Below the pieces are notes generated by a model that saw only the letters and a program-made list of their open reading frames with translations, did not search any database and was not told the origin of the DNA. From the IMG/VR virus record IMGVR_UViG_3300020733_000019, positions 1-57,674 of that record: a DNA stretch of 57,674 nt. One strand, written 5' to 3'. Source of the stretch: a virus (taxonomy: Duplodnaviria > Caudoviricetes). Position numbers and translations under genes: made by a program. Shown one piece after another: positions 1-57,674 of this stretch. Position 1 is the stretch's first letter; each line of letters starts with the position of its first letter.

Positions 1-311
1 AATTTATTTTTACCCACACGCTCTAATATAGTTTGACTAGCAGGTTTAATTTCAATTAATTCAACATGCATCTTATTATTTTTATCTACATACTGGATAA
101 AAAAATCTGGTACATAAACTGTATGACGCTCTGTCAGCGGATCTACGTAAGGAATTTGTACAGCTTCGCTAGCCCATTTTGCAACATTTTCGTTAGTGTC
201 GCAAAAGTTCATAAAGCTCCATTCCCAGCTACTTCTATATGTCGGTGTTTTAGTTCCAACATATTTTTCGGGATGTTTCATAGTGAACTTGCCACGAGCA
301 AATTTAGACAT
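1..311 (-). CDS. gp4: Head completion nuclease, T4 gp4-like (TnsA-like PD-(D/E)xK fold); 3' end runs off the window
   Basis: Absent from the ORF track because it is truncated. Hand translation from ATG at 311: MSKFARGKFTMKHPEKYVGTKTPTYRSSWEWSFMNFCDTNENVAKWASEAVQIPYVDPLTERHTVYVPDFFIQY...ELIEIKP. The YRSSWE, W.SE..IPY, Y.PDF and EIKP motifs are typical of gp4. Starts 1 nt after the stop of the upstream gene. Confidence 0.9.
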   Translation of the reverse strand, partial: MSKFARGKFTMKHPEKYVGTKTPTYRSSWEWSFMNFCDTNENVAKWASEAVQIPYVDPLTERHTVYVPDFFIQYVDKNNKMHVELIEIKPASQTILERVGKNK

Positions 312-312
312 A

Positions 313-678
313 TTAGACTAGGATGTTGCGGGCTTCGAATGTATCAGTAGTAATAGCAGTTCTATAACCTAGTAAACTAGTTTTTTCTCTGTAAGAATTT
401 AGTACTTGCGTAATTACTTGACTAAGTTGTGTATCAGTTAATCCTTTTAGTTTATCTAATAAACTAAACACACTGACATTTTCAATCCTAGCTTGATTTA
501 ATAATATGATTGATGTAGAATTAGCACTACTTGTATCAAAACCTCGCTTAACAAAAAATGCCACAGTAGCATCTATTTCTGCCGCTGGAAAACTTACCTG
601 CTTGGTAAAATAATTGTCAAACACTACTTTTACATCAGTAGCATTACTCTGTGATAAAGGTAAATTTCCAGTAACCAT
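313..678 (-). CDS. Hypothetical protein (121 aa)
   Basis: ORF tightly coupled to both neighbours (overlaps the stop of 678-1688, abuts gp4). No recognisable motif. Confidence 0.75.
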   Translation of the reverse strand: MVTGNLPLSQSNATDVKVVFDNYFTKQVSFPAAEIDATVAFFVKRGFDTSSANSTSIILLNQARIENVSVFSLLDKLKGLTDTQLSQVITQVLNSYREKTSLLGYRTAITTDTFEARNILV

Positions 679-1688
679 TAATTGACCCTAATTCCTGAAG
701 TTGTAGCAGTTGTACTTGTGTCAGTATTATTTTGTGGAAAGGTGACCCCCGAAATTCCACCAGCTGATGACGATGTTGTTCCTGAATTTGTTAGCGGGGA
801 TGGAGATGTAGGATTTGCATCTATAGTGTTTTGAGCACTAGCAATCTGATCAACAACAGCGTTTAAAAATGATCCCTTGGCTGCTTCAACATCAAGAGCT
901 TGCACAAAACTTGGGTCAACTACTGATGGATCTGGATTTATACCTTGTAAGGGGCTTGGGAAATTATCGTACCATGCTTCGCTAAATCCTTCAACTCCAC
1001 CAGCAGTATCTAGCTCAGGATTGATTGCTCCAACATCATAGCTTACAGCTTCGTACATAATTTTCATATCAAATTCACGTGTCTTAGTATCAGCATAATC
1101 TACTCTGTTATGATTCCAACTGGTAATAATAGGATTTCTTAGGGTATATTTTACATATTCATGTCGTGCCATTTGGTAAATTGATATGTATCTAAAGAAT
1201 GGATCAGTGCTGCCATTATCTAATCCATAAGCTGTTGGAATATACTTAAATCTTTTTGTAGCATTTCTATTATATGCTTCGGTGGTTTTAGCTGACAACG
1301 GATCAGCATAGTAATAACTGTAATAGTTTTGCCATAGCTGATTTATTAAACCCATGTTGTCATCGTGGAATTTAATATCTATTTCGCCCGGTGTATGAAA
1401 ATACTGAACTACTTTTTTTCTATTGTATTGATTAAGTGTTTCTGTTTTAACAGTATAGTTAGGTAGTGCTACACTCTTTACCAGCAAGTTAATTTCTAAA
1501 CCATGACGCTGTAGAATATTAATGTTTTGTAGTGCTCCTGGATTAATACCAAATGCTACATGAAACTGAAATCCAAATTTAGGAGCTAGCCTAAACTGAT
1601 CCGAATTGAATAAAGTCGCGGCATGGCGCTGATCACGTAGAAACGTGGTCGAATCAGACTTTAAATGATTGTCGGCTGTAAATCCCAT
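678..1688 (-). CDS. Tail-tube-fold protein, probable baseplate tube initiator (T4 gp54/gp48-like)
   Basis: VKSVALP..T..LNQYNRK..V...EIDIKFHDD pattern parallels the adjacent tube gene (ARPQVKF...IYNSK...WEPIAIKLRDD). S/T-rich C-terminal tail. Position next to tube and sheath. Confidence 0.65.
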   Translation of the reverse strand: MGFTADNHLKSDSTTFLRDQRHAATLFNSDQFRLAPKFGFQFHVAFGINPGALQNINILQRHGLEINLLVKSVALPNYTVKTETLNQYNRKKVVQYFHTPGEIDIKFHDDNMGLINQLWQNYYSYYYADPLSAKTTEAYNRNATKRFKYIPTAYGLDNGSTDPFFRYISIYQMARHEYVKYTLRNPIITSWNHNRVDYADTKTREFDMKIMYEAVSYDVGAINPELDTAGGVEGFSEAWYDNFPSPLQGINPDPSVVDPSFVQALDVEAAKGSFLNAVVDQIASAQNTIDANPTSPSPLTNSGTTSSSAGGISGVTFPQNNTDTSTTATTSGIRVN

Positions 1689-1693
1689 AATAG

Positions 1694-1700
1694 TATTTAT
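1694..1700 (-). promoter_or_regulatory. T4-type late promoter (ATAAATA), 5 nt before the start codon
   Basis: Minus strand reads ATAAATA-ctatt-ATG; T4 late consensus is TATAAATA. Confidence 0.7.
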
Positions 1701-1739
1701 TTAAAAGATAAAGTGCGCAGTTAATGATTAGTCATAATA

Positions 1740-1759
1740 AAACCCACCTAAGTGGGTTT
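1740..1759 (-). terminator. Intrinsic terminator after the tail tube gene
   Basis: Minus strand AAACCCAC-TTAG-GTGGGTTT followed by TATT, 4 nt after the stop codon. Confidence 0.75.
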
Positions 1760-1763
1760 ATTA

Positions 1764-2390
1764 TTATGAACCTAATGCGTTTTTGCCTGGAGCTGCCATT
1801 ACAGGAGTTGGACTTCCAATAGCTGGAACTGGAGCAGTTTGTACAGCATTATCAAAGCGTATGCTTAGATCGATCATAGCTGGACCTTGCTCACTATATT
1901 TTAAATCTTGCCAGTTTGTAGATTCAACATAGCAACCATAACATTCCCATGTTTCGAGAACGTTAGGAGTTTGTGAACCATTACCACCATCGAGAATTTC
2001 AATACGCATTGTGAATTTGTAATCACCCGCCGCTGCCGCTGAACTTTGTTCAAAAAAGTCAAATTGTTTCTGATTCTGCTCACCAACTAGTTTAGATACT
2101 GCACCAGTTACATCATCACGCAATTTAATTGCGATTGGTTCCCAAGCCGGTTTGCCTGCATAGTGAATCTTGCTGTTATAAATTTCAATAATTTGATCAG
2201 TAAATTTAACTTGTGGACGAGCCGCTTCAGAAACTTGTTTTGTAAGTTCTGTTGTAGGAGTGCTTACACCAAAGTTTTCAAATGAAATACGGAATCTGTA
2301 TTTCAACTTTGGCATTAACATGCCTTGTGTTGCTGAGCTTTGGTTTGAAGCTAAGGGTACTGTAAAGTTTGATAGTGCCGCGATTGCCAT
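1764..2390 (-). CDS. gp19: Tail tube protein (T4 gp19-like)
   Basis: KLKYRFRI.F...AGKP.WEPI.I.LRDD...ETWECYGCY...L.Y...I.LSIRFD tube pattern. Directly downstream of sheath, with AGGAG RBS. Confidence 0.88.
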   Translation of the reverse strand: MAIAALSNFTVPLASNQSSATQGMLMPKLKYRFRISFENFGVSTPTTELTKQVSEAARPQVKFTDQIIEIYNSKIHYAGKPAWEPIAIKLRDDVTGAVSKLVGEQNQKQFDFFEQSSAAAAGDYKFTMRIEILDGGNGSQTPNVLETWECYGCYVESTNWQDLKYSEQGPAMIDLSIRFDNAVQTAPVPAIGSPTPVMAAPGKNALGS

Positions 2391-2404
2391 TTAATATCTC
2401 CTAA

Positions 2405-5400
2405 TTATTTGCTACCTAAACCAGCAATAGCGCCTGTGTTTTCTAAGCGTAGTGGAATGTAAATAAATTCAACTGCTTTAACTGGTTCAATTGCAATATC
2501 AACATGCAACTCGTTAGCATTGATTCTGCTTGGTGTGTTGTTTGAAGTATCGCACACTACTAGGTAGTCGTAAATACCGCGCTCACCAACTAAGTTGAGC
2601 AATAACTGTTCAACTTGGTTTCTCATTTCGTTACGAGTGATCGTATCGTTTGGTTCAAAAATGTATGGTTTAGCAATCGCATTTAATTGATAGCGTAAGT
2701 AAATCACTAAACGTGCTACGTTAATACGATTCAATGAGCTAGCCACTAATGAACGTGTGTACTGCCCATAAACTACTAGTCCTGTTCCACCAATGTAAGT
2801 AATTGGGTTAACTTGAACGTTGGCGAGTGTATTGCGCTGTCCAGTATTCAATGCTACTGGTAAGTATGTGCCAGTTTGTCCAACAACATAACCTACTGAG
2901 CTAGCATTTGTAACACCGCCACGACGTACACCAGCTGGTGCAAACCATGGGTAAGAAACATTATCACTTAGGGCGATTGTACGCAACATTACATGGCTTG
3001 GAGGAACAACAATATTGTTACCATACAAGTCTGTAGTATCTGCCCATGGGTAGTAAACTGCTGTGTTAGCATCTGTTGTTACTAGTCCTGCTTCGCCGTC
3101 ACCTGTTGCATTGTTAACATTTTTACCCCATGCGTTCAAGCTAGTCGCATCTGGTGTTAAACGTGCTGGAGCATCTGCTACGATAAATGATAACAATCCG
3201 CGTCCAGTGTTAAAGCTAACTAGTGAACTTAGCGTTTCGATGTATCCTGGGCAACTTAATAGTGTAAATGTAATGCTGTCTTCGTTGCGAATGTTTTGAT
3301 TAGATTGAATCAAACCGTTCAATGCCGCAACTACAACTGCACGTTGTGATTTACGTCCAAATTGTCCCACTCCTAAGTAATCATTAGGACTTGCTGTTAC
3401 CCAACGATCTGGATAGTAGTAAGTCATGTAAGGAGAACCAGACATAATTGTATTTTGAGCGGCTGTGTTAACATAGCCAGTTACATATTTCTTAACATTA
3501 AATCCTGAACGACGTGTGTTCCATAGCAACATACCTTTTGGATATAGTGCTGGATTAGGAGCATCAAAGTCAACAAAGTCGCTAGTAATCAATGTACCTG
3601 TTGTAGCACCTGCAATAGTCTGTGGAGTTGCGGCACCTGTTTTTGCACTAGCTGAGTTAGTGCTATCATCATACCAACGTGCATCAGCAAAAATAATACC
3701 ATTTTGTGTTGTATGGTCTGAGTTAACAACTAATACCCATGCCTTTGTCAATCCATTCCACTTGTACAATGTTGGCCATGCTTCAGTATTGCTTGAGTTT
3801 AACCATAAGTCACCGTGTTGTAGACTTGCGCCTGCTGAGTTTGTAGTTGGTTGAGTAGCAGAAATAATAGGACCATTAATATCTGTTGTAGTTGCGGCAT
3901 TAACATAGCCAACACCTTGGTTAACAACTACTTTACCTGCTGTTGAGCAATAACCTCTCCAGCGTGTGCCATCATTAATCAAAATGTCTAGATCAGTTAA
4001 AACTGTGTCATACCATAATGTACCATTTGCTGGCGTTGTTGTAGGAGCAGTAGCACTTGGAGTTACTAGTGCTGTTCCGCTTGTAACTGAAATTGTGTTT
4101 GCCCAGGCTGAAATCAAATACTTTCCATCGCTACCTGTTGAGCTTGGATCATTGTAAAAATTGCTTAAACCTAGTGTACCACCAGTAGTAAACGCTGCCT
4201 TAATAGGAGTGTTAGTACCGTCAGTTAAACGAATATCACCACCTTGTGTATGTGTGATAACAATTTGATTATTAGCATTAATACTTGCTAAAACGTTAGT
4301 TAGATTCTGTGCGGCAGCGTTAAATGCGGCAACAAATGCTTGTGCATCATTTATGGCGTTGCCAGTTGCAGTAAATGTAACAGCATTGCTACTAACTAAC
4401 GGTGCTGATGTTAATGTAGAACTACCAACTTGACTTGATGACAGTGCGGCAATTGTGTTAGAACCTGATGTAAATGTGCTGGCTGTAATAATATTGGAAG
4501 TAACTACAGTATTACCAGATGAAGTACGCTGATAAATCTTGTAGTTTGCCAGTGCTGGACTAGTTTCTGTGTCATTATACTTGATATAAACTTGCCCAAC
4601 TGGAATATTAGCACCACCACCTGTTGCATCCAAGGCAGCCATTGCTGATTGATTGTTAGCATATAACTGTGTAATCGGTTGTTGGATCCAGCTAGCAGTC
4701 GTACCGTTATAATATTGAATATTAAAGTTAGCACCTAGGTTAACTGTAGTTGTTTTGATCCACAAGCTACCTGTTGGATAACCACTAGTACCTGTGTAAG
4801 TACCGTTGCTGTAGTTGCCATATTGTGGAACTTGATAATGTGGAGCTATAGTTAGTGTCGGAGCTTGGTATGTACCAGCTGTGATACCTAATGTTGTTAA
4901 ATTCTGTGGGTTACCGCCACCTGATGCAATAACAACTGCTACACCTGTTGAATAGATGTTTAAGAAACCGTTTTGTACACTGGCTGTAACGCCAGCGATA
5001 CTTGCTCCGTTAATTGCTGTTGCTAGTGTTGCTAGTGTTGTACCTGCATTAGTAACAGTAATTGTGTTAATTAACATAGTACCACCGCTAGTTAGCGTTG
5101 GGCTAGCCGCTGTTGAAGTAACTGTTGGCCATGATTTAACCCAAGCTGTTGTACCAACTTGAACCCATGCGCTGTTACTTGCCGCAACAGTTGTACCGCC
5201 TGTACCATCATTGGCTGTGTTGTATGTCTTAAACCATAGGATGTTTGTGTTTGTAGCGGCTGAACATGCTACAACTGCGTAGTCGCCTGGACTACCGTAA
5301 CTGGCTAAAGGAGCATCATAAACATCAAGTCCGTCGTTACCTGTTGATGAACTCAAATACTGTGTAGTTGTAAGAACTGTTAAGTTATTAATTGACTGTT

Positions 5401-5896
5401 GTTCTTGGAATGTTTGTCCATTAGTTGTAGTAGCGGCACTACCATTCCACTGGAATACACCATAATTTGTTGCTGTAGTATTCCACCAGTATGTTCCAGC
5501 TGTTGGACTACCGATTGGAATTGTTGCTGAACCTGTTAGCTGTCCTAGATCAACATCTGCACGTACTACGTATGCTTGGCTTGAAACTCCTAAGAAACTG
5601 TAGGCAGCTTCTAATCCGTACTCATTAATTTCACCAGCATTAACTGGATTGTTTGAAGCATCAGTTTGGAAATATGGAACACCAAAGTTTGCACCCAAGT
5701 CTGCTTGACTTGTTAGCAAATATACATTGCCAGCATTTGCTGTAAGTGTTCCTGGAGCAATACCTGTTCCAGCTGAATTCATTTTGTTTGCTGCCGAAGC
5801 AACGATAATTAAAGGTACTGTACCCGGTGCGGCGGGTGTGTAATACGATTCGTTAACAACCGTTACGCTTACCCCTGCTGAACTTAATTGAGCCAT
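2405..5896 (-). CDS. gp18: Contractile tail sheath protein (T4 gp18-like) with large internal insertions, 1163 aa
   Basis: N-terminal LSSAGVSVTVVNES; C-terminal YYPW, VPPS, PWFAPAG.RRG, VNPI, G..VYGQ.T, RINVARL, FEPND..TR, VVCD.SNNTP, DI.I.P.KAVEFI sheath motifs. Confidence 0.96.
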   Translation of the reverse strand: MAQLSSAGVSVTVVNESYYTPAAPGTVPLIIVASAANKMNSAGTGIAPGTLTANAGNVYLLTSQADLGANFGVPYFQTDASNNPVNAGEINEYGLEAAYSFLGVSSQAYVVRADVDLGQLTGSATIPIGSPTAGTYWWNTTATNYGVFQWNGSAATTTNGQTFQEQQSINNLTVLTTTQYLSSSTGNDGLDVYDAPLASYGSPGDYAVVACSAATNTNILWFKTYNTANDGTGGTTVAASNSAWVQVGTTAWVKSWPTVTSTAASPTLTSGGTMLINTITVTNAGTTLATLATAINGASIAGVTASVQNGFLNIYSTGVAVVIASGGGNPQNLTTLGITAGTYQAPTLTIAPHYQVPQYGNYSNGTYTGTSGYPTGSLWIKTTTVNLGANFNIQYYNGTTASWIQQPITQLYANNQSAMAALDATGGGANIPVGQVYIKYNDTETSPALANYKIYQRTSSGNTVVTSNIITASTFTSGSNTIAALSSSQVGSSTLTSAPLVSSNAVTFTATGNAINDAQAFVAAFNAAAQNLTNVLASINANNQIVITHTQGGDIRLTDGTNTPIKAAFTTGGTLGLSNFYNDPSSTGSDGKYLISAWANTISVTSGTALVTPSATAPTTTPANGTLWYDTVLTDLDILINDGTRWRGYCSTAGKVVVNQGVGYVNAATTTDINGPIISATQPTTNSAGASLQHGDLWLNSSNTEAWPTLYKWNGLTKAWVLVVNSDHTTQNGIIFADARWYDDSTNSASAKTGAATPQTIAGATTGTLITSDFVDFDAPNPALYPKGMLLWNTRRSGFNVKKYVTGYVNTAAQNTIMSGSPYMTYYYPDRWVTASPNDYLGVGQFGRKSQRAVVVAALNGLIQSNQNIRNEDSITFTLLSCPGYIETLSSLVSFNTGRGLLSFIVADAPARLTPDATSLNAWGKNVNNATGDGEAGLVTTDANTAVYYPWADTTDLYGNNIVVPPSHVMLRTIALSDNVSYPWFAPAGVRRGGVTNASSVGYVVGQTGTYLPVALNTGQRNTLANVQVNPITYIGGTGLVVYGQYTRSLVASSLNRINVARLVIYLRYQLNAIAKPYIFEPNDTITRNEMRNQVEQLLLNLVGERGIYDYLVVCDTSNNTPSRINANELHVDIAIEPVKAVEFIYIPLRLENTGAIAGLGSK

Positions 5897-5928
5897 TGTG
5901 TTATCTCCATGATGACATACTGTTAATG

Positions 5929-5935
5929 TATTTAT
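5929..5935 (-). promoter_or_regulatory. Late promoter for the sheath-tube operon
   Basis: Minus strand cATAAATA, then a short leader containing the GGAG RBS before ATG at 5896. Confidence 0.7.
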
Positions 5936-5990
5936 GGCATTTGGACTTTTTGGCGCAGTTATACTGTCTGAAAAAGGGGCGAAAAAGGCT

Positions 5991-5996
5991 TAAATA
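5991..5996 (+). promoter_or_regulatory. Late promoter core (TAAATA), 4 nt before the HNH start
   Basis: cTTAAATA-ttca-ATG at 6001; divergent from the sheath promoter. Confidence 0.55.
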
Positions 5997-6000
5997 TTCA

Positions 6001-6327
6001 ATGAGACCTTTATGTTTGTGTGGTTTAAGACCCGCCGCTATTAACTATCGTAAGAATGGGCGCATTTATTATCGAAGTAAATGCGAGCTATGTCTTGGAG
6101 GTAAAGGTATAGCCCGTTGGTATCGCTCAGGCTACCGAATGAAGAATTTATGCGACAAGTGCGGGTTTAAAAGTCCGCATCGAGAAGTGTTTGCTGTCTT
6201 CCATGTTGATGGCAACTTAGATCATTGTCATCCTAGCAATCTTAAAACTGTGTGCGCAAATTGTCAACGGGTTCTTCACAAAGAAGGTGTGAAATGGCGT
6301 CAAGGGGATCTTGTGCCGGATTTATAA
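6001..6327 (+). CDS. Zn-finger / degenerate HNH-family protein (start revised from 5896 to ATG 6001)
   Basis: CxC...CxxC N-terminus, then CDKC...FHVDGN..HC..SNL.TVCANCQ HNH core. The ORF-track extension runs through the divergent promoter region and is unlikely to be translated. Confidence 0.75.
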   Translation: MRPLCLCGLRPAAINYRKNGRIYYRSKCELCLGGKGIARWYRSGYRMKNLCDKCGFKSPHREVFAVFHVDGNLDHCHPSNLKTVCANCQRVLHKEGVKWRQGDLVPDL

Positions 6328-6946
6328 GTGCTTGAACTTGCTTATACAGATCATCAATAGTACTGTTATTTTCTAGTACAAAATCAAATTTAGTGCCAAC
6401 CCAAGCAGTCTCCGATGCATGGATTTTTCTAAGTTCCATACGTTTAGTAGCAAGAGCCCAATTCATGCACTTGTCTCCAGCATTAACATCAGCGGCATCT
6501 TTATACCATTCGGGCTCTGGACCACGTTTTACGCGAATAACAATGCCGCCTGCTTCTTTGATTGATTTAATTTCATTAGGGAAACGACAGTCACTAATAA
6601 CGATGTCGTCCTTGCTAGTACGCAGTTTGTTTTCTAGTGATGCAATCCACATATCGTCGTGGAATCCATTGCGGCAAACTTCAGTACCCCAGTATTGTAA
6701 AATGTATCGTGGAGTAAGATCGGGCATGTTCAAACGTTCTGCCCACCATGGATCTACTTGTTCGCGCCATTCGCGGGCTTGTTTTGTGCGTCCTTCTAAC
6801 ATAGTTCTGTCCCAGCCAAATACTGCTGACACAGCATCTTTTAAACTGTTGGCAAAACTTTCTCGTCTAAACCCATGGAAATTTGTTAGATAATCAGCAA
6901 TAGTATCTTTGCCAGAACCAATAAAACCGCACACACCAATAATCAT
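6242..6946 (-). CDS. gp1: Deoxynucleoside monophosphate kinase (T4 gp1-like)
   Basis: IIGVCGFIGSGKDT P-loop, SFA..LKD, TPR.ILQ.WGTE..R, VISDCRFPNE and H.SE motifs. Confidence 0.93.
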   Translation of the reverse strand: MIIGVCGFIGSGKDTIADYLTNFHGFRRESFANSLKDAVSAVFGWDRTMLEGRTKQAREWREQVDPWWAERLNMPDLTPRYILQYWGTEVCRNGFHDDMWIASLENKLRTSKDDIVISDCRFPNEIKSIKEAGGIVIRVKRGPEPEWYKDAADVNAGDKCMNWALATKRMELRKIHASETAWVGTKFDFVLENNSTIDDLYKQVQALINPAQDPLDAISHLLCEEPVDNLRTQF

Positions 6947-6967
6947 AGAGCCCCCTAAGTTAGCTCT

Positions 6968-6996
6968 AGTATATAACAGTTTTGTTACAGGGTCAA
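6968..6996 (-). promoter_or_regulatory. Sigma70-type (early/middle) promoter for the dNMP kinase
   Basis: Minus strand TTGACC-17 nt-TATACT, with 21 nt between the -10 box and the ATG. Confidence 0.8.
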
Positions 6997-7003
6997 GATA
7001 TTT

Positions 7004-7792
7004 TTAGCCAAGAACAAAATAATAACCAGTTCCGCCGGAGACTAGTGTTTCCAATTCTTTGTCTAATTTTTCCAATTCAGCTGTTGCGGCTGACAGGAGT
7101 GCAGTACCATTAAGTGTTACTGCTTGGCTTGGTCCGCTGATTGAACCAAATTTGCTACGAGCTTCGCCCAGTATACTTTTTACTGTTGCTAATGAATAAT
7201 CTCGTAACCATTGTTTAGCATATGGATCTTGTAATAAAACCCAGTCTGGACGATAGTTGTAGCTCTGCACAAGAATTTGTTCGCCTTGTGCAAATGGGCG
7301 TTGTAAAATATTTAAAATATGTGTAGTAGGCTTCCAAAGAAATTCTATGTAACTACCAAACATGCGTCCTACTAGCTTCTGATAACCAGCAAACGCATCA
7401 TATGTTGCTAGTCCGCCCATCATTGATCCTGACATCAAATATGTATTCGTATATGCCAAGTTAAAGGGTTCAAACAAAGTACCACCAGCACCGATACCAG
7501 TACGAGACCCAATCGCACGACGGAATACTTGGCGAACTGCAATAACTTCGTCGGGTAGTCTGTATTCATTTTGATCCTGTATTAATTCTAAAAACAAATA
7601 GCTTTCTTCCACAGCGTTAGGACTACGCTGGCGATAGCGATTTAACGCACGATCTAGGGCAGTTTCGTAGTGTACATCATCTAGCTCAATATCAATCATG
7701 CCGTCGCCCAGCATTTTTCTACAATACTCAAATACTTTATTGCGCTCTTCTGTAGATGTGCTTTGCGTTGTTGACGGTAAAGAATCTGCCAT
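7004..7792 (-). CDS. gp13: Neck protein / head-tail adaptor (T4 gp13-like)
   Basis: Y....LG...IDIEL......ALD.AL..Y N-terminus, Y.LP.EVI.V..VF, W..DY.LA..K..LG..RSKF....GP...VTLNG..L C-terminus. Confidence 0.88.
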   Translation of the reverse strand: MADSLPSTTQSTSTEERNKVFEYCRKMLGDGMIDIELDDVHYETALDRALNRYRQRSPNAVEESYLFLELIQDQNEYRLPDEVIAVRQVFRRAIGSRTGIGAGGTLFEPFNLAYTNTYLMSGSMMGGLATYDAFAGYQKLVGRMFGSYIEFLWKPTTHILNILQRPFAQGEQILVQSYNYRPDWVLLQDPYAKQWLRDYSLATVKSILGEARSKFGSISGPSQAVTLNGTALLSAATAELEKLDKELETLVSGGTGYYFVLG

Positions 7793-7810
7793 ATTTTTGT
7801 CCTCGTAGTA

Positions 7811-7830
7811 TATTTAGCTAGCGATAAATA
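7811..7830. promoter_or_regulatory. Back-to-back divergent late promoters (CTAAATA on minus for gp13; ATAAATA on plus for gp14)
   Basis: TATTTA-gctagcga-TAAATA in the short gap between the divergent genes. Confidence 0.75.
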
Positions 7831-7838
7831 TGTTTACT

Positions 7839-9299
7839 ATGCCAAGATTAAGTCTATATAAACCAGAAAAAGGCAATGACTACAAGTTCATTGATCGCCA
7901 AGCCTCAGAAATGTTCACAGTGGGCGGCACCGACGTTTACTGGCACAAATATCTAGGAGCAAATACTGATGCCGCAGATGCTACTGCGGATAAGCCAAAC
8001 TATCCTAGTAATAATTTAACAAATATACAAGATTTGCTATTCTTAGAAAATCGTGATCGAACTTATGATAAAGAAATTTATCGTGGGCGCGGCATTTATA
8101 ATGTGCAAAATATAGATTTTAATATGAGTCAATTTGGGCTGTTTATCGAAAATGATACGCTTTATATGACTGTACATATTAATGATATTGTAAGACTAAT
8201 TGGGCGTAAACCTATCACAGGTGATGTTATAGAATTTCCTCACTTACGTGATGACTTTGCAATTAATTCTTATCACATGTCATTGCCTAGATACTATCAA
8301 GTGACTGATGTAGGGCGTGCCAGTGAAGGATTTTCAGTAACTTGGTTTCCACATCTGTATAGAATTAAACTCAAACGTATTATGAATCAACAGCAGTTTG
8401 CTGGTATTTTCAATCAACCTGCAACTGACATTAATGGAGATCCCGAGGTAGGTGCTAATACTACACTAGCAGATTTATTAAGCACATACAACAATGTATT
8501 AGGTGTTAACAATCAAGTTATTGCCCAAGCAGAAGCAGATGCGCCGATGAGCGGATATGAAACTCGTCAATTTTATACGTTAGCTGTTGACAGCAATGGC
8601 AAACCAGTGGTGCAAACTACAGACGAATCAGATTTAGACGCTAGTCAAATTGCTATATTAGCTAACGAAGATGCCGGAGTACCTAGTCGTACTGGATATA
8701 CTGGTTACTTGATCGGTGATGGTTTTCCTGTCAATGGGTATGCCTTTGGTCACGGTATACAATTTCCCGAATATCCCGGAGACAATGATTTCTTTTTGCG
8801 TACAGATTTTTTACCTAACAGACTATTTCGATTTGATACTGCGGGACAGTATTGGGTCAAAGTTGAAGATGCAGTACGTATGACTATGACACAAACTGAC
8901 ACAAGATCTACTTTAAAAACTGGATTTATTAACAACAACAATTACACATATAATAGTCAAGTGGCAACCGATGTTGTTGTATTAGCATCTGGTGCTACAA
9001 CAATATATACAAGAATATTATTTGCAACCGGACATACAGTTCCATATGCGGTAGTAAGCCAAGGTATTACCATGTTAGGTTATGCACTAAGCGATTATCC
9101 AACAACGTTGTACAGTACCTATACCTATACAAATCCAGCAGGCGTACAAAGTCAGTGCTTGCAAATTACATTGCCTGTGATTAATGGAACACAGCAAACC
9201 ATACCTAATGCAGGACAATGGACTGTAACACTATATAATACACGAGAAGCAGAACGATCAAGTTTATCTACTGCACTTAAACCTAAGGCGGATTTCTAA
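7839..9299 (+). CDS. gp14: Neck protein (T4 gp14-like head closure) with C-terminal extension; start revised to ATG 7839
   Basis: G.DVY..KY, DLLFLENRDR.Y, SQFGLF..ND.L.MT.H, GDVIEFPHL. The ATG at 7830 overlaps the late promoter box, so MPRLSLY is the likelier start. Confidence 0.75.
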   Translation: MPRLSLYKPEKGNDYKFIDRQASEMFTVGGTDVYWHKYLGANTDAADATADKPNYPSNNLTNIQDLLFLENRDRTYDKEIYRGRGIYNVQNIDFNMSQFGLFIENDTLYMTVHINDIVRLIGRKPITGDVIEFPHLRDDFAINSYHMSLPRYYQVTDVGRASEGFSVTWFPHLYRIKLKRIMNQQQFAGIFNQPATDINGDPEVGANTTLADLLSTYNNVLGVNNQVIAQAEADAPMSGYETRQFYTLAVDSNGKPVVQTTDESDLDASQIAILANEDAGVPSRTGYTGYLIGDGFPVNGYAFGHGIQFPEYPGDNDFFLRTDFLPNRLFRFDTAGQYWVKVEDAVRMTMTQTDTRSTLKTGFINNNNYTYNSQVATDVVVLASGATTIYTRILFATGHTVPYAVVSQGITMLGYALSDYPTTLYSTYTYTNPAGVQSQCLQITLPVINGTQQTIPNAGQWTVTLYNTREAERSSLSTALKPKADF

Positions 9300-10765
9300 T
9301 GCAATGGTTTTATGACGGACAAATAAGAAGATATCTTACACAAACAATTCGTATTTTTAGTAATTTTGTGGTAAAGTACGGTGACGGATCCTTGCATCAG
9401 ATTCCTGTATTATACGGTGATGCTGATCGTCAAGTTTCTAGTATTTTAAATCGTAATTCAGAAAACAGTATTAGTAATGTTCCTCGTATTTCTGTTTATA
9501 TTACTGGACTTGAATTAGATCGTAATAGATTAGCTGATCAAACTTACGTAGGTAAACTTAATTTTAGAGAACGTGATATTAATGGATCCGGTGCATACAC
9601 TTCGGCACAGGGTCGTAATTATACAGTAGAACGCTTGATGCCTACTCCGTATACACTAAAAATGAAATGTGATATTTGGGCATCAAGCACAGATCAAAAA
9701 TTGCAAATTCTTGAGCAGATACTAGTGTTGTTTAATCCTAGTCTAGAATTACAAACTACTGACAACTATATTGACTGGACCAGTTTAAGTGTATTAAACT
9801 TAACTGATGTCAGTTGGTCAAGCCGACAAGTTCCGCAGGGCACTGACACAGCTATTGATGTTGCTAGTCTTACATTAGATTCGCCAATATGGATCAGTCC
9901 TCCAGTTAAGGTTAAACATCTTGGTGTTATTACTAAAGTTATTACCAGCGTTTATGGATCAGAGGGAACATATCCAGCTGGCTACATTGATGGTTTAGGC
10001 ATTGATCCTGCACTACAAAGTGACGCTGGCAGTCCTAATTTTAGTGATCTATTGCTTACAGAAGCTACTACAATTACTGGATATACAATACAAGTCTATA
10101 ACGGACAAGCTAGACTATATCTAGCATCAGATGGTGTTGTGCCGATAGAGCCAACTCTGAGTATTCCAACTAGTACAGGGACTCCGCTAGATTGGAGTCA
10201 ACTATTTGCACAATATCCGGGGCAATATATAGCAGGGTCTAGTCAAGTTTATCTGCAACAACCTAGCGGTAATTATGTAATAGGTACTATTGCTGTTAAT
10301 AGTTTAGATCCTACACTATTACAAATTAATTATAATCCAGACACATACCCTAGCAACACAGGTATTGACAGCAACGGATTTTTAAGTACAGATACTCAAC
10401 ATTATAGTGCCTCAATTAGCTATCGTCCTAATAGCCCAGGCACATTTGATGCTATCATTAATCCACAGACCTACACACCTACCAATCCTACAGCAGGCAC
10501 ACGCTACCTTATAATAGAAGATGTAGGTAGTAGTACCAACGCTAACCCTTCAACTGTATGGGGAAGTTTAGTGGCTCACGCTAACGACATTATAGAATAT
10601 AGCGGTACTGCATGGCATGTTATCTTTAATAGTAATCAAGAACACGATACTATGATATGGCAGACGAATATATACACTGGAGTTCAATACAAATGGAACG
10701 GAGTTTCATGGGTAAAGAGCTTTGAAGGTGAATATACGTCTGACTTATGGAAAATAATACTGTAA
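9299..10765 (+). CDS. gp15: Tail sheath stabiliser / tail terminator (T4 gp15-like) with extra C-terminal domains
   Basis: FYD.QIRRY......FSN, IPV.YG, PRIS..ITG...D..R, MPTPY.L....IW.....Q.LQILEQIL..FNP motifs. Confidence 0.88.
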   Translation: MQWFYDGQIRRYLTQTIRIFSNFVVKYGDGSLHQIPVLYGDADRQVSSILNRNSENSISNVPRISVYITGLELDRNRLADQTYVGKLNFRERDINGSGAYTSAQGRNYTVERLMPTPYTLKMKCDIWASSTDQKLQILEQILVLFNPSLELQTTDNYIDWTSLSVLNLTDVSWSSRQVPQGTDTAIDVASLTLDSPIWISPPVKVKHLGVITKVITSVYGSEGTYPAGYIDGLGIDPALQSDAGSPNFSDLLLTEATTITGYTIQVYNGQARLYLASDGVVPIEPTLSIPTSTGTPLDWSQLFAQYPGQYIAGSSQVYLQQPSGNYVIGTIAVNSLDPTLLQINYNPDTYPSNTGIDSNGFLSTDTQHYSASISYRPNSPGTFDAIINPQTYTPTNPTAGTRYLIIEDVGSSTNANPSTVWGSLVAHANDIIEYSGTAWHVIFNSNQEHDTMIWQTNIYTGVQYKWNGVSWVKSFEGEYTSDLWKIIL

Positions 10766-11196
10766 AAGAACCTATAGTTTGTAGCGGAGCATTATTCTAC
10801 GCTAAATCTACACGACGTTTCCTACTATTACAGAAAGCACACGGCAAACACGAAGGTACCTGGGGGCTTGTAGGTGGGACCAATATCCAAGGCGAGACTC
10901 CTTGGCAGGGTTTACAACGTGAAATTACTGAAGAAATTGGTAGTCACCCAAAAATAATTAAGACAATTCCCCTTGAGACGTTTGTATCAAACGATCGTGT
11001 GTTTAATTTTCATACTTATCTGTGCGTAATAGAATCTGAATTTGTACCCGTGTTAAGTGACGAACACAATGGCTGGGCGTGGGCAGTCATTGACAGAGCT
11101 CCAAAACCTCTGCACCAGGGACTTAGAAATAGTTTTTCAAGTAAAACTATTCGTACAAAATTACAGACTGTATTTGACCTAGTTGATTTAATTTAA
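10747..11196 (+). CDS. NUDIX hydrolase
   Basis: Nudix box WGLVGG....GETPWQGLQREITEEIG and downstream LSDEH..W.W. Confidence 0.92.
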   Translation: MENNTVKEPIVCSGALFYAKSTRRFLLLQKAHGKHEGTWGLVGGTNIQGETPWQGLQREITEEIGSHPKIIKTIPLETFVSNDRVFNFHTYLCVIESEFVPVLSDEHNGWAWAVIDRAPKPLHQGLRNSFSSKTIRTKLQTVFDLVDLI

Positions 11197-11207
11197 AGGA
11201 GAAAAAA

Positions 11208-11543
11208 ATGCCAGTGTTAAGACCAGTTCATGATAGGTTACTTGTTAAAAGAATAGAACCAGAAAAAACTACAGCAGGCGGAATAGTAATTCCAGTTGCA
11301 TCGCAGGATGAAAAAACATCAAAGGGTGTGATTGTTGCGGCAGGGCCTGGAAAATATTCTGAAAAAACAGGAATATTAATCCCAATGTCTGTTAAAGTAG
11401 GTGACGAAATAATGTTTCATCCTGCTGCCGGATCAAAAATTACCGTAGGCGGTGAAGCATATTGGTGTATGCCTGAGAGTGATGCATGGTGTGTAATTGA
11501 TCCAGATGAGCCCGTTGGCCCTGTTGAATTTAAATTTGATTAA
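11208..11543 (+). CDS. groES: Co-chaperonin GroES (Cpn10)
   Basis: LRPVHDRLLVKR...EKTTAGGIVIP...G.IVAAGPG...PMSVKVGD signature; AAGGAG RBS. Confidence 0.95.
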   Translation: MPVLRPVHDRLLVKRIEPEKTTAGGIVIPVASQDEKTSKGVIVAAGPGKYSEKTGILIPMSVKVGDEIMFHPAAGSKITVGGEAYWCMPESDAWCVIDPDEPVGPVEFKFD

Positions 11544-11550
11544 TTTTTAA

Positions 11551-12108
11551 ATGACTAATAAAGATCTATTAGATGCTAATAACTATTTTGTAGTGAAAGA
11601 TTTTATCCATCCTGATGCATTAACTGTTATTTCAAAAGAATTTAAAAAACATTGTATTAATACTTTTGCAAAACCTGATGATCAAGTTCCGGGATCACCG
11701 GCAGTGTATGGACATCCGCTAGTAGATAAAATCCTAATTTCAAAAATATTTTATATGAATGATCTAATAGGTGAAAGATTATATCCAACCTATTGTTACG
11801 GACGGTGGTATAAAAAAGGTGCAGAATTGCCTGCACATTTAGATGCAGAAGCATGTGAAATAAGTGTTACACTTAATATTAGTGGAGATGCCTGGCCAAT
11901 TTTTATTAAGAAGCCAGATGGTACACCTGCTAGTATTACTCTATCACCCGGCGAAGCTATGATTTACAAGGGAATGACTGCCGAGCACTGGAGAGAAAAA
12001 TTTGAAGGGACTGAGTGCATACAAGTATTTTTACACTATGTTAAAATCTTTGGTGCTAATTATTTTCAAGCATTTGATTTGAGACGTAACCCGGCAGGTC
12101 CTATATGA
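11551..12108 (+). CDS. Fe(II)/2-oxoglutarate-dependent oxygenase (HxD type)
   Basis: Y.R.Y..G..L..HLD...CEISVTL...L.PG.A.IY.G....HWRE...QVFLHY double-stranded beta-helix pattern. Confidence 0.82.
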   Translation: MTNKDLLDANNYFVVKDFIHPDALTVISKEFKKHCINTFAKPDDQVPGSPAVYGHPLVDKILISKIFYMNDLIGERLYPTYCYGRWYKKGAELPAHLDAEACEISVTLNISGDAWPIFIKKPDGTPASITLSPGEAMIYKGMTAEHWREKFEGTECIQVFLHYVKIFGANYFQAFDLRRNPAGPI

Positions 12109-12701
12109 TACAATATCATTTTCCTACAGCAATTCTAACAGAATTTCATCCTATTACAGCCAAAGCTATGCTACCTGTAGCAAGGAAGTATCTAGATGAT
12201 TCAAAGATAGCTAGCACCAAATGGGGATATACTACAACCTATGGATTTGAAAATCCAGGAGGTATCGCTTATATGCCGGATGTAGAACCTTTTAGAATTC
12301 TTATAGAAAAAACAGGAAGAAAATATCTTCATGATTTAGGATATGATAGTAAAGGTATAGAATTTTTTTCATTTGTATTTGTAAGCGAGATGTTTGAAGG
12401 TGCCTCTCATGATGAACATACTCATCCCGAATCTATATTATCGGGTTTATTATACTTACAAGTACCGCCGGGATCTTCTTCATTAATATTAACTGATCCT
12501 AGACCATTTAGAGATTTTGTACACATACCAAAATTAGATAACAAACCAACTAGTACTAATGTTTCGGAATTGACAATAGAACCTAAAAATGGTTTGCTAT
12601 TAATGTGGGAATCATGGTTGCCGCACCTTGTACCTAAAACTAAAAATAAAGATAATGGCCGCATTACTATGGTTTTTAATATTTGTAGGAAATCAGCATG
12701 A
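12105..12701 (+). CDS. Putative Fe(II)/2OG oxygenase, TIGR02466-like (HxH type)
   Basis: FPT.I N-terminus, HTHP.S.LSG..YL, L.DPR, W.SWL.H.V, RI...FNI. Confidence 0.85.
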   Translation: MIQYHFPTAILTEFHPITAKAMLPVARKYLDDSKIASTKWGYTTTYGFENPGGIAYMPDVEPFRILIEKTGRKYLHDLGYDSKGIEFFSFVFVSEMFEGASHDEHTHPESILSGLLYLQVPPGSSSLILTDPRPFRDFVHIPKLDNKPTSTNVSELTIEPKNGLLLMWESWLPHLVPKTKNKDNGRITMVFNICRKSA

Positions 12702-13399
12702 GTAATTTTTTTAAATTTGATAAAGATAACCATCCCTTAGCTGGAACTATAGTATGTAAAAATGATTTCTTTAATAATCCTCAAAAAATTATTGAACTTT
12801 CTAAAAAACAAACATACAATGGGTCCGAAAGATGGCCGGGAAAAAGAACTGATAATTTATTAGAATCTGTAGATCCTGAAAGCAGAGATTTTGCTGTATT
12901 TTTTGCTAAAAAATTAGGCACTGAAGTATTTCCAGGCATTAGTAGATTTAACACTCATATTAGCTTTCACATAAATGATGTATACGACGACGAAGCTTCA
13001 AATGAAGGGTGGATACATAATGATGATGTTACTCTCGCTGGATTAGTTTATCTTACCCCCAACGAAGCCAATTTTAATAACGGAACCTCAATTTTTTTAA
13101 AAAAAGGTGAGCAAGATTTTAGAAATACTGATTATCGATCTAGAAAAGATTTTAATCTTACTAAGATCGCTACTGAGCAATATAAAAAAGATTTAGCTAT
13201 GAATCATAGAAATTTTGAAGAGACTGTGCGATTTGGAAATTTGTTTAATAGATTAATTGCATATGATTCAAATTTGTGGCATAGGCCCAATAACTATAAA
13301 ACTAATACAACTTTTCCTAGAACGACTTTATTATTCTTTATTGATTTTTATGAATATGAATTTCCTAGCCTGTCAGTTGCTAGCAAGTGGGTAGATTAA
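12698..13399 (+). CDS. Putative Fe(II)/2OG oxygenase (HxD type)
   Basis: DFF.NP..I, WPG.RT, GWIHND...AGLVYL, GTS, FNRLI.YD...WH, R.T..FF. Confidence 0.8.
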   Translation: MSNFFKFDKDNHPLAGTIVCKNDFFNNPQKIIELSKKQTYNGSERWPGKRTDNLLESVDPESRDFAVFFAKKLGTEVFPGISRFNTHISFHINDVYDDEASNEGWIHNDDVTLAGLVYLTPNEANFNNGTSIFLKKGEQDFRNTDYRSRKDFNLTKIATEQYKKDLAMNHRNFEETVRFGNLFNRLIAYDSNLWHRPNNYKTNTTFPRTTLLFFIDFYEYEFPSLSVASKWVD

Positions 13400-13400
13400 T

Positions 13401-14042
13401 ATGTCTGAAATTGTAAACATTCCATTATTTCCAGTGCCGTTATTTAAACTGAAAGTAACTAATCACGAAAAGATTAAAAAATATTTAATGGATACCATTC
13501 ATCCACATTTCTTAAAGAATGAAATAAACGACAAATATGCCAATGTATATACTGATTATATTCCAGGAGCAGTAAAAGCTCCTTGGAAAATGCTGAATAA
13601 ATTTTATGAAGAAGATATAGAAGAATTTTTAAAAGCCACAGGAATAGATTTTAGCAAAGGATGGAGTTATAAATTTACCTGCTGGTATGGTATGATGACT
13701 GAAACTAAAAATTCTTTAGTACACGATCACACAGGAGGTCCAAGCACTATACAATGGTCAGGAGTCCATTATGTAGTACTAGATACAGATAAAGACAGCG
13801 GCGGAACTATATTTAATAATCCAAATGCTCGCATGATGAAGGGTGTTATTCCTACAAAAAATACTAGCAAAATTCCAGACCTTTATCGACCAAATGATCA
13901 GCAATGCATAGTTGAAGAAGGAGATTTAGTAATGTTTCCATCTTGGTTAGACCATCGCACTCCTGATCATTCAGGCTCGTTACGAGTTATAGTTGCTATG
14001 AATATTATGTTAAAATATACTGGTGAGATTGAGGGATATTAA
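13401..14042 (+). CDS. Putative Fe(II)/2OG oxygenase, TIGR02466-like (HDH)
   Basis: LFP.P, HDH...WSGVHY, T.F.NP, EEGDL.MFPSWL.H, RV.VAMNI. Confidence 0.82.
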   Translation: MSEIVNIPLFPVPLFKLKVTNHEKIKKYLMDTIHPHFLKNEINDKYANVYTDYIPGAVKAPWKMLNKFYEEDIEEFLKATGIDFSKGWSYKFTCWYGMMTETKNSLVHDHTGGPSTIQWSGVHYVVLDTDKDSGGTIFNNPNARMMKGVIPTKNTSKIPDLYRPNDQQCIVEEGDLVMFPSWLDHRTPDHSGSLRVIVAMNIMLKYTGEIEGY

Positions 14043-14045
14043 CCT

Positions 14046-14672
14046 ATGATAGTAGTAGATCGTATACCTATTTTTAGTACAGATATTTTTAAAATTAAAT
14101 TATCTAACCACAATAAAATTAAAAAATACCTAATGGATAATGTATACCCTGGGTTTTTAAAAGACGGGCCTAATGATCCCGTACAAAATGTATATACAGA
14201 TTCATCGGTATTTAAACAATCATCAATAAAAGTTCCGTGGAAAATGTTATCTAAGTTTTATGAAGATGATGTTTGGGAAGTCTTAAAAACTATAGGAGTA
14301 ACAAAAGATGATTGGAGTCTTGATTTAGGGTGTTGGTACGGATTTACAACGGAAAGTCTTTCAGAATTTGTACATGATCATTCAGGCGGTCCTAATAATT
14401 ATCAATTTGGTGCTGTACATTATGTAACGCTTGATACCGAATCATCTGGTACTGTGTTTGTAGATCCGTGTTCTAAACAAATAAAATCAGCTTTACCAAC
14501 TAATAGCCCTTCTCTTTGCCCTGACTATTTTGCTCCAACTAAAAGAGCTCCGGCAGTACAGGAAGGTGATTTTATCATGTTTCCTGCATGGCTTGATCAT
14601 CATGTTCCTAAACATACTAACGGAACACTACGGGTAGTCGTAGTTATGAATATTATGATTCGAACTATTTAA
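14046..14672 (+). CDS. Putative Fe(II)/2OG oxygenase, tandem paralogue of 13401-14042
   Basis: Shares NH.KIKKYLMD...P.FLK, PWKML.KFYE.D, HDH.GGP, MFP.WLDH and LRV.V.MNIM with the previous gene. Confidence 0.82.
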   Translation: MIVVDRIPIFSTDIFKIKLSNHNKIKKYLMDNVYPGFLKDGPNDPVQNVYTDSSVFKQSSIKVPWKMLSKFYEDDVWEVLKTIGVTKDDWSLDLGCWYGFTTESLSEFVHDHSGGPNNYQFGAVHYVTLDTESSGTVFVDPCSKQIKSALPTNSPSLCPDYFAPTKRAPAVQEGDFIMFPAWLDHHVPKHTNGTLRVVVVMNIMIRTI

Positions 14673-14705
14673 TAATCACTATTAAAATCTAAAAACTGTA
14701 GAAAT

Positions 14706-14713
14706 TATAAGTA
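14706..14713 (+). promoter_or_regulatory. Probable late promoter variant (TATAAGTA) inside the oxygenase array
   Basis: One mismatch to TATAAATA, in the only sizeable gap of the array, 5 nt before ATG 14719. Confidence 0.55.
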
Positions 14714-14718
14714 TAAAC

Positions 14719-15393
14719 ATGTCAGCTGTCAATCTTCCAAATGTTGGTTTTTTAATTGAGGATTTGAATCCTTTTGTATTTCAGCGAATAAAAAAAGAGG
14801 TACTTGTACATAAACAAGACTTTGAAGCAACAGAATCATTAGAAACGTCAAAGGATCTTTTACGAGCGTTCCATAAAAGAAAATTAGGCTATACAAAAGA
14901 TTATCAACTTTCTCCAGAGACAGAAGCAGTGTTTATGAAGGAAGTTTTTAAATTTGTTGATTTATTTGATCAGAAGTTTGCCTACGCTGGCAAAATGTTT
15001 AATTATACAGTTAATGTAGAAAATGTAGAAACTACGTTAGAGCTAGAAAGAATTTGGTTAAATTTTCAACGGCCTGGAGAGTTTTTACCTTTACATAATC
15101 ATTCGGGATTATACAGTTTTGTACTTTGGGTTAATATACCATTTGATAATAAAAATGAAAAAGATAACGAACCAAATCCTACATTAATTAAAAATAGAAC
15201 TAGTAATTTTGAATTTGTATATATTGATGCTTTAGGAAAATTAAGCAATCACGCTCTATATGTGGATAAAAAATGGGAAGGTAGAATGGCTATTTTTCCA
15301 GCAGATTTATATCATCAAGTGTATCCATATTATTCTACAGATGATACTAGAATTTCCCTAGCTGGTAATTTAAGGTTAAAAATTGTATCATGA
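14719..15393 (+). CDS. Putative Fe(II)/2OG oxygenase (HNH metal triad)
   Basis: WLNFQRPGEF.PLHNHSG..SFV.W..IP, FEF.Y, EG....FP..L.H.VYP, RIS..GN. Confidence 0.8.
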   Translation: MSAVNLPNVGFLIEDLNPFVFQRIKKEVLVHKQDFEATESLETSKDLLRAFHKRKLGYTKDYQLSPETEAVFMKEVFKFVDLFDQKFAYAGKMFNYTVNVENVETTLELERIWLNFQRPGEFLPLHNHSGLYSFVLWVNIPFDNKNEKDNEPNPTLIKNRTSNFEFVYIDALGKLSNHALYVDKKWEGRMAIFPADLYHQVYPYYSTDDTRISLAGNLRLKIVS

Positions 15394-15986
15394 ACTTTGA
15401 AAAATATGAGTTTATGGGATTTATTGGGGTATTTGAAAATTACTTTAAGAATTCTTATTTTCAAGAAGTAATTAATTACTACGACTCAATATCAAAAATG
15501 CCGTTGCATTCTCAGGATAACACTCCTAAACATTGGAAAGATGACGAGCAATTATATTTGTTAGATCCTAGAGTTATTGTTACATTAAATCCAGAATATG
15601 TAAATCATTTTTTAGAAATACTTTGGGGTAAAATATTTCCCCTGTATGCAGAAAAGTTTAGTATACTACAGGAAAAATCTTATAAAGTAGAACAGATCAA
15701 AATGAAAAGAATAGAGCCGGGTGGAGGATTTCATCAATGGCACTATGAAGCATTAGGACATGATTCTAGAAGACGGCTAGTAGTTCAGTTATATATGAAC
15801 GATATTTCTGATGCAGGCGAAACTGAATTTCTATACCAGAACACTAGAATTATACCAAAAAAGAACAAATTATTAATATGGCCAGCTGACTGGACTCATA
15901 CACATCGGGGTAACCCACCTATCGGGAATACTAACAAATATATTTTAACCACATGGCTGGTAGAAGCAGATGAAGATAAAATTTAA
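15390..15986 (+). CDS. Fe(II)/2OG oxygenase, prolyl-4-hydroxylase-like (HxE)
   Basis: GGGFH.WHYE, R.LV...Y.ND...GETEFLYQ, LLIWPA.WTH.HRGNPP...KYI.T.W. Confidence 0.88.
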   Translation: MNFEKYEFMGFIGVFENYFKNSYFQEVINYYDSISKMPLHSQDNTPKHWKDDEQLYLLDPRVIVTLNPEYVNHFLEILWGKIFPLYAEKFSILQEKSYKVEQIKMKRIEPGGGFHQWHYEALGHDSRRRLVVQLYMNDISDAGETEFLYQNTRIIPKKNKLLIWPADWTHTHRGNPPIGNTNKYILTTWLVEADEDKI

Positions 15987-16722
15987 CATAGATGATGAAC
16001 TAGCTTTAAAGCATTGGCCGCCCGTGCCTGCCAAGGATTATCTGCCAGATTGGTATTCTAACATGCCAAAGGCTCAAGAAACTTATAGTTACGACGAGGC
16101 TGCTATAAAAAGTATTAGAGCATGTGTACCTGTAGAAGATTTTTTAACTGCTGGATATATTCTCAAAGCAACTTTTGAACATAGGGTTTCGGAAGCCGTA
16201 GTTGATTTTAAACCCCAGATGAGTATACAAACTGCTAGAAAAACTGAAGATGATCCTCGATTCGAAGAAAGAAAAAAGAAAGCAGGACCCGCAGAATCAT
16301 ATGGATTACATCCAGACGGGCCATTGGGAATCTACAGCGAAGCTATGTGCCCCATGCGTTCTCAAGGTAAAAAAACTCAGGGAAATTATTTTAGATTTGA
16401 ATCTCCTTGGTCGGTACGCACTCCTCCAGGATATAGTTGCTTAGTTATGCAACCTTATTACTTATTTGATCAAAATGTCAATATTATGCCTGCTATAATT
16501 GATACAGATAAATTTGACAAACGAATTCCTGTTGTAGGGTTTCTTACAGGTAAATCAAAAGAAGTAAGATTTTTCGCAGGAGATCCTTTACTGCAAATTA
16601 TTCCTTTTAAACGAGACGAATGGGAATCTGAATTTACCACTGGGCCAATACTTAATAAATCTAAATTCTTTTTATTCAATGCTTACAAACGTATTTTTCA
16701 TTCACCTAAGAGATTTAAATGA
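15970..16722 (+). CDS. Conserved hypothetical protein, paralogue 1 of 3 (possible dUTPase-like beta fold)
   Basis: P.PA...LP.W...MP, I..C.PV.D.LT.GYI, PW...TPPGYS.L...P, PAIIDTD, GDPL.Q.IPFKR. Confidence 0.7.
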   Translation: MKIKFNIDDELALKHWPPVPAKDYLPDWYSNMPKAQETYSYDEAAIKSIRACVPVEDFLTAGYILKATFEHRVSEAVVDFKPQMSIQTARKTEDDPRFEERKKKAGPAESYGLHPDGPLGIYSEAMCPMRSQGKKTQGNYFRFESPWSVRTPPGYSCLVMQPYYLFDQNVNIMPAIIDTDKFDKRIPVVGFLTGKSKEVRFFAGDPLLQIIPFKRDEWESEFTTGPILNKSKFFLFNAYKRIFHSPKRFK

Positions 16723-17420
16723 CCAATTTAATAACATTTGCAACTAGTGATCGTGAAACATTAGAAATGTTTCCTGTATTACCTGCATCAAAACTAATTC
16801 CTGAATGGTTTAAAGACATGCCTGTAGAGGTAGATGCATATATGGACGTAGTAGTACCCCATACTCCGACTATAAAAAGATGTATGCCAGTATTAGATTA
16901 CTTGACTACTGGTTATATTATTCGTGCTTCACATGAAATACAAATTAAAAAAGAAGTAGACGAACATTTTTTTAATTCTTTTAGATTTCGTAGTCGAGAA
17001 AATCACAAAGTTGTAGCAAAACATCCTCACCAGCAAGCCCAATTTTCAGAAGATGGCGAAAAAAGTCACTATCTTAAAATTCATCAACCTTGGTATATTA
17101 AGACACCACCGGGATATAGTGTCATGATATTTGATCCATTTTATCATTTTAGAAAAGAATTTAAAATTTTTCCAGGAGTTGTTGACACTGACAAGCACGA
17201 CGAAGTAATAGGGCTCGTGGCATTAGTTAAAGAAAAAGAGTTTATTATTAAACCGGGTGATCCGCTAGTAGTAGTATTTCCTTTTAAACGAAATGATTGG
17301 ACTATGAACACAGAATTTCGAGATAATGAGTATGAAAAGTCTAGTTTTAAATATAGACTTAGTACATACTGGGCCGGATTATATGCCAATTTAATGCATT
17401 CTAAAAAAACTTATAGATAA
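16719..17420 (+). CDS. Conserved hypothetical protein, paralogue 2 of 3
   Basis: Same motif set: IPEWFK.MP, TIKRCMPV.D.LTTGYI, PW.IKTPPGYS, PGVVDTD, GDPL...FPFKR. Confidence 0.7.
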   Translation: MTNLITFATSDRETLEMFPVLPASKLIPEWFKDMPVEVDAYMDVVVPHTPTIKRCMPVLDYLTTGYIIRASHEIQIKKEVDEHFFNSFRFRSRENHKVVAKHPHQQAQFSEDGEKSHYLKIHQPWYIKTPPGYSVMIFDPFYHFRKEFKIFPGVVDTDKHDEVIGLVALVKEKEFIIKPGDPLVVVFPFKRNDWTMNTEFRDNEYEKSSFKYRLSTYWAGLYANLMHSKKTYR

Positions 17421-17421
17421 T

Positions 17422-18114
17422 ATGTTTACATTTTTTAACAAAAAATCTAAAATTGTATTAGATTGTTTTACATTTGTACCGGAGATAGCAACTCTATTTC
17501 CAATAATACATGCAGAAGACCGTATTCCTCCGTTTTGGAAAAATTTGCCAACTGTTGTAAAACATTCCGGCATCAGTAGAGGCACTATGAGAACTTGCCC
17601 AGGGGTTAGTTCATTATTTAGAACTGGATTCATTTTACAAAACTGGTCAGATTGTTGGATTAGCACCGAGAATGATAAGTTAACATGGTTTCCCGAAAAT
17701 GCAGGCGAACAGCATAACCCTAAACAATGGGGAGAATATCTTAAAAATTATCATCACTTAAAACTAGTTAGCCCGTGGAGGATACAAGAAAAAAGTGGTG
17801 TTAATTTTCTTTATACAAACTGTTTTTGGCACGACGACAATTTCAAACCTTTTGTAGTTAACGGGATGGTTGAATACAAATATCAATCAACTACTAGCGT
17901 AAACATGCTAATTCCAAAAACAATGTTTCCAAAAGATTTAACTATTCCGGCCGGTCAAGAATTAGCTCATATAGTCCCAATGTCTGAAAAGGACATTGAG
18001 ATTAAAATGCATACTATATCTAGAACAGAATATGAAAATCTAGGATCGTACACATTCTCGTTTAATGGACAATACTTTAAACGCAAAAAGTTATTAAAAG
18101 AGCAGGGTCTATGA
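17422..18114 (+). CDS. Conserved hypothetical protein, divergent paralogue 3 of 3
   Basis: IP.FWK.LP, TMRTCPGV..L...GFIL, KL.SPW.I, G.V.Y, IPAG..LA..VP. Confidence 0.65.
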   Translation: MFTFFNKKSKIVLDCFTFVPEIATLFPIIHAEDRIPPFWKNLPTVVKHSGISRGTMRTCPGVSSLFRTGFILQNWSDCWISTENDKLTWFPENAGEQHNPKQWGEYLKNYHHLKLVSPWRIQEKSGVNFLYTNCFWHDDNFKPFVVNGMVEYKYQSTTSVNMLIPKTMFPKDLTIPAGQELAHIVPMSEKDIEIKMHTISRTEYENLGSYTFSFNGQYFKRKKLLKEQGL

Positions 18115-18740
18115 AAATACATTCATTGTTCCCAATTCCACTTTACGAACATCAAGGAACACAACAAGAAATATTTCTAATCCAGGACGAGATTAAAAAA
18201 AAATTATTAGAAATAGAACAAAAAGATACGTTTGAAAATCCCCCAGGGTGGGGCGATGGTGTCCAAACTAATATCAAAGCCAGACACAACTCTATAGATG
18301 ACTTTGAATTAGTGCATCTAAAAAGATATATCGAGTTACATGTTAAAAAATATATAGATGCTACACAATCATGGCATCCAGTTCCGATAGCCCTAAGGCA
18401 CAGTTGGATTAATAAAACGGGAAAAGATCAAGGACAAGATTGGCATCAGCATCAAGATTCATTTATTTCAGGTACATATTATTACCAAACCTCAGGAACT
18501 GACGGGGTATTTAGTATAATGAATCCTGTACCATACATGCAACAAGAGCTATTTCCGTTCGGTAATTTATCATATAAGAGCCACGATATTGTGCCAGCAG
18601 TTGGTAAGTTACTATTATTTCCCGGTTGGTTGATGCATTCTGTGGAAAAAAATAAAACTGAAAATATTCGTATCTCAATATCTTTTAATTTCCATAGAAA
18701 TCATTGGAGCGGCATCGCTCAAGATTCTACCTATATCTAA
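18111..18740 (+). CDS. Putative Fe(II)/2OG oxygenase, TIGR02466-like (HQH)
   Basis: LFPIP.Y, SWIN, HQH.DS.ISG.YY, P..G.LLLFP.WL.HSV..N.T...RISISFN. Confidence 0.87.
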   Translation: MKIHSLFPIPLYEHQGTQQEIFLIQDEIKKKLLEIEQKDTFENPPGWGDGVQTNIKARHNSIDDFELVHLKRYIELHVKKYIDATQSWHPVPIALRHSWINKTGKDQGQDWHQHQDSFISGTYYYQTSGTDGVFSIMNPVPYMQQELFPFGNLSYKSHDIVPAVGKLLLFPGWLMHSVEKNKTENIRISISFNFHRNHWSGIAQDSTYI

Positions 18741-18750
18741 AACTCGACCA

Positions 18751-18757
18751 CTAAATA
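18751..18757 (+). promoter_or_regulatory. Late promoter (CTAAATA) upstream of the halogenase sub-cluster
   Basis: Same box as before gp13 and before the 52235 gene; followed by a GAGG RBS and ATG 18779. Confidence 0.6.
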
Positions 18758-18778
18758 TTGAACCAAAGAGGATCACAC

Positions 18779-20398
18779 ATGAAAAAACCCATTAAACGAA
18801 TTATTATAGCAGGGGGCGGAAGCTCAGGTTGGATGTCTGCTGCCATGTTGTCTAAACAATTTCCTGACATGGAGATAGCATTAATTGAAAGTCCGGACAT
18901 TCCTATCATCGGCGTAGGCGAATCTACTTTGGGGACAATTAATCAATATCTAGGATTGCTTGGGATCAAAGATGAGGATTGGATGGAATACTGTAATGCT
19001 ACCTATAAATTAGCAATTAAATTTACAGATTTTTACGAAAAAGGTAAAGCATTTTACTATCCGTTTGGTCTAAAGGATCTTCAAAATACACAACAGGGTG
19101 CTACAGATTGGTATGTAAAAAAGACACTATATCCCGAAACCGACAATAATGACTTTTATGAAAGTCTTTATAGTTCAATGCCTATGATTTATCAGAGTAA
19201 AATATTTGATAATAAAGAAGGGCAATTACCGGGATTCAGCTGGAGAAATGATAGTGCTTATCATATGGATGCTACATTATTTGGCGAATTCTTAAAAGAA
19301 AAAATTTGTATTCCAAATGGAGTTGTGCATATTAGTGCAACTATCGAAGGAGTATTGCAAGAAGAAGACGGTTACGTTGCAGGTCTTAAACTCAGTAACG
19401 GTGATATAGTCGATGCTGATTTATATATTGACTGCACTGGATTTAAAAGTATATTGTTAGAACAAACTATGGGAGTAGAATTTGAATCATATTCTCCGCA
19501 TCTCCCTAACAACTATGCTTGGGTAACACATATTCCTTATATACACAAAGAAAGAGAAATGGAAAATGTTACAAACTGTACTGCTATAGAAAACGGCTGG
19601 GTTTGGAATATTCCGCTTTATGATAGAATTGGTAGCGGATATGTATTTTGCGACAAATTTATTTCTAAAGAAGAAGCTCTAGAAGAATACAAAAGATATT
19701 TAAACAGTGATAAAATGGTTGTACATAATCCTGCTAGAAGTCAATTCTTAGAATTTAGGTTGATTGAAATTAAAAATGGTGTACATGATAAAGCATGGGA
19801 GAAAAATGTTGTAGGTGTAGGTCTCAGCTATGCATTTGTTGAGCCGTTAGAAAGTACAGGATTGCTAAGTGTTCAAGAAATGCTGTTAAAATTATGTGAA
19901 ACTTTGCATAATAAGCAAATAAACAAGATACATATTGATCATTTCAACTATATTACACACTATGTAATGGACAGTTTTAGAAATTTTGTAACTTATCATT
20001 ATGTATTTTCTTCAAGACGTGATACCCCATATTGGCAATATATCACTAGTCAAATTGAGATGGATCCATTGATGTTTGATCGTAAACTTAATGCAATACC
20101 TACAGCGGCTACCGATTTAGCTGTTAAATTATTGCAAACTCATCACATGCCCGGTGATCCAAGTATGGGTGGTATGCCTGATATACTAGTAGGAATGAAT
20201 GTTTTACCTACATCTAAAACACAATTAGATATTGTTCGTATGATCATGGATGCAAGACAAGGACAAAGTGTAGAATTTTATACTAGTCAAACACAGGATT
20301 ATTGGGATCAAAAGAAAGAGTATATCGAATCTTTAGTTGAAACAGCTCCGTCTCATTATCAATATCTAAAAGATAACATTTATCACGGAAGAGATTAA
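18779..20398 (+). CDS. Flavin-dependent halogenase, tryptophan-halogenase family (start revised to ATG 18779)
   Basis: GGGSSG FAD motif, IGVGEST, ATYKLAIKF (catalytic Lys position), AYH.DA, DCTGF, GWVWNIPL (WxWxIP), FVEPLESTG. Confidence 0.92.
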   Translation: MKKPIKRIIIAGGGSSGWMSAAMLSKQFPDMEIALIESPDIPIIGVGESTLGTINQYLGLLGIKDEDWMEYCNATYKLAIKFTDFYEKGKAFYYPFGLKDLQNTQQGATDWYVKKTLYPETDNNDFYESLYSSMPMIYQSKIFDNKEGQLPGFSWRNDSAYHMDATLFGEFLKEKICIPNGVVHISATIEGVLQEEDGYVAGLKLSNGDIVDADLYIDCTGFKSILLEQTMGVEFESYSPHLPNNYAWVTHIPYIHKEREMENVTNCTAIENGWVWNIPLYDRIGSGYVFCDKFISKEEALEEYKRYLNSDKMVVHNPARSQFLEFRLIEIKNGVHDKAWEKNVVGVGLSYAFVEPLESTGLLSVQEMLLKLCETLHNKQINKIHIDHFNYITHYVMDSFRNFVTYHYVFSSRRDTPYWQYITSQIEMDPLMFDRKLNAIPTAATDLAVKLLQTHHMPGDPSMGGMPDILVGMNVLPTSKTQLDIVRMIMDARQGQSVEFYTSQTQDYWDQKKEYIESLVETAPSHYQYLKDNIYHGRD

Positions 20399-20976
20399 TG
20401 ACTATGGAGTTTAAAAATGCTGATCGTAAAAAGACAGCACATAATTTGTATTGCGCTCCTATGCTTACTAAGGAGGAGTGCAATGAAATTATAAAAAACT
20501 CCAATAAATGGCTAGAAGGAACTGTTTTAAAATTTGGACAATTTATTAAAGTTAAAGAATATAGAAGTGTTCAGATTTGTAGAACTTCCGTCACAGAAGA
20601 GCTAGTAGATAAAATTTTTGTAACTGTTTTTAAAGTAAACACTGCAACATTTAGATTTCATTTAGACGGATATGACGAAAGAGATGTCCCAAATGTTTTA
20701 AAATATTCGGCAGATCGTGGGGATCATTATGTATGGCATACTGATTTAATTCCAGGTGATGCTGTTAGAAAATTATCGTTTACTATACAGTTGTCAGACC
20801 CATCCGAATATGACGGTGGTGATCTGGAATTTAGCCCTGGCACTACAGATCCAAATATAAGAAAACAAGGTATGATGACTATATTTCCGTCATATGCTAC
20901 TCATCGAGTTACTCCGGTTACTCGAGGAACAAGATATGCAATAGTAGGGTGGATTTATGGTCCCGAATTCAGGTAA
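20398..20976 (+). CDS. Fe(II)/2OG oxygenase, PKHD/prolyl-hydroxylase-like
   Basis: Y.WHTD, RKLSFTIQLSDP.EY.GGDLEF, IFPSY..HRVTPVTRGTRY.IVGW..GP. Confidence 0.92.
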   Translation: MTMEFKNADRKKTAHNLYCAPMLTKEECNEIIKNSNKWLEGTVLKFGQFIKVKEYRSVQICRTSVTEELVDKIFVTVFKVNTATFRFHLDGYDERDVPNVLKYSADRGDHYVWHTDLIPGDAVRKLSFTIQLSDPSEYDGGDLEFSPGTTDPNIRKQGMMTIFPSYATHRVTPVTRGTRYAIVGWIYGPEFR

Positions 20977-22171
20977 AAAATTTAGATTAGGTGTTATTGG
21001 AGCAGGTACTGCTGGAATAGTTAGTATCTCTCATATAATTCCTTGGCTTTCTAATAGCTGGGACGTAGTATCTATATACGATCCTAGCACTCCTATACTA
21101 GGCATAGGAGAAAGTACAAACCCTAATTTTTTATCAACTTTAGAATTTGGAACTGGCTTTAGAGAAACTGAAGACATTGAAAAATTAGAAGGCACACTTA
21201 AATTTGGAACAAAATATATAGGGTGGCGATCAGAAGATTGGATTAATCCTTTATTCGGTGCTGGACACGCATTACATTTTAATAATTTTAAATTAAAAGA
21301 GTTTGCATTTGAAAGATTTAAACAAAAATGGCCTGACAAATTTAAAGTTATTGAGGGTGCAGTTACATCTGTTACTAATGAATTTCAGTGTGTGCATGTT
21401 ATAGTTAATAATACTATTGAAAAATTTGATTACATTATAGACTGTAGAGGATTTCCTGAAGATTATTCAGATTATGAAATTAGTAATTGTTCTCCTTTAA
21501 ATCGATGTTTTGTCTATAGTACGCCATCGCACGTAACAGACCAGTTTCCATGTACCGAACATATTGCTACAAAACATGGTTGGACTTTTGGAATACCATT
21601 GTCGACTAGGCACACCTATGGATATTTGTTTAACGATACGATTAGCACTGAAGATCAAGTTATAAAGGACATGTCTGAAATGTTTTCAACAGATTTAAAA
21701 AAAGATAATCTAGTTGACTATAAGTTTAAATCATACTACAGTAAAAAAATCTTAAACAAACGTATATTAAAAAATGGAAATAGAGCATTATTTTTTGAAC
21801 CGTTGAGTGCAAGTAGTATTTTTTGTTATGTTGAAATTGCTGAGCTTTTTTTACATCATTTAAATAAAAATGAAAAATACAATGAATTTTTTGTAAATAC
21901 TGAATTTATTAAATTAGCCAAATCATTAGAAGACATGCTGTCATTTTTATATCACGGGGGCACTAATTACGATACAGAATTCTGGAGATTTGCTAAAGCA
22001 AGGGCAGTTGATCGATTAAATAACAGTAACGCATTTTCAGAAATCATTGTTGAATATAAAAAAATGTTTAAAAATGGAACACCGTTAACTGGAAAAAGTT
22101 GGTTTTTCTTACCTCACAATTTAAGAATTATCGACGAACAAATGAATTATAACTATTTTAAAGAACTATGA
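20957..22171 (+). CDS. Short, divergent tryptophan-halogenase-family flavoprotein
   Basis: GAGTAG, GIGEST, GTLKFG.K...W, ALHF, DCRGF, GWTFGIPL, GN...FFEPL. Confidence 0.82.
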   Translation: MVPNSGKKFRLGVIGAGTAGIVSISHIIPWLSNSWDVVSIYDPSTPILGIGESTNPNFLSTLEFGTGFRETEDIEKLEGTLKFGTKYIGWRSEDWINPLFGAGHALHFNNFKLKEFAFERFKQKWPDKFKVIEGAVTSVTNEFQCVHVIVNNTIEKFDYIIDCRGFPEDYSDYEISNCSPLNRCFVYSTPSHVTDQFPCTEHIATKHGWTFGIPLSTRHTYGYLFNDTISTEDQVIKDMSEMFSTDLKKDNLVDYKFKSYYSKKILNKRILKNGNRALFFEPLSASSIFCYVEIAELFLHHLNKNEKYNEFFVNTEFIKLAKSLEDMLSFLYHGGTNYDTEFWRFAKARAVDRLNNSNAFSEIIVEYKKMFKNGTPLTGKSWFFLPHNLRIIDEQMNYNYFKEL

Positions 22172-23793
22172 GAAAACCTATTGAAAAAATCGTAATAGTC
22201 GGTGGTGGTAGTGCTGGCTGGATGACAGCGGCATTGCTAACTAAGAAATTTCCAAATTTTAAATTTACATTAGTTGAAAGCCCCGATGTTCCAACTGTCG
22301 GTGTGGGCGAATCTACACTAGGTACATTAAATTTATTTTTACATTTATTAGACTTAGACGATAAAGAATGGATGGAATACTGTAACTGTACTTACAAGCT
22401 AAGTATAAAATTTACAGATTTTTATAAAGTAGGTGAAACATTTTACTATCCTTTTGGGCAAAAAGATAGAAAAACTACACTAGCCGGATTAACTGATTGG
22501 TATCACAAAAAATTATTGTACCCCGAGACTCCTTGGAATGATTTTTATGAGTGTGTATATAGCACAATGCCGTTAATCTATAACAACAAAATGTGCGACA
22601 ACATAACAACTCCTAAACTAGAAGGCTATAGTTTTAAAAATGATTCAGCATATCATATGGATGCCGCCTTATTGGCGCAATTTTTAAAAGAAAAGTATGC
22701 CATTCCTAGCGGGATGGAATATATACAACAACATGTAACTGACATTATTAAAGATGCAGACGGTTATTTAGATCACTTAGTATTAAAAAATGGTGAAACA
22801 GTAACTGGTGATTTGTTTATTGATTGTACAGGTTTTAAAAGTTTGTTGTTAGAACAAACTATGGGGGTGCCTTTTGAAAGTTTTAAAAAATGGCTTCCTA
22901 ATGACCATGCTTGGACATGCCATGTTCCGTATCACGATAAAGAACTCGAAATGGAAAATGTTACAAATTGCACAGCTTATAACAATGGTTGGGTATGGAA
23001 CATTCCATTATATCATCGTATTGGCAGCGGGTATGTTTTTAGTAGTGATTTTATTAGTATAGAAGATGCACTAGAAGAATATAAACAATATCTTAACAGT
23101 GATAAGATGACTTATCATGATTCGCACCGAGCTGATAATTTAGAATTTAGATTAGTCAAGATTAAAAACGGAACTCATAACAAGTGTTGGGAAAAGAATG
23201 TTGTAGGAGTAGGTTTAAGTTATGCGTTTATTGAACCTCTGGAAAGTACAGGCCTATTCAGTGTAACAGAAATATTAGAACTATTGTATCAGATTCTAGA
23301 CAACGAACAAATAACAAAAATGCACGAAGATTGGTTTAATCGCGAAGCTAATTTACTCATGCAGTCTTTTAAATGTTTTGTTACATACCATTATGTGTTA
23401 AGTTCTCGAAAAGATACACCTTATTGGAAACATGTTACTGAAAACATAGAAATGGATAAAAGACTAATTGATAAACAGTTGGCAGAACTACATACTATGA
23501 CAGCTGAACTAGGTAATAAATTGTTTAATGAACATGAACTTGGTGCAAATATGGGAGGTCTTCCTGATATATTTGTAGGAAATCATTTACTACCAGTTAA
23601 CAGAATGTCATTAGAAAAAATTAAATATGACGGACTATATACAATACCCGGGCAAAGTATGATTCCAGAAATTCTTAAAAAAGAAACACTTCAATACTGG
23701 GCTCAGAAAAAGATTAAAAATGAACTTGTGGCAGCTAAGTGTCCAAGTCATTATCAATATTTAAGACAAACATATCATAACGGTAAGGAATAA
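22168..23793 (+). CDS. Flavin-dependent halogenase, close paralogue of 18779-20398
   Basis: GGGSAG, VGVGEST, CTYKLSIKF, GWVWNIPL, FIEPLESTG; long identical peptide runs with halogenase 1. Confidence 0.92.
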   Translation: MRKPIEKIVIVGGGSAGWMTAALLTKKFPNFKFTLVESPDVPTVGVGESTLGTLNLFLHLLDLDDKEWMEYCNCTYKLSIKFTDFYKVGETFYYPFGQKDRKTTLAGLTDWYHKKLLYPETPWNDFYECVYSTMPLIYNNKMCDNITTPKLEGYSFKNDSAYHMDAALLAQFLKEKYAIPSGMEYIQQHVTDIIKDADGYLDHLVLKNGETVTGDLFIDCTGFKSLLLEQTMGVPFESFKKWLPNDHAWTCHVPYHDKELEMENVTNCTAYNNGWVWNIPLYHRIGSGYVFSSDFISIEDALEEYKQYLNSDKMTYHDSHRADNLEFRLVKIKNGTHNKCWEKNVVGVGLSYAFIEPLESTGLFSVTEILELLYQILDNEQITKMHEDWFNREANLLMQSFKCFVTYHYVLSSRKDTPYWKHVTENIEMDKRLIDKQLAELHTMTAELGNKLFNEHELGANMGGLPDIFVGNHLLPVNRMSLEKIKYDGLYTIPGQSMIPEILKKETLQYWAQKKIKNELVAAKCPSHYQYLRQTYHNGKE

Positions 23794-23818
23794 AAAAAGC
23801 ACCCTAGGGTGCTTTTTT
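23793..23818. terminator. Bidirectional intrinsic terminator
   Basis: Perfect 26-bp palindrome AAAAAAGCACC-CTAG-GGTGCTTTTTT between convergent stop codons. Confidence 0.92.
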
Positions 23819-23819
23819 A

Positions 23820-24458
23820 TTATGGAGTATCTGTTCCTAAACTAGGATCAGCATGATGGTAATAAGTATGGAAGGGAACATGCTCTGGTATCCATGTTGG
23901 ATCTTGAGTAGATCTTAGTACCATTTCAGCTGTCACTTTACTAGTAAGTTCCATATGTTCTTTTACTGTTTTTAATTCTACTAATTCTAGTAGCTCTAAA
24001 GGATCTAAAGGGATTGGTTTAGTCCATGTAGGGTCTGCAAGTAATTCTTTAGTTATATAATCTGCTTTCTCTTTAATTGCAATTTGAGCACGTTCGACTA
24101 CCCAATCGTGTATGTGCTGATGTGGGTTTTCATATTCCCATTCTAAAACTTTAATTTCATCGTCTGACAATTCAAATGTAAATGTTTCACATTCTTGATC
24201 AGGCAAATCTCGATCAATTGGAGTCCAGTTAGGATCTTTTGGTGGTAAATTACCTGCCATAATAATTGAAGCTTTATCTTTAGGCATGTGGGTAGCACCA
24301 CCATCTTTTAATTGCTGGACTATTGTTGGTACTAAGTTATCTTCAACTAGTCGCACACGCCACTCAACTAGATTTCTAATCCAATCGTCGGGGTTCAATG
24401 CGGTATGATGAAGTAGTTCTGCTTCTTTTAGTGTTAATCTAATGGTAAATTGTGTCAT
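23820..24458 (-). CDS. Hypothetical protein with an internally duplicated domain; candidate fibre-assembly chaperone
   Basis: Two copies of FT..L...E...L.....NP...I...V..R. Acidic and helical; last gene after the C1q genes. Confidence 0.6.
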   Translation of the reverse strand: MTQFTIRLTLKEAELLHHTALNPDDWIRNLVEWRVRLVEDNLVPTIVQQLKDGGATHMPKDKASIIMAGNLPPKDPNWTPIDRDLPDQECETFTFELSDDEIKVLEWEYENPHQHIHDWVVERAQIAIKEKADYITKELLADPTWTKPIPLDPLELLELVELKTVKEHMELTSKVTAEMVLRSTQDPTWIPEHVPFHTYYHHADPSLGTDTP

Positions 24459-24475
24459 TTTTTATCTCTCTGATG

Positions 24476-24482
24476 TATTTAT
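24476..24482 (-). promoter_or_regulatory. Late promoter ATAAATA overlapping the upstream stop codon
   Basis: Minus strand gcATAAATAcatcaGAGAG...ATG. Could be a chance match around the TAA. Confidence 0.5.
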
Positions 24483-25465
24483 GCTATTAGATAGCCGTTA
24501 AAGAATGTATGTGATGAGTGGAATCGATTGTTGTTGCTAGTCCAGTTAGGAATAATACTAGCATAGTCGCCGGCTGAAAGATACAAATCACACTCCCAGC
24601 TAACACCGTGCGGATAAGGACTTCCATTACCGTGCGACCAAATACCATGCGGACAACGTCCGCTCCATGGTGATACAGCACCGTTTTTACCTAATGTCAT
24701 ATGCATATGACCGGTAGTACTGGTCCAACTAGTATCATTATGCTGATATGATAACCATTGGAAGTTATAATGCCCTGCTACCGGAGCTGTATATCGACCG
24801 TTGCTATAATTAAATCCAGATCCGTTGCGCTGATATCCTGTCCAGCCAAATCCGGTATTAAGTTCTTGCCAGCCTGTTCCGCTACCTAGTTGATTATTAT
24901 ACAACCAACCGTTTGTTCCATGGCTTTGAAACATAGGACTACCGTTAGTCGGAAATCCTGCTTGTGAACCCATTAAAAATCTTCCGCCTGAATCAAAACG
25001 AGCACGTTCACTTCCACCTGTAGCAATACGTACAGTATTATCATTATTAAAATAAATTCCCGTATTAGTGTTTCCAGATAATGCTACAGCAGGAGTTGCC
25101 GCACTAGCTTGAGTAGTTAGCAATGTTCCTGTCATGCTACTACCGCTTTTGTTTAGCGGTGTATATCCTAAATTAGTTGTTGCGGCACCACTAGCTAATG
25201 CGCCTGCCGCAATACCAGCACTACTACTAATATCTGAGTTAGTAATTGTTCTGTATGTAACAGTATTTGCGCCACCATTACTAAGGTCTAGTGTACTGGC
25301 AAGTTGGGAGGTGCCTACGGCATTGGTAGCTAATGTAGTGGCATTGACTGCACCTGGCGCAAGATTGCCGTTAGTAATAGAACCGGATCCAAAATCTGTA
25401 CTATTTAACGTATTTGCTACAAACGAATCAGTAGCAATTTTTTTAAAACTTGAGTAGGTTGCCAT
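24479..25465 (-). CDS. Fibre/receptor-binding protein with C-terminal C1q-like domain (paralogue 3)
   Basis: MATYSSFK start, 10-residue fibre repeats, NTGIYF...IATGGSER.R.DS.G linker, P.F, GRYTAPVAG.Y.F, L.LSAGDY, F.GYLI C1q pattern. Confidence 0.78.
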   Translation of the reverse strand: MATYSSFKKIATDSFVANTLNSTDFGSGSITNGNLAPGAVNATTLATNAVGTSQLASTLDLSNGGANTVTYRTITNSDISSSAGIAAGALASGAATTNLGYTPLNKSGSSMTGTLLTTQASAATPAVALSGNTNTGIYFNNDNTVRIATGGSERARFDSGGRFLMGSQAGFPTNGSPMFQSHGTNGWLYNNQLGSGTGWQELNTGFGWTGYQRNGSGFNYSNGRYTAPVAGHYNFQWLSYQHNDTSWTSTTGHMHMTLGKNGAVSPWSGRCPHGIWSHGNGSPYPHGVSWECDLYLSAGDYASIIPNWTSNNNRFHSSHTFFNGYLIA

Positions 25466-25473
25466 TTATTCTA

Positions 25474-26430
25474 TTATCCTATTAAATATCCGCACCATAA
25501 TGAATGGTCACCGTGAATTCTTCCTGTGTTTCCGTTACCAAAATATGGTTGCGGAATAGTATAGTCACCCGAGTTTAGATAAATTTCTAAGCTGGCAAAC
25601 AACCCTGGAACATAGTTTGCACTAACTGTATGTCCGTACAATGTATGGGGAATACGCCCAGTAGTTCTGTCTGTAGCTTGTGTTCCATTATATCCAATAT
25701 TCCAGTGACAATAACCTTGACTGTTATTAGTGTCGTTATGCATAAATCCTTGAGAAAACAGACTGTACCAACCTGCTACAGGAGCAGTAAATCTACCGTT
25801 ACCCCCAACATTGCTTCCGCCTTTCTGTACAACTTGCCAGGTCCAGGGTGTAAGCTCTCGCCATGCACCGGGTCCTCCCCAAGATGGAGAATATGTCCAA
25901 CCTCCTTGTCCGCAAGCGTGAAACGCTGGTATATTTGGTTGTATGTGACTTATTGTAGAAGAACTATTTACAAAGTTACTAGCCAATGCTCCAGCAGTTG
26001 TAATACTAACTTGGCTTGATCCGGGAAAATAAACTCCTGTATTACTATTATTGCTAGCGGCTAATGAGGGAGAACTTGCTGAGCCTGCTGGCAAAATTAA
26101 ATTACCTGTTAATGAGTCGCCTGCTTTGTTTACAGTTGTATATCCAACATTTGTTGTAATTGCTCCGCTGGCCAATTGTGATCCGCTGATCGATGTCGCG
26201 GCAAAATCCGCGTTAACAAACGGGCGATAGGTCATTGTTTTACCACTAAAATCTAAAGTTGTTGCTAGTTGATTTGTACCAATACTTGCTGTAGCTATAT
26301 CCGAGGTTCTAACACTCGCTGAGGCAAATGCTGTACTGGGTACACCGCCCGGAGCAATATCCGCACTAGTAATTGCCGCGCTAAGAATAGCTTGATTGTC
26401 AATTTTCTTAAAACTTGAATATGTTGCCAT
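25474..26430 (-). CDS. Fibre/receptor-binding protein with C-terminal C1q-like domain (paralogue 2)
   Basis: Same architecture: PAFHA, GRFTAPVAGWY, IYLNSGDY, WCGYLIG. Confidence 0.78.
   Translation of the reverse strand: MATYSSFKKIDNQAILSAAITSADIAPGGVPSTAFASASVRTSDIATASIGTNQLATTLDFSGKTMTYRPFVNADFAATSISGSQLASGAITTNVGYTTVNKAGDSLTGNLILPAGSASSPSLAASNNSNTGVYFPGSSQVSITTAGALASNFVNSSSTISHIQPNIPAFHACGQGGWTYSPSWGGPGAWRELTPWTWQVVQKGGSNVGGNGRFTAPVAGWYSLFSQGFMHNDTNNSQGYCHWNIGYNGTQATDRTTGRIPHTLYGHTVSANYVPGLFASLEIYLNSGDYTIPQPYFGNGNTGRIHGDHSLWCGYLIG
25770..25797. repeat. 28-nt exact direct repeat; second copy at 26723-26750
   Basis: AACCTGCTACAGGAGCAGTAAATCTACC occurs in both C1q paralogues and encodes GRFTAPVAG. 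Confidence 0.9.
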
Positions 26431-26432
26431 GA

Positions 26433-27377
26433 TTATCCTATTAAGTGTCCGCTAAACAAATGATGCCCTGAGTGCATCCTACTAGAGTTTCCATGATAAA
26501 CACAACCTAAACTACAATAATCTCCAGCTGCCATATCAATAACAGCAGTATGAGGATATCCGTCGTCATAACTGTTTGTATTCATGTGCATGGATATGAT
26601 GTAAGGACTTCGTCCGCCTGATGTCCAGCCTCTACTGTTGTTTTTTCTAAAGAAGAAATGCATGTAGTTAGGTGGAGTATTAGCATCGTTTAACAAATAC
26701 CACCAAGTATGGAATGTGTAATAACCTGCTACAGGAGCAGTAAATCTACCCGGTGCTCCTGCAAAGTTATTGCCGCCATATTGATGACTAGCAGTCCAGT
26801 TCCATATTGATCCAACTTCCCACTCTCCTGTGCCGCCAAATTGTGGAGCATAGTACCATCCGTTTTGTCCCACAGCAGAAAACATAGGATGATTAGGACG
26901 AGTAATATAACCATTACTATCAATATTAACCGCTGTTGCACCGCCTGCCACGATGGCGACGTTGTTAGTAGTAATATTAATTCCAGAATTGCTACTACTA
27001 GAATATTGGATGCTTGGACTACTTGCAGATCCTGCCGGTACTTGTAATTGACCTGATAGTGTGTCGCCTGCACGGTTTACAGGCGTAAATCCAATATTTG
27101 AAACGGCGGCCCCTGAAGCTAATGTAGTTCCTGTAATACCTGCACTACCGGATACGTCTGCATTTATAATTGGTCTATAAGTAACTGTTTTGCCGCTTAA
27201 ATCAATAGTTGTTGCTAAATTTGCAGATGTAACAACTCCACTCATAGCTGAACTAGGTACTGCACCAGCGGCAATATTAGTTGCCGTTACAGTATTGGCA
27301 GCTATATTGCCTGTTAAAATTGTATTAGCAATAAGTCCGTCTGCTGGTATTTGTTTAAAACTTGAATAAGTTGCCAT
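26433..27377 (-). CDS. Fibre/receptor-binding protein with C-terminal C1q-like domain (paralogue 1)
   Basis: Same architecture: P..PMFSA, GRFTAPVAGYY.F, IDMAAGDY, FSGHLIG. Confidence 0.78.
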   Translation of the reverse strand: MATYSSFKQIPADGLIANTILTGNIAANTVTATNIAAGAVPSSAMSGVVTSANLATTIDLSGKTVTYRPIINADVSGSAGITGTTLASGAAVSNIGFTPVNRAGDTLSGQLQVPAGSASSPSIQYSSSSNSGINITTNNVAIVAGGATAVNIDSNGYITRPNHPMFSAVGQNGWYYAPQFGGTGEWEVGSIWNWTASHQYGGNNFAGAPGRFTAPVAGYYTFHTWWYLLNDANTPPNYMHFFFRKNNSRGWTSGGRSPYIISMHMNTNSYDDGYPHTAVIDMAAGDYCSLGCVYHGNSSRMHSGHHLFSGHLIG

Positions 27378-27388
27378 CTGTCATTACC

Positions 27389-27994
27389 TTAAATTGTAAA
27401 GATTCTCCAACCGCGAGTGTTGTCATAATAAATCATATCAAATGCCGCACCTTGGGTCGCTACTGTCATGTTGGATACTGATCCCATAATTGGCAAACTA
27501 TTAGGATTAATTGTTAAGTTATTTGTGTTGAATGTGCTAGTAAGATCAACGATTCGAATAGTATCGCCTTGCTGTGGAGCAGACGGTAATGTTATTGTAA
27601 ATGCCGCACTCGATGTATTGCACCATAAAAACTGTTGTGCTGATGCTGTATATGTTCCGGTTACGGTTACGTTAACCATCTGTGCGCCAACTGTTCCTGT
27701 TACAATATAATTAGTACCATCACTAGTTAAAAATATTACACTATTATTAGCCATAGTGTAACTAGAAGAACTAGTATTTGTAAGAAAGTTAATGGTACCA
27801 CTAGGAGTTGATAATACAGCGGCACCACCAGTTGTATTCCAGAAACCTTGTGTTGACCCAGTACATGTACTTGGTGCGGCTAAGGTGACTGTTCCTGCTG
27901 AACCAGTGATAGTGGTAAATTGACCGTTTTGAGGAGTAGTTGCAACTCCGGTAGCAGTCGAGCTAGTTTGTAAAACTGTATTATATCTTGCCAT
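27389..27994 (-). CDS. Virion structural protein, fibre/baseplate connector-like
   Basis: NTSSAAFTITLP..P..GD.IRI.D....F.TNNLTI..N...G.....L.Y.....GW domain typical of T4-like fibre proteins, preceded by a similar degenerate copy. Confidence 0.65.
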   Translation of the reverse strand: MARYNTVLQTSSTATGVATTPQNGQFTTITGSAGTVTLAAPSTCTGSTQGFWNTTGGAAVLSTPSGTINFLTNTSSSSYTMANNSVIFLTSDGTNYIVTGTVGAQMVNVTVTGTYTASAQQFLWCNTSSAAFTITLPSAPQQGDTIRIVDLTSTFNTNNLTINPNSLPIMGSVSNMTVATQGAAFDMIYYDNTRGWRIFTI

Positions 27995-28006
27995 GTTAAT
28001 CTCTTA

Positions 28007-28378
28007 TTATGATGTCGATGTTTCAATGCCGTAAATGTTCAAGTTTACTGCACCTGTTGATGTACCTGGTCCTCCTGCACCGCCAGTACTTCCTACAATA
28101 AAGTTTGTACCTGCGGCTGCTACAATACCTGTACGTTCAAAAACACCGCCAGCAACTATGTTTGTATTGTATTCAAAACATTCGCTAGCTACCGGTGCAC
28201 CGTTAGTACTTGCGCCAATATACAATCTAATTTGTTGTGCGGCGGTTGATGTGTTAGTAAACGAAATGTTGTAAACTCCGTAATAACCTGTTGGCACTGT
28301 ATAGTAGCTAGATTGCAATGTTGCAATGTTACCCGATGTAAGTGCTTGTGTAAATTTTATACCTGATCCTGCTGCCAT
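28007..28378 (-). CDS. Small beta-rich virion protein
   Basis: YTVP.G....NISFTN....IRL.I...EY...I...GV.ERTGIV...G.ET; GGAG RBS. Resembles 55238-55564 and the core of 50376-51176. Confidence 0.62.
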   Translation of the reverse strand: MAAGSGIKFTQALTSGNIATLQSSYYTVPTGYYGVYNISFTNTSTAAQQIRLYIGASTNGAPVASECFEYNTNIVAGGVFERTGIVAAAGTNFIVGSTGGAGGPGTSTGAVNLNIYGIETSTS

Positions 28379-28397
28379 ATTAATTCTCCGTTATATG

Positions 28398-31300
28398 TTA
28401 TCTCTGACTGAAGAACGCCAGTGCAACTGGAGCTCCATCAATACCACCTGTAAACGTCATTTTGCTTGTTACTAAAATCTGATTACCTGTTGTATTACTT
28501 ATCGTATTGTTAGCAATGTAAATCTGTCCAGAAGTTATCGTATTTACGTTTAGTGAGCTTGAGCCTCCACCAATTTGGGCTGTAATATACGATTTAATTG
28601 CTTTTTGTGTCGGTACAACGTTATCACTGTTAGCTGTAAAGTACGGATCTGTTGAAAAGCTAGTAATAGTTGCTGAACCTGTACCAACTTGCAAGTTACC
28701 CAGTGTCAAACTCTGCAATCCGCTTAGAGCAAACGCACTAGCGTTCAATGTAGCAGTACCAGTTGACTGTTGAACTCCGAACAAGTTACCAACGTTAAAG
28801 TTACCGTCTTGGTCAGTACTTGTAAAGAATACACGACCACCGCCTGTAGCATATGACTGATTAGCTTGTATAGCATTGCTAGGAACTACGTTTGGATAGT
28901 TGGTTTGTGTTTGATTACCTGTACCAATGTACAAGAAATCGTGTCCTGTTAAACGTACTTGGCTATATTTCAAACGTGTAGTAATCAGTACATTATGTGC
29001 AGGAGCAAGTAATGTACTTAATGCTGGATTGATTTGGAATGTTGCTGTATAGTTACCAGCAATGCCTAAAATGTTTGAAACAGTAACTAATTTATACCAT
29101 TGGTTTGAACCGCCAATTGATGCAAATTGTACGTTAGCACCCGCTGTTGGAATAGCATAAATGTTAGATACGTTGATAAATGACGAATTTTGATATAAAT
29201 CAGCATATCCATCACCTGCTGTGTTTGCAGTAGCAGTAGCATTGTTCAATCCTCTATTAGTAAAACTTGGATTTGCTAATGCGCCGTCACCCATACGTAC
29301 ACGTAACGGTGCTGTATTAACCTTGTTAGGATCAATTTGTGTAACAACTGGGCCTGCTGTATAAATCATTCCTGTTGGACTTGTTGTAGACAATGTTACG
29401 GCTGTTGTACCACCTGCAGTTGCAGTCACTTGGAACGATGTATTAGTTACAATTGAAGAACCAATTATATAATAAGTAGTGTTGGTTGTTAAACCTCCAC
29501 TTGATGCACTAAATTCAACCGGTTGATTATTTGCAAGGCTTGTGCTTAGACCAGTAGTATCATCAACTGTAATTACGTTTGTGCTAGTTGTAGTAGCACT
29601 AACGTTACCTTTAGAGAAACCGCTACCTGGTTCGACCATACGTACTTCAGTAATCGCTCCACTAGCTACTTTCATACGCCCTTGTGGCTGTGTTCCTAAT
29701 CGTAAACTACCAGCGGCTGTTCCGCTTGTGCTACTTACAATGGCCCAAATTGGTTGGGCGCCGATTGCAGTAGTAGAAATATTACTTAAATTACCAAATG
29801 CAATCGCACTCCAGTTTGTACTAGACGGTAATGTACGTAGTGTCCATACTAGCCCGTCTGGACTAGTAGCCGCTACAGTACCTTGACTAATTGCAACAAA
29901 TTGTCCCTGGGCATAAGCAATCTTAGTCCAAGTATAAGCTGAACTTAATACGCTTGTAGTTGTTCCTAGACACGCCGGACTTGCGATCCAGTTAGTACCA
30001 TAGTTAACTGTGTATGCTACAGCTCCGTTAGATGCTAGTGCTACAAATCTGTTGTTACCATATGCAATACTAGTCCAGTTTTGTGTGCTTGGTAGTACAC
30101 CGCCTGCATTCCAGCTTGATCCATTATTTGAAATAGATGTTACTGTACCACCGTAGTTAATAGCAATAAATGTTCCACTTGCATTACCACCAGCACCATA
30201 TGCTACTGCTGAATAGTAACCAGCACTTAGCGCAGTTAATGTTCTAGAAATCCATCCGCTTGCGCTAATTGGATTAGAACTAGATGCGGCAGTTGCTGTT
30301 CCGCTTGCACCACCGACTGCTACGTAAGTTCCTGCACCATATGCTATTCCGTATAAGTTTAATACTGGTATGTATGCATTACCTGTTCCGTTACCAAGAA
30401 CAGTCCATGCTGAACTCAATGTACTTGGTAAATTGTAAGCAAAATATGTACCAGTAGACGAAGTAGTACTCATAGCCAAGAACACTGCACCAGTATCTAA
30501 AATAGTTACAGTTGGCACGCTAGTATATCCATAACCTGCTGTTGTGACTGCTATCGCAGTTACAGCACCATTACTAAATGTTGGTGTGCCACTTGCTTGG
30601 GTAGCAACATAGGTAAAATATGCTGTACCGTTTTGAATATTAGTATATCCACTAGCAGTTGTATAATCAAATGTAGGTACTGTACTACTTGTAGTTCCAG
30701 AAGTAACACACAAATAAATTCTACCAGCTGTAGTTTGATAGTAAGTTGTAGCTGTTGCTGAACCACTAATTGGATAAGCAGTTGGAGATAACCCTTGGGG
30801 TTGACTAAATGTTACTGACGGAGTACTATAGTAGTTTTTACCCCAAGTATTCATTGTTACACTCGAAACAATACTAGTGTTTGCTGTCACAGTCGGTGGT
30901 GCTGTGTAACCGCTACCATTAATAGTCATAGTTACTGATGTTATTGCACCATTTAAAACGGTACATGTTGCTGTTGCACCGCTTCCGCTTGAACTTACAA
31001 AAACAATAGTTGGAGGTGTTGTGTAGTTATATCCGCCGTTGACAATAGTTACGCTAACAACTTGGGTAGCACTTGTACCAGTACCAATCACAGCAGTTAA
31101 CACCGCTCCTGCACCGCCAAATCCACCAACTACTGCTGTAGCTGTAGCACCTTGCCCACCGCCGTAAATTACGTTATTCCATGTTTGACTGCTTGGCAAA
31201 ACACCACCTACACTCCACGAAGTACCATTAGTAGAATACTGGGTTGCAGTTCCGCTTGTAACTGTGGCTACAAATCTTCCTGCACCAAACCCTACTGCAC

Positions 31301-34300
31301 CATATGCTCCGCTTGTTACAGTTCTAGATGTTCCTAGATATCCAGGAGCACTGTAGTTAATACGAGGTTCAATGATGTAACCAGTTGTTAAGTCTAACTG
31401 ACTCTGTATAGCAGTTCCAGCAACTACATGATCCCATCCTGCGGCATATAGTGCTGTACCAATTGTGCCGGTTGAGCTTGCTGAACCAGTTGAAGTAATT
31501 GTTACAGTTGTTCCAACAAATGGTGTTGTACTAATTGCAAAAGCACTAGTTGTTAAATTAGTTGCATTTACAAAATATGTAGTGCCAGTGTCAACTCCGT
31601 TAAAACTTGAACTAAATGTCAATGTTTGACCAGCAGTTAACGTGTTAGTTGCCGTAATTAAATTGTTAACTGTGCTAACCGCTGTTACTGTTACGGTTGA
31701 AGTAGTAGTTGTAGTGACTACGGCAATGTTAGCATTGCTAGCCGTAATAGTTGCACCTGTTGCTAAACTAAATGTATTTGAAGTAGTTAAACCTTGTACA
31801 TAATAAGCAGATAATGCTGTTAACCCTGCAACTGTTGTGCCAAGGAATATTGGCATACCGTTATACATGTTTGCAGTACTTGATACTGTTAATGTATTTT
31901 GAGTAGCTGTGATAGTAGCTGAGTATTGTGACTGACTTGGGCTAATTGGCCAACTTGTTGCTGTTGTTGGTGTACCTGTAATAGTACCAAAACTTGTGGC
32001 AGTTAATGCGTATGTTCCTGCACCACCTGCTGTATATGCACTTGCTGAACCAGCCACTGCACCATATAGTGTATTACTTACTGTAATAATATTAGTTGTT
32101 ATATTAACTGCCGTAATAAATGTGTTAGCTGGTATACCACTGATTGGACCAATAAACTGTCCAACTGCTATAGTTGCAATACTACCTACGGTAAATGTAC
32201 TTAGAGTAATTGTATTTGTACCGCTTGTACCGGTAAATGTTGCAGTTGCTAATGCAGTTCCAGTTGCAGAGACTTGTCCTGCTACATAAGCTGGAGTAGA
32301 AACTGTAGCCAATGCCATGCCTGGTAACAAGTTGCTTGCGGCGCTTGCGGTTAATACTGCTTGAGTAATAGCTGTTACAGTACCAGCTGTTGGAGTTGTA
32401 CCGCCAACAACTGCATAGGTAAACACAGTTGAGCTAGTAATAGCTGTTACTGTTACGCTTGTTGGTGAACCGCCATACAATGTACCTGTACCAGATGTAG
32501 CAACAAATTGTCCTCCAACTACTAATGCGGCAGTTGTACCAGAAGTTAATGTGATTGTGGCTGCCCAAGGTGTTGCGGCACTTCCAGATCCGCTAATTGC
32601 GCTGATTGTTCCTGCCAATGATCCGCCGGTACTTGTAATGCTTGTTGTTGTTAATGTTGCACTATTAACTGTACCGGTGATATAAGTACCAGTAGTAATT
32701 GTACCAGAACTAGTTAAGAATTGTCCTGCGGCAAATGATCCAGTTTGTGTACCGGCCGGTGCTAGTACTGTTCCCCAATATGAGTTAGTAGTAATTACAC
32801 CGGCTGTATTATTAATACCAGTAGCATTAGTTGTAGCTGTAACTGCAAATGGTGCAATACTATCGCGAATTACTAGAGCAGTTTTTGTTGGATTAGAATA
32901 TGACAACATGTTTGCATATTGTCCAACACCTGTACCTGCAACAATTTGAACACGCATTCCGTTATATGCATTAGTCAATGCTGTATCTGTAGCGGCAATA
33001 ATTATAGAATAATTATTAGTTACAACTTGTCCAACGTTTGTTGCTGTAACATAACTACTACCGCCAACACCATTACCGTTGTTTAAATCAATTAATCGTG
33101 TTTCAAATAAAGCCGCGTCACGGAATTCGTCCTGGAAGGCAGAAGCATTATAACCAGATCCGCTAATAGATGGAACACTACTTGAATATCCACTACCTGC
33201 ATTTTCATATTCAAAACGTAATACTTGTGTTGTACCGTCTGTTACAACGTTTGTAATGTACGCTGGATTAGCACGGTTGTTTAAGTTACCGTATAAAGGA
33301 ACTTCAGTAGTATCTACACCTTCAGCAACAACACCATACACACCGTATGATGAGTTACCGTTAGTAGCACGAATACGTCCGCCTAGTTCTGCCATGTAAC
33401 CTGCATAACTGTAGTAGTTAAACACTGAAACAAGTTCTGATAAAGATCCTGCGCCAGTAGTCATCCAACCAATACCGTCACCAATAATACATGTATAGTC
33501 GTTAGCAACCATAGAATGATAACCACCAGAATGTAGTGCGCCGTCTACCTTAGCACCATAAACTGCATAACCAAACATTGTACAGTTTTGTACATAGCAA
33601 CTACGTGAATAAATCCATGCATTGCTGTCGTTTGGTCCAAATCCTGGATCTAAACTTGTATAGGCACCACCTGTTGGACGCTTAGTTCCAAATGCTACAC
33701 TAGCAGTTCCAAGGTAACCGGTTAAACCAGTCATAGTCATATTTCTAATACCGCTAGCATTTCTTACTAAGAAGAAATTACTTTGAGCAGATCCGTTTAT
33801 ACTATTCAATAAAACTTGAGCGTAGCGTAGACTTCTGTAATTACCTGTATACTGTAAATCATAAATGATAGCATTTAGATAATACTGTATATCATTTTGT
33901 GTTAATGCAGTTGGTGCGTAATATTGTACACTGAATGCAGGAGTTGATACTGTTGATAATGAAACAACTGTACCTGTTGTACCTGTATTAATGTTAGTAA
34001 ATCCTTCACTAGTTGTGACTGTAAATGTAGTTGTACTTGGAACACTAGCAACATAATAAGTTGTATTTGCACTTAGGTTGCCTGAAACAAATCCGGTGTA
34101 AGACACAGAACTAGAAGTACTTGCTACAGTTCCAGTAACAAATAATGCACCTCCAGGGCTTGCTGACGATACCGTTATTTGTCCACCAGTTGCTGTCAAT
34201 ACATAATATGTAGTTCCTGCAACAATATTACCAAAACTTGTACCAAATACTACGGAACCACCAACAACGATACCGGTTAATGAATTAAGAGTAATTTGAC

Positions 34301-37300
34301 TGCTTGAATTAGAGGCTGTTGCTGTTGTTGATGCGGTGGTTGGTATAAATTGTACCGGATCATTTACAACTAGTGCATGTGGATTATTAGTTGTAATTAT
34401 ATTAGTACTTGTAGCTGTTGATGCTACTGTATATGTGTATGTTGCCGCGTAGTATGCAGTAACTTCATTTTGTAAGAATGGAATATTAGCACGTAAAATT
34501 TCAGCACCTTCAATAATACCTAGAGTATTATTATAAGTTGTTGTACCATTCATTTGAGGTTGCACATACTGACTTGTACCAACATAACTGATAATTGTAT
34601 TAATATTAGTAGTAGCAGTTGTCAATGTTGCTGTATATGTTGATGCAGATAGTGTAGTTGCTACAAGTGTTTGTAGATAATTAAGCGCCGCAACAGTTAC
34701 AGTTAATTCGTAACCTTGTACTTTATAATCTTGTGTACGATTATAAGCACGACCTGCTTGAACAGTAGCAAAATTACTGCCTAACAATACATCTAAGAAC
34801 ATTGCTAGTGTAACGTTGAATACATCACGTTGTGTATATGATTGTAAGTAACTAAATGCAGTATAATTTGTATTAATATAACCTACAACACTAGCTTGGC
34901 TCACAGCCGAAACGCTTACACCAGTTACTGGTACTGCTTGTGTACCACTAGTAGCGGCAACACTCATTGTGTAAGTGCCAGTACCACCAGTACCAGTACC
35001 AAATGCTGTAATAGTAGCGCCGCCACCAATACCAGTACCAGTTATGCTCATCCCTAGAGCAATAGTACCCGATGCTACTGCTGTAACGTTTAGAGTTGTT
35101 GTACCGTTAATTGTAGCAGTAAATGCCGCAGTTGAACCAGATTGATATGTTGGAACGCTAGCACTTACCGCAATCCATGCAGATAGTGCTGTTGAATTAG
35201 TATTAGCTAAAGTTGGCATATTGATAGTTTGAACTGCTATCGATAAACCAGTACCATTAGTAAATGATGTTATTGCTGTTCCATTATAACTATTTGATAG
35301 CTGGAACTGAGTTGAAGTTAGTCCTGTACTAATTACATAATACGGAGTAACTGTAGAACCAATGATTGTTGAGGTTAATCCGTTAGTAGTCGACTGGGGA
35401 ATAATCATATCTCCTGCACTCAATCCATGGTTAGCTGTACCTACTGTAACTGCGCCGTTTGAAATAGCAGTTGAACCACCTGTAAATGTAATCACAGTAC
35501 CAGCGTAAACGTTAGCAAGCGAAGTTGATAATGTTACTGTTGTTGAACTTGTTGTAGTTGCGGCAACGTAGTATGTAGTAGTTGCGGCTAAACCCGAAGT
35601 AGTTGTAATCGAGCCACCAGTTAGAATAGGAGTACCTTGATTATAACTTGCGGCAGTTTGCAGAGTTACTGTAGTGCCGTTAGTATTAGTAATTGTATTA
35701 CTTAATGTACCAGTTGTAAATGTTGTACCACTAGCAATAGTTGTAATAATAGTTGTTGGAACTCCGCTTGTTAGACCATTATTTACAATATCAATTACAA
35801 CAAACATTAGAGTTTGCATACGTCCTGCATCACGTGCCGAACCAACAACCCCATTAGTTGTTTGTAATACTTGAGTCACAGTTGCTTGTAATGAACTACC
35901 ATAGCTTGTACCTGTTATTACATATGAATTCAACAACGTAGCAATATAGTTAAGTGTTGCCGCAAACGCAGTACCAAAACCTGCTGATATTTGTGTACCG
36001 TACAATGCTGAATAGTAAGCCATACCAGCATTTTGACTTGCCCAGTTACCACCGTAAGTCATATCATAGTGTAAAGCATCTAGGATATAACCCATGTCAC
36101 GTTGTGTTTTAGCTAGACTGTAGTTAGGATTGCTTGTTAATGAACTATAATTAGTTGTAAAATAGGCAACGGCTTCTGCAATTAGATACGCACGGTTAGC
36201 TTCCAACATACCAATTGCAGTTCCTGGATCAGAAACTGTTACATACTGAACACCACCCGAACTAACTTGTGTTACGTTAAGTGTAATATCATTTGTAGAG
36301 GTTACACCGCCAATTGATGCTCCGCTAATACGTAATTTACTACTTGTAGTATAGCTTGCGCCAGCAACTGTTGGAACAACAGTGTAAGAATAGTAACCAT
36401 TACCATTTGATAAACGTGTAATTGTAAATGCCGCTGTGCCGTCGCCACCACCTGTTACACTTAGAGCTGTTACACCTGTGTAAGTAGCTTGCGGTAATGC
36501 TTGTTGACTCCATGTAATTTGTGGAGGCGCCGCAGGACCACCTTGTAGATATGCTGTTAAATCGTCAATGGTTGTTTGAATTTGTGCAACAGCACCGCTG
36601 GCCGCAATCTGTTTCATCTTATAGTACATGAAGTTGATTGCACCAAGTGTTGGAGCTAGTTCGCCACTAGACGATGAACGTAAGTTTGTAGCACTTGTAT
36701 TAGCACGGTTGAATGCACGAGCAATTTGAATAGCATTAAAGTTTGATCCAAACACCATGTCGTATGCTGTGTATGTTGCAATTAATGTAGCATCACGATT
36801 AATTAAGTTTGGATTAACGTATGTAACGCCTTGATAATATTTGTAAGTCCAGTACTGTGCGTCACTGGCAATATTGCTGATTAAACCAGTAACTGTGTTA
36901 AATGCAGTCTGTAGTGCGACCGATTGAGCCCCAATATATGGTAATACTTGTGCATCTGGCGCTGTTGGGTTGTTAATCCAGTTAATAACGTTCTGAATAC
37001 GATCGCCTGCAAAGTTAGAGGCTGCTACGCCACCATCACCGCCTACTGTGACTTGTACAACGTTATTACCCGATGTTGCGCTAAAACCTGTTCCTCGTGC
37101 AACTGTAATGATTGCCGCTCTTAAGCGAGTTAGTGCGGCTGTATACGCGGCTGTTTGTGCCGCAGTAATTTGTAAAATATTTAACGAATAATAAGCCGCA
37201 CCTGCAATTAAACTTTGTGTGTTACCACCATAAGTTAAATCATATAGTACGCTGTCTAAAATGTAAGTAATATCACGAACACCTAATCCGTATTGTGTTG

Positions 37301-40300
37301 CATTACTTGTAGTAAATCCAGATGTTCCTGGGTTGTTAGCCAAATATTGTAGAGTTTCTGTAATTAAGAAATTATAATTTTGTTGGATTTGTGTAAATGC
37401 AGTTGCATAACCAGTAGTAGTACCAGTTGGATTACTGCCAGAAGTTGTTGCATAGGCTATGTTAGTTATGCTACCAGTACTGTATCCTGATGGTTGTGGC
37501 ATCTGAATCACAGGTGTACCATGCAATCCAGTGGCAACTAGTTCATATATGATATTAAAACTTGTTTGTAAATTAGTAATAGCCGTTGAACTACCTGTTG
37601 ACGCCGCTGGCAAACTTGTTACCTGCGCTGTAGTATTTCCAGTTGTCGGAGTGATAGCAGTATTGCTCATTAAGTTTGGAATTAATGTCTTAATTCTGTT
37701 TAGAGCCACTACTGCTTTAGGAACAACAGTAGCTAGTGTTACGTCTGCCGCAAATGGTTGTACCACTGTTGAACGAAGTTCATCACCAACAAGTGCTGTG
37801 TAAGCTGGAACGTTGATTGGAAGGACTTCATTATATGTACCTGTTTTAATACTAATAGTAGTAGCTGGATTGATAACAGCTGGTAATACGTTATTAGTTG
37901 TACCAGCTGATAAGCAACTTGTCAAATATCCGACAAGTGTTTGTGCTTTTGATAATACACCTGTTTCAACTGTATAATTTGTATTAATTTGTTGTTTGGC
38001 TTTTTCTGTTTGTACAGTACCTGCCACTGTTTGACTACCGGTGGTAGAACTTAAGAAACTAACACTTCCTGAACTACTTGCAGTAACTTGCCATGTACCG
38101 TTATAACCGGTTGGAGTTACGCCAGCAACTGTTACATAACTGCCTACAGTAAATGCTGATCCAGTGTATGTAATAGTAGCAACTGTACCAGTACCGCTTG
38201 CGCCAGTTGTTGCAATAGCAGGATTCAATGTTGATTGATAGTTCGTTCCAGGTGCTGTATTGGCTAATACGTTTGGTACTAGTGTGTTTGCAAGATAATT
38301 TAAACTTGAATTAAATGGAACTACATCATATGAATTAACACCGGAGGTAAATGTTGAGCCGTTTGATGTAAAATATGCCTGCACGTTAGTAGTTGTTTGA
38401 TAAGTACCGTTGTGAGTAATATCAAATATCAATCCTTGGATAACTAATCCAGCATCTCTTTCTGTTTTACTAGCAATATAATTGTAAGTACTAATGTTAG
38501 TAGATCCAGTACCTACTGTAAACAATGTTGGTACTTGTGAAAGAGCATAACTTGTAGCAATAGTAAATGTTGTTGAACTTGGAATAGTTGCAACATAATA
38601 AACAGTACCGGCAACAATATTACCACTTGAAGTGCTAAATGTAATTGGCATGCCAGAATACATATTAGATGTAGTTGTTTGAGCAACCGTACTTGTTCCG
38701 CCAACTGTAATTATTGTAGTTGCAGTTCCAGTTACGTTGAAACTATATGTATAGTTAAGATAGTTGCTAACTTCTTTCACTATAAACTGCTTGTTAGCAG
38801 TTAGTAAGAATTTAGCACTAGGATTTAGATAACCGTCTTCTACTTGTTGGCAAGCATATCGAATACTTTGCCATGGTTTATCAATAGTTGTACCTTGTCC
38901 ATTACCTACTACATCTGAACCAGCTGGTGATACATAAACTAAATTATTAATTTGTCCATAATATTGCCATGCTGGGGTTGTACCATTGACACGCAATACT
39001 TGTCCGTCTGTTCCAATTGGCAAACGTGTTGGACCATTAGCACCATAGTAAAACATATCACCTTGGGTAGTAAGAACAGCTTGTTCTGTACCGGATGCCA
39101 TTAAGTTCCAATATGTACCAGTTGTATCGTTATCTGGACGATTGCCACTGGCGCCTACGTGTGCTAACACACAAATGTAAGTACTTACACCCCATAAGAC
39201 TGTATCGCCAAGTACATAAGTTGCGCCACTGGCCCAAGTAACTGATATGCCAGTTGAAGTTACACCGCCTGACTGGATCACGCCGCCTGATACAGTACTA
39301 ACTGTAATGGTTAGATCGTTAGCTGGGCTTGCACCTCCTAGGCTTGTGCCTAGAATCTTCATAGTATTTGTTGCAGAGTAACCTGTACCTCCACTGGTTA
39401 CAGTTACAGTATAAGTTGTATTTTTTGCAAGTACTGTGAATTGTGCGCCTGTACCAGTACCAACAATGTTAGTAGCCGATAAACCGGTATATGTATTATA
39501 ACTAGGATTCCATTTAATACCTGAATTTAATTGCGCCCAATATGTTGTAAATGGAGGTTTAGGATTTGTAGTACCTACTGAAGATCCCGAGGCTGCTGAT
39601 AACAATACTGGTGCTCCTCCAACTGTAGTGTTTACAGTAAAAGTTGTACCTCCAGATAAAATATATCCAACATAGTATTGCTGAGATGTTGATAAACCGC
39701 CTAACGCTGTTCCAAATGTAATTGGAAGACCTGTTACAAGATTTGCAGTTGATGATACAGTAATTAAATTATTTGTTCCAGTAATAGTTGTACTACTAAT
39801 AGCTGTTCCTGTATAATTAGTAGTCCAACTTGTTCCGCTACCACCTGTAATATAATAGGTATTTGCTGTTAATCCGCCACCGCTTAGATACATGCCAATA
39901 GTAACTGTGCCAGTTACAGTACCGCCTATTGATAATGCGCCTGCAGAACTGATTGTAGTCAAGGGCATTGTTGCTGTTGGATTAGTTGTTGCTGTTGCTG
40001 TAACAGTTTGAACAGCATTGTCTGCAATAGCTAGATATGTATATCCGTCAACTGTTACAACATCGCCAATTCTATAACCAGTTTGTCCAGTCTGTATACC
40101 GCTAGGACTTGCACTCCATGCGCCTGCAAATGTCAAACCAGTAGTAAATGGTTGCCAATAGCTTGTTGCTGTGCTAGGTGTTTGTCCTGTATTATTTTGT
40201 AATGCAATATAAGTATAACCACCGTAACTTACTACATCTCCTTGAACATAACTTGTTCCAACTAACCAAGAATTTTGAAATTCAAATCCTGCAACAAATA

Positions 40301-41459
40301 AACTCCAGTTTGTTGCTCCACTAAATGTACTAGTTGAAGTATGTGCTAGTGTACAAATGTAAAGATTTGCACCATATGTAACTACATCGTTAACACGATA
40401 TCGTGTACTACTACCGCTCCAAGTACCTTGATAATAAATTCCTGCATTAAATGTTGACCATTTACTTTGATCATTTTCTAAACCTAGTGTTGCTGTGTTA
40501 GCCGAAACGTGTGCAGTATTACATACGTATGTGTATCCGCTATAACTTACTAAATCGTTTAATTTATATCTTGTATTAGTAGTCCATGCACCAATCCAAT
40601 TAATATTGCTTGAATAAGGAACCCAATATTCAACTACAAATGTTAAACCAGATGGGGTTCCTGCAGTCGTAGAGATTGCTGTGCCGCCTTGTGTAGCACT
40701 TAAAGTGAATCCCGTACCTAATCCATTTGTTGCAATGATATAATATGTACCATTGCCGCTAACAGTTCCGTTAATTGTACCTGATCCGCCATTTGTTCCG
40801 GAGATTACAACTGCCATACCTACGTTTAATGTAGTTGACGAACAAGTAAATGTTCCGTTAGCGCCAATTGCAGATACTGTAACTGTATTGTACTGACTAT
40901 TTTCTAATCCTAGTTGACTTGCGCCAGCTACTGTACCCATTACGGTACCAGTTAATGTTTGAGCAAGAGCATAACTTACTGTAGTAGTTGTACAAGCGGT
41001 AACTGTAAATGTTCCATTGAAGCCTGTTTGAGATGTAAAACCGGCAACTGTGATTGATGCGCCGACTAGATAAGGTTGTACTACTTGTTGGTTAAATGTA
41101 ATAGTTGCAGTAGAGCCATTAGCAGTTGCGGCTGTGGCAGTTAGTGTAGCAGTAGAACTTGTACTTGTGTGTGCAGTAGTACACTGATAAATTAATCCAC
41201 CATATAATGCTAGATCCCCAAGATTATATGTAGTAGCATTTACCCATGTTCCACGCCATTGGCTACCGTCTGCTATTAAATTCCATAATGTTGGATTAGC
41301 AGTTAAATCTGTATTAAACGAAGATGACGCAGTATTAGATACAACACAAATATATGTTTTTCCACCAACTGTGACAATATCGTCAACTACATATGAGCCG
41401 CCTGAAGCCCATGCTCCTTGATATACAGGTTTAATTCTACCTAGTTTATATTCTGCCAT
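28398..41459 (-). CDS. Giant virion fibre/adhesin, 4353 aa (carbohydrate-binding-like repeats, split beta-helix, helical repeats, beta-propeller)
   Basis: Uninterrupted 13-kb ORF, T/S/G/A-rich. N-terminal W...Y..GDVV.YGG.TY.C...H repeats; YVS..GSD...KPW.SI..A, GDELR and RS.YVQN beta-helix segments; W..IAYGN..FVA blades; C-terminal HDFL.IG.G...GRVF.TSTDQDGNF.VG. Confidence 0.85.
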   Translation of the reverse strand: MAEYKLGRIKPVYQGAWASGGSYVVDDIVTVGGKTYICVVSNTASSSFNTDLTANPTLWNLIADGSQWRGTWVNATTYNLGDLALYGGLIYQCTTAHTSTSSTATLTATAATANGSTATITFNQQVVQPYLVGASITVAGFTSQTGFNGTFTVTACTTTTVSYALAQTLTGTVMGTVAGASQLGLENSQYNTVTVSAIGANGTFTCSSTTLNVGMAVVISGTNGGSGTINGTVSGNGTYYIIATNGLGTGFTLSATQGGTAISTTAGTPSGLTFVVEYWVPYSSNINWIGAWTTNTRYKLNDLVSYSGYTYVCNTAHVSANTATLGLENDQSKWSTFNAGIYYQGTWSGSSTRYRVNDVVTYGANLYICTLAHTSTSTFSGATNWSLFVAGFEFQNSWLVGTSYVQGDVVSYGGYTYIALQNNTGQTPSTATSYWQPFTTGLTFAGAWSASPSGIQTGQTGYRIGDVVTVDGYTYLAIADNAVQTVTATATTNPTATMPLTTISSAGALSIGGTVTGTVTIGMYLSGGGLTANTYYITGGSGTSWTTNYTGTAISSTTITGTNNLITVSSTANLVTGLPITFGTALGGLSTSQQYYVGYILSGGTTFTVNTTVGGAPVLLSAASGSSVGTTNPKPPFTTYWAQLNSGIKWNPSYNTYTGLSATNIVGTGTGAQFTVLAKNTTYTVTVTSGGTGYSATNTMKILGTSLGGASPANDLTITVSTVSGGVIQSGGVTSTGISVTWASGATYVLGDTVLWGVSTYICVLAHVGASGNRPDNDTTGTYWNLMASGTEQAVLTTQGDMFYYGANGPTRLPIGTDGQVLRVNGTTPAWQYYGQINNLVYVSPAGSDVVGNGQGTTIDKPWQSIRYACQQVEDGYLNPSAKFLLTANKQFIVKEVSNYLNYTYSFNVTGTATTIITVGGTSTVAQTTTSNMYSGMPITFSTSSGNIVAGTVYYVATIPSSTTFTIATSYALSQVPTLFTVGTGSTNISTYNYIASKTERDAGLVIQGLIFDITHNGTYQTTTNVQAYFTSNGSTFTSGVNSYDVVPFNSSLNYLANTLVPNVLANTAPGTNYQSTLNPAIATTGASGTGTVATITYTGSAFTVGSYVTVAGVTPTGYNGTWQVTASSSGSVSFLSSTTGSQTVAGTVQTEKAKQQINTNYTVETGVLSKAQTLVGYLTSCLSAGTTNNVLPAVINPATTISIKTGTYNEVLPINVPAYTALVGDELRSTVVQPFAADVTLATVVPKAVVALNRIKTLIPNLMSNTAITPTTGNTTAQVTSLPAASTGSSTAITNLQTSFNIIYELVATGLHGTPVIQMPQPSGYSTGSITNIAYATTSGSNPTGTTTGYATAFTQIQQNYNFLITETLQYLANNPGTSGFTTSNATQYGLGVRDITYILDSVLYDLTYGGNTQSLIAGAAYYSLNILQITAAQTAAYTAALTRLRAAIITVARGTGFSATSGNNVVQVTVGGDGGVAASNFAGDRIQNVINWINNPTAPDAQVLPYIGAQSVALQTAFNTVTGLISNIASDAQYWTYKYYQGVTYVNPNLINRDATLIATYTAYDMVFGSNFNAIQIARAFNRANTSATNLRSSSSGELAPTLGAINFMYYKMKQIAASGAVAQIQTTIDDLTAYLQGGPAAPPQITWSQQALPQATYTGVTALSVTGGGDGTAAFTITRLSNGNGYYSYTVVPTVAGASYTTSSKLRISGASIGGVTSTNDITLNVTQVSSGGVQYVTVSDPGTAIGMLEANRAYLIAEAVAYFTTNYSSLTSNPNYSLAKTQRDMGYILDALHYDMTYGGNWASQNAGMAYYSALYGTQISAGFGTAFAATLNYIATLLNSYVITGTSYGSSLQATVTQVLQTTNGVVGSARDAGRMQTLMFVVIDIVNNGLTSGVPTTIITTIASGTTFTTGTLSNTITNTNGTTVTLQTAASYNQGTPILTGGSITTTSGLAATTTYYVAATTTSSTTVTLSTSLANVYAGTVITFTGGSTAISNGAVTVGTANHGLSAGDMIIPQSTTNGLTSTIIGSTVTPYYVISTGLTSTQFQLSNSYNGTAITSFTNGTGLSIAVQTINMPTLANTNSTALSAWIAVSASVPTYQSGSTAAFTATINGTTTLNVTAVASGTIALGMSITGTGIGGGATITAFGTGTGGTGTYTMSVAATSGTQAVPVTGVSVSAVSQASVVGYINTNYTAFSYLQSYTQRDVFNVTLAMFLDVLLGSNFATVQAGRAYNRTQDYKVQGYELTVTVAALNYLQTLVATTLSASTYTATLTTATTNINTIISYVGTSQYVQPQMNGTTTYNNTLGIIEGAEILRANIPFLQNEVTAYYAATYTYTVASTATSTNIITTNNPHALVVNDPVQFIPTTASTTATASNSSSQITLNSLTGIVVGGSVVFGTSFGNIVAGTTYYVLTATGGQITVSSASPGGALFVTGTVASTSSSVSYTGFVSGNLSANTTYYVASVPSTTTFTVTTSEGFTNINTGTTGTVVSLSTVSTPAFSVQYYAPTALTQNDIQYYLNAIIYDLQYTGNYRSLRYAQVLLNSINGSAQSNFFLVRNASGIRNMTMTGLTGYLGTASVAFGTKRPTGGAYTSLDPGFGPNDSNAWIYSRSCYVQNCTMFGYAVYGAKVDGALHSGGYHSMVANDYTCIIGDGIGWMTTGAGSLSELVSVFNYYSYAGYMAELGGRIRATNGNSSYGVYGVVAEGVDTTEVPLYGNLNNRANPAYITNVVTDGTTQVLRFEYENAGSGYSSSVPSISGSGYNASAFQDEFRDAALFETRLIDLNNGNGVGGSSYVTATNVGQVVTNNYSIIIAATDTALTNAYNGMRVQIVAGTGVGQYANMLSYSNPTKTALVIRDSIAPFAVTATTNATGINNTAGVITTNSYWGTVLAPAGTQTGSFAAGQFLTSSGTITTGTYITGTVNSATLTTTSITSTGGSLAGTISAISGSGSAATPWAATITLTSGTTAALVVGGQFVATSGTGTLYGGSPTSVTVTAITSSTVFTYAVVGGTTPTAGTVTAITQAVLTASAASNLLPGMALATVSTPAYVAGQVSATGTALATATFTGTSGTNTITLSTFTVGSIATIAVGQFIGPISGIPANTFITAVNITTNIITVSNTLYGAVAGSASAYTAGGAGTYALTATSFGTITGTPTTATSWPISPSQSQYSATITATQNTLTVSSTANMYNGMPIFLGTTVAGLTALSAYYVQGLTTSNTFSLATGATITASNANIAVVTTTTTSTVTVTAVSTVNNLITATNTLTAGQTLTFSSSFNGVDTGTTYFVNATNLTTSAFAISTTPFVGTTVTITSTGSASSTGTIGTALYAAGWDHVVAGTAIQSQLDLTTGYIIEPRINYSAPGYLGTSRTVTSGAYGAVGFGAGRFVATVTSGTATQYSTNGTSWSVGGVLPSSQTWNNVIYGGGQGATATAVVGGFGGAGAVLTAVIGTGTSATQVVSVTIVNGGYNYTTPPTIVFVSSSGSGATATCTVLNGAITSVTMTINGSGYTAPPTVTANTSIVSSVTMNTWGKNYYSTPSVTFSQPQGLSPTAYPISGSATATTYYQTTAGRIYLCVTSGTTSSTVPTFDYTTASGYTNIQNGTAYFTYVATQASGTPTFSNGAVTAIAVTTAGYGYTSVPTVTILDTGAVFLAMSTTSSTGTYFAYNLPSTLSSAWTVLGNGTGNAYIPVLNLYGIAYGAGTYVAVGGASGTATAASSSNPISASGWISRTLTALSAGYYSAVAYGAGGNASGTFIAINYGGTVTSISNNGSSWNAGGVLPSTQNWTSIAYGNNRFVALASNGAVAYTVNYGTNWIASPACLGTTTSVLSSAYTWTKIAYAQGQFVAISQGTVAATSPDGLVWTLRTLPSSTNWSAIAFGNLSNISTTAIGAQPIWAIVSSTSGTAAGSLRLGTQPQGRMKVASGAITEVRMVEPGSGFSKGNVSATTTSTNVITVDDTTGLSTSLANNQPVEFSASSGGLTTNTTYYIIGSSIVTNTSFQVTATAGGTTAVTLSTTSPTGMIYTAGPVVTQIDPNKVNTAPLRVRMGDGALANPSFTNRGLNNATATANTAGDGYADLYQNSSFINVSNIYAIPTAGANVQFASIGGSNQWYKLVTVSNILGIAGNYTATFQINPALSTLLAPAHNVLITTRLKYSQVRLTGHDFLYIGTGNQTQTNYPNVVPSNAIQANQSYATGGGRVFFTSTDQDGNFNVGNLFGVQQSTGTATLNASAFALSGLQSLTLGNLQVGTGSATITSFSTDPYFTANSDNVVPTQKAIKSYITAQIGGGSSSLNVNTITSGQIYIANNTISNTTGNQILVTSKMTFTGGIDGAPVALAFFSQR

Positions 41460-41479
41460 TTTTTATCATCCTCTGATAG

Positions 41480-41487
41480 TATTTATA
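41480..41487 (-). promoter_or_regulatory. Perfect T4 late promoter TATAAATA
   Basis: Minus strand TATAAATA-ctatca-GAGG-...ATG of the 4353-aa gene. Confidence 0.85.
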
Positions 41488-41507
41488 TAAATTGCTTTTA
41501 ATGATTT

Positions 41508-44500
41508 TTAACTGTTTCTGCGGAACGAATTTCTTGCAAAAAAGCTCAAAGCTGCCATATTTCCGTCTACGCCTATATTAACTAATCCCGCATTTAATAC
41601 TTGTCCAAAATAAATTTTTGATGTCATTTTTATATTTGAACCAGTAGTTCCGTTTGGAATAGTTGATTTTATAAAATTAGGCCCGCCAACAACTACAGTA
41701 CCCGCTGTTAATTGTCCTGTAAATGTGTTTGCACCACCTTGACTTAATCGACTTGTTAGATAAGTTCTAATTGCTTTTTGTGTCGGTACAACACTATCGC
41801 TATTAGCTGAGAATGTGCTATCAGTACTGAATTGTTGAATAACAACACTTGATCCACCAATACTAATACCGCCTAAACTTAAAGTTGTTAGGCCTGTTAA
41901 ACCAAATTGGCTAGCACTTAAGGTTACAATACCGGTCGCTTGCTGAACTCCAAATAGACTACCGACTTTAAAGTTACCATCTTGGTCGGTTGATGTATAG
42001 AACACACGACCATAGTTGGCTTCAATAGTTTGATTATTAGGATATGCAAGCGCATTGCTAGTTGCAGGATATTGAGAATTTATTAAATCTCCAGAACCAA
42101 TATATAAGAAATCGTGATTTGTTAATCTTGCCTGACTATATTTTGTACGAATACTTACTACAGTTCCATTAGCAGTTGCATTTGCATTTGTAATAGCTGG
42201 ACTAACTGATACGTTAGCTTCTAAGTTAGGAGCTGTAGTTCCGTACACTGCATAAGCACTTGTAACTTTATAAATTTGACTTACTCCGGTAATTGTTAAG
42301 TTATCTCCCGGGCTAGGCAAGCGTGTTAAGTTATTGAGAATAACAGTTAGTCCTGTTTGATATTGATCAGCATATCCTGATCCAGTTACTAACACAACAG
42401 TTGAATTACTATTATATCCGTTACCTTTATTATAAAATGAAGGACTACTTAAAACACCGTTACTAATTCTAGCAGTTACTTGAACGTTTGTTGTAACATT
42501 TGGATCTGTAACTATTACTGAAGGGGATGCAAATGATGTGCTACCACTAGACATTATATATCCACCTCCTGGTTCCCATTCACTAACACTAGTAATAATC
42601 CCAGAACTAACAGATGCTCGTCCTTTAGTTCTGCAACCTGCGTTAACAATACTTCCTGCGTTTTGTGAAGAAAGCGTTGCAATAACTCCATAATTTGTAG
42701 TTGTAAAACCAAATGCTGTTGCTCCGCTGTATGATTGAGATGCAACTGTTTGTTGATTCCATTGCAAACAATCCTCGCTAGTATATGCAGTAGTACTAGT
42801 TCCACTAAGTGCTGTAAATACTCCCTGTCCATATGTAACTGCGGTTGCTACAACTGCAATATTACTACTGTACCATGTGCTACCATTTTGTGTATATATC
42901 GGTGTAATAGAAGTACTCGATACTACAACAAATGTTTGTTGTCCATACGCAATACTCGTCCATGTCGAACTTGCTGGTAATGTACTTGCATACCATGTTT
43001 GTCCATTAAAGCTATAAGCGGCTGCGGTGCTTCCGCTAGAAATAGCAACAAATAATCCGTTACCGTATGCTATTCCAGACCATGCACTAGAAGTTGGTAA
43101 TCCTGTTCTAATACCAGTCACAGAACCTAATATGCTAACAGTATAAGTTCCTGTTAATGCAAATTGTACTTGCGAAGTAGTACAAGCAGTAACCGTAAAT
43201 GTTGTGTTGATAGTATTAACTGTTCCACTTGTTTGTAATGGACTAAATCCAGTTAGGGTAACTGTTCCGCCAATTGTAAATGGTGCTATAGATTGTGTTG
43301 CATAAGTTAAAGTCGCTGTGCCTCCACTAACTGTAAATCCTGTAGCGGTTAAAGTACTCGATGTTTGGCATGCAGTCCATGTTGTACCATAATTTGTACT
43401 ATATACACCGGTACTTGTACCAGATGCAAATGTTACAAAAGTTCCATTTCCATAAGCAATATTAGACCATGTTGTACTTGATGGTAGAGTACTAGTTCTC
43501 CATCCTTGGCCATTAGATTTACTTACTGCCGCAGTAGCTGATCCAGAAGCTACTGCAACCCAATAACCATTACCATAGGCAATGCTACTCCAGGACTGTG
43601 CAGACGGTAAAGTAATACTAGACCATGTTTGCCCATCGGATGACCCTGCGGCTGTTTGTCCTGTATTTGGCAAGGCAATCCAGTACTTTTGTCCATAGGC
43701 CATTGTAGTCCAAGATGCACCGGCAGATAATGAAACACCACTAGTATAAGTTGTTTGTCCAAATGTAGGTGTACTATATGTTAATCGAGGTTCTATGTAG
43801 TATACACTAGAATTATCTAGAACAGCCTGAATAGGAGTTCCTGGATTAATATGATCCCACCCGACCGAGGCTATGTTCATCGATCCAGTTTTTGTTACTA
43901 GTGATATTGGAGTAGCTGTAGTTGAACTACCAGATACTGTACCTTGTGCTAATGATACTGCAAAAGTTGTTCCAGTAGTTGACGGTATTGATTGGACATA
44001 ATAAGTTTGCCCAATGGTTACGGCCGATCCTCCGAACAAACTAGTAGAGAATGTTGCAGTCATACTTCCTGATGGGCTCAGAGTTAATGTTTTAACAGCA
44101 TTGGTACTTGCACCGCTCATAGTGCCAGTTGAGCCAGCAAGAGTAAATGATGCTGGGCAAGTTCTAGCTGTCATAATACCGCTGCCGCCTGCCATCGTAA
44201 TTGCCGCTCCGCCTGGTGTTTGACTTATCGTAAATGATGTTAAGTTGTTAATCGCTTGAATATAATAAACAGTTCCAGATATGATATTAGTTTCCCAACT
44301 TGTTCCAACAAAATTTACTGGTTGATTAGATACAAATCCGGTTGTAGAAGCCACTGTAAGTAAGTTTGTACCATTAGCAGTAGCAGTCATACTAGTTGTA
44401 ATTAATGAGCCGGCTACTGTAAATTGTGTTGAATTAATAATACTAGAAATATAGTATTTTGTGCTATCAACAATATTATCAAATACATTTGTAAACACAA

Positions 44501-47500
44501 TCGGATTCAATGGTACTAAAGCAGAAGTCCCTCCAACTGATGAAACTGTTAGTGCGTTAGTACCAACTGTTGTTGTAGATACTGTTATTGAAACTAGTGT
44601 TGTAGATATTGTAAAATTATTAATATCAATAATATCACTAATATAATACACAGTACTGTCTGTAACTCCGCCTAGTGCTGTTCCAGTGAACTGGACTGGA
44701 TAGTTAACAACCATGTTAGTAGTACTAGCTTGCAAATAGTTTGTATTAGCAATATAGTTCATGATCATAGTTCCAGTACCACTGTTTAACGCATAAGTTG
44801 TTCCAGCAAAGTTGGCACTGATTTGGACTGTAGTTGGGCCTAAAATTGCAGAAACATAATATGTATAACCTGTAACTACGTTACTAAAAATTGAATAGCC
44901 AATAGGTGCAGTAAATGTAACGCCCATGTTAACAGTTAAACCAACAGTGCTTGACACAGTAAAATAATTACTAGTTCCGCCAGTAGCTTGAGTTACTGTT
45001 GTTTGTGCTAAATTAGTAGAAATGACAGTTGTTGTAAAATATGTTGGAATAAACTGCACTGGCTGATTTAAATATAGTGTGCTAACATTAAGATTATTTT
45101 GTAATGTAAACAGTCCGGTCCCAGAATTTGTACTAATTATCTGTAGACTACTGAACGATTCTTTTAGTACCCATGCATATTTTGGAGTAGAGCCAGTTGT
45201 TCGACTATCAAAATAACTTATGTATCCATATTGTCCCGCGCCTGTACCGCTGTTAATAAACACACGCATACCGGTATAATTAGCATTTGTATTAGTGTCA
45301 GATAATGATAATTGCACAAATTGATTAGTTCCAGCTTGTGCGTTATTGCTAGCTGTTAAATATCCTGCACCACCAGTAATACCATTAGTGTCGGTTGTTA
45401 CGTATGTTTGGAATATGCTGGCACTTCGTAATTCATCTGCAATAGTAACAACACCAGTACCTGAACCGGTTATATTAAGATTAGCATAAGCTGTATATTT
45501 TGAAGTTGATACTACTTCAAGGTAGAAATTAGGTTTGTATGCACTGTTTGATAATTCAAGTTGACTACCGTAAACATATGAATACTGTCCTGCTGTTCCG
45601 TTATAACCTCTAGGATATAGTCTAAATTGTAAATTTGTATTTAGGCCAGTAGTGTCATTAATAGTCATCCATAATCTATACCATCCAAGAGTAGGACCGC
45701 TTGTAGAAATTGCTTGACTAATAGCTCCGTATTGATTTGGTAAAAATCCCCCTCCTGAACTTCCTGGCGTAACTGTTCCAGTAGCAAAGTTATAATTGAG
45801 AGTACTAGTTACAGTACTACTTCCAGAAAATATACCATATAAATCTATACTAGTAGCAGTACCTTTTTTAATATAAATGCTCAAAGTATAATTTAGAGCA
45901 CTGTTAATTGGAACAGTTCCCGAACTTGTTACTGTTAAAATTGAAGCGAGAGATCCGGTTGATGCAACTGTGATAACACAGTCATTAACGCTATTAACTC
46001 CGCCTAGTTGGCCACCAGCAACAAATAATTGATTACCACTAACATAACCGGTTCCGCCACTAGTTGGAACAACAATGTAACTTGTACTAGTAACTGTGAT
46101 TGTGAATAATGCACTAGTTCCAGATCCACTAACATTAACCGCACTCACGTTTGTATATGTAGTACCGGCGGATGGTATTGCTACATTCTGATAAACATAA
46201 CTACCATCTGGCCCTGCTGTTAATCCTTGTAAACTCCAAGCTTCACCGTTTCCAGTTGGTGCTATCGTATTTTTTGCAAATACAACATTACCATCCGAAC
46301 TCCAATTTCCGCCAAGGAAGTTGTTACTATAGTTTAACATATTTGTAGTTGGAGTATAGTAAGCAGATCCTGCATTAGCATAATTTAATCTTAATAATTG
46401 TGCCGAACTACCGTAAGCACTTTGTACTGTTGCTTGTATTTGAGTAGATTGATTAAAAACACTACCGGTAGCAGGAGTTTCTGTAACATCATAACCTGTT
46501 GCAATAACACCGTATACACCATATGATGAGTTACCGTTGGTAGCACGAATACGCCCACCAGCTTCTGCCATATATCCAGAATATCCATAGTATGAGAACA
46601 CTGATACCGCCTCAGTTAGTGCTCCAGGTCCTGTACACCATATACCAATACCATCGTTAACAATGTGAGTAAAATCATTACACACAATAGATTTATTTCC
46701 GCCGTTATGTAATGTACCGTCAATCTTAAGAGCTGTACAACCGTTACCAAATGCTGTAACGTTTTGTACATAAGGACTACGTCTATAGATCCAGGCGGTC
46801 GTATCATTAGGTCCTAAGCCTGGATCTAAACATGCATAACTTCCGCCAGTTGGGCGTTGTAAGAGATATGTATCTACAGCACCAAGCGTTCCTAATAGTC
46901 CAACTAATGTCATATTGCGCAGTCCAGTACCGTTACGCAGACGGAACATATCTTTTAATGCATCGCCAGCATACATTGACATGTTACCATTTGTATATGT
47001 TAAAAGTTGAATAATTGTAGATCCAGTATTGGCAATTCCGGTTATACCGCCAGATGCTGATGTTGTAAGTACAGTAATATTAACATCGTTAACTGATAAA
47101 TTAACAGTACCTGTTCCAGATAATGCTACTCCGTTGTAAGTAAATGATGTACCTACAGTATTTGCACTTGCGCCGCTTGTAATAAAATTTGTATTGCCAA
47201 CTGTAACAATAGTATAAACTAAACCATTAGTTAATGCAGTTGCAGAGGTAGTTGGTGCACCAACAGTAGCGCCAACTATTCTTAGAGTATCACCGCTTGA
47301 ATAGCTACTACCACTGTAACTATTTAAAACTGTATATTTTCCATTGCTTGCGGCACTTACTGTAAATGTTGCACCAGTTCCGGCACTTGAGACGTTAGTA
47401 GCTGTTAGATAAGTGTATGTACCAGTAGTACCGGTTATACCAAACTGATTAGTTGATGTATTAATAGTTGAGCCAACTGCATAATATTTTTGCCCGGTAT

Positions 47501-49970
47501 TAACTCCACCAAATCCAGTATAAGTTGTACCTATCGCACTTAGAATATTTGGAGCGGCAAACATAACAGGCATTTGATCAGTTAGTTGACTAATATTGTT
47601 AGCTGTAAATGTATTTGTCACTGCATTACTAGAAGTTACAGTAGTGGTTATACTAACCGCAGGCTCTACAATAACTCCTCTTAATTCGTCACCAAAAATT
47701 GCTGTATTTGCTGGCACTGTAATTGGCAATGGTTCTGCATACGTGCCTGTTTTAACAAAGATAGTAATAGTTACACCGGTATTAGGTGCCGGTAATGCTT
47801 GTGTGCTTTGAGTTGATAATGCTGTAGTAATATATCCAACTAGTGTTGAAATAATACCTGTACTAGTAACACTTAGTTCGGCTGCCGTTAAGCCAGTTGT
47901 TTGATAAATGACCGGACTAATATTATTAAGAATTTGATAACTAGCTACCGGGCTTGGGGTTTGCTGACTTATTGCGGCATTTATTAAACTAAGCAATTGA
48001 TTCAACATTGGAAGATAGTAAGGTACATCGGCTGCTACTGCACTATTATAAAATATAGTACTTTGATTAAATGCAAAGAAGCTTAATGCGGCTGCAATGG
48101 TCTGGCTATTACCTCCACGACCGAGATCATATGCTATCGCATCAATAATATAGCCGGCATCTCTTGAGGCTTTGATTGGATCTAATGTATAACCTGAATA
48201 CAAATAATTGTATGATCCGTTAGAATTATTAATCTGATAATTTGTCCATTGGATCATTTCAGCTAGGATCCAAGATTTATTAGCAACAAGCAAAGCTACG
48301 CTATATGGATTTTGTGTGCCATTAGATACATAGTTACATGCATAGGCAATTGATTTAAATGGTCTGTCCCAAGTACTACCATATCCTGCGGCGTTTTGTC
48401 CTGTAGATGAACATACATAGAAAACATTTGTAACTGTATTAATATTAGTCCATGTGGGAGTATTATTAGTGTCTCTTAGTACATAAGAAGTTGATCCAAT
48501 CGGTAATGCTGTATATCCTAAAGTAGAACTAGAATAATATTCTAAATCACCTAACGTATTCATCGCATTTTTTCTAGCATGGGTAACATATATTACCCAA
48601 TAAGTATTGCTGGTATCTACATCAGGTCTATTATTAAGAATACTGTTTCCGCCTGAGTATTGTGCTGTGTGATTTTGTATACAAACATACGTTGTATTTT
48701 GCCATACTGCAATGTCGCCGATTGTGTAATTAGTTCCAATAATCCATGTTTTAGTCCATGCAGTACCTGGGATTAATAAATTCCAATAGGCATAATTTAT
48801 ACCAACAAAATTTAAATTTTGTCCGTCGACTAGAGTTGCTGTACTATCAGGAGATGCACTTAATATTACAGTTGTTCCAGATGCGCTGACAACTGTTTGT
48901 CCTTGCGAAAATCCTGTGCCGATAACATACATTCCAGGAGTTATTCCAGAAATTGATCCAACTTTTAAAGTCGTTCCTGAACTTCCAGATGCTGTATAAG
49001 TAGTTGTTACACTAAAAGCCGCTGGATCTTGATTAATGTTATTAGCAGATACTGAATATAATCTACCATGTCTATGAACAATATCTCCAACTACGTAATT
49101 TGCATTTTTATCCCATTCTCCTAAAAAGGCAAATCCTTGTGTAAACAGTGTCCAGAAGCTTGGAGATGAGCTAGGTATATTACCACTGTTGTTAGTAGTT
49201 TTGCTAATGTAGGTATATCCGCCATACTCTATCGTATCACCTACTTGATAGGTTGTACCGTTACTCCATGGATTAGAAGGTGCATATTCTTGTCCAGGCA
49301 ACCATAGTGACCAATTAGCAGGAGTGAATGAGCTGTCACTATTATATGTTGTACATTGATAAATGTTAGGACCTTGTTTTACAAGATCATTAACTTTATA
49401 TCTTGTATTACTAGTCCAATTACCAGTATATGTTACACTACTATAGAATACTTTCCACGAACTTTGATTAGCTTCAAGCCCTAGTGCTGTTGTCGCGGCG
49501 CTAGTATGATTTGCTGTACATTGATATATAATGCCACCATATTTAACAACATCACCTATGCCGTAAACTGTATTAATAGTCCAACTAATATGCCAATTGG
49601 CGAATTGTGTGTATAATGCCCAATAGCTAGTTTGACTTGCAAATGCAGTAGAAGTATGTTGAGTAGTACAGTAATATATTTGTCCGCCAAATATGGCAAT
49701 GTTACCTAAATTATAAAATGTTCCGTTAGTCCATGCGCCTGTAAATGTTTTGCCGTCAATGATTAAATTCCAATAAGGAGTACTTGCACCCGAAGGTGTT
49801 ATATGATTTAAATCGTTGTAAAAATTTGAAGCATCGCTAGTGTTAGCAATTAAACAAACATAAGTTTTACCTTGGTAACTTACAATCGCGTCTTTGATAT
49901 AGGTAGTATTAGGTGTCCACGGACCTAACCACGTAAAGCGTAATCTACCAATTTTAAATTCTGCTGCCAT
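41508..49970 (-). CDS. Giant virion fibre/adhesin, 2820 aa, full-length paralogue of the 4353-aa protein
   Basis: Same N-terminus (EFKIGRLR vs EYKLGRIK), same domain order and near-identical anchors (GGRIRATNGNSSYGVYGV, TSTDQDGNF.VG.LFGVQQ.TG, VVPTQKAI). Confidence 0.85.
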   Translation of the reverse strand: MAAEFKIGRLRFTWLGPWTPNTTYIKDAIVSYQGKTYVCLIANTSDASNFYNDLNHITPSGASTPYWNLIIDGKTFTGAWTNGTFYNLGNIAIFGGQIYYCTTQHTSTAFASQTSYWALYTQFANWHISWTINTVYGIGDVVKYGGIIYQCTANHTSAATTALGLEANQSSWKVFYSSVTYTGNWTSNTRYKVNDLVKQGPNIYQCTTYNSDSSFTPANWSLWLPGQEYAPSNPWSNGTTYQVGDTIEYGGYTYISKTTNNSGNIPSSSPSFWTLFTQGFAFLGEWDKNANYVVGDIVHRHGRLYSVSANNINQDPAAFSVTTTYTASGSSGTTLKVGSISGITPGMYVIGTGFSQGQTVVSASGTTVILSASPDSTATLVDGQNLNFVGINYAYWNLLIPGTAWTKTWIIGTNYTIGDIAVWQNTTYVCIQNHTAQYSGGNSILNNRPDVDTSNTYWVIYVTHARKNAMNTLGDLEYYSSSTLGYTALPIGSTSYVLRDTNNTPTWTNINTVTNVFYVCSSTGQNAAGYGSTWDRPFKSIAYACNYVSNGTQNPYSVALLVANKSWILAEMIQWTNYQINNSNGSYNYLYSGYTLDPIKASRDAGYIIDAIAYDLGRGGNSQTIAAALSFFAFNQSTIFYNSAVAADVPYYLPMLNQLLSLINAAISQQTPSPVASYQILNNISPVIYQTTGLTAAELSVTSTGIISTLVGYITTALSTQSTQALPAPNTGVTITIFVKTGTYAEPLPITVPANTAIFGDELRGVIVEPAVSITTTVTSSNAVTNTFTANNISQLTDQMPVMFAAPNILSAIGTTYTGFGGVNTGQKYYAVGSTINTSTNQFGITGTTGTYTYLTATNVSSAGTGATFTVSAASNGKYTVLNSYSGSSYSSGDTLRIVGATVGAPTTSATALTNGLVYTIVTVGNTNFITSGASANTVGTSFTYNGVALSGTGTVNLSVNDVNITVLTTSASGGITGIANTGSTIIQLLTYTNGNMSMYAGDALKDMFRLRNGTGLRNMTLVGLLGTLGAVDTYLLQRPTGGSYACLDPGLGPNDTTAWIYRRSPYVQNVTAFGNGCTALKIDGTLHNGGNKSIVCNDFTHIVNDGIGIWCTGPGALTEAVSVFSYYGYSGYMAEAGGRIRATNGNSSYGVYGVIATGYDVTETPATGSVFNQSTQIQATVQSAYGSSAQLLRLNYANAGSAYYTPTTNMLNYSNNFLGGNWSSDGNVVFAKNTIAPTGNGEAWSLQGLTAGPDGSYVYQNVAIPSAGTTYTNVSAVNVSGSGTSALFTITVTSTSYIVVPTSGGTGYVSGNQLFVAGGQLGGVNSVNDCVITVASTGSLASILTVTSSGTVPINSALNYTLSIYIKKGTATSIDLYGIFSGSSTVTSTLNYNFATGTVTPGSSGGGFLPNQYGAISQAISTSGPTLGWYRLWMTINDTTGLNTNLQFRLYPRGYNGTAGQYSYVYGSQLELSNSAYKPNFYLEVVSTSKYTAYANLNITGSGTGVVTIADELRSASIFQTYVTTDTNGITGGAGYLTASNNAQAGTNQFVQLSLSDTNTNANYTGMRVFINSGTGAGQYGYISYFDSRTTGSTPKYAWVLKESFSSLQIISTNSGTGLFTLQNNLNVSTLYLNQPVQFIPTYFTTTVISTNLAQTTVTQATGGTSNYFTVSSTVGLTVNMGVTFTAPIGYSIFSNVVTGYTYYVSAILGPTTVQISANFAGTTYALNSGTGTMIMNYIANTNYLQASTTNMVVNYPVQFTGTALGGVTDSTVYYISDIIDINNFTISTTLVSITVSTTTVGTNALTVSSVGGTSALVPLNPIVFTNVFDNIVDSTKYYISSIINSTQFTVAGSLITTSMTATANGTNLLTVASTTGFVSNQPVNFVGTSWETNIISGTVYYIQAINNLTSFTISQTPGGAAITMAGGSGIMTARTCPASFTLAGSTGTMSGASTNAVKTLTLSPSGSMTATFSTSLFGGSAVTIGQTYYVQSIPSTTGTTFAVSLAQGTVSGSSTTATPISLVTKTGSMNIASVGWDHINPGTPIQAVLDNSSVYYIEPRLTYSTPTFGQTTYTSGVSLSAGASWTTMAYGQKYWIALPNTGQTAAGSSDGQTWSSITLPSAQSWSSIAYGNGYWVAVASGSATAAVSKSNGQGWRTSTLPSSTTWSNIAYGNGTFVTFASGTSTGVYSTNYGTTWTACQTSSTLTATGFTVSGGTATLTYATQSIAPFTIGGTVTLTGFSPLQTSGTVNTINTTFTVTACTTSQVQFALTGTYTVSILGSVTGIRTGLPTSSAWSGIAYGNGLFVAISSGSTAAAYSFNGQTWYASTLPASSTWTSIAYGQQTFVVVSSTSITPIYTQNGSTWYSSNIAVVATAVTYGQGVFTALSGTSTTAYTSEDCLQWNQQTVASQSYSGATAFGFTTTNYGVIATLSSQNAGSIVNAGCRTKGRASVSSGIITSVSEWEPGGGYIMSSGSTSFASPSVIVTDPNVTTNVQVTARISNGVLSSPSFYNKGNGYNSNSTVVLVTGSGYADQYQTGLTVILNNLTRLPSPGDNLTITGVSQIYKVTSAYAVYGTTAPNLEANVSVSPAITNANATANGTVVSIRTKYSQARLTNHDFLYIGSGDLINSQYPATSNALAYPNNQTIEANYGRVFYTSTDQDGNFKVGSLFGVQQATGIVTLSASQFGLTGLTTLSLGGISIGGSSVVIQQFSTDSTFSANSDSVVPTQKAIRTYLTSRLSQGGANTFTGQLTAGTVVVGGPNFIKSTIPNGTTGSNIKMTSKIYFGQVLNAGLVNIGVDGNMAALSFFARNSFRRNS

Positions 49971-49985
49971 GTTATTCTTTTCCTA

Positions 49986-50366
49986 TTAAGTTGCTGACAC
50001 TGTCTGCAACGCAGTATATGTGTATGGTTGGTTAATTCTTACAACTAATTGTCCTTGATTATCGATATAATAATAACAATTTTTACTATCCCATCGATAT
50101 TGATCAAATACTAAATTTGGATATGGTCGAGTATGAGTAACTGCATTACGTCCATCAAAATAATCAACACCGTATTCAAAATTTTCAAAGTTATTAGCAC
50201 TTGAGCCAGCTACATTTACTTGTATAGATGCTGAGCTTGTTATTTGATCAACTTTATAAAAATAAAGTGTGCCATCATCTTGTCGTTGTAAGCCGTAGAA
50301 GTATCTAGGATTGCCTTCACCTAATAAATCATTTGAATTGTATTCGTTACCAACATAATATGTCAT
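49986..50366 (-). CDS. Hypothetical protein (126 aa, Tyr/Asn-rich)
   Basis: ORF in the structural operon with an AAGGA RBS; no recognised motif. Confidence 0.7.
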   Translation of the reverse strand: MTYYVGNEYNSNDLLGEGNPRYFYGLQRQDDGTLYFYKVDQITSSASIQVNVAGSSANNFENFEYGVDYFDGRNAVTHTRPYPNLVFDQYRWDSKNCYYYIDNQGQLVVRINQPYTYTALQTVSAT

Positions 50367-50375
50367 AATATATCC

Positions 50376-51176
50376 TTAGCTTATCTCAACATAACTTAGC
50401 ACAACATCCATTGTACTAGCTTGATTGGACCAAAGTAGTACACTTGTACTAGGGCCTAGAACTAATCTTTCACCGCCGTTAATAATTCTTGCACTTGTAT
50501 TTGGCGGTATTACAATATTTTGTATAAAATAAGCCGCAGTGTTAGCAATGGTATCTTGCAACTGAACACTTGCTACAATGATGCTACCGGTAGTGTTTGA
50601 TAAACTTAGACCAATTACTGTTGTAGTTGCACTTGAACTACTGATTAATACGCAAGGTGTAATAGTACCAGCAGTAGTCATAGTACCAGTACCTGTGCTA
50701 GCAAAAACTACTTGACTTGCAGTAGCACTAATAACATAAAATGTTCCATTATAAGTTGTTGGTACCATGCCAGATACACTAATATAACTACCTACTTGAT
50801 ATGGAGTAGCAATCTGAGTAGCAAATGTTAGTGTAGATGTGTTTAGTGTATAGGTTAATCCAGTTGGAGTGCCTGTTGTTGTTACAACACCGGTGCCGCC
50901 TTGAGTAGTTGATAATGTAAATGTTGTTGATCCGTTGGTTGCAATAATATAATAAGTTGTAGGATTGGTATAACCTGTAATAGTTACACCGCCCAATGTT
51001 CCACTAATTACTACAGATTGCCCTACAGCTAAATTACTATTGCTTGTGCATTGAAATTGTCCGCCAATGCCTGTGACAGTTACTCCACTAAGTGTAGTAC
51101 TAGTTCCGGATGCCGCAGTTGGAGTTATCTGTGTGCCCACTCCTGCTAATAATTTATTTTTAAATACGGTTGTCAT
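50376..51176 (-). CDS. Small virion protein carrying nested inserted beta modules
   Basis: Core MTTVFKNKL..GVGT / TTVIGLSLSN...IPPNTS...GGERLVL...DVVLSYVEIS is split by about 155 aa of T/G-rich modules. Confidence 0.7.
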   Translation of the reverse strand: MTTVFKNKLLAGVGTQITPTAASGTSTTLSGVTVTGIGGQFQCTSNSNLAVGQSVVISGTLGGVTITGYTNPTTYYIIATNGSTTFTLSTTQGGTGVVTTTGTPTGLTYTLNTSTLTFATQIATPYQVGSYISVSGMVPTTYNGTFYVISATASQVVFASTGTGTMTTAGTITPCVLISSSSATTTVIGLSLSNTTGSIIVASVQLQDTIANTAAYFIQNIVIPPNTSARIINGGERLVLGPSTSVLLWSNQASTMDVVLSYVEIS

Positions 51177-51179
51177 TGA

Positions 51180-52235
51180 TTATCCTAAAGTCAGTGCTGT
51201 TTGTACACCAATATCTTGTGCTGTACTTGAAGTTACACCACTACTGGTTCCTGCAACACTTCCCCATGTTGTTCCATTATATACTTCAACATATCCTGCA
51301 TCGGTGTTAAATCGAATCATACCAGTAGTTTCGTATTGAGTAGCTGGACGATTTGAGCTGTTACCAACAGGAATTACAACACCGTAAGTTCCTGTAAATT
51401 GAAAATATCCGCTACCTGTGTTTACAAACTGTGTTACAGAATTACTAACTGTATTGGTTAGTGTATTAGTAGTAAATCTTAAATTACCTAATACAACACC
51501 TGCAGTACCTGTGGTATTAAAAACAATATCGGTGTTGGAATTAATAGCACTGATTGAATTACCAGTTAGCGTTAGTCCGCTAGTATTTGCAGTTGTAGCA
51601 TTTACTGTAGTGGCATTTACTGTAGTAGAAGTTAGTGTATTTGAATATACTGTTGCCCATTGTAAACTATTTGAACCTAATGTATATGTATTTGTCACTG
51701 ATGGCAAAATATTACTGTTAACTTCACCAGTAAATGTAATAGTATCATTACTAGCGGCACCTAATTGAATATTTCCGTCAGCTGTAATATTACCAGTAGC
51801 ATGTAAGTTACCTGTTACTAAAACATTATTGTTTAAATTAATTACACCTGTGCCGTTAGCATTAATGTTAACAGCACCGTTTGCGTTTGTTGAACTTAGA
51901 GTATTTCCAGTTAGGCTTAAATTTCCAACTAGTGCAGTACCTTGATAGACAGTTGCATTTGTTCCCTGAGGACTAAATGTAATTGTTGAGTCGTTAGTTG
52001 AAATTGTGCTACCTGAAAAGGTTAGCAATCCTAGTGTTGCTGATCCACTAGTGTATAAATTTGTTGTTCGGGTAGTTCCATTAACTGAAAGATCGTTCGT
52101 TGGACTAGAAGTATTAATACCCACTCGGCTATTAACAACATCTAAATAGAGAAGGTTCGTCTCGAAGGCTAAATTTTGCCCATTACGGAGCAAATTATCC
52201 TTTAAGAGCGGACCGGAAATTCGACCAACAGCCAT
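51180..52235 (-). CDS. Tail-fibre-like virion protein (paralogue A)
   Basis: GRISGPLL..NLLRNG.NLAF, RVGINT.SP...L.V.G, repeated GN.I...N.N....I...GTG, C-terminal IPVG....RP....GMIRFNT...EVYNG..W. Confidence 0.72.
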   Translation of the reverse strand: MAVGRISGPLLKDNLLRNGQNLAFETNLLYLDVVNSRVGINTSSPTNDLSVNGTTRTTNLYTSGSATLGLLTFSGSTISTNDSTITFSPQGTNATVYQGTALVGNLSLTGNTLSSTNANGAVNINANGTGVINLNNNVLVTGNLHATGNITADGNIQLGAASNDTITFTGEVNSNILPSVTNTYTLGSNSLQWATVYSNTLTSTTVNATTVNATTANTSGLTLTGNSISAINSNTDIVFNTTGTAGVVLGNLRFTTNTLTNTVSNSVTQFVNTGSGYFQFTGTYGVVIPVGNSSNRPATQYETTGMIRFNTDAGYVEVYNGTTWGSVAGTSSGVTSSTAQDIGVQTALTLG

Positions 52236-52356
52236 GAGCTCTCCTTGTACCCCCGTGTTTCACGGATAACCACCTTTTCATCCCTTGTTGTAAGGGCTCT
52301 TTGCGGGTTTACCACAGTCGGATATCGTAATGCTTGGTCAAGCACTACAGTATTAG
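52236..52356 (-). ncRNA. Candidate structured 5' leader / cis-regulatory RNA
   Basis: GC-rich intergenic segment between a CTAAATA box and the AGGAG RBS, with four hairpins at 52327-52348, 52302-52316, 52282-52296 and 52253-52265. No family recognised. Confidence 0.5.
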
Positions 52357-52363
52357 TATTTAG
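52357..52363 (-). promoter_or_regulatory. Late promoter CTAAATA
   Basis: Minus strand gCTAAATAc, the same context as the gp13 promoter. Confidence 0.65.
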
Positions 52364-52386
52364 CTGTTTTGATTTTTAAGGGTTGA

Positions 52387-53469
52387 TTACCCTAAAATTA
52401 AGTCCCAAGCCCACATAACATCGTTGACTTGATTTTGAGTTAGTACCGCTGAAGTACCTCCTACTGGATTCCAACTTGTTCCATTATAAACTTCACTGTA
52501 TCCTAGTGTTGAATTATAACGCAACTGTCCTTGTACAGGACTTGGTGGGTAATTACTGCTAGTTCCTGCTGGAAATACAACACCGTTATTACCGGTAAAC
52601 TGCATGTAACCATTATTAATATTATTAAATGTTACTATAGCTGAAGGAAATGTTATAGTGTTTGCAGTATTAAAATAATAGCTACCATCAAAGTTAACAG
52701 CACCCGTTCCAGATGTTATAAAACTAATGTCATTGCCTGCACTGTTGGCAATAGTATTTGTAGTTAAAGCAATATTGCCGCCATTAAGTGTTGTAGCATT
52801 TAGGATTGTATTAGCAGTAGAACCAAATGTAGTTGCTGAATAAGTGTTTGTATAGATATTATTCCATAATAAACTATTTGATCCCAAGTTATAAGTATAA
52901 GTTGTGCTAGGTAAAATATTGCTATTAACGTCGGCACTAAATGTAATAAGATCCGTAACTTGATCACCAAGTGTAACATTTCCATCCCAGGTAATATTAC
53001 CTGTAGCATGTAAACCACCATTTACTGTAACTTGTACACTACCGTTACCGTTAGTAAAGTTAATACTGCCTGTGCCGTTAGGTGTAATATTGATACTGTC
53101 ATTTAGAACAGTGTCGCTAAGTGTATTACCATAGGCATATAAATTGCTAGTGCTTAATCCGGGAGTTGAAATATATGCTGTTCCAGCAAGTGCGCTGGGA
53201 GCAATAGTTACAGTTGTTAGTACTTGTTGAATAGTACTACCGCTGACTACAAAGTTTCCAATATCTGCTGTTGTATCAACTATTAAGTTAACTGAATCAA
53301 TGGCATTGGGAGTGTATAAATCGTTAACAGGTGCATTATTATTAGCACCGATACGTTTATTAACTACGTCAACATATAAAACTTTGTTGTCAAATGCTAG
53401 GTTTGATCCATTACGTAGTAAATTATTTGCTAGTAATGGGCCGCCTATTCTACCTTGTTGGACGGACAT
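52387..53469 (-). CDS. Tail-fibre-like virion protein (paralogue B)
   Basis: GRIGGPLLANNLLRNGSNLAF, LHATGNIT.DGN..LG, VNSNILPS, G.LRYNS...EVYNG..W shared with paralogue A. Confidence 0.72.
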   Translation of the reverse strand: MSVQQGRIGGPLLANNLLRNGSNLAFDNKVLYVDVVNKRIGANNNAPVNDLYTPNAIDSVNLIVDTTADIGNFVVSGSTIQQVLTTVTIAPSALAGTAYISTPGLSTSNLYAYGNTLSDTVLNDSINITPNGTGSINFTNGNGSVQVTVNGGLHATGNITWDGNVTLGDQVTDLITFSADVNSNILPSTTYTYNLGSNSLLWNNIYTNTYSATTFGSTANTILNATTLNGGNIALTTNTIANSAGNDISFITSGTGAVNFDGSYYFNTANTITFPSAIVTFNNINNGYMQFTGNNGVVFPAGTSSNYPPSPVQGQLRYNSTLGYSEVYNGTSWNPVGGTSAVLTQNQVNDVMWAWDLILG

Positions 53470-53480
53470 TGCGACCCTCC

Positions 53481-55238
53481 TTAGGCGTCAAAACCTAATA
53501 GTGCTGTAACTACTTTACCTAATGGAACAGGGCTAGTAAATTGTAAATAGTTACCTGTGTAAGTAACTGAAGGTTCAGTGATTGTCACTGAGGTAGTGGC
53601 AGTTATACTAGAAGTTATAGTATTTTTGCTAAGTCCAATATTTAACAATGCATCAGTATTAGGATCTGTTTGATAACTTAATACACAAGTTGGTAGTGTA
53701 AATGTTAATCCGCTTGGACTTCCTGCTGTAGTTGTTATTCCTGTTGTTGCTCCAGGAAATGCACCTAGAGTAAATGTAGTTGAACTATTGGTTGTAATAA
53801 TATAATATGTTCCATTAGCCACTGAACCTGAACCAATATTAGATCCTGTGATTGTAACTGCTTGGTTAACAGCTAGGGTAGTTGATGAACAACTGAACGC
53901 ACCTGCATTACTTGTAATTGTTACACCCGACAATGTAGTCGATGACGGTATCTGAGCAGGTCCACTTACTACTGCACCTAAAATATTAACTGCTGGATAA
54001 ACTGCTGTTGTACTAGAAATTGTTCCTGCGGTTATCATTGATCCAGTAGCTGGACTTGTGTAACTTACGCTTGATGTTGTTGGGGCTGGACTTGCTAGTA
54101 CAGTAAATTTACCATTGTAGGCACTTGGTGAAAATCCTGCAACAACGATTGTATCGCCTGCGGCAAATGGTACTCCAGATTGTGTAGCAAATGTCAATGT
54201 AGCTGTTTGTCCTTGAGCTTGCATACTTACACTAGCAGTAGATTGGCTGATACTTACTGTGTAACTTGTACCAGTTAAACTGCCTGGGCTACCACTTGTA
54301 TAACTTGCCACTGATTGACTTTGACTTAGAGTGTATGTACCTACACCGCCTGTACCAGTTCCAAATGCACTGATATAACTTCCAGCTGTCATGTTGCCGC
54401 CAGTTATTATCATACCCAATGCAATAGCACTTGATGTCACTGCGGTAACGTTGAGTGTTGTTGAACTTGATGTTGTATAACCAGTAAATGCCGCTGAGTT
54501 TACAGCTACAATAGTTGTTCCAGCTGTTGCGCCACTAGTAATTGTTTGTCCGCTTATTGGAGCACTACCACTTTGTACTGTTAGTGTTGTTCCAGCTGTA
54601 CCCGATGGTGCTGATCCATTTGAAATAAAACCAGTAAATGATGTAGTTCCACTAGAGCTTGTACCAGTTCCTAATAAACTTGTGCTAAAATATAATGTAG
54701 AAGAACCAACTGTAGCTGTTTGACTAACTGTAGGTGTGTATGTTTCTCCTGGAACTGATTGTCCGTTTACTACGGTATAGTTATATCCATTCAGTTGAAG
54801 CACGTTTTCAACAACTACTAACACGTTCTGTCCACCATACTGTCCGGCAGCGGCACCGCCTGATTGTGGAATATCGCTTGAATAATTAAGTTGATTCGGT
54901 GCGTATGCCGAATTCAAAGGACCAAACATTGTGTTTGAACCATCTCCTGCACCTAAGTTTTGTTGGATAATTGCTGTAGGTTCTTTGAAACGTAAACTTC
55001 TCCAGTTGGCTGTTCCACCTCCCGTTGACCCTTGATATACTTCAACTTCATTAGTTTGAGTATTGTATCGCATAGCACCTAAATATGTGCCGTTGCGTTG
55101 TGCAGTAGTACCGTTAGGCAATACAAGACTTCCAAGTCCTGTTGGGCTTACGAACACATTATTATTTGATGTATCTGAATACAGAGTAGTATCAAATATT
55201 GCTCGACGACTAAGTGTTTGTTGTTTAAGGTATCTCAT
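53481..55238 (-). CDS. Virion structural protein with multiply nested beta modules
   Basis: LP.GTTAQR...G.MRYNT...VEVY, LG.GDG....FGPL, VLV.VENV.Q....NYT / LQFTSPVP.GK.VT core; the last element is split by about 400 aa of inserts. Confidence 0.7.
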   Translation of the reverse strand: MRYLKQQTLSRRAIFDTTLYSDTSNNNVFVSPTGLGSLVLPNGTTAQRNGTYLGAMRYNTQTNEVEVYQGSTGGGTANWRSLRFKEPTAIIQQNLGAGDGSNTMFGPLNSAYAPNQLNYSSDIPQSGGAAAGQYGGQNVLVVVENVLQLNGYNYTVVNGQSVPGETYTPTVSQTATVGSSTLYFSTSLLGTGTSSSGTTSFTGFISNGSAPSGTAGTTLTVQSGSAPISGQTITSGATAGTTIVAVNSAAFTGYTTSSSTTLNVTAVTSSAIALGMIITGGNMTAGSYISAFGTGTGGVGTYTLSQSQSVASYTSGSPGSLTGTSYTVSISQSTASVSMQAQGQTATLTFATQSGVPFAAGDTIVVAGFSPSAYNGKFTVLASPAPTTSSVSYTSPATGSMITAGTISSTTAVYPAVNILGAVVSGPAQIPSSTTLSGVTITSNAGAFSCSSTTLAVNQAVTITGSNIGSGSVANGTYYIITTNSSTTFTLGAFPGATTGITTTAGSPSGLTFTLPTCVLSYQTDPNTDALLNIGLSKNTITSSITATTSVTITEPSVTYTGNYLQFTSPVPLGKVVTALLGFDA

Positions 55239-55564
55239 TATACTGGTAGTGTGCTTACGACAATTGACAATGCAGTTGATGATGTTTTTGCACTAACATA
55301 AATTGCATCACCTGATCCTAATACTAATTTTTCTTGATCTAAACTTACAGTTTCACCTGCTGGTACTGCTAGCTGATATACTATGATGTTAGTATTACTA
55401 TTTGAAAATCCGCTAGGAACTGCCCAAATAGATATGTTATCCAATGCTCCTGAATAATTGCAAATCATCATAGAAGTAATAGCATTACCTGTACTAGGAG
55501 CTGTTACTGTTGGTAATGAAAGTGCTGTTGGTGTAGTTGTGACTGCGTATGCTGTTAATGCCAT
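55238..55564 (-). CDS. Small beta-rich virion protein
   Basis: AITSMMICN....I.IWAVP.G....N.I...L.VPAGET..LD.EKLVL..GD.I; AAGGA RBS. Confidence 0.65.
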   Translation of the reverse strand: MALTAYAVTTTPTALSLPTVTAPSTGNAITSMMICNYSGALDNISIWAVPSGFSNSNTNIIVYQLAVPAGETVSLDQEKLVLGSGDAIYVSAKTSSTALSIVVSTLPV

Positions 55565-55573
55565 GTTCTTTCC

Positions 55574-57007
55574 TTATAGTAAAATACTTAGCAGTACTGC
55601 TCTGTTTCTACTTATTAATTCATCTGGTGTTGTACTTGCAGAATTTACAAAGTATATACCAGTTTTTCCCGGACCATATGTAACAGTTCCTGATCCGCCA
55701 GTTGTGCCATATGAATATATTTTAGTTGCTCCGCCTGTTGCAGATGCACTCGATGTTTGATTGTCTAACTGAGTGTACGCATTAATTTCTACTGCACCTG
55801 AACTTGATGTTAATTTTAAATTAGTTGAACCACCGGAAATGTCATTAATAGTATCACCGTAGATACGAACACTACCTACTGTTAAACTTCCGTTGGCACT
55901 AGTAGTAGTTCCACTAGAAGTAGTTCCTGTTACTGCGGCAAAATATCCAATTGGATTAGTGATAACTGGATTGTTAACATTAAATTGTAATTGTCCAGTA
56001 GCAGGTGTTGTACCACTAGCTGTTATGCTGGCAAATATACCAACTGTAAATGTTAAACCAGTAGTTGTTCCTGCGGTAGTAGTTATTGCTACACTACCTA
56101 AAGTTTGTAGTGTGAATGTACTGTATCCGTTAGTAGCTGAAATTTTATATGTAGTTGGATTTGAATATCCAGTAATAGATCCAGTTCCAGATCCAGTTCC
56201 ACTAACTGTAATTTGCATGCCGACAAATAAAATTGTACTGCTACATGAAAACTGTCCGGCTATTCCAGTAATTAGTACGTTTGAAATTGTTGAACTATTT
56301 GGATATTGTACTGTGTTCACAATAGCTTGTCCAATACCTGATCCTGCATAGGTACTAGCAACATAGTTATTTAAATATTGAATATTTGGTATATGCCAAG
56401 TACTTAAACCTAGATTTGCATATGATTGTGCGCTAGTTGCCAGTGTATTAGTTGCACCGTCATAAACTGCGCCTGAGTTAACAATAGCAAGTGCATGTGA
56501 TCCGCCTTGCAGATCAAAACTTAAATCAGCATTAGTATCACTGCTAATTGTTCTTAATTGTAATGCATTTAAAACTTGTGTACCATCTGTGATACCAGTT
56601 CTTAATACAAATGTTCCTCGCCCTGTTGGAGGATTTGATGTTCCACTTTCGCCTGGAACTGATGCGTCATAAAATTTAAGATTCTCGTTGTAGATTAATT
56701 GTGCTGCCGCTGCCGCACCTCTATCAATTTGAAATCCAGCTTCGTAAGGTGAAGTTGTAATACCGTTTGCTGTGGCCGCTGAGCCAGAAGCTTTGTTGAT
56801 TTCAAAAATTATATCAGTAACTTGTGTAGTTGTTGATTCAATTTGTGTAGTAGTACCTATAACATCTAAGTTTCCATACACTGTAATTTTACCAGTTGCA
56901 CCGGCACCTCTACCTGCGGCTGTACCTGTGGTGTCAAATATAATGTTACCACCTGCTTTTACCTGTAGACTATAGTCGCCGTTACTAACTTTTACAATTT
57001 TTGACAT
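55574..57007 (-). CDS. Virion structural / fibre-associated protein
   Basis: GNL.V.GTTT.IES....V.D.I..IN...AG..IDRG fibre motif, one inserted module, C-terminal G.TGIYFVN....DELISRNRA.LLS. Confidence 0.68.
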   Translation of the reverse strand: MSKIVKVSNGDYSLQVKAGGNIIFDTTGTAAGRGAGATGKITVYGNLDVIGTTTQIESTTTQVTDIIFEINKASGSAATANGITTSPYEAGFQIDRGAAAAAQLIYNENLKFYDASVPGESGTSNPPTGRGTFVLRTGITDGTQVLNALQLRTISSDTNADLSFDLQGGSHALAIVNSGAVYDGATNTLATSAQSYANLGLSTWHIPNIQYLNNYVASTYAGSGIGQAIVNTVQYPNSSTISNVLITGIAGQFSCSSTILFVGMQITVSGTGSGTGSITGYSNPTTYKISATNGYSTFTLQTLGSVAITTTAGTTTGLTFTVGIFASITASGTTPATGQLQFNVNNPVITNPIGYFAAVTGTTSSGTTTSANGSLTVGSVRIYGDTINDISGGSTNLKLTSSSGAVEINAYTQLDNQTSSASATGGATKIYSYGTTGGSGTVTYGPGKTGIYFVNSASTTPDELISRNRAVLLSILL

Positions 57008-57028
57008 CTGTTATCCTGTAAGGTTAAT

Positions 57029-57048
57029 GGGAGGAGTTGCCTCCCCCC
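57029..57048 (-). terminator. GC-rich stem-loop with GNRA tetraloop (leaky terminator or RNA stabiliser)
   Basis: Minus strand GGGGGGAG-GCAA-CTCCTCCC (8 bp, one G-U) 10 nt after the stop; followed only by ATTAA. Confidence 0.55.
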
Positions 57049-57058
57049 AAATTAACTA

Positions 57059-57674
57059 TTAAGCGTTATCTAGTGTTACTGAAACGTTAGCGGTCGGAGT
57101 TGTTAAATTCCATTGTGCCGCTTGTCCAGTAGTCCATTGTGTACCTGAAATTGGAGTTAAGTATGCCTTACGGTTTGTTAACTTAGATACAGCATAGACA
57201 CCACCAGCACTGTCAGTAGCAATGATTGCCATCTGTCCAGCTGATAAACTGCTTTCACTAACTGCTGTTAGCTTGCACAATGTACCTGGGTATGTACCAC
57301 CTTGTTGGATAACACGGTATGTACGTGAACCTTCTTGCTTGATGATATCACAATCAGTGTACAATGTTCCACCAATGTTAGCGTTAGCAATAATCTGCTC
57401 GTAACGTCCTGTGTAGCCACTTGTTACTTGAGCAGCCAATGTAGCTGTAGCTGTAGCTGAACCAGAACTTACTGTTACAACTGGAGTATAACCAGCGATT
57501 GTAACTGAATCGCTAACTGTGTATGTAAATGTCAAACTACCAAATCCGTTACCAGCAACGATTGTCAATGCACTTGTTCCTGCAATAGCATTTGCTTGGG
57601 TTGCATATAGTGAACCGCCAGTAGTTGTTACTGTTCCACCGATGTAATATACTGTACCAACTGTTGGAACTGAT
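57059..57674 (-). CDS. Virion structural protein, 5' end outside the window
   Basis: The frame stays open upstream of the listed TTG to the window edge (SVPTVGTVYYIGGTV...). T/G/S-rich, with IIKQEGSRTYRV and V.KLTNRKA in the C-terminal domain. Confidence 0.7.
   Translation of the reverse strand, partial: SVPTVGTVYYIGGTVTTTGGSLYATQANAIAGTSALTIVAGNGFGSLTFTYTVSDSVTIAGYTPVVTVSSGSATATATLAAQVTSGYTGRYEQIIANANIGGTLYTDCDIIKQEGSRTYRVIQQGGTYPGTLCKLTAVSESSLSAGQMAIIATDSAGGVYAVSKLTNRKAYLTPISGTQWTTGQAAQWNLTTPTANVSVTLDNA

Follow-up and report, generated by a model that had tools for sequence, protein, structure and literature searches.

Oxygenase, halogenase and dUTPase-fold genes

The DNA analysed (hereafter the window) covers positions 1-57,674 of the IMG/VR record IMGVR_UViG_3300020733_000019 (Caudoviricetes), a 57.7-kb contig that is part of the larger genome of a freshwater T4-like cyanophage (cyanomyovirus). 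Between the neck genes and the tail-fibre genes, it carries an array of 15 ORFs (A1-A15, Table 1), all on the + strand (11551-23793) and either overlapping or separated from their neighbours by at most 46 nt. They encode three FADH2-dependent halogenases of the VirX1 type, three dUTPase-fold proteins and nine 2OG/Fe(II) oxygenases, the latter belonging to four or more families. The array lies directly 3' of genes for gp14, gp15, a NUDIX hydrolase and Cpn10/GroES; gp14 and gp15 are the neck genes at the head of the + strand unit, and the NUDIX and Cpn10/GroES pair also precedes the cassette in three relatives (L015-L017). No terminator was found between gp14 and 23793, where a hairpin separates the cassette from the convergent fibre-side genes. 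Within the cassette the G+C content falls to 0.315-0.349; its flanks have about 0.37-0.41. An earlier sequence-only reading had proposed 15 contiguous co-oriented genes (nine oxygenases, three halogenases and three unknown paralogues) that continue the gp14-gp15-NUDIX-GroES unit up to a terminator common to the array and the fibre-side genes; the present analysis confirmed the gene run, the terminator and the numbers of both enzymes.

Table 1. Coordinates of the cassette and of its neighbouring features
Feature	Position	Strand	Evidence
gp14-like	7830-9299	+	phrog_11591, 1.7e-85
gp15 tail-sheath stabiliser	9299-10765	+	PF16724 T4-gp15_tss, 9.5e-24
NUDIX hydrolase	10747-11196	+	PF00293, 9.3e-14
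Cpn10/GroES	11208-11543	+	PF00166, 9.1e-26
A1, prolyl-4-hydroxylase-like 2OG oxygenase	11551-12108	+	phrog_2954, 1.5e-52
A2, Oxy_5	12105-12701	+	Pfam above gathering score
A3, DUF6445	12698-13399	+	Pfam above gathering score
A4, Oxy_5	13401-14042	+	Pfam above gathering score
A5, Oxy_5	14046-14672	+	Pfam above gathering score
A6, Oxy_5	14719-15393	+	Pfam above gathering score
A7, 2OG-FeII_Oxy_3 (P4H/PKHD-type)	15390-15986	+	PF13640, 7.9e-10; phrog_61, 3.2e-32
A8, A9, A10, dUTPase-fold paralogues (DUF6065-like)	15970-18114	+	phrog_7084
A11, 2OG-FeII_Oxy_5 / TIGR02466-family	18111-18740	+	PF13759, 2.4e-19
A12, flavin-dependent halogenase 1 (VirX1 type), 539 aa	18779-20398	+	PF04820, 1.3e-108
A13, 2OG-FeII_Oxy_3	20398-20976	+	PF13640, 9e-16
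A14, compact halogenase, 404 aa	20957-22171	+	PF04820, 2.9e-29
A15, flavin-dependent halogenase 3 (VirX1 type), 541 aa	22168-23793	+	PF04820, 7.9e-109
Bidirectional terminator hairpin	23793-23818	both	11-bp stem, A and T runs at flanks
F0, 212 aa	23820-24458	-	late-type box CATAAATA at -23
F1-F3, paralogous fibre-tip-like proteins, 328, 318, 314 aa	24479-27377	-	translations
Further fibre genes: 201 aa, 123 aa, two giant fibres (4353, 2820 aa)	27389-49970	-	

Eight of the oxygenase-type genes pass the Pfam gathering scores (2OG-FeII_Oxy_5 in five, Oxy_3 in two and DUF6445 in one). The ninth, A1, has no Pfam match and was recognised by its ligand residues (invariant H96-x-D98...H146 and R148) and its P4H-like fold. 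The top Foldseek match of its AF2 model (pLDDT 95.2) is a P. putida prolyl hydroxylase (6e-10, TM 0.71-0.73) whose structure was solved with EF-Tu; a chlorella-virus collagen P4H is also found among the matches, and the small-molecule oxygenases EctD and HygX score almost equal to the protein hydroxylases. The PHROGs family name of A1, ferrochelatase, is a misnomer. Some A1 homologues carry the JGI name AlkB. Among A2-A6, the Oxy_5 genes keep H-x-H...H...R and the DUF6445 gene HND...H-R, and the metal ligands are intact in all nine oxygenases. A11 scores 74.2 bits against TIGR02466 (cut-off 62.5), and its closest PDB entries, 3bvc and 2rg4, are both uncharacterised proteins. By sequence, A13 matches PiuC (9e-8) and the procollagen lysyl hydroxylase 6ax6 (1.5e-5 over residues 4-186). 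Judged from such sequence and model comparisons, several of the cassette oxygenases resemble protein prolyl or lysyl hydroxylases.

One possibility is that these enzymes are directed at the host, the oxygenases hydroxylating translation factors or ribosomal proteins, or else consuming 2-oxoglutarate and thereby shifting nitrogen and energy signalling, while the halogenases act on host molecules. The EF-Tu-bound structure matched by A1 is in line with this, as is gp49 of phage Syn9, a JmjC_2 protein that the relevant passage of Iyer et al. (PMC2938197) assigns to the ribosomal-oxygenase clade MINA/NO66. Sullivan et al. (2010) had also proposed a modulation of 2OG and noted that 14 of 16 cyanomyoviruses carry 2OG oxygenases. 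Nevertheless, the promoters are of late rather than early type, nine diverse paralogues exceed the need of a 2OG drawdown, and both the fibre linkage described below and the dUTPase-fold genes would be left unexplained, which makes a host-directed role unlikely in our opinion.

The PF04820 halogenases retain their motifs. A12 matches VirX1 (6qgm) over its full length (6.8e-121), starts at ATG 18779 rather than at TTG 18758 and keeps GxGxxG, Lys, GWVWNIPL and EPLES; the motifs of A15 are likewise intact. The compact A14, 78% identical to its orthologue in L003, lacks one segment of some 65 residues; it retains GxGxxG as well as the Lys and the Glu, and reads GWTFGIPL. Since the catalytic residues are kept, all cassette enzymes are probably active.

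The three paralogues formerly listed as unknown, A8-A10, proved to have a dUTPase fold and to be homologous to Syn9 gp43 (hhalign, 98.9%). They are 23-29% identical to each other and share one invariant Cys (C55 in the alignment). The AF2 model (pLDDT 87.8) aligns with the dUTPase 3t60_A (VIA-align Z 11.0, rmsd 2.5, 123 residues), and dUTPases, dCTP deaminases and herpesvirus proteins fill the first 22 rows of structural matches, after which Z falls to 4.6. A stretch GVVDTD is present, which may resemble dUTPase motif III; inspection by eye revealed no Gly-rich dUTPase motif at the C-terminus. The genomic context of this family was annotated in 30 viral lineages, all outside the window's own lineage. 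In 18 of them, tail-fibre, tail or virion genes are no more than about 4-5 genes away from it, and in eight its neighbours are replication, packaging or metabolic genes. A siphovirus-like (L066) and a podovirus-like (L031) lineage have it near tail or virion genes with no oxygenase nearby, and in a haloarchaeal virus it adjoins adhesin and fibre genes.

An alternative is that the targets of the dUTPase-fold proteins, the NUDIX hydrolase and the oxygenases or halogenases are nucleotides, or else phage DNA or RNA prior to packaging. The dUTPase fold with its GVVDTD stretch and the upstream NUDIX gene fit such a role better than a role at the fibres, and a dNMP kinase encoded nearby, the eight lineages with replication, packaging or metabolic neighbours and the AlkB name point the same way. 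Yet none of the cassette oxygenases matches the AlkB or TET/JBP families in Pfam, A1 has a P4H-like fold and A8-A10 seem to lack the Gly-rich motif. To our knowledge, Syn9-like phages have not been reported to carry hypermodified DNA. Nucleic-acid or nucleotide modification thus appears very improbable.

Relation to the Syn9 cassette

The array is an enlarged freshwater cyanomyovirus version of a cassette of a kind already published in 2010, when Iyer et al. (PMC2938197) described the dioxygenase/halogenase cassette of Syn9, including its dUTPase-fold gene. Like Syn9 gp40-gp54, the window combines halogenases with unrelated dioxygenases in tandem and with a dUTPase-fold protein that has a conserved Cys. 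In its sections on these clusters, that paper considers the dioxygenases as distant homologues brought together rather than recent duplicates, reports bacterial relatives in which such dioxygenases and halogenases lie beside TonB receptors and peptide synthetases, and reads the Syn9 cluster as involved in secondary metabolites. If so, the enzymes would hydroxylate and halogenate, in the infected cell, a small peptide, a free amino acid or a metabolite of the host, and the product would be an organohalogen or a siderophore-like compound. Besides the bacterial neighbourhoods, this proposal can draw on the halogenases, which are closest to enzymes acting on free tryptophan, on the in vitro activity of VirX1 on free small molecules (as stated in a review's passage on this enzyme) and on the small-molecule oxygenases matched by A1. 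Nevertheless, the window and the relatives' loci inspected show neither a synthetase nor a precursor peptide, a carrier protein or an exporter, late-type promoters and a place in the virion module are unusual for a metabolic moron, and members of the dUTPase-fold family occur among fibre genes even with no oxygenase nearby. The tailoring of secondary metabolites is accordingly possible but doubtful. The sequence-only reading had already noted the lack of NRPS/PKS, transporter and flavin reductase genes; this stands for the scanned ORFs and does not extend to the whole phage, as the 57.7-kb contig covers just part of its genome.

Fibre-side genes and late-type promoter boxes

Beyond the terminator, F0 is kept at the same place in relatives and has no match in Pfam, PHROG or NCBIfam. 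F1-F3 share a common N-terminus and have C-terminal heads bearing His and Trp; their positional orthologues were found in six relatives, with invariant His residues. A C1q match was obtained for F3 only and is weak (0.0071, below the Pfam cut-off). The region of further fibre genes matches two families named tail fiber protein (phrog_31104, 2.5e-125; phrog_9851, 4.9e-125).

A late-type box, ACTAAATA, is located on the + strand at 18750-18757, 27 nt 5' of the ATG of halogenase 1 (A12), with AAGAGG in between. This spacing matches that of the boxes 5' of gp18, gp13, F0 and the giant fibre. The pattern xxTAAATA is found at -40 to -20 of five of the 41 window genes (0.35 expected), four of them structural or fibre-side and the fifth halogenase 1. 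The window has a single exact copy of TATAAATA, which lies before the 4353-aa fibre gene (41480, minus strand). A box precedes the halogenase 1 orthologue in four of six lineage relatives (L003, L015, L016 and L017), none being seen there in L018 and L019, and a like box lies at -25 to -39 before the halogenase-holding unit in all eight fibre-linked isolates (see below). Three late boxes had been claimed beforehand. The one at 18750 holds, given its spacing and its presence in 4/6 relatives; the other two were rejected as late promoters, the box near 7824 (7823; GATAAATA) overlapping the gp14 ATG and the one near 14706 (TATAAACA) lying at -13. These signals suggest that the cassette is probably transcribed late.

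Linkage to fibre genes and candidate substrates

The surroundings of the cassette were compared in six lineage relatives (L003, L015-L019) and 11 isolate phages. Linkage to fibre genes, whose absence from relatives had been named beforehand as refuting virion tailoring, was found in both sets. The cassette converges on F0 and the C1q-like genes in 6/6 lineage relatives, and fibre and Gly_rich_2 "fibre assembly" genes are followed by the cassette on the same strand in eight isolates (Syn9, S-CREM1, S-RIM44, P-TIM40, S-WAM1, P-RSM6, S-SZBM1 and Sf-CH11, the last with Gly_rich_2 genes at both sides). The linkage fails in S-B64, whose halogenase lies among recombination and replication genes, and in S-MbCM6 and S-PM2, where it is in the psbA/hli region. 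The fibre-side partners vary, being C1q-like in the window's lineage and Gly_rich_2 in marine phages. Two more specific expectations were not supported: co-variation of array content with the C1q/fibre genes, as the lineage relatives have one to four halogenases and always three C1q-like genes, and C1q tips as the specific substrate, since the cassette is widespread whereas C1q-like proteins have no homologue in the isolate phages and are confined to the window's lineage.

Such a pattern might also arise if independently useful accessory genes had accreted at a permissive spot, with no common pathway and no functional meaning in the fibre adjacency. The drop in G+C, the variable number of halogenases and the fixed hot-spots at which Sullivan et al. 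place flexible genes are all compatible with this. Nevertheless, the same three enzyme kinds recur as a set, with unchanged order, in no fewer than nine Kyanoviridae lineages, the 52-80% identity of their orthologues and the intact motifs imply selection, and the dioxygenases are not recent duplicates according to the same sections of PMC2938197. Mere accretion is therefore improbable.

We rather favor, with a probability of only about one in three (0.35), that the enzymes act on side chains of amino acids in a phage protein that is made on ribosomes and belongs to the tail-fibre module, either fibre tips or fibre-assembly proteins. As to transcription, the T4-type late promoter at 18750 would serve the last four cassette genes, and readthrough from the neck operon would reach the remaining ones, there being no terminator in between. 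Since no scaffold-making enzyme is present, the enzymes would have to tailor a ready-made substrate: the oxygenases would hydroxylate residues such as Pro, Lys, Asn or His, the halogenases would halogenate Trp or Tyr with reduced flavin supplied by the host, and the dUTPase-fold proteins could be a fibre-linked partner. The fibre-protein reading is based on the linkage in 6/6 lineage relatives and 8/11 isolates, on the virion-side context of the dUTPase-fold family in 18/30 lineages, on the late-type boxes of the window, of 4/6 relatives and of 8/8 fibre-linked isolates, and on the likeness of A1, A13 and Syn9 gp49 to protein hydroxylases. It also draws on the large, open active site of VirX1, which accepts bulky substrates according to the same review passage, and on a 2OG oxygenase detected in a virion preparation of the cyanomyovirus S-SCSM2R.

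Several observations stand against the fibre-protein reading. Because the core synteny of cyanomyoviruses is conservative, the steady adjacency may reflect no more than an insertion site that does not move; the halogenase is elsewhere in 3/11 isolates, and 8/30 dUTPase-fold lineages have replication, packaging or metabolic surroundings. The fibre-side proteins differ between lineages, no collagen-like repeats are present, EctD and HygX are near-equal matches for A1, the 24 such oxygenases of S-SCSM1 are spread over the genome, and the reading given in the cited sections of PMC2938197 is a different one. Virion tailoring by the cassette is nonetheless plausible, and its constant location next to the fibre genes singles out the fibres as a candidate substrate that can be tested.

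Gene content and order of the array

The source record is 57.7 kb in full and represents a partial genome of a T4-like cyanomyovirus. Near-identical DNA was found only in freshwater and lake metagenome runs in a sequencing-run search, which returned no RNA data set, and megablast detected no DNA-level match to the cassette among isolate phages. The sequence-only reading had described an array of 15 genes, and both the gene count and the oxygenase and halogenase classes were borne out.

Coordinates of the main features of the window
Feature	Position	Strand	Remark
Two gp19-like tube genes, gp18 sheath, dNMP kinase, gp13	within 2405-7792	minus	dNMP kinase between gp18 and gp13
gp14, gp15, NUDIX hydrolase, Cpn10/GroES, then 15 cassette genes	from 7830	+	
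NUDIX and phage Cpn10/GroES	10747-11543	+	between gp15 and the cassette
Cassette (A1-A15)	11551-23793	+	
A1	11551-12108	+	P4H-like oxygenase
Sigma-70 consensus	14704-14732	minus	TTGACA, 17 nt, TATAAT (12/12)
A8-A10	15970-18114	+	dUTPase-fold paralogues
A11	18111-18740	+	oxygenase
A12 (halogenase 1)	18779-20398	+	start at ATG 18779
A13	20398-20976	+	oxygenase
A14 (compact halogenase)	20957-22171	+	404 aa
A15 (halogenase 3)	22168-23793	+	
Hairpin	23793-23818		boundary between cassette and minus-strand fibre side
F0, F1-F3, two small genes, two giant fibre genes	beyond 23818	minus	F0, 212 aa; F1-F3, ~320 aa each
F1-F3	24479-27377	minus	tandem paralogues
Giant fibre genes	28398-49970	minus	4353 and 2820 aa

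The gp18, gp19 and gp13 genes are carried by the strand opposite to gp14 and gp15, unlike in the cyanophages S-RIM44 and Sf-CH11, where gp13, gp14 and gp15 are co-directional. The G+C content is 0.315-0.349 across the cassette (12000-24000) versus about 0.37-0.41 on both flanks. Sullivan et al. placed a flexible-gene hot-spot at gp16-gp17 or gp17-gp18.

Nine oxygenase genes from at least four families (Oxy_5, Oxy_3, DUF6445 and P4H-like) are present. Eight of them exceed the Pfam gathering score (five 2OG-FeII_Oxy_5, two Oxy_3 and one DUF6445), while the ninth, A1, is without a Pfam match and bears the PHROGs name 'ferrochelatase'. The metal ligands are kept in the sequences of 9/9 oxygenases, the fold having been modelled for A1 only and assigned by Pfam for the other eight. 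In the A1 family alignment, H-x-D...H and an Arg are invariant, and the A1 model (pLDDT 95) has prolyl-4-hydroxylases as its top structural matches. The sequence matches of A13 include PiuC and procollagen lysyl hydroxylase; those of A11 are limited to two uncharacterised marine-bacterial structures plus TIGR02466. NCBIfam gave no match for A1, A3, A9, F0, F1 or F3. No above-threshold JmjC or Cupin_8 match was found in the 15 cassette genes, and a JmjC-like gene occurs in one relative (L017, from its BLAST label only); this JmjC/MINA-clade member varies among phages and was not counted as defining for the cassette type. Five PHROG families that match 2OG oxygenase-fold proteins here (2954, 3531, 1644, 274 and 2297) are named 'ferrochelatase', 'minor coat protein' or 'DNA endonuclease (V)', and identical names are found on cassette genes of Syn9, S-RIM44 and P-TIM40 in RefSeq; on cassette oxygenases, these names look like misnomers.

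Structurally, A1 comes closest to the Pseudomonas prolyl hydroxylase PPHD solved with EF-Tu (4IW3, 4J25; 6e-10, TM 0.71-0.73), which could evoke an action of the cassette enzymes on host factors. Identity to PPHD is 14-15%, and the matches ranked shortly after it are PiuC, ectoine hydroxylase, HygX, the chlorella-virus collagen P4H and PHD2. We regard a host-directed role as unlikely. The fold of A1 also matches that of the PBCV-1 collagen prolyl hydroxylase (5C5T; 1.1e-7), and residues 4-186 of A13 match the mimivirus-type collagen lysyl hydroxylase (6AX6) at 1.5e-5. These two enzymes are a precedent for viral 2OG oxygenases that act on proteins, but their likeness to A1 and A13 is at the superfamily level and the window fibres are devoid of collagen-like G-X-Y runs.

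The array also contains three PF04820 halogenase genes. Halogenases 1 and 3 align with VirX1 over their full length (6.8e-121 for halogenase 1) at 40-41% identity; GxGxxG, the Lys, WxWxIP and the Glu are intact in both, these motifs being defined in part from a review. Compared with VirX1, one stretch of about 65 residues is missing from the compact halogenase, which has WxFxIP in place of WxWxIP; it keeps GxGxxG, the Lys and the Glu, and its interpretation as a gene fragment was rejected in favor of a compact form. Among the matches listed, the top isolate protein for halogenase 1 is 42% identical. Halogenation is known for VirX1 (cyanophage Syn10, PDB 6QGM), whereas for the window halogenases such activity is a prediction from sequence. 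In its accessible passages, a review does not name a natural substrate of VirX1. Against NCBIfam, halogenase 3 produced very weak matches, far under the cut-off, to QhpG and LodB. Both are flavoenzymes that act on tryptophan residues inside proteins, and the apparent likeness is a lead only. In relatives, an extra divergent halogenase lies amid Oxy_5 genes in L003 (1005-2213; ~28% identity with halogenases 1 and 3) and, according to BLAST labels only, in L015 and L016; the window has no such copy.

The Syn9-type cassette and its dUTPase-fold component

Iyer, Abhiman, de Souza and Aravind (2010; PMC2938197) described Syn9 gp40-gp54 as a tandem dioxygenase/halogenase cluster comprising 10 tandem dioxygenases of at least five families, including the JmjC protein gp49, and two tryptophan halogenases. 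[quoted passage not shown] Since the dUTPase fold and invariant Cys fit the published description (PMC2938197) and A9, the middle paralogue, is homologous to Syn9 gp43 (hhalign 98.9%, E 2.8e-17), the array is a further member of the described Syn9-type cassette, a kind already in print. Several differences are nevertheless apparent. The window cassette is a continuation of the gp14-gp15-NUDIX-GroES unit and runs towards the fibres, which are on the opposite strand, whereas that of Syn9 is downstream of the fibres on the same strand; the window has three dUTPase-fold genes versus one, three halogenases versus two, no JmjC gene, C1q-like rather than Gly_rich_2 neighbours, and a freshwater source.

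The product proposed for the Syn9 cluster was organohalogen secondary metabolites (PMC2938197). Among the window ORFs of at least 90 aa there are no NRPS/PKS, RiPP precursor peptide or export genes, and no flavin reductase was found among the ORFs scanned in this partial contig. We consider the tailoring of secondary metabolites doubtful here. The same authors described bacterial operons in which beta-hydroxylase-type 2OG dioxygenases accompany phage tail-collar/collagen-like proteins, the latter being the proposed substrates (PMC2938197). The logic is that of fibre tailoring, but in the accessible text they did not apply it to the cyanophage cluster, and the bacterial operons also encode sulfotransferases and PAPS synthetases, both missing from the window. 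Literature searches covering titles and some passages found no proposal of virion proteins as the cassette substrate, and a 2022 genome paper states that the functions of cyanophage 2OG oxygenases had not been specifically investigated.

The three genes A8-A10 had been presented as unknown paralogues: their paralogy stands, but they can no longer be called unknown, as they belong to phrog_7084 (weakly DUF6065) and have a dUTPase fold. The A9 model (pLDDT 87.8) aligns with dUTPases at Z 11.0, and its first 22 structural matches (Z 11.0 to 5.7) are dUTPases, dCTP deaminases and herpesvirus proteins, the next one scoring 4.6; Foldseek by itself is weak (2e-3). A9 shares its fold with trimeric dUTPases and dCTP deaminases at about 10-18% identity and is at most a putative enzyme; it differs from dUTPases by an extra N-terminal segment, a helical C-terminus and an invariant Cys, which is not a dUTPase feature. 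This residue, C55, is invariant in the A8-A10 family alignment, where GVVDTD and PPGYS stretches are also conserved; the Gly-rich C-terminal dUTPase motif was not seen by eye against the motif definitions. A search of the ESM Atlas retrieved viral DUF6065 clusters only. Proteins 493-2000 residues long yielded no fusion of this domain to others at E <= 1e-5, which is weak evidence.

A family scan of viral contigs yielded at least 589 loci. The analysis used the best 80, which group into 34 clusters at 60% identity, the window's own lineage accounting for four. A 2OG oxygenase lies at most four genes away in 35/80 of these best loci and a halogenase in 6/80 (BLAST labels). From each of the 30 remaining clusters one locus was taken, and the neighbours (95 + 73 proteins) were annotated with PHROGs. 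Within about 4-5 genes, 18/30 have tail-fibre, tail or virion-structural neighbours, 8/30 replication, packaging or metabolic ones and 4/30 nothing nameable, in a sample of best-scoring loci that is biased to the query's relatives, includes many short loci, takes its names straight from PHROG and has no null model. The dUTPase-fold gene sits amid fibre genes without a nearby oxygenase or halogenase in several loci (L066, L031, L035, L056 and L089), among which L066 is siphovirus-like with a tape-measure gene and L031 is a podovirus-like module. In the haloarchaeal tailed virus HRTV-24 (L013) it lies between adhesin/fibre genes and ribonucleotide reductase, again with neither enzyme type close to it. 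Thus, the dUTPase-fold component alone goes with fibre genes in unrelated phages, an independent hint for the virion-tailoring reading. The fold and the replication, packaging or metabolic neighbours could instead be taken to indicate nucleotide chemistry, an explanation that we find very improbable.

Linkage to fibre genes in relatives and isolates

The cassettes of all six IMG/VR lineage relatives (L003 and L015-L019) are arranged alike: the oxygenases are followed by three dUTPase-fold genes and these by the halogenases, with F0 and the C1q-like genes running towards them. In L015 and L016 the cassette opens with the P4H-like gene, and in L015-L017, whose loci extend further upstream, gp14/gp15, NUDIX and GroES lie ahead of it. 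The isolates considered were 11 named phages from 40 matches listed, plus Syn10, which matches Syn9; the count leaves out S-H35, Sf-FP1, Sf-CH3, Sf-FR1, S-SCSM2R, S-H38 and one faecal record. In eight of the 11, a single strand carries a fibre gene, Gly_rich_2 'fibre assembly' genes, a small ORF, the halogenase(s) and then the oxygenase array, closed by the P4H-like 'ferrochelatase' where annotated; the dUTPase-fold gene lies between the halogenase(s) and the oxygenases in Syn9, the one isolate checked for it. In S-RIM44 and Sf-CH11 the cassette is located between the fibre genes and gp13-15. The halogenase is off the fibre region in the other three isolates: in S-B64 its neighbours are SbcC and a peptidase, with replication genes close by, and in S-MbCM6 and S-PM2 it belongs to the psbA/hli/nrdC region and is <30% identical. 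Loss of the linkage to fibre genes in relatives had been set beforehand as grounds for refutation, and the linkage survives in 6/6 lineage relatives and 8/11 isolates. We judge a mere accretion of unrelated genes quite improbable.

Halogenases number three in the window and in L016, four in L003 and L015, two in L017 and L019 and one in L018, whereas dUTPase-fold genes are three in 7/7 genomes and C1q-like genes are three in the complete loci (window, L003, L016, L018 and L019), the third being truncated at the edge of the locus in L015 and at least one being present in L017. The expected co-variation of array content with C1q genes was not found, because halogenases vary (1-4) while C1q-like genes stay at three; with dUTPase-fold and C1q-like genes both fixed, the comparison is without power as a co-variation test. 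The C1q assignment of the F1-F3 heads is itself weak, the sole match being a sub-threshold one for F3 (E 0.0071, 17 bits versus a cut-off of 23.7). The C1q-specific version of the tailoring proposal is not supported.

F1-F3 share the N-terminus MATYSSFK and have positional orthologues in the six relatives, and these tip-like paralogues equal the dUTPase-fold genes in number lineage-wide. They may assemble as one heterotrimer or as three different homotrimers. Their heads contain His and Trp residues that are invariant in the family alignments and could be modification sites or metal ligands. Metal ligands are found in T4 fibre tips. No collagen-like repeats, a candidate P4H substrate, occur in any window fibre protein, and F0 has no similarity to Syn9 gp40. 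As for virions, the S-SCSM1 proteome comprises 45 proteins, with no 2OG oxygenase named in the accessible part of the report, and the S-SCSM2R virion preparation contained one, annotated as a prolyl 3,4-dihydroxylase, which its authors considered maybe virion-carried or simply abundant. Standard proteome searches would miss hydroxylated or halogenated peptides.

Late-type signals and the favored reading

T4-type late promoters have a TATAAATA-like box, for which a review, in its accessible text, gives NATAAATA in cyanophages. Exact TATAAATA occurs once in the window, 26 nt before the 4353-aa fibre gene on the minus strand, and is rarer than in shuffled sequence (1 versus a shuffle mean of 10.65). 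The looser box xxTAAATA lies 20-40 nt before the start in 5/41 genes (gp18, gp13, F0, the giant fibre gene and halogenase 1) versus 0.35 expected, other 21-nt offsets giving 0-2. This enrichment at promoter distance makes the 18750 box a credible candidate late promoter for halogenase 1; it reads ACTAAATA, lies at -27 and has C where the cyanophage consensus has A. The box also precedes the halogenase 1 orthologue in L003, L015, L016 and L017 (4/6 relatives), and was not seen there in L018 and L019. Three late boxes had been claimed initially, of which the 18750 box alone stands as a candidate. The 7823 box overlaps the gp14 ATG and, as drawn, cannot serve that start, and the 14706 site, which reads TATAAACA at -13, fails. 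Within the + strand unit the scan detected no terminator that convinces, which makes it plausible that transcription from the neck genes reads through into the cassette. Late-type boxes also stand at -25 to -39 before the halogenase-bearing unit in 8/8 fibre-linked isolates, a count without chance control. The supplement of PMC7238727 contains orthologue lists and no expression class for cassette genes.

Two further observations concern promoters. A late-type box precedes GroES in L016 and L017 and is absent there from the window. The cassette's only sizeable intergenic gap harbors the perfect minus-strand sigma-70 consensus, which aims antisense into oxygenase genes and is absent from the six relatives.

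Altogether, the proposal that the cassette tailors fibre or virion proteins withstands the refuting conditions set on linkage and late-type signals and gains a hint from the dUTPase-fold family, none of which shows the substrate directly. We give it a probability of about 0.35 and rank it above metabolite tailoring, host-directed action, accretion and nucleotide chemistry. In a broader and more tentative scenario, several unrelated tailed-phage lineages would chemically modify the receptor-binding fibres that they encode, late in infection, with a dUTPase-fold protein working with the fibre genes, and in cyanophages this protein would have recruited 2OG oxygenases and VirX1-type halogenases that hydroxylate and halogenate fibre-tip residues.

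The window adds to the Syn9-type cassette a freshwater lineage and another gene arrangement in which the fibre adjacency is still kept; it also brings to light the dUTPase-fold component alone alongside fibre genes in unrelated phages. If the fibres are decorated, host range would hang on post-translational chemistry in addition to fibre sequence, and VirX1-type enzymes would be protein-editing tools. Should the broader scenario be true, the natural product of viral halogenases that has long been looked for would be halogenated or hydroxylated adhesins, and these would add a further level to the variation of host range.
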